This document shows, one piece after another, positions 1-64,000 of a DNA stretch of 64,000 nucleotides (its first letter is position 1; every line of letters begins with the position of its first letter). The stretch is from Orbicella franksi (Eukaryota). Position numbers and translations under genes: made by a program. The stretch is taken from contig OZ116707.1 in assembly GCA_964199315.1 (NCBI GenBank), positions 16,306,001 to 16,370,000 on the forward strand, in the 5' to 3' direction. Below the pieces are notes generated by a model that searched no databases, was not told the DNA's origin, and worked only from the letters and a program-made list of their open reading frames with translations.

Positions 1-38
1 TCAAAAAGCTTACTAAGGAGAAAGCAACTGCACCAGCC

Positions 39-3032
39 ATGCGCAAATGGTACCTTCCTCACCACCCTGTTCTGAACCCCAAGAAACCTGAGAAGGTTCG
101 TCGAGTATGTGATGCCACTGCAAAGTTTCAAGGCTCATCATTAAACAGCCAACTTCTTAGTGGCCCAGATTTGCTGAACAACCTTGTTGGAATTTTCATG
201 AGGTTTCGAGAAGAAAAGGTTGCGCTTTCAGGAGACATTGAAGCGATGTTTAACCAAGTTGCTGTCCCAGAAGAAGATCAAGCTTCCCTTCGATTTCTGT
301 GGCGTCAATCTCCTGAATCATTGACAGAAGTCTACCAGTATGTGCGTCACATATTTGGAGCCAAATGTGCGCCAACCTGTGCTAACTATGCTCTATTGAG
401 AAGTGCAGAAGATAATGAGAAGCAGTTTCCGAATGCTGCCTTTGCCATAAAGCGAAACTTTTACATGGATGACCTTTTCAAGTCTGTTAAATCAAGTGAT
501 CAAGCTCTGGAACTGCAACAAGAACTTGTTGAAATGCTAAACAAAGCAGCTTTTCACTTGACCAAGTGGATCTCTAATGAGACAGAAGTGATAGAGCGAA
601 TACCAGAATCGGAAAGAGCGCCCTCTATCAAGGTTGTGGAGGAAAGCATCGTAATGCCTATGGAACGTGCTCTTGGTGTCGTTTGGGATACCAGCTCAGA
701 TTGTTTTGTCTATGAAGTGGTGAAGAGAGACATTGCGGACACGCGTCGGAAGATTCTGAGCTTGATAGCATCCCTCTTTGATCCGATTGGATTTCTAGCT
801 CCATTTCTGGTCAGAGCAAAAATCTTCCTCCAGCATGTGTGGCAGTTAGGTATTGGATGGGATGATGCACTGCCACCAGAGTTTCTAAAGGAGTGGTCCA
901 AATGGCAGGAAGAGCTGGATGGAATTGCACAGTTTCACATTCCCCGTTTCTATCGTCACATACCAGACAACCCGTCTGTTATTGACCTTCACATCTTTGG
1001 AGATGCCAGTGAACAAGCATTTTGCGCAGTGGCTTATTTCAGATTCTGCTATGTCAGTGGGGCAGTGCGATGTGCATTTGTTACAGCGAAGACTCGGGTA
1101 GCCCCGAAGAAACCCTTGAGCATCCCAAGGCTTGAACTGCAGGCTGCTGTTTTGGGTGCAAGATTGGCTGCTGTAGTGATTAAGGAACATGATTACATCA
1201 TTGATTCCACCTATTATTGGACAGACAGCAGTACTGTGTTTCAGTGGATTCGTGGAGTGTCTAAGCGCCACCCCGCCTTTATTGCTAATAGAATTGGAGA
1301 GATCCTGGACAGCACCGAACCCAACCAATGGAACCACTGTCCTGGACAGATAAATCCTGCAGATGATGGCAGCAGGGGACTTCCAGTGAGCTCTATTACT
1401 TCTGGGAGTCGTTGGGTAAATGGCCCTGCCTTCTTACACTTACCTGAAGAGAGATGGCCAAAGGAAAATGCAAAGCTTGAAATTCCCAAGCCGTCCAATG
1501 ATGACCCACAAGCCCAAGAAATGGCCATTACTTGGACTGGTGTGGTGAAAGGTTCAAAGAACGATTTCTTATCTCCAGCGAAATACTCATCTCTAACAAA
1601 GCTTCTCAGAGTAACTGCTTACCTGAAACAGTTTATATATAACTGTAAGCACCCCAAATCTGAACGTCACATTGGTTCTTTGTTGGTTGAAGAGATGGAG
1701 CAAGCTCGAAAGTTTTGGATCTGCATTGCCCAAGCAGAATCCTTTCCTCAAGAAGTTGCAGTTCTCAAGTCGAAACAGCATGTTTCAAGCAAGAGCAAAC
1801 TGGTATCTCTCTCACCATTCCTTGATGGGCATGGAATCATTCGTGCAGGTGGTCGAATTGAGAGAGCCGATATTCCATTTTACAGTCGTCACTCTGTGGT
1901 ACTAGCACCAGATCATGAGTTGACCCGTCTCATCATCATGAACTGTCACGAGAAATTGAAACATGGAGTGGACCAAGTACGAAATGAGTTGAGACAACAG
2001 TATGGGATCTTACGCTGTCATGCTACAGTGCGAAAGATCCTTCAGCAGTGTTCTTACTGCAGAAGGCGAAAAGCGAAACCAGAAGCACCCTTGATGGCAA
2101 GTCTACCATATGATCGCTTAAGTGTTGCACCACCATTCTCGAAAGTTGGCGTGGATTTCTTTGGTCCTCTTAAAGTGAAGCATCTTAGAAAAGAGAAGAG
2201 ATATGGTTGTCTCTTTACTTGCTTGGTGACTAGAGCAGTTCATTTGGAGGTTGCATTTGACTTGTCAACCGATTCCTTCATCATGTGCCTTAGGCGGTTT
2301 ATGGCTCGAAGAGGTAAACCAACTGTGATTTACTCCGACAATGGAACAAACTTTGTAGGAGCAGACCGTGAGTTATGTGAATGCATCGATGGCTGGAATC
2401 AGCATAAGATCGGCAGTGAGTTGAGCTAAGAGGGAATTCAGTGGGTATTTAACCCGCCTGCCGCACCTCATATGGGAGGTGTATGGGAGCGCCTCGTACG
2501 ATCATGCAAGAAAGCCCTTAATGTTGTTCTACAGAAACAAGTTCTTACTGATGAGGTGTTGCTTACCGCCTTTGCTGAAGTGGAATGGGTTGTGAACAGT
2601 CGTCCGCTTACTGAAGTCAGCTCGGATGTGGATGACCTTGAAGCTCTGACACCGAATCATTTCCTCATTGGAAGAGGATCTCTCAACTTACCGCCCGGTA
2701 TCGTTGACGACAAGGAGTTGTCAAGTCGCAAACGTTGGCGACAAGCACAAGTGGTGGCAAATCATATTTGGAGTCGTTGGTTAAGAGAGTAACTACCTGG
2801 TTTGATTACTCGAAAGAAATGGACTCAACCTACTGTAAATGTCAAGGTCGGAGATTTGGTGTTAGTGGTTGATCGGGCAGTTTCAAGAGGTTTCTGGCCC
2901 CTTGGCAGGATTGTAAAAGTCTTTCCTGGACTTGACAGTATTGTAAGATCAGCAGACGTGAAAACGAAGTTTGGAGTAATGAGACGCCCTGTGACAAAAC
3001 TTGCCGTCCTTGAAGAGTGTTCGACCAACTAA
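39..3032 (+). pseudogene. BEL/Pao pol (RT-RNase H-integrase), interrupted by in-frame stops at 2427-2429 and 2790-2792
   Basis: ORFs 39..2429, 2472..2792 and 2802..3032 are in one frame and form a continuous Pao pol ending in the typical WPLGRIVKVFPG...VRSADVKT...RPVTKL tail. Confidence 0.92.
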
Positions 3033-3055
3033 ATCGGGCGAACACGGGGGGAGGA

Positions 3056-3277
3056 TGTTACCGCCGAAGAACAGTATTTTATTTTTGTTTTATTTTGATC
3101 GTGACGTTTCGTGTCAATGACATGAAGTAGCTTGCAAAACTTTGTAACCACCCAGACGGACTCACGTGGAACTGATTTTGTAAAACTTGGACATGTCTTT
3201 GGTTATTAAAAAAGTGTTAAAATCAAATTTGTTGTCATTATGCGAGTTCATTGGGGACTAAAGAAGTAGCGGCAACA
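3056..3277 (+). repeat. 3' LTR (222 bp) of the first BEL element; PPT GGGGGGAGGA at 3046-3055
   Basis: Starts TGTTACCGC directly after the PPT and ends GCGGCAACA (inverted termini, TG...CA). The partner LTR is outside the window. Confidence 0.8.
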
Positions 3278-5830
3278 TGGGTAATAAAAATTGGAGACTG
3301 GGGAAGCTAGAGCAGAGCACAGAGACCACCTGATGTCTCAACTGTCTTATCAGGATCCTTTGAGCAATGCAGTCGGGACAGTGCCTTTCTTAGCCCCAGA
3401 AGTCATGTGCCGGGGGGGAGCCAACCAAATAATCTGATGTCTACAGTTTTGCAATGCTTTTGATTGAGCTTCTCTGTCCTCACAGGGCAAATCCATGGGC
3501 AGATGACTGTAAAGTGCCGTGTATTGGTGCATACGGTACATCCCAAAAATAATGTATGTGCAAAAAGTGGTGCAAGAACACGCAAACCGCTGCAAGAAGT
3601 AAAAATGTTGTGTTTTTGCGGTTTACCCGCAAGCACATTCAAAAGGCAAGAAGTTGAAAGTCTAACCGTAAGAAGCCACAAGAAGTTGAAAATCTAACCA
3701 CAAGAAGCCACAAGAACTTATGAATCTTACCGCAAGCCGCAAGAAGGCGCAACAAGTTGTTGTAGGTCAAACAGTCTGTTTGTTTATAAGTGCCATGTTG
3801 GTGGTCAAAATGCTCAGCGTTTGCTCGCAATGTTCTTTTTAACCATAAGATAAGTCACTGCAGTGGGAAGAGATATATTTCCAACAGCTGAGACCAGATC
3901 TGGATTTATGTTTGCTTATACTGTAAAAATAATATTGAACGCACTTGCTTATTATGTACTCGCGTGTTCATGACACCTACAGTTGTACGGAAAAAAAGCC
4001 CTTCGATCACTTGAACAGTCCGCTGGCAGATTATGCGACAATCACAAAACGTCTCTCAACAATGAAGCTCATGAAGAAACAGTCCACGTAGAAAAATTGA
4101 ACTATGGTGTAATTAGTCTGGGTTTCGACGCTTTTTGCTTCTGAACACAAAATTGATTATCATTCAGAAGTGTTGATGTCTTCTTCTTGAAGATATGTGA
4201 GCGAAGACAACTTTTGTTCAAATCGCACACTGAACTGCAAAGACTGTGTGCACTACGATGTTGTAAATTTCTTTAAGAACTTTTCGCAGAGTTAGTATTA
4301 CAGGTGAAGAGCTCTTGCAGAAAATATATTTTGTGTTTCTAAACAAACAGAGAATCCACTGAACGAAATCTTTTAAGACAGGGTGCACTGATATTGTTGT
4401 GACGCCTTGAATTTGCATAAAGTCTTCAAACATTACTGATGCATGAAAAGTCATGCTTTTCTCATGCATGCATGTAGTCCGGTGCTTGTTTTCGTCGACT
4501 GAGAAACTTGCTTGCTTCAAAATTTGGGTTACACTTGGAAGCTACCTCCCAGTAAATATGTGTTTTTTTAACCTTTGTTCTGGACAGAAAAAGCCATTTC
4601 AAATAAGCTCATTTTGCGCCATTATCACACTGCGGGTCCGAAACTCCGACACACATCATAATAACTGTAAACAGTAAAATTTCCTTCATGTCACCGAAAA
4701 ACAAAACAAAGTGTCTAATTCAGAACCAACCGATGAAAAAAGTACTGTTCTTAAACTGATGAAAATAATTATAAACCAACAAAAAGCCAAGGGCCTTATC
4801 TCTGTGTCAATCTGTAAAGTTATTTTGAGACTCTCAATTCACAGGTTGCTTAGCACGTGGCCAAACTCTTCCCACTGTTAGTGATAAAATCTACCGACTG
4901 ATGTATTCGCGAATGAAAACTCTCTCCAAGGAAGACTTCAACAGCGTATAGACTTTATATGGCTTACACTTTAGAACTTATAATATTAGTCACATCATTA
5001 AGAAACTTCCCAAGATCTCTTGTGTAACAGTAACTGTATACGTAGTAAGGTCGACGATTCGTTTGTTAGTCGGTACGGCTGAGAATCAACTTCTTCTTCT
5101 GTTATATTTGTTTACGTTTTGATGGATTGAAATACAGCTTTGTAGAACATGTAAACAGCAGCTCATGCCAACCAACGAATTGGAAGTTTTATCAAATGCG
5201 CATCCGTTCATTACTTTTTGTTTGGCCGTTCCTGGGGATCGGTCCAAATTTGAATTAAGTTAGGCTCATAAAAAGTTTGTTGTCTGAACTGAACTTTAGA
5301 GTTTAAATTATCAAGAGTTAAGAATTTGTCATTTTAATACTTCTTACGGTAAGTGCCGGCACTAGTTCTGTTTTTTAGTTGTGTTTTTTAGAACCCATCG
5401 TGAAGACGGTGCTATCTTGATACAGATTTTCGCATGCTAAGATATTAGCGCAAACAAGTTCTTGCGGTTTGAAAATCCTACTGCAAAGAAGTTCTTGCGT
5501 TTCGAAAATCCAACCGCAAAGAAGTTCTTGTGGTTTGAACTTCTAACCGCAAAGTTCTCGCGTCTTGCAGGATCCGAGCGCAAGCGACCCGCAAGAAGTT
5601 GCTGGCTTGCAGATGCAAAAAGAAGTTCTTGCGCCTGCATTATTTTTGGGCAGTACTGTACCTTCTACAAAAGAAATGTTTCAACTTACCAGGTGAAGTT
5701 GTCAATATCCCCGAATCTATATTAAGGCGTTTCTTGCAGCTGATTTAAAATGTGCTGGAATGAGGATCCCCTTCAAAGGCCACAATTTACAGAAATTCTA
5801 AAAGAACTGCTGTCAATGAGTAATTTTATG
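3278..5830 (+). pseudogene. Protein kinase C-lobe pseudogene, split by the TIR element at 3534-5658
   Basis: Manual translation with frameshifts: WVIKIGDWG, AVGTVPFLAPEV, SDVYSFAMLLIEL before the insertion; KMCWNEDPLQRPQFTEILKEL after it (subdomains VII-XI). Confidence 0.75.
3534..5658. mobile_element. Non-autonomous TIR DNA transposon with TA target duplication and subterminal repeat arrays
   Basis: Left ta|CGGTACATCCCAAAAATAATG; right CATTATTTTTGGGCAGTACTG|ta. Repeated GCAAGAAG(TTCTTGC) motifs at about 3580-3760 and 5450-5635. No recognisable transposase. Confidence 0.75.
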
Positions 5831-6549
5831 CAGAATGACAGTATCACAAACATGAAAGCAGCAGTTTACCAAAGTACTGGAACAACAGATCAGATACATT
5901 AACGACAAAAGCAACAAACACGATTCCATTGATGCGAAAATCTGGAATTTAACAATGCACCAAGGATCGGCTTTGGAAACCTTCACAGATATTGCTGTGT
6001 CTTTTGAAGAAGCTGGAAGTTTGAATCCAAAAGACCTCTGTGCAGATACAGAACAACAGGCATTTCAACTTGATGGTTCCCATGCATGTACATTTTTCGC
6101 CACGACACTCACACATAACCTAGGGATTCTGTTTATGTCAGAAAATAATATATTGAATAGCAAAAATGAATTGAAGAATTTTGTAGAAACACTGATAACG
6201 GATCTACCTAAGAAAATAAACAATACTAAATACCAAAGGTGGGTATGATGCTTTTCATAATTATTGCAACTTCATAATAAATACCAATTTACTATTGCAC
6301 ATTCAATGCTTTTCTGTTGGTAAAACATATTTCCATAAATTAAACAGCCATTATCATGAATTACATCTTATTGACGAGACCACTTCAAATGCAATTATTG
6401 CTAGATAGGATATAATTACTATGGTGCTGTGACTGTTACTTGCCTCTTAGAATTGAACTTGCCTTGTTAGTATGAATTAACCATTTGAAAAGCATTGCAT
6501 GCGTTCTAAAAGTATTATGTTACCTACTGCTGCTACATAATTTCATGTT

Positions 6550-7270
6550 AGTATCAAATTCATCAGGAATGGGTTCAACTCCCCCCTTTTACGAAACACT
6601 TTTGAAATGATATTGGAAATATGTGAAAAGTAAACTCAAGGGAGGATGTACAAATATCATGCATGTCATTTCGCTTTGTTAAATTTAAGAGGCTAGTAAA
6701 TAATGAATTACTGTGATATTAGAAAGCCCCACACATTTAAGAGAACTGTCTAATAACTTTTGTACACATCTTTTAAATTAGTAAAGTTCACCTTACATGT
6801 AATTTCTCGAAGAAAGTTCACACATGTATCAATGTGCCCCTCTGAAAGGGTATCCAATACATACCCAACATTCAGTTTATGTGCTCCTCATTTTTTTACA
6901 ATTAGGCATGTGGAACTCAATACGAGGTGCAGTGGAAGATAACCGGTATAATCAAAGCATCCCAAAGTACCTGCAGGAAAAGCGCAGGCAATTTTTGTCC
7001 TACTGTAAGAATAGAATATCTGCCACTGAGGAAATCAGCCCTGAAGAAATTAGGGAGGGTAAAAGAAAAGGAGAGTTCCATGTTGCATCTGCTGATTCCA
7101 AAGACATCTGGTATCCTTTGGCAGAGATGACAAAATGCCCAAGTGCAGCTGCCCGGACTTCAGTTGAACAGGTCTACTGTGTAAGCACTTCTTTGCTGTT
7201 TTCCAGCGTAATGCAGATTGGAATTGGGAGGCGCTACCCAGGAGCTTTTGAGAAAATCCACATCTCTGTC
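6550..7270 (+). pseudogene. SWIM zinc-finger remnant, probably from a MULE-type transposase
   Basis: 7135-7206 translates MPKCSCPDFS*TGLLCKHFFAVF (CxC...CxH). Upstream frames are broken. Confidence 0.5.
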
Positions 7271-9063
7271 TAGATGATGACGTTTTATATAAAACTAATC
7301 TCAATCTTGACTCCATACCTGAGGATCCAACTGAGCCTCCATTGTCTGCCTTTGTGCCACAACCACAAGTAGAGCCAAAGATGATAATAGAGTGAAATGA
7401 GTGAGGCAATGAAATGCAGGCAGACTCTCAAGCAGATAACATCTTTGACACAAAACGTTGAAGATATTAGTGCTCTTAAAGAACTGGGCAGCTCCTTGCA
7501 TTCTATTCATAATAAGTTTTTGTGTTACCAGGTCACAGATGGAAATACTATGCCAGTGGTGAAAAAATCAATAAAAAAATTAGAAATATGGAGACGAGTG
7601 CTAACCCTTTGATGCGTTCGACAAACTCGTACCCAGGCTCTCCATTTTTTGAGTAAAAATGTAAGCCTTTATAGTCTCCCCTCGTCAAAAACCTTCCTGA
7701 AGACGACTGAACACTTGGACAAAAACAATATTTAGCAGGGGAGGTAGGAGAAAATTGTTTAATTCAAGTTTAATGAATAAATTAATCACAATCGAGTGAG
7801 TGAGTGCCATTCAACTGCCTCCTAAGCTCATGGATGACGTCATCCACAAGCACATCATCCATGAGCAATAAAAACGAGAAGATAATGCAATATTTATTCG
7901 ATCCTCAGGATTTTGATCATCTTTGGCCAGAAAATGAGGAAGACAATGAACTTTGTGACACCTTGAAAAATTCCCTTCAGGAAATAGATGCAAACATGGT
8001 ACCTGTAGCAAAAAAATGCTATTCCACATGTTATTTAGTTACTGTCGTATATTTCATATTACCGTTCTTCAAGAGTCGATTTTTGGCCCACACGTGAATT
8101 GTACGAGTTCTAGATTGTTTTGCCATCTACTGGTTTAATTGTCATAGTCAGCAAACTCAAATACGTTTACTCGTCAGTTATTTAAGTTGCCTATAGTTGT
8201 GCTTAACTTCAGAGAGTGTGTAAGGCTAGTAGCCGAAGAGTAAAGCCATCGTTGAAGAGTCTTGGTACCTCTTGGCTTGATCAAACGAGTGAGCCTACCG
8301 TCGAGTAGGTTCTGCTCCTTAATCAGTGGCCACGCTAACATTAGTTGGAGAAGTACACAACAATAGTGTCTAATATCATTGATATTTGGCTTTTTCTTTT
8401 TCTGCTGGGATCCAGTTAAAGGGATACTCTACACCTCAGAACATTTTAAAAAAAGATAGCTAATAACCCAAATAAGAAGTATTGAACAGCTATAAGTGGT
8501 CAATCTTCGTATTTTTTGTGTAAATGGGGAATGTTCTTGACTTGCGGTTCGAGCTTTGGTTAACAGGTCAAAAACTGGAAGTGACGTAGAAAGGAGAACT
8601 CGCAAAACCTCTTCGATAATATTTACACCGGGGAAGATCAGCTGTGCTACGAAAAAGCTCGTCGTGTCGTGTGTTGTGTGAAAACATAGTCCAGGCCTTG
8701 TGCTTAAAATACCATAGAAAACCTTGTTTCTCTCTTTGAATAATTTTAGCGTAAGATTCTTCTCGTAAATGACTAGTTCAACATCATTACAGCCATTTAT
8801 AAGTAGGTGCGACTATCTCTAAAATTGCACCTATATCGTTATTGACTGAGGACACTTCAAAGATTCTTTGTACCAATAATCACGTGTATAAGTTCGCTTT
8901 CGCATATCAAGAAGTCAATTCAAGCAATAAAGTGTAATAGAGTTTATTATAGAGCAGTTGAGTTGTGTGCCCATTCTGTGTGAATTTAACACCAGCCCAA
9001 ACACTGCGACGCGACCACAGCCCTGTGCGTAACACTCCTTCGGCTTAAGCGCAACATACTATA

Positions 9064-11430
9064 ATGCCACATCGCTGTATAGCTGGTGGATGTTCTAACA
9101 TTTGCAAAGATGGAGTAAGCCTTCACAAATGGCCTGAAGATGCCCACTACGCTAAGCTATGGACGAATGCCATGGAGAACACCCGTACTGATGTTTTCAA
9201 CCCGACAACTAGCCGACTTTGTAGCGCTCACTTCACTGAGGATTCCTTTGAAGAACAGACGGTGATAACGAAATCTCTGAGCTTAAAGATGAAAAATATT
9301 TTGAAAGCCAATGCTGTTCCTACGATTTTTAAGAATGGTCCTCCCCAAAATCCACCTCCCCACCAACAAAACCTGTTCCTAGTGGCAGAGTCTTCACTTC
9401 TTAACCTCTTTCGGTTCTGCCCAGTTTGCCGGTCGGAATGTGAACGGATGGTCGAATCAAGAATTGGTACGAAAATAACAGTGTCGCAGAAATGTTATTC
9501 CTGCACATTCGCGACAAGCTGGGATTCGCAGCTCTCAGTTGGAGACATTCCTGTTGGGAACATCATGCTGTCCTCTTCTATCCTCTTTGGTGGTGGAAGC
9601 CCAGCAAAGGTGCTGAAGATATTGAAACATATGAATGTGCCAACGATATGTTACTCAACGTTTATGAATCACCAAAAGAAGTATCTACATACTGCTGTGC
9701 AGAGGACATACCAACAGCAACAGTCCAGTCTGCTGAACAGCATCAAAGCTGAAGGGCAGGAATTAATAGTGGGAGGTGATGGCCGCTGTGACAGCCCTGG
9801 TCATTCAGCTAAGTATGGAACCTACTCCCTTACGGATGCTGAGCAAAATAAAATCCTAGATTCTCAGTTGATACAGGTTTGTACTGGATTAAATTTAAAA
9901 TGGGCTCACAGAAGTATTTTTGTGCTAAGTAATACTGCATTTTAATTAATACTTATCATTAGAGCAACGAAGTGAAAAATTCAGATGCTATGGAAAAAGA
10001 GGGGCTTGCAAGATCACTCATATTCTTAACTGGTGAAGGATTGTCCATTAACACCTTAATAACAGACAGGCATGTGCAAATAAGAAAACATATGAGGGAG
10101 AGATGGCGTGGAGTTAAGCACAGGTTGGATGGTTGGCATGTTGGAAAAGGTGAATATTTGAAAGAAATTTAATTTGGATTAAAATCAACTGGCACAATTT
10201 TTAGCCACTAGTAACTGTAATTTTATTTAGGAACTGGAAAGAAGATTGATGCCCTTGCTAAAAAAAAGAATTGTGCTGTGGTTCAAAAATGGAAGAGGAG
10301 CATTGTCAACCACATGTTCTGGTGTGCCTCGTCAACAGATGATGATGACCCTGATCTCAAGGAGACAAAATGGCTGTCCATAACAAATCACCTCATGAAC
10401 AGGCATTCTGGACATGAAAATCCATCGTTTCCTAAGTGTGCTCATGGAAGGTTACATGGGAGAGAAAGAAAGAAAAAATGGCTCAAGCCAGGTACATAGT
10501 TAAAAAAAACTTTAAACTTCGTCAAGTCTCAATATCAACAAGCCTGTCTCATTAATAGCCCCCATATATACATGCATATTCAGGAGTATGCTTTTACATG
10601 AACACAGTTATTTGGTATGTATCATGATGTTTGATAGTTGTAAGGGATTAGATGCTTATCACTATAGGTGAAATCATTTATTTTTTGCAGGTACACCACC
10701 CTATGAAAATCTCACAGAGCTGCTGACAAAGGGGTCCCTCTTGAAAGATATAAAGCAAATTTCAGGACAACATGCTACATCTTCTCTGGAGGCCTTCCAT
10801 TCTGTCTACAACCACTTCGCTGCAAAAATGGTGGCCTTTTCGCACCATGGAATGACAAGCAGGTATGAAAACTTGAGCATATCATAACATCATAATGCAC
10901 ACTAACCTTGGTTAGAAATGTGACATTTTTCAGGTTGCCAAAAAACCTCTCTGAATTTATGTCATATTGAATGGAAGGTAAAACAAAAGCAAAAATATCT
11001 ATCTTTTTAGGTTGCAGATTGCAATCATGCATTTCAACGAAAACAGTGACAGGGAGCAGGCAACACTGCAAGATGGCAGAGAACGATTCAACATTGCTTT
11101 CCCAAAGTACAAGAAAGGAGAGCATACAGTAAAGAAGATTTTAGTGAAATGTACATATGGTGAGTAAAGAATTAAAGAATTTAGCAAACTGAAATTTACA
11201 ATTTTTTCATTTACATATTTACATTACATGTGCATGGTTAGACCCCACTTACTTTCATTTTTCACGTAGGGTATGTTGCCAACCTGAAAGAGAGTGTTGT
11301 ACGAATTCTCCAAGGCACTGAAAGTTCTGTTTTGGAGAGAGCTGATGCTCCCCGATCACTATCATCAGATTATGGCCGCCCTGACAAACAGGCCGCAGTC
11401 GATGCATTAAAATCAAGATTCAGGAAGTGA
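9064..11430 (+). CDS. THAP-domain Kolobok transposase, 6 predicted exons: 9064-9876, 9963-10149, 10231-10491, 10691-10862, 11011-11159, 11270-11430 (580 aa)
   Basis: THAP (CIAGGC...W...LCSAHF); motifs GDGRCDSPGHSAKY, ITDRH, DGWH, TSSLEAFHS, HFNEN, FPKYKKG. All five GT-AG introns are phase-consistent and the spliced frame has no stop. Confidence 0.82.
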
Positions 11431-11482
11431 CTTTCTTCACCAGGATCGTCCTCATCCTTAAAAGCTATATTGCAATATATTG

Positions 11483-11797
11483 ATAAGTAAATAAAGATGG
11501 TGAATTTTAAGCTCAGGTTTTGAAATGTGTAAGGTGAATTGATCAACAACACACGAGTATGGGACAAAGAAAAATTCTGATTCCCCGCCAGGAATCAAGC
11601 CCATGACCTCCCGAAGACTGTGTGGACGCTCTATCCACTGAGCTATGAGAACGCATGGACAGCAAGGTCATTAAAGTGAGTTCATATGTGACAGGTGTCC
11701 TGCATACTGCTAGGATCAGCACTGTCAAAGTATCAAGAATAGTGATAAGTGAATAAAGATGGTGAATGATGATGACTTTGATCAATTCACTGTTCAC
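11483..11797 (-). repeat. tRNA-like-containing short interspersed insertion with 14 bp TSD
   Basis: Minus strand about 11647-11578 has A-box TAGCTCAGTGG and B-box-like GGCTTGATTCC. Flanked by ATTGCAATATATTG at 11469-11482 and 11798-11811. Confidence 0.65.
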
Positions 11798-12381
11798 ATT
11801 GCAATATATTGTTAAACAAACAGCCATATAATTAGTGAAATCTAACCATAGTCAGACTGAAGTCAAAATTAATTTCATTAGAATTATATACTAACATGAA
11901 AGAAAATAAAGAGTATTGCTGTTGTTGTTGTTCAGGAACAGCAGAGACCGTTTTTAAGTGGTAGGGCTTAAAAATCTGGCCAATATTACTTTCAAGTAGT
12001 AAAATCCAAATTTTATCCAGATCATCTGAAGCCCTAGAAAATAAATCCCAGCAATAAAAGTGGTAGGGCTATAGCCCTGCCAGCCCCTCCCCCTCCACAG
12101 TCCCTGTTGTTGTTAGTAATACTCCACTGATCTCATAAATGCAAGGATCTTCGATCAGTCTTAGAAGACTGACTCAGTGACACAAAGTGAAATGGAAAAT
12201 AAAACATTAAATGAGGATCTTAGAATGTTTACCACCTTCACAATATAAATATGTTCTTCAAAGTATCTTACCCAATCACCCTAGTGCGATTATTTCGTCA
12301 GTTATAATCTCAAGGAAAACCCCAACAGACTAGTAGGGTCAACTAGAAGCTCAATTGAAATACTACACAGTATTAAAACAA

Positions 12382-13257
12382 TTACTCGTCTGGAAAGTGA
12401 AATCCTTCAAATACGAAGTCTTCTTCGAGCCCTGGAGGCGGGAAGTGTGCTCGTATGCAACACACAGCACATGATGGCAGAACCACTCGCACTTCCTTTC
12501 CCAAAAGACCCCAGCATCACCTCGCCAACTGCCTGTACGCTATGTGTCTATTTTGTTTGTGAGATGGCCCTTCGTAAGAATCTTGGTATTGTTGCTTGTA
12601 CTGGTACCATGCTGTCTGTAGAACCCAGCGATTCAAACAAACGGCGTGGAACCCTGGATGCTGTGTGATGCAAATGGGAGGTTCGGCCAGTCCTTCTGCC
12701 TCAACAGCTTCATTGTTTTTGGCTACAACGCAGTCAATTTCGGCACAACAAATGCACTCTACAACTCGATTTAGTCTCTGGCAACTTCCACACTTACACC
12801 TAAAATTTCCAATCAAGGTTTTAGCTCATGACCCAGAGCTTGACCTGTGCATATGAATGCAAAAACACATTCCAGCCGAGAATTATTTCACACATCGATA
12901 TTGTGGATATCTGCACACGAAAATACAAGCAAAACAATTCCATCACAAAGACCACGACAAGATAACTTTGTTGTCATCTTGAGCTCATTTATTCACTTAA
13001 AAAATCAAGTTACAAAATTACGGGTTGTAAAGAGAACTAGCCACAAGAAGTAGATTGATCTCTTACCAGTCTGTGTTTTGCAGTCGTTCGAATTCTTCTT
13101 CATCGGACTCATTTGGGGAGTCCGTGTCTGAGCTAGCCTCACTGTCGTAAGGCTCAAAGAGATACGGCTGCGTTCCTTGACAGTTTTCCCAGGTTGTGTC
13201 TTCTGTAGAATGTTCTTGAGAAGAAACAGACGAACTACAGGAATCCCCTGATTCCAT
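12382..13257 (-). pseudogene. KolX-like cysteine-rich protein (P2X7 cytoplasmic ballast/nanor-like), 2 exons 13257-13067 and 12799-12382; nonsense codon at 12517-12519
   Basis: Spliced sequence QPYLFEP...NTDWCKCGSC...ECICCAEI...CITQHPGFHAVCL...HIAYRQLAR*CWGLLGKEVRVVLPSCAVCCIRAHFP; TGA sits where a W is expected. Confidence 0.78.
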
Positions 13258-13699
13258 GCCAACTATAACCTTTGTGAAACAAGCAATGGCGTTAATCGAG
13301 TTCTCCTTTCTACGTCATTGATCACGTGCCTGAAAAGTCGTCTGTTTCACTTCCGGTCCTTGAATTGAGCAAAATTTTGCTTTTCTAGTGCAGTTTTCAG
13401 TCGTTAGAATTTATTTCTCCCGCTTTTTCTGTCTCTCATAAGTTTTTATAGTGCATATGCTACATTTTGAGCAAAAGTCAAAATATAGTGTAGAGTATCC
13501 TTTAATTATGGATATTACAAAAAAAAGATAACACAAGATCTCTTTTGTTAGGTTTTCCCGGTTGGGCTCCCTGTTTGTCACGTGATCTGTTTTCCATATT
13601 TGGCCTCCCACGAGGTCCTCGTGTTCAGTTGAATATAGAGTGTTCCGCCATCTTGGTTTAGTCTTTTATTTGTCCTCCGTATTTGCGAATACAGAACAC

Positions 13700-16600
13700 C
13701 TTTGATCCACAAGATTTTGATCATCTTGGTCCGGAAAATGAAGAAGAAGACAAGGAACTTTGTGAAGTCTTGTAAAAATCACTTCAGGAAATAGATGCAA
13801 ACACGGTACCTGTACTTGAATCAGACCATACTTTAAAAGAGGATAGCAGTGAATGTAATACAGATGGAAAATGGATAAAGATATCAGAATTGAGTGACCC
13901 TGAAAAGAAAGAAGAGGTTCTATGGACAGTATATCTGGCTCGTTTCAGTCATTCTTTGTTGAAGTAGTTTGGGAAGGATGCTATTCAGGCGGTTCAGCAA
14001 GCACATGATACCACTATTATTAACCTACAGCAGGTGAAAAAGCCTTTGCTTTCAGTTTCCAGCTTATTTGCCACAAAAGTTAAAAGGGAACTAATGGAAA
14101 TGAAATCTTTCATCAAAATGCCAGTGCTTGACGAAGTTCACAAAATGTTTGATAGAAATTATAACTTCAGGTCATGTTACGATAGTCTTCAAACATTAAA
14201 GGACGAATTTGAGGGCATCCCTATTATGGCTCTGACTGCCACTCTATACGACACTCAGTTGGTAGGCCTAGCTAACAATTATTTGCGATGTCCTGTACTT
14301 ATCAAAGGAAATGTGAATAAGAATATGAAACTGAATGTTGAAAATTATCAAAAAGTACGCCAAAAAGAGGGTGATGACATGTGGAATGATCTGGCAAAAG
14401 AGTTGCTTAACACAATACAAGATGATTGCTTTTGTATACATGGATTTTAAGGTGGATGTGGAGTGTTTTGTCAAGGGGTTGAAAAAGGCTGGGTTACATT
14501 ATGTGAAGGCATATCATGAAAAAATTTCCAGTGAAATGAAGAGCAGGGTGGACAACGAATTTAGAAACAAAGAATTCCAGGTCCTTGTCACAACTGAAGC
14601 ATAGGAAGTTGGAACTCACAGCCCTCACGTTAACCTTGCATGCGAAATATGACAGTGCTTGTGTAGGAATTTGGTTGAACTGGTAGAAATATCAATTCAT
14701 CAGATGGGATAATTCTTGTTAACGAAAGCATTGATGACCAGCGTCTTATTTATTGAACAAAGGGGTGTCTGTCAAGTGAGAAAGTGCAGTTCTTCTTCTT
14801 AATGCATTGGAAGAGGTTAGGAAACTCCCAATAACAAAAGAAGGAGTTAGCAAAGAAAAAGTTATTTCCCGTCTGGATTTCCTCATCTGACATTCAGGAA
14901 TATTTCGATTCATCGCAAAGTTATTCCAAAGGGAGTACGGATGAATGGTTGACCCATCAAAAATGAATGGTGGTCCATTCACTTAAGTCAACTTATTCGT
15001 CTAGGTCTCGTGAAATTATCTTTTAATGTTTACACTTTTGGATACTTTACAAGATTGTACTCCGTTACAGACAAAGGAAAAACCTTCCTGGAAAAATCAC
15101 ACGATCTGCTTGTATTGAACCCAGAGGCATTTGAACATAGAAAGGCAAAGATGCTAAAACCCCGAGGACATGTAAATCTGCAAACAGGAACAAACATTAC
15201 CTACCTTAGATCCGTGAATTATTACTTGACACCAAAAGTTGGTTGGAACTCAAACAAAGAGGAGTGTATGAATATCCTGGTTTCAAAAACGAAGAAAATT
15301 ATGTTAATTACTGCAAGGATATTAAGAAAGCAGTGAGATTTGGCTCATGCCAAAGACCCCAATTTATGTGAGAGGTAAGAGAGGTACCTCAACACAGTAG
15401 TTGCACCTACAGATCGATATGGAAAACACAGAAGTTTGGGACAAGTGGGCCTTTTGCGAAGGGGTGAAAGTATGTTCTGACATGAAGGTTGCCAATACAC
15501 TGTAAGTAACCAACAAAGAAGAAACAAACGCAAGGATCACACTTCCAGTCACAAGCTTGAGGAAACTGGTAATTGCCCAGTGCAAATTACCTGTGTGGCC
15601 TGCCGCAGATGACGGGAGATGGATAGAAGGAATGGGTGTCTACCTGAAAGAGACCTCAATCATGCGAAACCAGCACCTCACGTCATCTCACAATCCGTTT
15701 AAGATGACATTCACAATGCAATAAAAAAGGATCGTACTCTGATGATGAAACGGTTCCAGAAAGGCCACGGACTTGGATTTCTGCCAGCAGAAAAAGCCCC
15801 CGCCACATCTAATCCAAAGCGAATTAGAAAGGGGAGGCAGTTGGCATTGGAAAGCAGAACAAAAATTCATCCAGGAATTGTCCAACTCCTTCAAGTTCTT
15901 GAATTTGATGAGTTCAGGAAAGAATATGAAGACATGCAAGGAACCATCGATCAGGAATTCTTAGCAAAAGTGAATGAAAAAATGGGGAAGTACCAGATGG
16001 AAGGACGAGAGTACCTGACTTCGCCTTCGAGAAATTTTGCATTCTTTCTTGCCCCCCTATCAAACAGACGTACTGCGAAACACCAAAGATTTATACGTGC
16101 ATATCACATACACAAATAACAATGGATTTCCTTATTTACTTAACATGGTAGCTTTTAATGAAATTACCATGGAGTTTAATGCTGTTGCGAGAGTTCTTTT
16201 GAATAAACCAGACGGTGGTGCCTACCCAATAGCTATTTAGGAAATGTTTACCCACGTGACTAAAATACACCCATTGTTTAAAAATGGGCAGACTCTTAGG
16301 CAGATCATAGTAGATTTTGATCAAGCAGAATACAACAGCTTTGAAAGAAGTATCGGAGCAGAACTATGCGAGAAAATTCTGTGCGGATGTACTGTGCACT
16401 GGAAAACTTCTGTTAATCAAGTAAGTGATATTCTTGTGAAAAGCAAAGAGGAACAAAACTTTTCGCTACACTGGACATGCCACACAAGATCTTACAAGTC
16501 AAACTGACGTCAAGTTGGCTTTTGATGTCCTTTGTGGTGCAAAGAATATAGCGGAGGCAAAACATCTCTTACCACCTGATCTAGGTGCTACTTGTAATCA

Positions 16601-17234
16601 ACAAAACAATGCCCATTGGTCTCAGTCAACACATTGGGTGAGGTGGTGGACAGGAGAGAATTCTAAGAATGTTTTGTAAGGCCTACACTTTACGAGATAA
16701 TCAAGAGTGGGACGTGACACCTAATACTTGCAAAGCCGTTGAGTCCCTAAATCGTCAGGCAATTGGTGAAGGATGTATTAACATTGCAATGCTCATGAAG
16801 AATATTTACATGGAAGACAGGTTACATGACGTCAAAATTGTCGCAAGTGAACAAAACATTAACATAAGTTACGAGAATAACCACCAAGATGCAAAGGAAA
16901 AGAAAAGAAAAAAGAAAATGAATTCTCAATTAAGTTTGAGAGGAACAAAAGTTTGCTAAATGAAAGCGAGGCCCATATGGAACAAACACCTCCCGATAAG
17001 TGAGAGGTTAGACAAACGACCATCAAAACGGAAATTATATAGAGGAGAAAGGATGATTGGGACACAGGTTGAAGTAGAGTACAAAGGGAATGATGATGGT
17101 GTTGTAAAGTATCTTGGATGGATAAAGGCACGATTATGGATTACGATAAAGTGAACAGGTTTTTTGTTCAATTTCTGGATGATGTACACTGGATAAAAAC
17201 TCCAAACAGCAAAGATGTGAGAATAATCAGGTAG
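13700..17234 (+). pseudogene. Decayed RecQ-like helicase followed by a MULE-like DDE transposase region and a Tudor-like tail
   Basis: QPTA.GKSLCFQFPA (~14010-14075), VLDEVH and IPIMALTAT (14125-14245), AYH and QVLVTTEA (14505-14600), then IVDFDQAE and GCTVHW (16305-16400), WVRWW, AVESLN. Many stops and frameshifts. Confidence 0.6.
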
Positions 17235-17531
17235 ACATTCAGGGCCAAGTCACACTAGAGGACGAAACTGTTTACTTATGTCAAAAATCCGTCATCACAA
17301 TGAAAAACCAAGTGCGACCAGTTTGTTCTCCAAAGGACAAAATTTGGTCGCGGACGGACAAACTTCAAAGATGCCGTCAACTACCTCTGGAGCAGGCCAA
17401 ATTGAGACAAATCTTTGAAAACAAAAGCGAGGGTGTTTTGATTCGGAAATGATTTGACAGGTGATATGTAGCGGAGTCTCTATGCGATAGACTTCGCAGT
17501 AAAATGAATCACGTTCTCATTTCGCAACAAC

Positions 17532-18428
17532 ATGAATCCCGGCGCGGGCGACCAATTTTTCCCGTACAAATTTCCACAATATCCACCAGGATGGATCTAT
17601 CCTTTGCCAGGCCCTTACATGTTTAATGATCGAGGAAATCCCAGCCTATCTCCTTCAACCACAAGCACTGACTCGTTGCCAGAATCCCCTCAGTTCAGTG
17701 AAGACAGCTCAATGCCAGCATCAACCTCAACTTCTTCACGCAGTAGATCTTCATCAGCCGAGAACAAGAAGGCTCAGGATAGATGGGGTAAAGAGGAGGA
17801 AAAGCTATTAGTTCAACTGTGGGCTGAAAAACACAAACAGTTAGGAAGTCGAGAGTCAAGGAAAACATGGGCTTGGATCGCCAAGAAGATTTCGAAAACG
17901 CTCGGAACCAACAAGACGGCCGACAAATGCATTCGGAAAATGAAGTATATCATAGAACGATACAAGAATGCAAAAGATTGGAACAAAAACCAAACAGGAG
18001 GAAGCCTCAGGAAATCCGTCTACTACAATGAGGTCGATAAAATCCTTGGATGCCGCGATGTAGTAACCTTCAATCATGTAGCTGAAGCGGGAATCAGCGG
18101 CGAAAGTGCCACTGAAATTGTTACGGAATCTGGTGATAATACTGGCGAGATTAGTACTTCATCCAGCCCCAGTGTGCCAGAAACTCCAGCTGAAAAGAGA
18201 CGAACGTCAAAGAAAGGGAAACGAGCATCGAAACGCAAACCACCTGATAATGAGAGCGACAAAGAGTTCAAAATGGCTCTAAAGGATGTGAGACAGCAAG
18301 GGGAGAAAGTAGCAACCTTTTTGGATTCGTTGCAACAAACACAAACGCAGCAGCTCATCATGATGTGCTAGTTTATGGGATCAATTGTGAAAATCCTTGA
18401 CAACCAACAGAATGAGACAGAGAAATGA
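17532..18428 (+). pseudogene. Harbinger Myb/SANT-like (trihelix) DNA-binding protein; stop at 18369-18371 is probably premature
   Basis: RWGKEEEKLLVQLWAE...WAWIAKKI...KCIRKMKYIIERYK, then a coiled-coil-like C-terminus; the frame continues to TGA at 18426-18428. Confidence 0.75.
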
Positions 18429-18840
18429 ACTTCAATTCAAGACTATTTTTGACTATTGAGAGACAACCATTATCATGTTTATCGTTTATGTTACGAATCG
18501 CTCAAACGAAATTATGGAAACAAATGAAAGTAGTTTTAACCGATTTGTTATTGTTAAGACATAAATTACGTTTACGATACAATTTTCTCTAGAAATCTGA
18601 ACAACAGGTATTTCATTGCCGTGATGGAAATCGTTTCTAATGATTCAACATGAATGCCAAGCACAAATTACAATGCAATATCATAGTATTTGATTGTTCA
18701 TTTTCTTCCATTTTCTTTGTGAAAAATCAAATACAGCAAAAGTTCAAGGTCTAAGGATGAAATAATTAAAATCAGTTTGAAAAAAATCACTGTCTTAGCA
18801 ACTCTCTTATATCTTCCCCGTCTTGCATGAAGTCATTGTT

Positions 18841-21800
18841 GTATCTCGGGCAAAATATCTTAAAGGAACTGATTTCGCTGTGGCATGCGATTTCCCGAAA
18901 GAAATCGTCGACAAGAGAAAAGCACTTGTCCCGATTCTTAAAGACGCAAAGAAGAGAGGTCAAGACGCAAAACTCATCTTCGACAAACTGTACATCAATG
19001 GACAAGTATACACTCCAACCGAATCGCTATAGTCCTTCCAACGGAGCTAACGTAAGATATATTTTTTTCTCTTCTCTTGTTTCTCTGGGTTCCTTGCTCA
19101 GCCAAGCCCAGTTTAAAGGTTAGTTTGTAGATCTCGCTAATGTTTGCCTACAGAGGTCTAGTTAAATACCGAGCAGCATGTGCTCTCTTCATGTTATGTT
19201 TAGTCCCCACGTTCGAGTCACCCCGTTTATATAGTTTAACTTTAATTTCGCATTTTATTTCATTGTTTATAGTGTGTTTGCCGTGTTTGTTGACAGTTCA
19301 AAATCGCTATTTAGCATCTTTCTCAATGAATCACATAGAATCTGTGCTGCAAAAAACCCATGACTGTTCCTTTTAGACTCTCCTTTTGTTCTTTGAATGT
19401 AAGAGGTTTAAACCAAGCTAGAAAGAGGCGGCGGGTGTTCAGATGGCTTCATAACCAAAAATTTGACGTCGCTTTTTTACAAGAAACCTATTCATCCAAA
19501 AGTGTCGAAGAAATATGGAAAGCTGAATGGGGAGGGAAAATTTATTATAGCCACGGTACCACGCATTCAAAAGGTGTGATGGTATTGTTCAAGCCAAATT
19601 TAGATTTTGAAATCGAAAGCGCCATCGCTGACAAGAAAGGTCGGTATCTGTTGCTAAAAACCAACATGTTTGAATCGTCCTTCTTGCTAAGCAATATTTA
19701 CGCGCCAAATGACATTACCGCTCAGACAGCGTTTTTTCGTAACCTTGACAACATTCTTTTACCGTATGCAGATTCACAAATCATTTTAGGAGGCGACTTG
19801 AATTGCTCATTAGCACCTATAGATAAAACAGGTGGAGCTCCGGTTCAAAAGAAACAAAAAGTCATTGATGAGATTGAAGGCTTAGTCGGATGATTCAAAC
19901 TTCAAGACATTTGGAGAGATCAACATCCCAACAAAAAACAATACACATGGTGCGATAATTCCTTGAAAGTGCAATGTCGTTTGGATTACTGGCTTGTTTC
20001 GAAAGAATTGCCGTCTGCCATTGATATAAACATCATCAACCCCACAATATCCGATCACAGCGCTATCGCTTTTACTTTACAATCCAAAGAATATGCTAAA
20101 CGGGGACCCGGGTTTTGGAAAATTAACAACTCGTTGTTAAAAGACGCAAACTTCATTAATGAGCTCAAAAGCAAAATACCCGAATACAAAAATAAACACA
20201 GCTATCTCGCTGACAAAGGCCTGTACTGGGACATGCTCAAAATGGAGATAAGAGGATTTTGCATCCAATATTCAAAAAGGAAAAATAGAATAAAAAGAAA
20301 TAAGGAACGCGACCTTCAAAAAGAAATTGACGACATGATGACCTTACTGCAATCAAATAGATCAAAAGAAAACATTGCGAAGCTTTACCAATTAAGAGCC
20401 CAACTCAACCAGATTGCTGAATATAAAACTGAAGGAGCAATATTAGAAGCAGAATACGTTGGCATGAACAAGGGGAGAAAAACACCAAATACTTTTTAAA
20501 TCTCGAAAAAAGGAGATTCACAAAAACACATATAACTAGACTTAAAACAGACGAAGAAAGGGAAACTACCTGTGAAAATGAGATTTTAGAAATGCAAAGA
20601 GCATTTTATGAAAATTTGTATGCAAAGGCCCCCTGCAATAGTGACACACATAATGCCTTCCTACAAGACCCTAACCTGGTTAAGTTAGAAGAGCACGACC
20701 TGCATGAGCTTGAACAGCTTTTATCTAAAAGCGAGTGTTTCAATGTCCTCAAACAGTGTGCCAAAAACAAATGCCCAGGCAGTGATGGCCCCTCGGTTGA
20801 GTTTTATTTGCACTTCTGACATCTACTCGGCGAAGAAATGGTAGAAAGTTTTAATTACGCCCATAAATTAGGAAAACTAAATATCACTCAAAGACAAGGT
20901 ATAATAAAGGTCATACCAAAAAAACAAAAGAACCGGCTGTATTTAGAAAATTGGAGACCATTAACGTTACTTAATGTTGATTATAAAATAGCAACAAAAT
21001 CAATAGCTCACAGAATCGCTAAAGTCCTTCCCAAATTAATAAATGAAGACCAAACTGGCTATGTCAAGGGCTGCTACATAGGACAGAATATTAGACTCAT
21101 CAATGACATCATGAAGATAACTGAGCTGGAAAACATTCCCGGCATGGCGATTTTTATTGACTTTAAAAAAGCCTTCGACACCGTTGACTGGAACTTCCTT
21201 TTTAAGACCTTGGAGGCTTTAAATTTCGGTCCTCAGTTACAACAGTGGATTCGAACCTTTTACGCTGACTGTTCAAGCTGTGTAACAAATAATGGTTACG
21301 CCTCCGCTTTCTTTAATCTACAAAGAGGTGTTCGCCAAGGGTGCCCACTTTCTGGCTCCCTGTTTGTGCTCTGCGCCGAAATTCTTGCTAACGCAATAAG
21401 GTCTAATGCAGGTATCCAAGGAATCAATATTTACGGAAAAGAATTCAAAATTTCATAATACGCAGACGATACCACTGTTTTTGTTTCCGATAGTATATCT
21501 GCCCAAAATTTATTCCAACTGCTCAATGCCTTTCAAAACTGCTCAGGTCTCGAAGTAAACAAAAGTAAAACAGAGGGCATGTGGCTGGGCGCAAACAAAA
21601 ACAACTTGGAGGAACCTCTAGACATAACATGGCCAAAAGATCCCATACTTGCGCTCGGTATACACTTCTCCTATGATGAAGAGGCTACCTTTCAAAAGAA
21701 CTTTCAACAGAAATTGTCTTCAATGACTTCCCTACTTAACCTGTGGTACCCTAGGAACTTAACTCTACATGGCCGTATTGTCATCCTAAAAGCACTAGCC

Positions 21801-23329
21801 CTTTCCAAACTTATTTATAACACCGCTGTCCTCCCTGTCACATCTAATTTCATTCAAAATGTTAATAAAGTTATATCCCAATTCGTATGGCACAAGAAAA
21901 CCCCAAAGATAAAGCAAACCACAATGATTGGACCGAGAGCAAAAGGAGGTCTTGGAATGCCTGATTTTGATGCAATAAACAACGCTCTCAAAGCGACCTG
22001 GATCCGAAGACTTGATAACGGTTACCCTTCCGCGAACTGGACGCATATCCCTGTTACCATGTTAGAAAAATGTGGTGGCAAATTTCTCCTTAAGTGCAAT
22101 TTTGATCTCAAAAATCTCAATGTAAGAATTCCTCTCAAATTTTACGAGAAAGCCTTGTTGGCTTGGCAGTCAATCAATTTGTTTACTCCGTCCTCAGAAG
22201 AGGAAATACTTGATGAAATTCTTTGGAACAATAGATTCATCAGGATTGGTAACTACTCAGTGTACTACAAAGAATGCCATGAAGCGGGTGTAGAAAAAAT
22301 TAGAGATATCTTCAACGGTGACACATTTACATCTTACCGAGATTTCTGCTCTCACTTTGCCCTTAAAACTAACTTTCTAACCTATTACGGTTTATGCCAA
22401 GCAATTCCATCTAACTGGATTAAAACTTTGAAAGGCAAATTACAGCCGCATTCGAAGGAACCTACAAACATGGATAGAATTCCCCTTGAGAAGCTCTCTT
22501 GCAAACTTGCTACTAACTACCTTGTTGAAAAGAAGTTCGTTTCTGCCACCGCTGAAAAAAGACTGAAAAGAGCTAATTTGAACGACCAGCAAATTTATCA
22601 AACGTACATGATGCCTTTCAAGGCCACTAAAGATATTCAACTCTCGATGTTTCAGTTCAAGATTGTACACCATATTTTACCCACCAATGCTGCATTACAT
22701 AAATTCGGTATTAAAGAGCACGACCGCTGTCATTTATGTGCTGAAAAGCAAACAATTACACATCTCTTCGTAACTTGCCCCAACGTCCAGCTGTTTTGGA
22801 CAGAGTTTACTGATTGGTGGTACAGAAAAAACAATACTGTAATCACGCTCTCTGAAGCACAAATACTTTACGGCATCACAGACACCGTGCCTCTGTGTCT
22901 CGGTTTAAACCTCTGTACAATAATTGCAAAATATTATATTTACACCGCTTCAAAAAATGACGAAGATTATTTCTTAGACGCTTTCTTGGCTATCCTTAAA
23001 AACAAAATAGAAATAGAAACTAGCAGAGCAAAGGTGCAAGTTAAACTGTAAATATAGCTAAATATACTGTAAATTGTTGCTTTTTTGTCTTTTTTTTTTT
23101 TTTGCAGTTTTCACTAGTTCTAGTAACCGTAGTAAAAGTTTGTAGTAATTGGCCGCAATTAAAAAGTAGTGTAACGTAAGCGGTTTAAATAATACTGTTG
23201 TTTCGTCAAGCATTGTAATTAGAGCAAGTTGTAATTAGCGTAAGTAGCTGTATTGTTGTAGTTTTATACGTAGTTTTTTGTAATTAATAATGTAAGTATG
23301 CGTGCTGTAAAAAATAGATAATTAATAAT
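18841..23329 (+). mobile_element. 5'-truncated L1/Tx1-clade non-LTR retrotransposon
   Basis: ORF1 C-terminal remnant (LKGTDFAVACDFPKEI...FDKLYING), ORF2 and an AT-rich tail; ATTGTT duplicated at 18835-18840 and 23330-23335. Confidence 0.88.
19360..23051 (+). pseudogene. LINE ORF2 (APE endonuclease - RT - Zn finger) with several stops and a frameshift
   Basis: SLNVRGL, FLQETY, NIYAPN, GGDLN, RLDY, SDHSAI, GFWKINNSLL; RT WRPLTLLNVDYK, DFKKAFD, RQGCPLS, (*)YADDTT; CHLC...THLFVTC. Stops at about 19891, 20817 and 21456. Confidence 0.9.
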
Positions 23330-25374
23330 ATTGTTCTGTTCGTTTCTGCGGTCATCATCGTCGTCGTTGTAAAAATCATCATCCCATTCGTCCCCAATTT
23401 TAATACAAAAGTTATGCAGCACTGCACAAGCAACGGCAATCTTCACCGAAAATGTTATTCTGCTATCCAACTGCTTTTGTAGAATTCGCCAACGACTTTT
23501 GAGGCAGCCAAAAGCGCATTCGATGACTACTCGTGCAGATGACAGTTCCTTGTTAAATGTTATCTTGCTAGGGTCATGCGTCGCTTCAGGATAAGGCTTC
23601 ATAAGCCAGGGGGAAATAGGGTATGTGCTGTCTCCTACCAGGTAAGGACGAATATCTGTGATACCGATTCTTTCAACAGGTTCTTTCAGTACATCTTCGT
23701 TGCTTGCTCTTTGATAAAGAGAACTGTTTCGATATACCCTAGCATCATGAAGACTTTCTCGATAACCTGCTGCAAAGTCAAGGAATAATCCCTTACTGTC
23801 AGCAATGGCTTGAATCATGAAATCATGTTGCTGATTTCGACTAAAATAATCAACAGCACTGTCTCTAGGAGAATTATTTTGATATGGGTCCCATCTATAG
23901 CTCCAACAATGTTCGGAAGTCATGATTTATCCGTAAATGTCTCTATACATCTCATTGTCTCAGCCACTGTTGTTGGGAATTTGATGTACTCGTTCCTCAA
24001 TTCATAAAGAACCTCAACCACATCTTGACAAACCTCTATCGCTGTAGTTCTACCGACGTTTAGCGCAGGTCCTATGGTTTCATACGAATTTCCATGTGCA
24101 AGGCGAAGCAAACCACAAGCAAGAACCTTTTCAGGAGTGAGACAATTTCGCAGTATTGTATTCTGTCTCGTCAGCCGGTTGCGAATTACATTGAGCAACA
24201 AATTGAAGCTTTCTCTGTTCATTCATAAAAGCCTCAGAAAGTAGTCCCCTGGTATTGTCTGATCAAGGTAATGGATCTCGAACCACGATTCGACTGGACA
24301 AGGAAGAGTTCAATAATATGGTGCTCGTCCTCGATAACGCTTCCGTTGGCGCCAAATAAATCGTATCAATAGCAAGTTTTGTGCTCGTAAATTCTGCATA
24401 AATAACAGGCAGCATATCATTAAATTGATATTTGCCTGCTGCTGAAGAACCAGAAAAAAGAAGAAAACAATCACTGCAAGAATTCTTCATGGTAACATAT
24501 TTTGAGATCCCTTGTGTCACGATTTTGTGGATGTAAACAGCGAGTAAAGGCAGGTTCGCAGGAAATCGCGCACAGGCGCTCACAGCATGGCATGGTGTTT
24601 GTTCACAGATTTTGTTCTCAAGTGCGACTGTAGTCTTCCGGACAAATTTTTTGTCACTGGCCGATTTCAAGTCTGATTTGTCCAGAACAAATCTGAAATT
24701 GCCCTCCAGTGCGACTTGGCCCTCATGCAAAAGAAAATTCAATTGAAAACAATCAATCAGTTATAGAAACTGCCACAGCTGTAGCTACAATTTTGAGAGG
24801 ACTGACGTCCAGTTTCATACTGGTGTTACTTGTCTTAACTCAATATAGCCAGAAAAACCGTACAGATGAAAAAAATGGACTTGAGATCAAGAGGTTTTGA
24901 AACAAGTCAATGACATTTTGGCATAAACAGAGACACCACTGGGCTGAGTTGTTCGAGCCCAAAAATCAATACTTACTAACAGTAGTTAACCTGGATATTG
25001 GAGCTAATCATCCTTCTAAAACCACAGCCCTGGAGCATACATGTTATGAAACAGAGAGATGAGTTCCCAGAAACGACTGTTGCTTTTTTGTTTGCAAGAT
25101 TAATGTTCATTTTATCATCTCTGTAAAAGGAAAAAATGGAGTATACCTTGTAAGGAAGTAGCATAAAAGCATTTAAAATTCTACGTCATAGACCAGTTTC
25201 ATTTTCATGGTTACGTTTTATGGTTCGGGTTGTCTTAAAAAGTCGTTAGCAGCTGTTTTACACGTTTTTGTCATTGATTTAGATTGCTAACCAGTCTCTA
25301 GATGATTAGAGTTAAATAGCTGTAAATAAAACTTAAAATATGAATTATACTCCATATGGGATATTGTGATCGCC

Positions 25375-36739: not shown

Positions 36740-39127
36740 CCGTAGTTTCTCGGTTATAAGGCGCACTCGGCTATAAGACGCACCCCAAACTTGGCAACTT
36801 AATCATGCAAAGTTCCCAAACTGAAAATTATGTGAAAATACTCGGTTATAAGACGCACCAAGAAATGAAGAGTTCATAAAGATAAAATTTTATTCTCTTG
36901 GCACAATTAGCACGCGAACTCTCTGTAAACGTGAACAAATGTCAACAAAAGTGAAAAAGTCACACATTTAATGATATACATGAAAACAAAAGCTAAAAGT
37001 TCGCACCTCTAATGATAAACTTGAGTGTAAACAAACAACGCATACACGTTAATTTCAGCTTTCCTGCTCAGGAAACATATTTCGTTTTTTATAAAGATTC
37101 TAATAAATATTCAACGATCCGAGTTGGTATTATAAAAACATCACCAAGCCGAACTTAAACACAGTTGCAAAACTTACTGATACGTTCTCATCGTAAACAG
37201 TCAAATCTCAATCGTAAATATGCCAAGCTCTCACCGTCATTCGTATGACCTCAACTTCAAGTTGAAAATCGTTGCAGAGGCCAAGGCGGTAAACAACAAC
37301 CGTGAAATCGCTTGTGAATACGGCATTTCAGAATCCATGGTTAGGAAATGGTATAACCAACAACACGTTTTGTTTTCCGGCGAGCTGCGGATGACAGCAA
37401 AGCGTGCATCTATGGGACGCTTCCGACCGAAGTATGCTTAGATGGATCAGCAATTAGCCGACTGGTTCAGCGATCAGCGAAGTCAAGGTAAGCATTGTTG
37501 AGTTTATTTTTCCATTTCCAGTAATCTGGAGTAATGTGCTTGTCACTGATGATCCATAAATCTGTTTATGTTCATTGTATTTGATCAAGGAACTGACATT
37601 TTATTTTAATTGTTGTTGCAGGTCTGTCAGTTAGCGGCATGATGCTTCGACTCAAGGCAAAAGAACTCAGCACCGACCCTGAATTTAAAGCATCCGATGG
37701 CTGGTACACGAACTGGAAACGTCGCCACTCCATCTCCATGAGAGTGAAGACCACTCTTGCTCAACGACTCCCGGCCGACATGGAAGACAAGGTCATCCAA
37801 TTTCATCGATTCATCCTGAGATCTCGCCAGCGTTGGGGGTATGATTTAAGTCGTATCCTCAATATGGACGAAACGCCAATGCGGTTTGAGCTGCCAGCCA
37901 CCAGAACCTTGGAGTTCACCGGGAATAGAACAGTTCCAGTGTTGTCATGCGGTGCCAACAAGCAGAGTTTCACAGTTGCACTAACGGTGAAAGCGAACGG
38001 CGAGAAACTTCCGCCGAAGGTCATATTCAAAGGAGTTCGACAGCTGAAAATCAACATGCCACCAAGGATGCAGATCTCCGTTCACAAGAAGGGCTGGATG
38101 GACGAAGAAGGTAAGCTAAAACACTGTTTATTCTGAGCAGCATCTTTTCGACAAGTGAGCGAGACGAGTACACTTCTTGTTTCTCAGAAACGAGATTTGA
38201 ATTTCATTGTTGACGTATGGTGTTACCTAGCATGTGCTGTTTAGCACGTACGCGCGTATGCAAATTTCAGTTTGTTAGCTTTTCTCGTGCAGTTGTTTAA
38301 CACAATGCGGCCTTGATAATAAAGCTTTCTAGCATTCTAAGACTGTATTTCTTATTAATTTCTAGGAGTAATGGAGTGGGTTCGACGCAATCTTCGGTAC
38401 ACCCCAGACCAAAGAGCTCTCCTCGTGTGGGATTCATTCCGAGGGCATTTGACAAACGCCGTGAAAGATCTTCTGGCGAGGCGAAACGTAGAAGTCGCAG
38501 TTATTCCTGGTGGACTTACGCCCGTGTTGCAGCCCCTGGACAAGTGTATCAACAAACCTTTTAAGACCAAGGTGCGATCCCAATACCAGACTTGGATGGT
38601 GAACGGTCCGTTCACTTACACTCCGTCGGGGAAGAAGCGTGCGCCGAGCAAAGAACTGGTTTTGCAGTGGATCCAAAAGGCATGGCAAGAGATACCCGCT
38701 GATTTGATCGCGAACTCATTCAAGTGCTGTGGAATATCAAATGCTCTGGACGGCACCGAGGACGAAGCTGTGTGGGACAAAGAAGAAGCTGGAGACGAGG
38801 AAGCAGATGATGAACTGGAGAACAAGTTTGACACGGATAGCGAGGAGGAAGACTAGACATCAATAAATTTCAAAACAACAACAACGGCTCTTTTCAGAGC
38901 CACCCGGTTCTTTTCAGAACCACCAAATCTTAAAAAAGTCAATGACCAATGTTTAGTGTCTTTTATTTGTCTAGTGTTAACTGTAAGTTCCGGTAAAATT
39001 GCTGTCGTTAGATTTTTTGTGCGAAAATATTCGGCTATAAGGCGCACCCCAATTTTGGCAAAAACTTCCCAAGAAAAAACAGATTTTCCTCGAAAAAACC
39101 GTGCGTCTTATAACCGAGAAACTACGG
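36740..39127 (+). mobile_element. pogo-family DNA transposon (2388 bp)
   Basis: 27 bp TIR CCGTAGTTTCTCGGTTATAAG(G/A)CGCAC, TA TSD at 36738-36739 and 39128-39129, extra internal TATAAG(A/G)CGCAC copies. Confidence 0.93.
37220..38856 (+). pseudogene. pogo transposase (Brinker-type DBD, CENP-B HTH, DDE_1), exons 37220-37487, 37622-38110, 38366-38856; one nonsense codon at 37439-37441
   Basis: RHSYDLNFKLKIV...ISESMVRKW; FKASDGW; NMDETP, LLVWDSFRGH, LQPLDKCIN; phase-1 GT-AG introns join in frame. Confidence 0.88.
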
Positions 39128-39523
39128 TACTTTAGGTTTGGTTTTGAAGTCATGTAAGCAGAAGCCAATCAGGTCCGGTTCAGTTCAAAACTGTCTTGTT
39201 CCTTGTAAACATAAAATCAATGAAGTGAAGTGAACTTCACTTTGTTTCCAGGTATCTATTCTCAAAGGTTGAAGTAAATAGCAAGGTACATGCATCTACA
39301 TCTGGGTTCAAGATTCAAGATTCAAGATATTAATATCAACTGTAACTATCAAATACATGTGCCCAACTAGGGGTGTGACCCAACAGACTCTAGATCGGGC
39401 TAAGAAAACTCGACCATTTGAGCGTCAAATATTATTACTTCAGTGTATACTGTTAATAAATAATGTGTATAAAAATCAGAAATATCCTTATAATTTAACA
39501 GTAAACAATCCTAATATACTACC

Positions 39524-40619
39524 CTAGTTATGCCTCTCTTGAGCTTGCTTGAGCTCGCAACCTCTTTGGATTTCTTTACGTAGAGCCTTACCTTTAGATT
39601 GCTTTGCTTTAATTTTAAAGTCTTGTATGATGTCCTTGGCTAAAGAGAACGAGCGAACCCTAAGGTACAAATTTACAATACTGTGTAGGACATCTTTACT
39701 AACATTCTTAGTGGGAACCAGTTCAGCATCTGAAACCATAGTTTGGTAGTTCGATACCACATCACTATCAGACTGACTTCTGAGCTATTCCAGCAATGTC
39801 CACTCGTTGCAAACCACCAGCAACTTTCAAAGTTGACTGTCTGAAATAATGTTCGGTCCTAGAAAATATGAATTGTGCAGACTCTGTTATAGGCCAGAGA
39901 CCACTGCAGTCCAAACTGGAAACCAGCCTTTGTGAAGCAGAGCCATACTCCAATTTCCCAGCTTTGAGGATAGCCATTGCCTGCTGGCTTTCATTTGAAA
40001 ACTTTCTTCCACAATTTTAGTGAAGATTGTGCAATACATACCCACCCAAATACTGCAGCCCAGCCTTCTCTTTCTCTGATAAGACAGTTTTGGATGAACA
40101 CTGTTGTCATGAGATGACTTCATATGCTTGCAATGTGCGAGCATACTATCAGCCACTTTAATTACTAGCAATGTAGCTGCATTTCGGGATAACCCTCTAA
40201 AAAAGCTTTTAGATTTCAGTGGAATCTGGGCATAATATTTCTCATAAAACTTTTCTCTGTCTCCCTTCTTTAAGTATGCATCAAACAGTATTTTAAACAC
40301 GGAAAATTCCTCAGTTTCAGTAAGCTGTCCGTCCTCATAGTGCTTGAATTCGTCCCGTAAGTCAGCGTTTTTATTCCTTTTCATTGCAGAAACATTTACC
40401 AATTACCTTGAACAGACAAACTAGAGGTTGTTTATATAGCAACCGAGCTCGCATTCCACTCCAGCCGAAACAAAAGCAGAGAATTTTTAGATTATTTGTA
40501 CTTACATCACTTACTGAGCTTTCAAATTGCTTCTCCAAGTCTTCATCGCCTTCTAGGATATCCAGAATGGCTTCGAAATCTTCCCCGAAGAGGTAGAGAT
40601 CATTCATACTGTCCGCCAT
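39524..40619 (-). pseudogene. Second, convergent gene of the P-like element (unknown function), frameshifted
   Basis: ATG at 40619 inside the subterminal repeat, exon 1 40619-40506 ending at GTAAGT; then [46 protein letters not shown]. Confidence 0.6.
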
Positions 40620-42119
40620 CTTGTTTTGAGTGTGCAGGGTCAGTATCACGTGATGGGTCAGTTTAACATCAGAGAGCCACTATTGTTTTGGTCCTTTGAA
40701 GTTCGCCGAGTTTCCTAACCAGTCTCCTCTACTAACTATGCTCTAAGGGTCATTGACAGCATGGTAATTCCTGATAATTTGTCTGAGAATGACCAGAAAC
40801 TTTTACAATCTTTAACTTTAGTTGAAGATGAAATCAATGAACTGGAAACTCAAACAAGGAAATGAACTGAATGCTCAAAATGGAAGGAAGATAGAAAATT
40901 CAGATTTACAGCGTCACAATATCATTTGATTTCGAAACGACAAAGAAACCACACTACATTTGCTGAGCAACTGATGAATTCCACACCAGCTTCTTCTAAA
41001 TATTTAGAACATGGCAAAAAGTTTGAACCAGTTGCTCTAATGGAGTATGAGAAGTTCATGTTCAACAGGACACCTGTTAAGGTACTGCCCTGTGGACTTG
41101 TGGTATCAAAAGGATGTCCAGTTTTAGGTGCTACCCCTGATGCACAAGTAGTTGACTTTGGCTGTACTGATTACTTTGGGATAGCAGAAGTTAAATGCCC
41201 ATACACCAAGTATCAGGTCACACCCCTTGATGCTTGTACAGATGCAAAGTTCTTCATGGAACAGACCAGTGTTTTGGGGTGTAAATTAAAGGAAGACCAC
41301 CCCTACTATGCAACAGAATGCACATACTGCCCACATCTGGTTTACAATTCCCATTTAATGTGGTGGAACAACTCTGTCCCATATGTGAAAATTCTTAATC
41401 TTGTTGATGGCACGTTTAACATGCAATTTCCTGCAAAATATTCTCCCTGTATAATTTCTTGAGTGCCTTTGTTGCAAAATTTTATTGCTATCTATAGAGT
41501 AGAATAATCGTAAATTTTACATTTGTCAAAGTACCGCTCAACAACTACAACATTTTTGTTCGTTGAACCAAACTGAGAGTTGCTCTTCAAGGAGCATGCC
41601 AGAAGAGCCCCATCTTTTTATTATATAAACTTATACCTCTGGTGTTCTCTGAAGATGAGCTAGCTAATTCCTGAGGCCTTGGAATTCCCACCATCACTAC
41701 TAAATCCGCAACTTCCAAGCAGTCCATTGCAAAGTTGCCATTGGATAGCTACAAAGTGGCAGCTTGTAAGGGTATGATGACCAAGTCACGTGACATTTGG
41801 CTGCTGAGCAAGGTTTCGTGGTCAGGGGAATGTTTTGGCTTGCGAAGTTATTATACCGCCACATGTTGCTCTATTGGTAAGAGTTGCTTTTATCTGCTTG
41901 CCTTCATTTGTGCTGATTTGACCTTATCATATTTCCGCAATTCACAGAATGTTTGATGGCGTTCCACATCCAAAACAAGGAAGCATATTCTAACACCAAG
42001 GAGGTGAATTCAGCTTTCACACAGCAGATCACTTATGCAGAAAGAGAAGCCTATGGTAGATAAGAGTAGGCTAAAATATCCTTTAAAAAAATTCCCCTTT
42101 TCCTTTTGTTTATTATAAT

Positions 42120-42980
42120 TAGGGGAGATGATTTCAGGAAAGATTATTGCCAATTGGCAACGCTGTGTGAAACGTTTCCACAAGTGCCAGTTGTTACATG
42201 AACTGTAACAGCAAGTAAAGTGGATGACAAGGCAATTAAGGATTCCTCAACTATGAAAAATCCACTGAAAGTGAAGAGATAGGGGATCCAAACAGACCAA
42301 AGATTTCTTACAAGGTATTCCATAACGGCAGTGACATAGACTTTTTCCAAGAACTACTGAGGCCTATGGCAAGTCAATTGAAAGAAACAATTGGAAGAAA
42401 TCAAATTAAATTATCTGTTGACAATAGATGCCTTTGCTTAAAATGGTGCGGGTTTGCATTCAATTTTTTTAAAAAACCACATGGAAAGGGAAAGTACTAT
42501 CCCTTAGAAGCTAAAGCCTTGCCTGAAAATAGACTGTTCGCAGAGAACCATGCCCCACAGACGACTGCAATGAAGGATCAGATCCTGACGAAATTGGCCT
42601 TACCAGTGTCTAAAGTCAGAATAACATTTGCAACTGTGGCCATGGGAATGGGTGTTGGTATCCCATCCATAAGGTGCATTATTCATGTTGGTCCACCAAG
42701 TATGATCCGAGAGTATTTTCAAGAAACTAGAAGAGCAGGTCAAGATGGAAAGCCTGCAAATGCGATACTGCACTACAACAATCACAACATTGCTAACAAT
42801 CAAGAAGGAATGAGTGAGGACATCAGGACATCTGTCACCTAGAGATTGCCTGCCTAAGAAAATTACTTTTGAATTGTCTTGATGCCAGTGGACCAGGTGC
42901 AAAAGTTGCAGTTCACTTTTGTTGTACCTATTGTAAATTTAAGTGCGATTGTCTAGATTGTCTCGATGATATGCAGTGAA
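42120..42980 (+). pseudogene. RecQ-like helicase C-terminal half, decayed
   Basis: DFRKDY, RLFAENHA, VRITFATVAMGMGV, IIHVGPP..IREYFQETRRAGQDG, terminal Cys cluster. Confidence 0.7.
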
Positions 42981-43149
42981 ATGCATATGGGGTTTATCTT
43001 GTGTCTTATTGAAATTTGGGTATTGATTATGATACAATGGGAATAGTCTATTTATAGAGAGCACAGTCCTTGTGAGTCAATGAGTCGGTTTTTAAATTTC
43101 AAATTGTTCTCTGTGTGTCTAAGTCTCTCCAGTATCTTTTTATAAAACC

Positions 43150-43410
43150 CATTCATGACATTTACAGTGGAATGGATCCGAATGTGAAGCCAGACTTTGG
43201 TTGACACTCTTGATCATGCCAACCCTCAATTCTATGCTGGATTATATGTTGCTGTCATAACATTGTTGATGTATCCTGTGTCAACTTGCACTGCTGAGGG
43301 TAGCTTCAGCAATATGAAGAGATTAAAAACTCCTTTACGAAGTACCATGACAGATGGGAGATTGAGCTCTTTAGCAATTCTGCACATTCAAAAGCACAGT
43401 GACTGATTTG
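43150..43410 (+). pseudogene. hAT transposase dimerisation-domain fragment
   Basis: LLMYPVSTCTAEGSFSNMKRLKTPLRSTMTDGRLSSLAILHI matches the hAT C-terminal pattern PVSTxxxERSFSxxxRLKTxLRSTM. Confidence 0.75.
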
Positions 43411-44051
43411 ACATTGATGATGCTCTATTGCCCATATGAAGGGTCTGTCTTGCCCTTTGCTTTTAAACCCCATGTTTATACCATTGTTTTACCCCCTGTT
43501 TTTGCTGTAGATTGTTGAAAACTCTAGAGATGGGTGAAATAAACAACTAACTACTGCATTTTCCCTTGCATTTCTTTACTGAAATGTCAGTCGGAAATAA
43601 CGGGAATGGCACTTCAGAGACCCCAGATTTTAAATTTTCTGGGGGAGCATGCCCCCAAATCCGCACAGTTTGGAGCACCTTTGCACTCAAATTTTCTTTT
43701 TGTGGGTAGACCTTCAAAATCACGCTACGCCCCTGCATTGCAATTCTTTACTTTATACTAATGTCCCAAGCCCAGGGGAGGAAAGCACATTTCAGTGAGG
43801 CCAAATTCAAACCCCCCAAATACCTCTTTCAGTTTTATTTGTGTTCATTTGCAGTCTGCATTTCATGATTGTACAATGTATTTTGTTTTGTTAAAATAGA
43901 ATTGCAAAACTCAAAAACAAAAGCAGCAAACGAATATACATTATTTGTAAAAAAAGCTGCAGCACTGCATGGATATAGTCCAATTATTGAATTTTGCATT
44001 CTGAGGCTTAAATGCCTATTAAAAGATCTTGCAAGCTAAGGGAGCATCTCC

Positions 44052-44300
44052 AAATTCTTATCGGCAACTTGGTTTCCGATGTCAATATCGGCATGTTCCA
44101 ATTCCGATATCTTTATACATGCACTGAAATGTTTCCGTTTGAAAGTCGATTAAATTGGAAGTCAATTGGATAGTTCAAATTCTTATCGGCAATTTGGTTT
44201 CCGATGTCGATATCGGCATGTTCCGATTCCGATATCTTTTGCATGCAACTCGAGAATTTCCGTTTGAAAGTCGATGAAATCTGAAGTCAATTGGATAATC
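44052..44300. repeat. Tandem duplication of an approximately 125 bp unit
   Basis: CAAATTCTTATCGGCAA.TTGGTTTCCGATGTC.ATATCGGCATGTTCC...GAAAGTCGAT...GAAGTCAATTGGATA occurs twice head to tail. Confidence 0.85.
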
Positions 44301-45954
44301 GAATGATGGGCCGAATATTCCAACACGCGGTATTTACACAATTAACTTTATCTTCGTTGTTTATAGTCTGCTCTCGTTTTGCTTGTGCGCCCGGCTAACA
44401 AAAATAATAATTATCAACGGCTGCGAACAGACTACTTCTTTGTGATTTATCTCCATTTTAAATGATACAAAATTGGATGACCTCTTGAACCATTTTCCAT
44501 CATTTGTAAACTGTGATGTATCATTAACTCTAATGAACTTACCGTTGGTGAATTTGGTTCACTAGTTGTTCAACTGTAGATCATTTCGATGCAATCTCTT
44601 AACGTGGAACGCTTCTGCACTAGCTACATTGGTTGAATCACAAACGTTACTCTTCTCCACATCTTTAAGAAATAAACCACAAATGTACTCATGTCACGTG
44701 GTTTTGGCCCATGCACAGATGCAGTGGAATCTCGGTATAAGAAGGGCCAAGGGACTGGCAAAATATGTTTGCCAGTTGCTGTATGTTACAAAATTGCCTA
44801 TGATCAAAACTACATGTATCTTGTTCTTGCCAGTCGCACGCTTTTGCGTGTCTTCCATAATGCATGGCTGCCCCATGTCAAGAGGAAATCCATTGAAATT
44901 GATGCTTGACATGTTTAGTTTGTCGGCGCCAGTGCAGGGTTATTGCATCAACAAAGGCAGGCTGTATGAAAATAATGTTAGCTTGTGCTGTGAATACACT
45001 ATTCTTACAAGTGAAAATTGAATGCTTCTTTTAATAATCATTGTCATTACAATAAAAGAAATTGTTTCAGTAAATCTGTATGTGTCTAGCTATTATTCAG
45101 CTGTACTTCATAAGAACCTTTCCTTCGTACTCAGCTCAGTTGAGTACATCCTCAATTTGAAGAGAAAAGGTAAAAACTGAGAAGCTAATTTTATTTCAAC
45201 TGAAAAAAACCAACCTTGGCAGAAGTAAGTAATTTCATCAGTTTGAACGTGTACGTGTAATTTTATTTTCAATTTCAGTTTGAACATTTTTTTTTGTATC
45301 ACTTCACATTTCACCTCAGTGCTGGGCTTATTGTAGTTGTTATTGCGATTGATATTAGGGTTTCCTAAAGTACATTATGGATCAATCTATGTTAGAAGAG
45401 GAGTTTGATGACACTTGGATGTTCTTGGGATCAACTGAGGAGGATGAAGATGGTCTCAGTGGTATGAGTCAGTTATTCCTTTCATTCTTTCAATTTTAAT
45501 TTTCATGTGCATTTACGAGCAAATTTTATCAATCTTGAAAAAAAATTGGCTATCTCTAAAATGAGGAATGGGGAATCGACGAACGGGGAACAGGGAATCT
45601 CTAAAAGGGGGAATCTCTAAAAGGGGGAATCTCTAAAAGAGGAAATCTCTAAAAGGGGGAATCTCTAAAAGAGGGAAGCTCTAAAATGGGGAAGCTCTAA
45701 AAGGGGGAATCTCTAAAGGGGGGAATCTCTAAAAGGGGGAATCTCTAAAAGAGGGAATCTCTAAAAGAGGGAATCTCTAAAAGGGGGAATCTCTAAAAGG
45801 GGGAATCTCTAAAAGGGGGAATCTCTAAAAGGAGGAATCTCTAAAAGGGGGATCTCTAAAAGGGGGAATCTTTAAAAGTGGGAATCTTTTAAACGGGGAA
45901 TCTTTAAAAGCGGGAATCTTTAAAGCAGAAATCTATAAAAGTGGGAATCTTTAA

Positions 45955-48525
45955 GAGCAGCTTCATCTAAATATCAACTTGACTTGGAAATAGCGAAAAC
46001 ATCGAATTTCTTCAAACTCGCCCAGAATGAAGCACTACAGGCACTAGTTACAAAAATATTGTTTTAATTTTGATAAATCAAAAATCATTTTTTTCTGCAA
46101 TTTTTTCGTTTCGATACCCCAAATCGGCCAAAATCCATCGAAAATGAGCGGCATATTCAGAGGCTCGTAAACTCAAAAGCAAAAATCTTCATTACAAACT
46201 GATTGCACGTCGTATTTGTACTTCCTCTCTTGTCTATTTAGAGCTAAATAGATCTTGATTTGATTAGAACTTAAATATTTGACGAATTTCCTAAATTAAC
46301 GACCCAAGACAGCTTTACAAGAGGTCTACATTTAGCCTATTTTCAAATGCTAAAAAGGCATTCTGGTACACGGCTTTTCCCAAAACGACTAGTTTGGTCC
46401 GAAAGAGCATTGTTTCTTCAAATTACTGAAATAAAATTTTTGGGTAAATAAAATCGCGAGTGCTGAGATAGCGAACTAAATGGAGCACTTCTTCCTGAAA
46501 ACGTGACCTTTGACCCAAGTGTAACAAAACCGATTACTGCAAGAAAACCCGGAAGAAAAGCAAACGCTTCGTTATTTTGAAACAATTTCTAGTGATATCT
46601 CTCCGAAACCATGATTGCAAGAAACTATTTCCAGATATGAAATCTTACAGGGTCAAAGAAGGAGCTAAAGGGCGCATTTTGACACAATAACTTTGTTTGC
46701 TGAGAATTGAATTGCAGTCAATTCCAGTGAAATTGCAAACGTGATGTATGTTAGCCGATACTTACCTGAATATTTATATTAATAGAAGAGTTGTCTTCTT
46801 GGATTAACCTTCAAAAGAAGCTGGATCCAGATTTGGAAACCTCTTAAAGAAGAAATGTTTGATATTCCGTGACCTGCCCGATGCTATAAATTCCATGCAC
46901 ATGCCAACCGCATGTTTGTCGTAAAACCAACTGAACTCCACTGACAGTTTCCATGGGCAACCCCAAAATAAACAATCCCCAAAATTGTAAAGTGAAATTG
47001 GCTGTCTTCATGAACAGTTAGAAGCTAGAGTCAAGTTCCATTACCTTTAAAAAGTGCTTGATTTTGTTTGTTTGCGTCGACTTTGTTCACTACTCTCACG
47101 TTCGAATGCCGCGAATCAGTCATGCCAAAACAGTGCAGACCGTACAGACTGCAGACACTTGTTTGGGCTTTTCATTGTGACTCCTTTTTTGGGTCTAGTT
47201 ACAAAATAGTGTTAAATATATATGAAAGTTTGTCATTTATCCACAGGCTGCACAAGCACAGTATTTGACTTTTGATTCAAAAGACAAACGCATACAAGAC
47301 TTTGTATGGGAAACTTACTCAGTCTGCACGGTCTACATTGTTTTGGCGTGACTGATACTACGGAGTATTCGAACGCGACAGTAACTACTGAGTGAACAAA
47401 GTAGAATTAAGCACTTTTAAAAGGTAATGGAACTTGACTCTAGCTTCTAACTGTTCATGAAGACAGCCAATTTCACTTTACATTTTTTGGGATTGTTTAT
47501 TTTGGGATTACCCATGGAAACTGTCAGAAGAGTTAAGTGAGTTTTACGACAAACATGCGGTCGGCATGGGCATGGAATTTAAGCTAATTTTTATAGCAGC
47601 GGGCAGGTCACAGAACATTAGACATTTCTTCTTTAAGAGGTTTCCAAATCTGGATCCAGCTTCTTTTGAAGGTTAATCCAAGAAGACGACTCTTCTATTA
47701 ATATAAATATTCAGGTAAGTATCGGCTAACATACATCACGTTTGCAATTTCACTGGAATTGACTGCAATTCAATTCTCAGCAAACAAAGTTATTCTGTCA
47801 AAATGCATCCTTTAGCTCCTTCTTTGACCCTGTAAGATTTCATATCTGGAAATAGTTTCTTGCAATCATGGTTTCGGAGAGATATCACTAGAAATTGTTT
47901 CAAAATAACGAAGCATTTGCTTTTCTTCTGGGTTTTCTTGCAGTAATCGGTTTTGTTACGCTCAGGTCAAAGGTCACGTTTTCAGGAAGAAGTGCTCCAT
48001 TTAGTTCGCTATCTCAGCGCTCGCGATTTTATTTACCCAAAAATTTTATTTCAGTAATTTGAAGAAACAATGCTCTTTCGGACCAAACTAGTCGTTTTGG
48101 GAAAAGCCGTGTACCAGAATGCCTTTTTAGCATTTGAAAATAGGCTAAATGTAGACCTCTTGTAAAGCTGTCTTGGGTCGTTAACTTAAAAAATTCGTCA
48201 AATATTTAAGTTCTAATCAAATCAAGATCTATTTAGCTCTAAATAGACAAGAAAGGAAGTACAAATACAATGTGCAATCAGTTTGTAATGAAGATTTTTA
48301 CTTTTGAGTTTACGAGCCTCTGAATATGCCACTCATTTCCGATGGATTTTGGCCGATTTGGGGCATCGAAACGAAAAAATTGAGGGAAAAAATAATTTTT
48401 GATTTATCGAACTTAACACAATATTTTTGTAACTAGTGCCCGTAGGGCTTCATTCTGGGCGAGTTTGAAGAAATTCGATATTTTCGCTATTTCCAAGTCA
48501 AGTTGATATTTAGGCGAAGCTGCTC
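45955..48525. mobile_element. Foldback element with inverted arms of about 1.1-1.2 kb, flanked by TTAA
   Basis: 45955 to about 47065 is the reverse complement of about 47393-48525, with weaker similarity extending inward; TTAA at 45951-45954 and 48526-48529. Confidence 0.9.
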
Positions 48526-49399
48526 TTAAAAGCGGAAATTTGCGAAACGAAATTGCAACGCTCGGCTCGGCTTCCCTTTGCTCGCAAATATTTCTTTTCG
48601 TTCGTTCCACACGCTCTCGCTAGAACGCCTGTTCGCAGGATAAAATACCTTTCAATAAATGCTTTTTAAAAACCAGGTAAAGTTTATTATTAGTAGTTAT
48701 TACTGCCTCTGACATTCAGCAATCTAGCCATTTTACAGGAAATGTCACAGGAACACGCAAAGGTCAAGTTTAAAACTGATCTCCTCAGGGAATATCTCTG
48801 TCAGGTTATATCTGTCAGAATATATATCTCAGGTTTACATGTATATGCCACTTTGTTCCACATGTTGGTCAATGAAAGAAAAACGACAATACGGGATTGT
48901 TATTCGCTGACGAACAAATTTTAACCTACATTTTATCCGGACTTGTTCTTTGTGACCCCTTTCGCTAAGATGTCGCGACAAGATCAGTTGTCATTGTTTA
49001 CTGTGCTTAAACATACCTGGTGAGGTGTTCAATTTCAATTGTTGACAGCCCTAGGTTGTTTAACGTTTTGAAAATTTTGCCGATATGTGCTGAAGTTTAT
49101 TACAGCGTCAGTTTACAGACATAGATTATCTTCCATTGAGGAAATTTCAAACTCCATTACAATAATTTTCTAGTTACAAAAAAATTGAATGGCAGGTGAC
49201 CTGGGAAACCATATGAATGCATGAATCGCCAACTGCTCGCGGAAGGTTTGATTCTAGGCGTCGCATCGGTGGTAAGGAGAGTTTCATGCCAGTTTTTCAC
49301 AATACTTCCTAGAGAAATTATTTGTTCTAGTCAGAGATTTTGGCGGAAATTTGCTCAGTATAATCAGCGATTTCTTGCTAATCCAGACTGCTCTCTGCC

Positions 49400-50030
49400 G
49401 TCAGGTGGAGAGAAATTTAAAGTTCCTCTGCCATTTACTTTTCGAAAGAAAAAGGTCGCTAAGTTCCATGGTCTTCCACATTTTAAGTGGGATGACCTCG
49501 GCACACAAGATGTTATCCAACAAGGTTCATTTGGTGCCATATTAAGAACTAAATATTCCCAGAACGCTCGCAAATCAGTAGACATCGTAGTGAAGAAACT
49601 GCTCTCGTCCTCTGCGGGCTTTATTGAAGCTTTTGCCAGAGGCCACATTGTTGTCAGTTACGCCACGAAAACATCGTCCAGTTCAAAGCTGTTTGCCAGG
49701 ACCCCATGGCAATTATGCTAGAGTACGTGTATTTCGATATTGAAGTTTTCGGCGGTGAAGGAAAGCTAAGCTCATTAAACGAGTTAATGTACCTTATCGA
49801 CAGTCAAGACTGCAATGGAACAGAGGGCACATTTATGGATAAGATTGCCGCTGATGTTGCAGGAGGACTGCTCTACTTGCACAAAAATGGAATAGCGCAC
49901 AGGGACTTAAAATGTGTTGGTTAGCAATCACCACTATCGTGCGGAGACGGCTGGAAATAAGATAGCTTACGCGTGGAAACACGAGCCCGTGATATGTAAG
50001 CTCACTGATTTTGGGGAAACTGATTGCAAG
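49400..50030 (+). pseudogene. Intronless protein-kinase N-terminal/catalytic fragment inside the satellite-armed element
   Basis: IQQGSFGA, IVVKKL, IMLEYVYF, GLLYLHKNGIAHRDLK, ICKLTDFGE across frameshifts. Confidence 0.75.
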
Positions 50031-51503
50031 ATATCCAAACGAAATCTGTACTTCACTCCTGAACTAAGAATATAGATAGAACCTTTAGGGCTTAGAACAT
50101 GGGCACATATCATTGCCAGGTTTGTTAGTTTTGTTCTGTTGTTTTGGAGTGCTTGACGAAATCCTGCTTTCTGGTTTAATTTACGATAAAGGCAGATATT
50201 GTTCAGTCGCCATCAATTTGTAGGAGCTGGGAAAATGCTAAGAAAACACTAAGAATATACTGTTATGAAAATTTGTTATTTGCTTTTGTGGTTTAGAATC
50301 AATTAAATTATCGTTTTGTCTACAGGAAAAAAAAGCACGAGAGTAATATCAGGAGTGAGGAGTGTAAAAAAATTACAGATTGCCCCTTTTAGAGATTCCC
50401 CCTTTTAGAGATTCCCTCTTTTAGAGATTCCCCCTTTTAGAGATTCCCCCTTTCAGAGATTCCCCCTTTCAGAGATCCCCCCTTTTAGAGCTTCCCCCTT
50501 TTAGACCTTCCCCCTTTTAGAGCTTCCCCCTTTTAGAGCTTCCCCCTTTTAGAGCTTCCCCTTTTAGAGATTCCCCATTTTAGAGATTCCCCCTTTTAGA
50601 GATTCCCCTTTTAGAGATTCCCCGTTCCCCATTCCCCTTTCCTCCATTCCTCGTTCCCCATTTTAGAGATAGCCAAAAAAAATTCAATCCTGATATAAAA
50701 TCCTACACCAATGTAAATTTGCATATCAACTATTTGTCATTCTCTCTCAGGCTTTTCCAGGCATTTTAAAACAAATGTAAAAATTTTGCCTTCGTTTTAT
50801 TAAATGTTCGAAGTGTCTAAATGAAGTTGACCTTTCTCAAGCTCAACGTTCATGTAAAGAGCTATGTTCTTATCAGAAAAAAGAGTGTACTGACAAGGAA
50901 CCCTCTCCTTAGTTCATGTTCTACCATTTATCTGCGGAAAATATATTTTTGTGTCGGTTTTTTGTTTATGCAGTTTATATCTCAACTTTTGCATCCCTTT
51001 TCCTTTCTCTAGTAGATGACGCATGGATGTTTTCGTCATCTTCGAGCTCTGAAGACGAGGGCACAGAATCTCCAATTCTTGGTATGTATATCTTAAATAC
51101 CATGAAGAGTGGTGTGAAACATGAATATTTTTGCTTGAATCCTAATTTGCGAACCTTTTTCAGACTTTTGCAATCATCCTGTGCTTGGATTGTCAACAGT
51201 CTCGGCAACTCTATGAAGAAACAGCATTCATTCAGTTGCCGTAACTGTTGACAATCTTTTCGCTGTCCCTTTGGAGGGTGTTTTTTAAATAGAGTTGTTG
51301 GGAATACTGGGTGCAGATACTGGAAATCCGGGGTGGAGACGTAATAATTATTCCGTGAATGTTTTTCTGATAAGTTTTACAGATATTCAGTTCTACTTCG
51401 TCATTGGTCAATGTCGCTAAGGAGTCACGTGAGATATGCACGCAAAACCAGAGCGGTCACTTGCAAGCGAACTTTAGAGTAGTTGCACGTAGAAATATTT
51501 ATC

Positions 51504-52643
51504 ATGGCAAAAACAAACCATCCAGAAGATCCCGACGAAATACCGAAGGAAAATCCCACTGAGGAAGTCGAAGACGACCTTCTAGAGGATCCTGCACTCG
51601 ACAATAGCGACTCGTTATTGAGAGTATTCACTAATTTGGACCGAAACATGGATCACATGGCGGGTTCATTGTCCGCCATGGGCGAAGCTTTCGCTGCTTT
51701 GTCGAAGCAGCGCCCAGCGAAGCGAGATGCTCGCTCTGGGACTTTAGACCCTTTAAATGGGGAAACAAAGAAACCTAGAGTTGATGCCGGTGATGCTGTT
51801 GAAACTGGCGGTGAAAGCGATGATTCGGACGTTCAAAAGCTTCTTGCAACCAGCGCTGAGAACGACTCCGAAGGCGCCAAAACGTCGTCCGCCAAAACGC
51901 AGGACTCCTGCAACAATGAAGGCGAAGACGATCTTTTAAAGAAATTGGCCCTTGACTTCTCAAAAGATGACAAGGTGAGCAGCCCAACATCCAAGCAACT
52001 TGCAGATATTATCAATAAGAGATGGGCTTCGAAACTGAGTGAGAACAAGGTCAAAGAGACGGTCGAGAAATACGCTCGCCCTGAAAACTGCAAGAAGCTT
52101 GTTGCCCCCAAAGTGAACCCAGAGATTTGGGGAAAATTAACCCGTCATGGGAAAAAGCAGGACCTCAGATTGTCTGCTATTCAGAACATGATAGTGAAGG
52201 TTGGAGCCATTATTGCTCAATCAACCCAGAAGCTCATGGATTTTCGAGGCCAGGGCACGCAAGGTGGCAAGCTCGACACGGGCGCCTTAGTCACAGCACA
52301 AATTGATGCCATTGCCCTGTCGGGTCACACCAATTATGAGCTCTTGCTTCGTAGACGGGAAGCTATCAAACCCAACCTTAACAAGGAATACGGCTCGCTG
52401 TGTTCTTCACAAACGCCGGTTACAAACTTGTTGTTTGGCGACGAGCTTCAGTCGCAGCTTACTGCAATTCGAGCCTCAAACCGAATTAGTCACACGGCAG
52501 TGCACAATAGCACTAATAAATCTTTCACCAAACCTCCTTATCGCCAGAAACAGGACCAGCCTTTTTTAGGCAAGGGCCATTTCCAGTCCAGGTGGAAGCC
52601 CCAGAAAACCTGGAAGAAAAAGGAGGAAACCAGCAAGAAATAA
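51504..52643 (+). CDS. DIRS gag-like ORF1
   Basis: Long open frame in first position with RPENCKKLVAPKVNPEIW, RRREAIKPNLN and LLFGDEL, typical of DIRS1-type ORF1. Confidence 0.8.
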   Translation: MAKTNHPEDPDEIPKENPTEEVEDDLLEDPALDNSDSLLRVFTNLDRNMDHMAGSLSAMGEAFAALSKQRPAKRDARSGTLDPLNGETKKPRVDAGDAVETGGESDDSDVQKLLATSAENDSEGAKTSSAKTQDSCNNEGEDDLLKKLALDFSKDDKVSSPTSKQLADIINKRWASKLSENKVKETVEKYARPENCKKLVAPKVNPEIWGKLTRHGKKQDLRLSAIQNMIVKVGAIIAQSTQKLMDFRGQGTQGGKLDTGALVTAQIDAIALSGHTNYELLLRRREAIKPNLNKEYGSLCSSQTPVTNLLFGDELQSQLTAIRASNRISHTAVHNSTNKSFTKPPYRQKQDQPFLGKGHFQSRWKPQKTWKKKEETSKK

Positions 52644-54781
52644 ATACTGCCGATGACATCATGTCCAAGCTCCACATGTTACAGGTAACCCAATTTGAAG
52701 GCTTTATTCCTACACTCATAGCTTACCTTGTTGCCCAAACAAGTTGCTTCAAAAGTGGTAGGCTGGCACAATTTGTCCATTGTTGGCAAAGAATCACCTC
52801 AGACACTGAGATTCTTCAAATGGTGTCAGGACAATACATTGAATTTGACACTAAGCCTTGCCAAACACGCCCCCCTGCAGTGAAATGTTTTAGTGTAGAA
52901 GAAAATGCTATTATTTCCAAAGAGGTTGCAAGCTTGCTTCAGAAGGCAGTTGTTGTTGAAACCAGTCATGAACCAGGGGAGTTTATCTCTTCTGTTTTTG
53001 TGCGACCCAAAAAAGATGGCTCTCACCGAATGATCCTGAACCTTAAAAACCTGAATAAGCATGTGCAATACAACCACTTTAAAATGGATACCCTTCAAAG
53101 TGTAATAAGTCTTATTACCCCTAACTGCTATATGGCCTCTGTTGACCTCAAGGACGCATATTACTGCGTACCTATTGCGGTTTCAGACCAGAAGTACCTT
53201 AAGTTTGAATGGGGTGGCAAATTGTATCAGTTTACCTGTTTTCCTAATGGTTTAGCTTTCTGCCCAAGGAAGTTTACTAAACTAATGAAGCCAGCCTACT
53301 CTGTTTTGAGACAACTTGGGCATATAAACTCACCGTATATTGATGACTCGTACCTACAAGGTGGAAGTTATGAGGAATGCCTAGCTAATGTTCTAGACAC
53401 TGTGAAAATGTTCCTCTCATTGGGTTTCATTATTCACCCTCAAAAGTCAGTTTTTATCCCTTCACAAAACTTATTATTTTGGGGGTTTGTCTTGGACTCA
53501 GTCCAGATGAAAATTTATTTGACCAATGAAAAAGTCGACAAGCTCAAATCAATTTGTACCAAGCTTATCAAGGCCAAAGAAACCACTATACGGGAGGTTT
53601 CAAGGGCCCTTGGGTATATGGTATCTCGTTTCCCAGGTGTCATGTATGGCCCGCTCTATTTCCGTCAGTTAGAGAGGGAGAAAACTCTTGCTTTAAGATA
53701 TAGCAAGGGTGATTATGATGCTTGTATGGTAGTATCAGACAAAGCTGGTACAGAATTATTGTGGTGGAACACACACCTTGAAGCCAGTTACAATGTCATT
53801 AGTCATGGTGAGCCTACTGTTGTCATGTCAACTGATGTCTCATCCACTGGCTGGGGCTGCGCCCTAAACGATACCAGTACAGGTGGACATTGGACTGCAG
53901 AGGAAGCCAGAAACCACATAAACTATTTAGAGCTCCTAGCCATATACTTGGCTCTTAAATCTTTTTCACCTATCATTAATGGGCAGCATGTGAAGGTCAT
54001 GGTGGATAATATGACTGCCCTGTCTGATATTAACCATATGGGTACTAGTAGCTCTGAAAAAAGAAATGACCTAGCCAAAGAAATTTGGTTATGGTGTGCC
54101 CAAAGAAATATTTGGCTGACAGCTGTCCATATCCCTGGTGCAGAGAATGTGGAAGCTGATAGACAATCTAGACGGTCTCACTCACAACTTGAGTGGACAC
54201 TAGACAGAACTATTTTCAGGGACTGCATCAATGCAGCAAAGGTTGAGCCCAACATTGACTTATTTGCTTCCAGAATAAACCACCAGCTTCAGCCCTATGT
54301 ATCCTGGCATCCTGACCCAGGGGCTGTGGCAATTGATGCATTTCATTTATCATGGAAGCAATATGTGCCTTACATGTTCCCTCCATTTTCTCTTATCTCC
54401 AGAGTATTGCAGAAGTTCCAACAGGAGAAAGTTCAAGGAATTATCATTGTGCCAAAATGGCCAACCCAAACGTGGTGGCCTGTCTTGATGAGAATGCTGA
54501 TCGACAATCCAGTACTACTACCCAAAAGAAAGAAACTGCTGTTTCTTCCGAGCAGTCCAGAAAAGATTCACCCTCTGTATCCAAAACTGGAGCTGCTGAT
54601 GTGCCACTTGTCTGGAGATCCCTTGAAAGCCAAGGAATTTCGACAGCAGCTTCCAGAATCATTATGCAGTTCTGGAGACAGGGCACCACAACCCAGTACC
54701 AAACTTACTACAAGAAGTGGGAATCATTCTGCTGTCGACGGAAAATTAATCCCCTTCAGGCCACTTTACAGGATGGCATAA
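52592..54781 (+). CDS. DIRS RT - RNase H - Dam-like methyltransferase ORF
   Basis: RMILNLKNLN, SVDLKDAY, FTCFPNGL, PYIDD; STDVSSTGWG, HINYLELLA, VDNMTA, HIPGAENVEAD; DLFASRIN, YMFPPFSLI. The true start is uncertain. Confidence 0.88.
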   Translation: MEAPENLEEKGGNQQEINTADDIMSKLHMLQVTQFEGFIPTLIAYLVAQTSCFKSGRLAQFVHCWQRITSDTEILQMVSGQYIEFDTKPCQTRPPAVKCFSVEENAIISKEVASLLQKAVVVETSHEPGEFISSVFVRPKKDGSHRMILNLKNLNKHVQYNHFKMDTLQSVISLITPNCYMASVDLKDAYYCVPIAVSDQKYLKFEWGGKLYQFTCFPNGLAFCPRKFTKLMKPAYSVLRQLGHINSPYIDDSYLQGGSYEECLANVLDTVKMFLSLGFIIHPQKSVFIPSQNLLFWGFVLDSVQMKIYLTNEKVDKLKSICTKLIKAKETTIREVSRALGYMVSRFPGVMYGPLYFRQLEREKTLALRYSKGDYDACMVVSDKAGTELLWWNTHLEASYNVISHGEPTVVMSTDVSSTGWGCALNDTSTGGHWTAEEARNHINYLELLAIYLALKSFSPIINGQHVKVMVDNMTALSDINHMGTSSSEKRNDLAKEIWLWCAQRNIWLTAVHIPGAENVEADRQSRRSHSQLEWTLDRTIFRDCINAAKVEPNIDLFASRINHQLQPYVSWHPDPGAVAIDAFHLSWKQYVPYMFPPFSLISRVLQKFQQEKVQGIIIVPKWPTQTWWPVLMRMLIDNPVLLPKRKKLLFLPSSPEKIHPLYPKLELLMCHLSGDPLKAKEFRQQLPESLCSSGDRAPQPSTKLTTRSGNHSAVDGKLIPFRPLYRMA

Positions 54782-55579
54782 ATTTCCTTGGAGACCTCTT
54801 TGCTACTGGTGTGGGATACAGCTGTATTAACACTACACGTAGTGCCCTGTCCTCTATTATTGTGCTTCCTGGGAGTGTTCATTTTGGCAGCCATCCGCTT
54901 GTTACCAGGTTTGTGAAAGGCGTTTTCGAAAGTAGGCCTTCCCTCCCACAATACAAAGAAATATGGGATGTAAACTCTGTCCTAAAGGTACTTGCCACCT
55001 GGACTCTTGGAGTGGATTTAAGTCTGAGAGATCTGCCCTGGAAGCTTACCATGTTGCTTGCCCTCTTGTCTGGCCAGAGAGTACAGACGCTGAAGGCGCT
55101 TAATCTGACCTCAATGAATTTAACTGCAAACACATGTGTATTTACCATTGAAACACCACTGAAGACCACTTGGCCGGGCAAGCACCTAAGTCGAATTGAG
55201 TTTTTGGCATACGAGGCTGACCGGAACCTGTGTTGTACAACATTTGCATGCCTATATCGATAGAACATCTCACTTACGAGGAGAAACTGACCAGTTGCTG
55301 ATTGGCTATCAGAAGCCTCACAAGCCTGTGTCAACTGACACTATCACTCGCTGGATCAAGAATGTCATGGCCAAAGCAGGAATTGACACTAGTGTATATA
55401 AAGCACATAGCACAAGAGCAGCCGCCACATCAGCTGCAAAAGGGAAACAGGTCCCTATTGACACTATCTTGTCTGCGGCAGGTTGGAGTAGTGTGAGCAC
55501 CTTTGCTCAGTTTTATGATAAGCCTATCCAAGACACTGCCGCAAACTTCGGACATGAACTGCTGCATAGTCACCGTTAA
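54600..55579 (+). pseudogene. DIRS tyrosine recombinase, overlapping the RT ORF; single frameshift near 55230
   Basis: SAM-like N-terminus (TTTQYQTYYKKW, INTTRSALS), LALLSGQRVQTL, YKAHSTRAAATS, AAGWSSVSTFAQFY. Start approximate. Confidence 0.88.
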
Positions 55580-56089
55580 ATGCTTTTTACACAGCTGTTT
55601 CAACCAGAATTGTTTACCATATTGTTACTGTTACTGTAAGGTTACTTGAAGAGACATGACATTTTGATGTGGTGTGTACCTTGTTACAGCACCCTGTTGT
55701 CATCTATATTGCATTAAATAGATTGATGTTCATGGTTTTGCTCATGATCATGACGCTTTAAAGTCTCATGTGACTCCTTAGCGACATTGACCAATGACGA
55801 AGTAGAATTGTAAAATTAAACGAAACTTACCTAAGTTGAAGTTTGATTGAGATTCTACGAAGTCATTGGTCTGGAGCTAGGGAGTCAGGTGCCCTCCCAT
55901 CTGGGCTACCCACCCTACTGATTTACAACAGTCCTGATCATTCGCCTTTAAAGTGTGACCGCTCTGGTTTCGCGCGCATATCTCACCTGACTCCCTAGCT
56001 CCAGACCAATGACTTCGTAGAATCTCAATCAAACTTCAACTTAGGTAAGTTTTGTTTAATTTTACAATTAAAAGTTGTTTTTTATGTAC

Positions 56090-57190
56090 AGGCGCCAAGA
56101 GAAAGGTGGAAAGACCATCTGTCATTGACCGTCACTCAGCACTCTTCATCTGCCCACGATCGTAGAAATGATGCACAATATAGCCATGGCGTTACTCTTT
56201 CAGCCATTCGGAGTCATGTGCTAAGAGAAATCCCATCGCTGAAAGAAATTTCAGTCCACACAATACACTGTCTTCTTTTGCCGCCAAATAAGAATCGGAA
56301 GGCAGCTAAGCATTACCAAAGCTTAATAGATGCCAAGCGACCCCCTAAGAGAAATGATCTCACATGCAGAACACATCCCAATTTTCACTACACATCTGCT
56401 CAAGTGAATATAGTTGGAGAACTCGCAGAAATGTTTTCCAATGAAACAATTGCTATTTCTGCTGATGACAAACATAAGGTTAATGTAGGAACATTGGCTG
56501 TTAGCAGGCATTTTTCGATAAATAACATATTTGCAACAGACGACCAACCCAACTACCCCGATCATGATTCCGTATGCAAATGCAAAACTTGTTCCTGCCG
56601 GGTATTTGTTACTAAAATCAAGGAAACGGCGTTCTTGGAGTCATTCTTCACCTTGAACAAAACAGTGGGTCCACACAAAAAGCAAATATCGCTCCAGTTC
56701 AGCACCGCCAAATCACTTTTCACGTGAGCGTAATTTAAGGGGCAAAATGTTTACAGATGCACTGGGCAGAGACCGAATAAGATGGCCAAGATCGGGAGCA
56801 CTCAACGTTTGTCTACATCCGTGCATGTTCCATAACAGCACAAGCACCATGCATGTCAATAACTTAAAAAAAAATTTTGCAACCCACTGTCCTGGGGGAA
56901 AACAAAAAAGCTGTCATCACAATTTGCCATGGGGGCCCAGATCTACTGAATTTTGGTTGGCTGTGGTGAGATTTGAACCTCGACATTTTAATCCTCACTT
57001 CATATGCCCCAGGACACAGCCGTCTCAATCCCATAGAACGCAGTTGGGCCCCTCTATCTAAGTGGTTCACTGGCGTAACACTCCCAATTGCCTCAGAGGG
57101 GAAAGCCTCTCCCTGAGTGGAATTTTCGGGTTTAAGTGAAGATGAAATTCTCAAAAGGAAAGCAGAGGTCTTAAATGAGGCATGCTCCAT
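56090..57190 (+). pseudogene. Zator/TP36-like DDE transposase remnant
   Basis: ISADDKHKVNVG, NYPDHD, RSGALNV..FHNSTS..HVNNL, GGPD, YAPGHSRLNPIERSWAPLS parallel the Zator DDK, PDHD, DGGPD and NxVERxxAPLS motifs as I recall them. Confidence 0.55.
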
Positions 57191-58866
57191 TTGCAAGTTG
57201 GCGTCTTCTGTCCATTAGCAGTGCTGGGCAGGATCACCTTTGTCGCTTTTGTGTCTACAGTACTAGTTGTCACGCTTACACTAGAATGGCTACTACTAGT
57301 ATTACTATTATATCCAAGTGGAGATATTCCTTTCCTTTTTGCTCTTTCATTAAGAAGACGAGAAATACCGCTGAGGCGATCTAAAATCGCCTGTTGGTTC
57401 GCTAGTATATTCTCTTGATGCATTTCTATTTGCATGTCACTTTTCCTTACAAAGTTATCCAGCATGTCTGATTCGTGATCAAAGATTTCTACCTCTTGTA
57501 AGTTATCTAAACTACTGACGGAATCAGTTCCCTCAAAATGATCATTATTGTGCACACTAGTACAACTTATGTCGTCCGGGATCATCTGGGTAGGGCAGGG
57601 GATATCCTTAATTTCTATGGAATTATCTGAGTAACCTTTCTGTAATGCTTCAACCGGATTTATTTGATCCATACAACCAGGGTCACCAACGGGCTCAGGA
57701 TCACTGGGGGTGTCAGTATCCCTTTGGTCCTCTTTGGACACTACCTTTGAGAAGAAAAGGAGGAATTTCCAGCTTCATTACATACATGTAAATACAATCT
57801 TTAATAAGAATTTCTCAAGGGGCTTTTCAATTCTCATTTACAATAAAAGTAAAGTTGTATATATACCAATAAACATTAACATCTCGAGTCGATCAAGGTA
57901 AAATCAAATCAAATCAAAATCAACCACATAGTAATATCGCAACATGTTCTATTTGTAATCATTATGAATCACGTGAATGTCTCTACAATCTGAATGGAGT
58001 CAATAAATTGACATGCTTTTTAAGAAGAAAAAAACCCTTTATTACAAGAACGTAGGTTGAGGCTGAGATTAACTGACATTTTTAAGAACATACTAAGGAC
58101 ATACCCGGACTGAGGGCCCGTCATTTTAATAACATCCTAAGAATGTTTCCACATGTTTTCAGGTTCAAATCACCAAAGAAATAAGAAAGTTCAGCCTCAG
58201 CCCCAAATAAGAAAAAATGAGTGTACTGAGAAGAAGACTTTTGAATTACAGTAGCAGCAGCCTTCCACTATAACATCCTGACAATCACAATCGAACGGAT
58301 AATTACTGAAACTGGATGTGAACATGACTGTACTAACCGGTTCTGGGTCCTTTTTTATGCTCTGAAGAGGCGTCATCGTTGACAGTTTTTTGACTGCCTT
58401 CTTGTTTGGCTGCAGTTTCCTTTTTCTTGGTGCAGGCTCTTGCTCATGCTCCTGCTTATGGTCTGAGTCTGACTCTGGCTCTTCAAACAGGCTAGAATTC
58501 ACTGGATTGTTCAGGAATCTCACTTCGAGTGTGCGGAGTTCTGAGGTATTGTCTAGGATAATGAAAATAATGAAGGTTACCAAAATGAGTTACAGTAACC
58601 TTGCCAACTTTTTCCATTTTGTCAGCAAACAAGTATTCAACCAAGAAATGCACATTTACGTAAAAACCATACATAGCATTGACTCCGATAATTTCAGCCT
58701 CCAATGTTACACCTTCGTAGTTCAGCTCAACTTTGCTTCCCTTACTAACATTATCGCTGCTAATCACTTTGACGATTTTGTTCAGCGGAACAATACTGGT
58801 AGTGCGATCGGACTTAAAATAGAACAGTCCATTCTTGGGAACTTTAAGGGATGCACGTAAAGACAT
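57151..58866 (-). other. Possible multi-exon gene of unknown function convergent with the Zator-like transposase
   Basis: Three colinear minus-strand ORF segments (58866-58492, 58583-58197, 57741-57151) with protein-like composition and a coiled-coil-like stretch ILANQQAILDRLSGISRLL. Splicing not resolved. Confidence 0.3.
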
Positions 58867-61800
58867 TATGACTACTGTTGTCTAGGTTCAGTTACTGTGA
58901 TGAGGCTTTTATATTCTTCTACGGACCAAAATTCCGAAGTATTAATTAAACAACCAATGATTGAACATTGCATGATCGAAAGTACATCAAAACCCAGCCT
59001 GCTATCAGTAAAACTGGCCGCCTGAAACACTGAAACACACTTTTTTGGCTGTATAAACCAGCGACAACAATATAATATTAATTTTATTTGTCGTTTTTCG
59101 TGTATTAATTTTTAATTCTTCCCTTATAATTTGGGGATTCTCTACAAATCACCATTATTTTCTTTTCGTGTATATCTCTCGGTACATGTATGTCCGGTAT
59201 TTCTTTGTAGTTGTTTCGTGACTTAATGGCAGGACTGAACAACACGGAGATCGTGCATTTTTCGCGCTTAATTACTAAACCTGCAATTTTTTCGCACACT
59301 CTGACCAAAACTCAGCTTACAAGATGTTAATTTATATATCACATAGCACAATTCCTGTTTTATTTTCCCAACACGCACAAGGAACTAGTGTCAGCTAGGC
59401 ATATGAACGCTCTTCCGAAGATTAAGAAATTGAATAACTAGGCAAAAAACTAATGGAAAATATTCACGGCTGAGTAGTTAACTAAGGTTGGAAATGAACT
59501 TTTTTTCAAACTTTGTTAAAATGGCTTGCATCAAAAGATAATTGACACTGTTTATGTTGTAAAAGACAACAAATGGCTACGGTTTAATACATATTCCTTC
59601 CGGCCAAGGTTTTCCAGTGTGAGAATTAAACAGTGGGTTGGGTTTGGAACAACGTGGGTTTCTGGTCAGGTTATATGTTCCGGTTAAATTGCAAATTATT
59701 TCTCAAGACAATTTTTCTACAGTAATGTTTTTAAACCAAAACTAGTGAGCAACACTCTGCAAACTGACGTTGTAAAACTTGTTTATTCTCCGACACGTTT
59801 CCTCTAACTATCGTAAACCTCTCTTCAGGGAGTTTTACAAACACACACTAAATGCCTGTATTTATAAAGACATACTAGCGGCTATTTCGATGGCCACATT
59901 GAGGGGAGGGGGGCAGGATTGGGCAATTACCAAAAAAAATTCTGCACAAGAAAAAGTGCCAAAAAAATATCGTGCAAAGCAAGTCACGCAAAAGAACATG
60001 GAACAAATCGAAAAAGGAAACTCTGCACGACCCGACACTGAAAAATAAAATTTCGTGTTCAGAAAAATTGTCTTTTGCGTTTGTCGTTACATTAAAATTA
60101 TCAGCCCTTCCGTAATAGTTGAAAAACATGTCAGATTGCGTGCCTTGTACTGATCAGTAACGTGATAATTGTAACTAACTTGCGTGTTGTTCTTCAATGG
60201 AACAACAAATTGCAGTTGTTTTTGCTGCTGTCTTCACAGAGCCCATGGCTCCTGGCTTGAGTTGTTGTACAACGTCACGAAAGTGAGAGTGTTGCGTGTT
60301 AATTTTCGAGAACTAAAAATACATAGTGAACAAAGAACCCGTGTAGTGGCTGATGAGAACTTAAGCGTCTAACATGAATACCGGCAAGAGACATCACGAT
60401 TCTTCCTCTGAAGAAAATATTTTACACCCAATTGACGAGGCTCTTGAAGCTTTAAAGCACCTAAAGAAAGGACTTGATAAGATGGAATCTGCTTTGTGCC
60501 TCTATGAGACGGAGTATGAGCCCATGGGAGATCCATACGACAATCGGGAACACCCGTTTAAACAACAGTTTGGAAATACCTACCAAAGTAAGTTAAAAAA
60601 AATTGTTCCTGAATTAGTAACTAGTTTTTTGAACTGCTTTGACAGGTGAAAACAACCTCATAGCGGCATAGGAATAACATGCAGGGGGCAAATATTGAAG
60701 GTCTTGCCAATAGCACAAAATACAGGACTAGATGAGAGTTGTTATAAGACGAAAACGAAAGTACCGGTGCATCGTGTGTGTTTTGGTGGACTCTTACATT
60801 CCTCTCTGGTTTTGCATGTTAAACAGCAGAAGTGTTACCTGCTACATGCACTTTTGGAGAATTCTAAACCCCGGTAACAAAAGGCATTAGTATTAAAGTC
60901 ATGGAACATGACTTGTTTCGGGTTTTTCAATCATTTCAATACCTCGCATTTACCATCAGATTTACCAGGACCTGAGCACTCTTAATAAAGCGTTATTTTT
61001 TCCCTAATTCTCAGGTTATCCATACATTCTTTGGAAGAGATGATCAGAAAAAATGATGTCCTGGATCATCGGTTCTTCAAGTAACACCGACTGCATGCAC
61101 GTTATGTCGCATTTTTGTTCTGGACGCAGTTAGAAAGATCAAATCTGTTTAGTTCCATTATTTTGTCTAACGATGCAATTTTATATGTATAAGCAAGTGT
61201 ATGCTGTATGACCGCTCCTAAACAAGAACAGCAAAAACCGACTCACAAGTCTACTGAATCTTGTTCTTTTTTTCTCGAATATTTATTGAACATATTCTTT
61301 CACTGAGCTGCTCTACCTGTAAAATTCGTAATAAAAGGGCTTTTATGACAAAATACATCTTTGTCATTTTTCCTGTGAAATAATTTTAAAATACATGTTG
61401 TAATACAGCCACAATATAGCCTCCTCTCATTGCTCCCTGCTGCATACCAAGAGCGCCCTTAAGCGGCCTGGGGCCCGTTTCTCAAAAGCCCCGGAAACTT
61501 TTTGGGTCCGTAAAGGCATAGCAAAATCTCAAGTCTCTCAGTACTCAAAGAAAATACATTTTATTTCAGAAAACTTTTTAACAAATAGCTACACATTAAG
61601 CTTAACTGAATTAAAGAAGTATGCAGCATGTTAATGCTAATGTTCGCATCACCTTATGAGAAAAAAAAATACATATAAAGATAAGCGTCGGCTTTATTAG
61701 CCTTGTAGCCATCAACAGTGTACCAAGATCGCATGACACTTTTTTTGGTCACGTACTTTGTTTGACTTTTTTTTGAAATGAATGAAAACAAGATGAATTT

Positions 61801-63278
61801 GCGCGATTTTGCTTGAATTTGCATGTTGAAGGGGGAAAAAAAGCCCGTCAGAAGTGATGCTTTTTCTTACAATTAGCATCTCCTTAAATCTTTCGTACAT
61901 TTACGGCTGGGATAAAGCTTTCCCGCTTTTCCCGCTAATATGTATTGCTATTGTTTGCTATTGCCCATTCAAATTTTAGTATAAGGAGACGGATGCATTG
62001 AAACGCGGGCACATGAACAAGCCACAGAACCTTGCAATGATCTGTTTTACGGTAGAGTCGGGAATCGAGAGGAAAGCGCGCCCTTCCGAAAAACTGATCG
62101 ATCCTGCCGTAAGAGTTGCGTGAAAACAGTTCACTTGAGGGAAAACACAAGATGCGCGACGATAGAAGCAAATGGAAACGAGAAAATACGAGAAATTCGT
62201 GGACAAAAAGAAGGAGAGTAACATTCTTGTGCTAGGGAATTGGCACGTGTTTATTTTGCTACTGAAATGGAAGGCATCAGTGCCCTAATAAAACAATCGA
62301 ATGACCCTTGGTAAAGAAAAGTTGGTTACTTAACTATTGTATTCAAACTATCATGCATGGATGTGGCGCAAATTTCAAGCGTAGAGTTTGTGATTGTGTT
62401 TCGCCATCAAAACAATTAAATTCGTCAATCCCCGGAATACAATTCTCTTAACCACAAATGCAACTTTCCGTGCGAAAATGATCTTAAAATTGCTAAATCC
62501 AGCTTAAATCGGATCCATCGTGTCAAATCCTGAAAGTTCTTTAACCGGTTTGAAGCCGATAATAAAATATGCGACGTTTTGATTTCGGCATGCACGACCA
62601 CCTCAAGAGTTGTTGATAAGTTGATATCGGAGATTCAAAGTGGCATTACAACATTTAACACGCCGCCAGTAAGAAGCGATGATAAATTTATCTCCTGCAG
62701 TTTGACACATTTTCACACTTCTAAACGCCAGCATCGATAGAAAGCGCGCTCAACAGGCTAACCTTCAAGGCAGATGCATCAGTAAATCACTGCTACAATA
62801 AGGTAAATTAAAGGGCTGTTAGAAGAACAACAATACACAAATGCTTCTCAAGGAGACTGACTAATATGCGTGTTAGCGTACATTCGATTTCTGAAAATCT
62901 GACTTTGCAAACTCACAGGAACATGGCTTGAATTTCATTTTATATTTACATGCCTCTCTCCATAAAATAAAATTATCTGAACTAAAAGTATTATTACCAA
63001 AGACCGAGAGATTGAATAATTTGTGAGTTTCTTTGCTACTCTTTGATTTCTCTTATCAGTTGTGGTAGATACAATTACACTATTCTACCAGATCACAAGT
63101 TTCCGAAGGCTTTTTTCGGTTCAATTTCCGATAGTGCTGGATGACCTTCCGAATTTGACTGGTATCATCTTACAAGTATACAAGTTCCGTTTATCGTATG
63201 TGAAGCATCGGAAATTTTGCCTTCCGAAATTTGGAGATGTTCTCGCCAGCTACGAGGACTACGATCAAGAATGATTTC

Positions 63279-64000
63279 TGTCGGCGATGAAAGCGTTACA
63301 TTGAAACATGAACTTTGCGTGACAATGAAATATGAACTACTTGAACATTGAACTATTATGTAATCTATTGTACATGTATTGTGATCGAGAGACGCAAAAT
63401 AACCAGAGCGGATCAGAGAGAATAAAGGAGAATCAAAGTGAACCAGAGTGATTGTTTGCCATTAAACCATTTACAACAAAAGTGGCAACCCTGCCAGGAC
63501 CCTGTAACAGGAATCACCGAATATGGCGAAAACAGTTGAACAATTGACCAAAGCGATCAACGCGAAGCTTCAACTACTCAAGCTTACACAAGACCAAACA
63601 ACTAGCACAATTGAGAAGAAAAACATCACAACCATGGAGAGATTACGGAATACATTGAAGAAGGTGGAAGAGGTCCACGACTTTAAGACTACTGTACAAG
63701 AAATGATGTCTGAAGCAGGGAACAAAGAAGAAGAAATCCTGGAATGGAGTGCGAATATTGAAGAAGGCATGGGTGAATTTGAGAAAACAATCGACCACCT
63801 CAGCACAGCGATTAAGGAATTTCAGAGCAGTGAAACGCAAGCCGCGAAAAAAGAAGAGGAGCATGCCGCACAGCTCAGGGAGAAAAAGTACGAAGAAGAA
63901 ATACGATTCGAAAAAGCCAAATAGGAGCAAAAGCTCAAGTACGAGAAGAAGATCGACAAGAAAAAGGATCAAAACATCAACGCGAAACTGCCTAAACTTG
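63279..64000 (+). mobile_element. 5' end of a third BEL/Pao element: LTR 63279-63478, PBS 63483-63499, gag from 63523
   Basis: TGT...ACA 200 bp LTR candidate, PBS TGGCAACCCTGCCAGGA, coiled-coil gag with a stop at 63922-63924 followed by KLPKL at the window end. Confidence 0.72.

Follow-up and report, generated by a model that had tools for sequence, protein, structure and literature searches.

A RecQ helicase–transposase fusion in Orbicella franksi, probably carried by a dead Foldback-like Mutator transposon

Do the RecQ helicase motifs and the transposase-like sequence that lie end to end at one locus of Orbicella franksi derive from a single gene, and from what kind of element would such a gene come? 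The locus is in a 64,000-nucleotide stretch of contig OZ116707.1 (assembly GCA_964199315.1, positions 16,306,001–16,370,000), hereafter the window, in which a first-pass annotation made from the letters alone had placed a RecQ helicase, a Cys/His-containing region, a MULE-like core and a Tudor-like end on one strand at 13700–17234. Motif inspection and tblastn confirmed these parts at that place: on the plus strand at 13677–17234, a RecQ helicase is followed by a Cys/His module, then by a DDE core and lastly by a Tudor/Agenet-like end. The annotated span lies within the element, but the copy is far larger, extending from at most 3300 to ~41537 and split by at least 4 later insertions. The segment is very probably the best-preserved part of an old copy, now dead, of a large Foldback-like Mutator (MuDR/IS256) DNA transposon that occurs across anthozoans.

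Coding remnants in the window and their intact relatives

Residues 597–1943 of P0098, a 1,949-residue anthozoan relative, were collinear by tblastn with window positions 13677–17228, with 55–65% identity in the conserved blocks and E values from 1e-69 to 0, a match far beyond chance. Along the plus strand, the acidic linker and helicase start (P0098 residues 597–748; 13677–14069) are followed by the RecQ helicase core (14046–14819; tblastn, Pfam). DEVH (14130–14141), ALTAT and the Helicase_C lobe of the reported RecQ motifs survive here, but motif I is broken by frameshifts. Pfam analysis of the window's own open pieces returned weak helicase matches (DEAD, 4e-4, at 13968–14447, a piece whose top solved-structure match was BLM at 6e-4; Helicase_C, 8e-4, at 14335–14601) and none for the transposase. 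The RecQ C-terminal region (zinc-binding plus winged-helix, 14783–15368) is present but lacks ~48 residues and contains several stops. Downstream are the Cys/His β-sheet zinc module (15377–15700; family alignment columns 1–110 and a structure model), the DDE transposase core (15700–16956; tblastn and alignment), and a basic linker with an Agenet/Tudor-like barrel (16957–17234; tblastn, with Agenet matches in relatives), of which the Tudor-like end occupies 16960–17231 and the stop codon 17232–17234.

In addition, tblastn located 2 plus-strand remnants far upstream: a protein-kinase C-lobe (P0098 residues 188–258; 3300–3513), with one stop and one frameshift, and a linker plus the N-terminal half of a VTD-type protease (P0098 residues 296–448; 5744–6230), which retains the catalytic-Cys motif as LDGSHAC. 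The domain list of the first-pass annotation holds for RecQ, transposase and Tudor but had missed the kinase and the deubiquitinase-like protease. The copy is decayed, as had been recognized: its coding path shifts frame at least 9 times and is interrupted by more than 10 in-frame stops. It is dead, and its first catalytic D is now H. No second copy of the element was seen in the window.

The intact anthozoan relatives are 1,950–2,040 aa long, each encoded by one intronless ORF, as in Stylophora pistillata “RecQ”. From N- to C-terminus, they comprise a protein kinase, a VTD cysteine protease, a RecQ helicase with its zinc/winged-helix C-terminal part, a Cys/His zinc module, a DDE transposase core with CxxH, and an Agenet/Tudor-like barrel. 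P0086, P0098, P0094, P0096, P0102 and P0103 are each a single fused ORF with Pkinase, DEAD, Helicase_C and the transposase region; P0103 (Stylophora pistillata) reaches 2,040 aa, and P0086 (1,760 aa) is cut off by a contig end. The domain order is kept in a lineage only ~29% identical (L006, L007) and on a Tara scaffold (L008), and more than 10 independent contigs, from several species and deep lineages, carry ORFs that run through both halves without interruption. Judged from these reading frames, the fusion of RecQ helicase and transposase in one intronless direction is genuine, as first proposed. Many other copies of the family are decayed or truncated. An HMMER search with an 88-aa piece matched almost only fragments, and the full-length proteins were taken from cluster members; 2 long matches of that search, P0020 and P0064, were rejected as repeat artefacts. 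No contig locus was found for P0108 (Montipora), and L005 holds a 3′ fragment only.

The helicase part of P0098 (residues 690–1330) aligned with residues 20–502 of E. coli RecQ (4.6e-36), covering both helicase and RecQ-Ct. The top 37 rows of this search were all RecQ-family proteins, with RECQ1, WRN and BLM after E. coli RecQ, and the RQC match in relatives was weak. This part can be assigned to the RecQ family by its SF2 motifs with DExH and its predicted zinc-binding and winged-helix C-terminal region. The protease fold of the relatives gave a VIA Z score of 16.6 to 8add (188 residues, rmsd 3.0) and of 14.7 to M48 (2j7q), Foldseek gave 1.6e-4, and its catalytic triad is conserved (Cys of DG(T/S)NAC, D206-T-H208). 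By fold it is a VTD-type domain, that is to say, a papain-like herpesviral tegument USP fold with a Cys...Asp-x-His triad, and is a putative deubiquitinase. Sub-threshold Agenet matches were obtained in 12 of 20 members (best 1.4e-4), and the C-terminal barrel was modeled with 5 strands (residues 570–624) as Tudor/Agenet-like, the aromatic cage being the defining feature of the “royal family”.

The transposase core and its affinities

Across 20 aligned sequences, the invariant residues of the core are the D of DITYT, D323, C348xxH351, WW, and N464, E467 and N470. In the window, the first D has become H (16100–16102), whereas the second D (in VDFD, 16313–16315), the CxxH (CTVH, 16388–16399) and the E (in AVESLN, 16741–16743) can still be located. 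The AlphaFold model of the core (pLDDT 85–94) has a helical insertion at residues 349–473, and structural searches revealed resemblance to DDE transposases bearing insertion domains. As modeled, the region is an RNase H-fold DDE core with 3 conserved acidic residues and an α-helical insertion ahead of the E. The zinc module upstream is a conserved Cys/His β-sheet that ends in HNH-x-KP (model strands within residues 11–98, pLDDT 80–90); it matched none of the Pfam zinc-finger families even at E values up to 10, whereas a Mutator protein would be expected to have a WRKY/GCM1, FLYWCH or SWIM-type finger at its N-terminus.

The earlier description of the transposase as MULE-like agrees with every hint that we obtained. 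PF10551 (MULE) matched below threshold in 10 of the 20 members (best E 0.0013, with 19.5 bits where the curated cut-off is 27.6) and PF00872 (Transposase_mut) likewise in 3; the Pfam scan of these 20 members gave zero matches to any other transposase family. The best structural match of the core was the IS256-family transposase ISCth4 (PDB 6xgx/6xgw/6xg8; Foldseek E 3.6e-5, VIA Z 11.3/10.7). Hermes (9.9) and the P element (9.1) ranked lower; ISCth4 outscores the hAT, Transib and P transposases by just ~1 Z unit. The IS256 family is recognized as the relative of MuDR among prokaryotes (PMC10045372), but ISCth4 is a bacterial protein of ~400 aa without accessory domains, and its sequence identity to the family core is only 10–13%. 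A profile search toward annotated MULE proteins recovered matches within the family itself, none annotated as MULE, and a sequence profile of the Zn-DDE-Tudor region had no match among solved structures. The CxxH motif is common to MuDR, Dada, hAT, Kolobok and P (PMC10045372) and therefore cannot by itself single out MuDR. Taken together, the weak sequence matches and the structural similarity make a Mutator/IS256-like transposase probable, rather than one of Academ or Kolobok.

Extent, nested insertions and ends of the element

The insertions that split the window copy are as follows: (i) a 2.1-kb non-autonomous element (3532–5660), recognized by its 35-nt terminal inverted repeats, interrupts the kinase/linker coding sequence, and the residue count across it fits, with P0098 residue 258 at 3513 and residue 296 at 5753; (ii) a Kolobok (8420–13500) with a TTAA duplication on both sides lies in the linker between protease and helicase and carries a THAP plus PF20700 transposase gene (+) and a P2RX7_C-like partner (−); (iii) a PIF/Harbinger (17243–24721) with perfect GGGCCAAGTC termini and a TCA duplication begins 6 bp past the stop codon, carries a Myb-like ORF (+) and DDE_Tnp_4 (−), and is itself split by a LINE (19360–23051); and (iv) ~15.3 kb of DNA (26083–41430), delimited by the collinearity of its flanks with the sister copy L009, appears to comprise a P-like element, with inverted repeats that extend to 27338 and 40742, and ~2 kb besides. 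L009, which is 86.5% identical, bridges the Harbinger insertion point without interruption. The Kolobok upstream of the helicase was also considered as the source of the helicase, in a KolobokH-like layout, and was rejected, since that element is bounded by TTAA-flanked termini of its own, at 8420 and 13500.

Beyond the Harbinger, the plus strand continues the coding match with a 3′ untranslated part (24725–25373; 82–88% DNA identity to L009 11106–11576) and a right-arm array (25374–26082) of ~11 units of 65 bp, each containing TAACTGCGAAAT and a short palindrome; this array is homologous to the L009 array at 11970–13126. A final, degenerate repeat unit follows at 41431–41537 (+), together with the ~80 bp of the right terminus, 83% identical to L009 13100–13206 in the same orientation. 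Similarity to L009 stops at ...GTCAAAGTACC(GC), which places the right end at ~41535–41537. From this collinearity, the array (to 26082) and the terminal segment (from 41431) probably belong to one copy. Termini had been reported as not found, yet the array and an end at ~41535 are present; no terminal inverted repeats were found around 12500–19500 because the true ends lie far outside that interval. The window contains no left end of the element. AGTCC at 26115–26119 was tried as the right terminus and rejected, since L009 places the terminal segment at 41431–41537. An unrelated second RecQ-like fragment lies at 42240–42839.

The ends of the family are Foldback-like, with imperfect terminal inverted repeats of ~100 bp followed by 0.7–1.2 kb inverted arrays of 55–68 bp repeats. 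In the L003/L002 copy, the gene is flanked on both sides by inverted 55-bp arrays (L003 8709–9724 pairs with L002 16222–17046), and the 12-mer TAACTGCGAAAT of the window array also occurs in the 55-bp unit of L002; the arms of L009 pair 7010–7669 with 11970–13126. L004, a 2,457-bp non-autonomous, internally deleted copy (98.6% identical), has both arms. As the first-pass annotation had proposed, copy boundaries of relatives defined the terminal repeats and the target duplication: L004 is flanked by CTTCGGTA, a duplication of 8 (possibly 9) bp, and its imperfect termini read GAGGACT... and GGGGACT.... This is the one clean case, target duplication being absent at two older copies, the autonomous L003/L002 and L009. 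Arms built of inverted tandem repeats, as in Foldback elements, are present in the family, which also has long terminal inverted repeats and, in this single clean instance, a target duplication within the ~8–11 bp that characterize Mutator elements.

Alternative origins, related systems and a possible mechanism

A helicase element and a transposase element could have come to lie side by side, the window being a dense pile of nested elements that includes the unrelated RecQ-like fragment; the uninterrupted ORFs across both halves already refute this reading, and in the window the halves are collinear with those ORFs without a terminal repeat between them, which leaves it next to no probability. 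We also give very little credence to domesticated, immobile host genes, such as a RecQ paralogue with an acquired transposase domain. NCBI gives Stylophora members host-gene-like names (“ATP-dependent DNA helicase RecQ”, “protein kinase shkC”) and long open frames persist, but inverted repeat arrays, which have termini in common, lie on both sides of the gene, the internally deleted 2.5-kb derivative bears a target duplication, many copies are decayed or truncated, and the copy in the window is a pseudogene into which other elements have inserted.

Membership in the catalogued helicase-bearing groups AcademH or KolobokH is similarly far-fetched, and the family stands apart from both, as the first-pass annotation held. 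Both carry a RecQ-type helicase (PMC3627910, PMC9587614), and AcademH, a eukaryotic DDE transposon that occurs in animals, makes 9–10 bp duplications (PMC10045372). By published description, Academ has another transposase superfamily and is not listed among the CxxH families (PMC10045372), whereas CxxH is invariant here. KolobokH likewise joins a RecQ helicase to a CxxH-type DDE transposase, but its helicase lies downstream of a THAP/Kolobok core, and it is reported only from fungi (PMC9587614); in the anthozoan family the helicase lies upstream. Kolobok duplicates TTAA, as does the Kolobok nested in the window, against 8–9 bp in this family, and no member matched DUF6589 or PF20700 even at E values up to 1, nor THAP. 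It is unlikely, though well worth keeping in mind, that the element is as described here but has already been entered under MuDR or Foldback in Repbase or Dfam, outside the searchable literature. Repbase holds many cnidarian MuDR entries that never appeared in papers, such as MuDR-6_HM with an OTU domain (PMC6446971), and cnidarian VTD domains fused to “transposon-associated domains” have been noted (PMC9741609). By contrast, a broad Repbase-built MULE survey does not include helicase or kinase among MULE accessory domains (PMC6446971), the DNA transposons listed as carrying a helicase are limited to Helitron, Academ, Kolobok and Inton/Enton (PMC9587614, PMC3627910), and searches confined to full-text papers yielded nothing relevant on a MULE/MuDR with RecQ or another helicase. 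The earlier suggestion that the element is undescribed is probably right.

The nearest described elements are the Foldback and Rehavkus groups of MuDR, which, by description, share the CxxH DDE core, inverted ends of tandem or minisatellite repeats and a duplication of ~9 bp. Rehavkus, reported from arthropods and annelids, has a 9-bp duplication, a minisatellite before the 3′ terminal inverted repeat and an extra reader-type finger (PMC6446971), a PHD finger instead of the Tudor/Agenet barrel; neither group has been reported to carry a helicase, kinase or deubiquitinase. Papain-like deubiquitinase modules do occur in the transposon polyproteins of VTD/OTU Helentrons and MuDR-6_HM (PMC9741609; PMC6446971), but the helicase of Helentrons, which are rolling-circle elements, is of the Pif1 type, and MuDR-6_HM has no reported helicase or kinase. 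No paper was found that describes kinase, deubiquitinase, RecQ, Mutator transposase and Tudor-like domain in combination.

For a Foldback-like Mutator transposon, a mechanism can be proposed in which the zinc module, together with the core, would recognize the TAACTGCGAAAT-type repeats of the two arms and catalyze DDE cleavage and strand transfer. The helicase may melt hairpin or cruciform structures formed by the long inverted arrays or, alternatively, may steer donor-site repair to synthesis-dependent strand annealing, restoring the element. The kinase and deubiquitinase might modulate host damage and ubiquitin signaling, and the Tudor-like domain might tether the complex to methylated chromatin. 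A bolder reading, which we consider improbable, makes the family a distinct, deep IS256/Mutator branch that, in animals, combines helicase-dependent replicative or repair-coupled transposition with a virus-like host-manipulation kit in one polypeptide. Opening of the foldback arms, or copying out of the element, would then depend on RecQ, and the element would use its kinase and deubiquitinase in the manner of large DNA viruses, to reprogram the DNA-damage and ubiquitin response of its host.

Helicases are known in rolling-circle Helitrons and in 2 little-studied DDE lineages, AcademH and KolobokH. A foldback-ended, Mutator-type transposase would, if the preferred reading is true, represent a third independent RecQ capture, which would mean that RecQ recruitment recurs among DDE transposons, and would offer a tractable case for the role of the helicase, hairpin opening at long inverted repeats versus steering of gap repair. 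The additional fusion to a kinase and a tegument-like deubiquitinase, which we did not find reported for any cut-and-paste element, is relevant to the proposal that transposons have helped to disseminate VTD proteases. Members annotated as host “RecQ helicase” or “protein kinase” in coral genomes may mislead studies of repair and signaling gene families.

Domain order in the window and in intact relatives

The plus strand of the window from 13677 to 17234 encodes, with many stops and frame changes, a RecQ-type helicase followed by a Cys/His segment, then a DDE transposase core, and finally a small β-rich end. Read through these interruptions, the locus bears out the first-pass annotation, which had proposed a decayed fusion of RecQ, a MULE-like transposase, and a Tudor-like module: the domains lie in the order proposed, and the copy is interrupted by at least 9 frame changes and more than 10 stops, has lost approximately 48 residues, and carries H where the first catalytic D would be. 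The window copy is dead. Weak DEAD and Helicase_C matches were the only Pfam matches on the window's own open pieces, with no match for the transposase, and BLM was the best relative of solved structure for the helicase piece. We found no second copy within the 64-kb window and no inverted repeat around the 13677–17234 span. The domain observation itself is correct; the window by itself is not enough to decide whether the fusion is a true one.

A full HMMER search with an 88-aa query containing the second D and the CxxH motif yielded 70 relatives, nearly all of them short fragments. The longer proteins found through cluster-member listing included P0086 (1,760 aa), and a word search with its transposase region yielded 13 long relatives (980–2,040 aa). 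In these long relatives, Pfam places an N-terminal protein kinase first; DEAD, Helicase_C, and a weakly matched RQC follow, and the transposase region comes next. One member is annotated in Stylophora pistillata as “ATP-dependent DNA helicase RecQ,” and another as a protein kinase. The long relatives are single uninterrupted ORFs, and therefore the gene is without introns. The domain order is also present in L006 and L007, which belong to a lineage with just about 29% identity, recurs in P0106, a distant 1,080-aa member, and is kept in a Tara scaffold, in which the helicase ORF ends 43 bp ahead of a 726-aa transposase ORF. A search for the two halves occurring independently elsewhere had been proposed as a test, and the single ORFs, the 29% lineage, the Tara scaffold, and P0106 favor a true and old fusion. 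The named hosts are stony corals (Stylophora and Montipora), sea anemones (Exaiptasia and Actinostola), and an octocoral (Paramuricea). Another family member, P0169, is deposited at NCBI under an Acidobacteria metagenome-assembled genome, for which misbinning of cnidarian DNA is the most likely explanation.

Transposase core and accessory domains

An alignment of 20 members revealed invariant residues in the transposase core: (i) a D in DITYT; (ii) a D in VDFD; (iii) CxxH; (iv) a WW pair; and (v) N..E..N in TNNPVESLN. Pfam scans of each member gave sub-threshold matches to MULE in 10 of the 20; 3 members matched the IS256-type Transposase_mut, also below threshold, and no other transposase family was matched. 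Agenet matches were present in 12. In the AlphaFold model of the transposase region (mean pLDDT of 75, approximately 90 in the core), the best match was the IS256-family transposase ISCth4 (Foldseek, 3.6e-5; VIA-align Z of 11.3 and 10.7), closely followed by Hermes (9.9), Transib (9.3), and the P element (9.1). These lines of evidence, each of them weak, agree with one another and favor the Mutator superfamily over Academ and Kolobok.

In P0098, an intact 1,949-aa relative, the helicase part matched E. coli RecQ at 4.6e-36 across its two lobes and the RecQ C-terminal region, followed by RECQ1, WRN, BLM, and RECQ5, with other SF2 helicases far lower. The kinase motifs VAVK, HCD...N, DFG, and APE are kept. 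The region of approximately 370 residues between the kinase and the helicase was folded as a separate model, which strongly matched viral-tegument-like deubiquitinases (VTDs), with Z of 16.6 for 8add and 14.7 for M48, the cytomegalovirus protease. A conserved Cys lies approximately 134 residues ahead of an invariant D-T-H. The paper defining VTDs states in one sentence that cnidarian VTD domains are joined to transposon-associated domains and does not describe the element (PMC9741609).

Ends, relation to known elements, and proposed mechanism

The P0098 gene is flanked by a 55-bp tandem array downstream (L002 16222–17046) and by the same array inverted upstream (L003 8709–9724), with a Pao retrotransposon nested between the two arrays. 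A second contig of the same assembly contains a 2,457-bp derivative that carries both arrays and whose internal part shares 98.6% identity with the autonomous copy. One terminus of the derivative starts with GAGGACT... and the other with GGGGACT..., and a duplication, CTTCGGTA, 8 bp or possibly 9 bp long, flanks it. The ends of the P0098 family are Foldback-like in build, and the derivative shows recent mobility in its genome. The 55-bp unit and the 65-bp unit of the window family (described below) have the 12-mer TAACTGCGAAAT in common, a likely binding site retained over approximately 50% protein divergence. The autonomous copy lies between two TRIM-like genes (RING, B-box, filamin, and NHL) on the same strand (L003 3425–8425 and L002 24541–25850), as if inserted into a tandem TRIM-like gene array.

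In ends, target duplication, and core type, the giant element most resembles, among known kinds, the Foldback and Rehavkus groups of MuDR. AcademH and KolobokH are closest in the RecQ accessory; their cores and layouts differ from those of the giant element. The extras in a broad survey of MULEs were OTU, SET, PHD, and zinc fingers, with no helicase or kinase (PMC6446971). Our search of the full-text literature returned nothing relevant on a MULE, MuDR, or Foldback element with RecQ, helicase, kinase, or Tudor; the family may already be deposited in Repbase or Dfam. For transposon specialists the interest lies in the family, which is a real one; this particular copy is a mere wreck.

For DDE transposases of this class, the established sequence is binding to repeated sites at the two ends, pairing of the ends, and then cutting and joining. 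Hairpins and cruciforms are unwound by RecQ helicases, BLM among them, and in Drosophila the synthesis-dependent repair that follows P-element excision and fills the resulting gap requires BLM. The domain order, conserved catalytic residues, inverted repeat arms, one target duplication, and non-autonomous derivative were observed, and we infer the following mechanism. The transposase would bind the repeated sites in both arms, pair the ends, and cut and join. Given the known activities of RecQ and BLM, the built-in RecQ has two possible roles: it could keep the long foldback arms stable and fit for use, or it could tilt donor-site repair toward restoring the element, which would give a net gain of copies. 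IS256 relatives use a copy-out-paste-in route, and a helicase-assisted replicative step is conceivable in this family. Roles proposed for the kinase, deubiquitinase, and Tudor-like domain are guesses by analogy.

Extent of the window copy and nested insertions

P0098 aligned to the window in three plus-strand blocks, all in order: residues 188–258 at 3300–3513, residues 296–448 at 5744–6230, and residues 597–1943 at 13677–17228. The window contains neither the left end of the element nor its first 188 residues. Later insertions account for the gaps between the blocks. At 3532–5660 lies a 2.1-kb element whose inverted ends are 35 nt long, and the residue count across this gap fits within one residue; a Kolobok element with TTAA on each side occupies 8420–13500.

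A PIF/Harbinger element (17243–24721) with perfect GGGCCAAGTC termini and a TCA duplication lies 6 bp past the stop codon. It carries an intact 279-aa Myb/SANT-like ORF (17532–18371) and, on the opposite strand, a DDE_Tnp_4 remnant (23264–23923), and is split by a LINE with APE and RT domains (19360–23051). L009, a sister copy found in a different assembly, shares 86.5% DNA identity with window 15919–17239, and the match runs unbroken into 24726–25371 and then into a 65-bp array corresponding to 25374–26082. Therefore, the Harbinger is an insertion, and the array is part of the giant element. The final 105 bp or so of L009 match 41431–41537 in the same orientation, with similarity ending at the same base, and the simplest reading is that an insertion of approximately 15.3 kb separates the array from the terminal segment. 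A P-like element with inverted repeats reaching 27338 and 40742 lies in this stretch; the flanking 26083–27337 and 40743–41430, roughly 2 kb, are read as inserted DNA as well.

A Pao/BEL retrotransposon occupies 39–3011 of the plus strand, with its pol ORF at 39–2429, and may or may not be an insertion into the element. In both the window and the unrelated P0098 contig (L002 1659–6971), Pao/BEL pol is found close upstream of the giant gene and oriented as the gene is, and in one database ORF, P0068, a Pao DUF5641 segment is joined to the DDE core. Such adjacency could reflect coincidental nesting or a preferred target. Approximately 0.7 kb past the right end of the element, a second RecQ-like helicase fragment (42240–42839, plus strand; Helicase_C, 2e-5; E. 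coli RecQ, 6.6e-12) had no tblastn similarity to the giant-element family and may be a remnant of another helicase-bearing element, for example of the AcademH type. A kinase-like stretch 8 kb past that end (49655–49912, plus strand) is 29% identical to P0098 residues 85–167, a kinase part absent from the window copy, and may be a fragment of another copy or an unrelated kinase.
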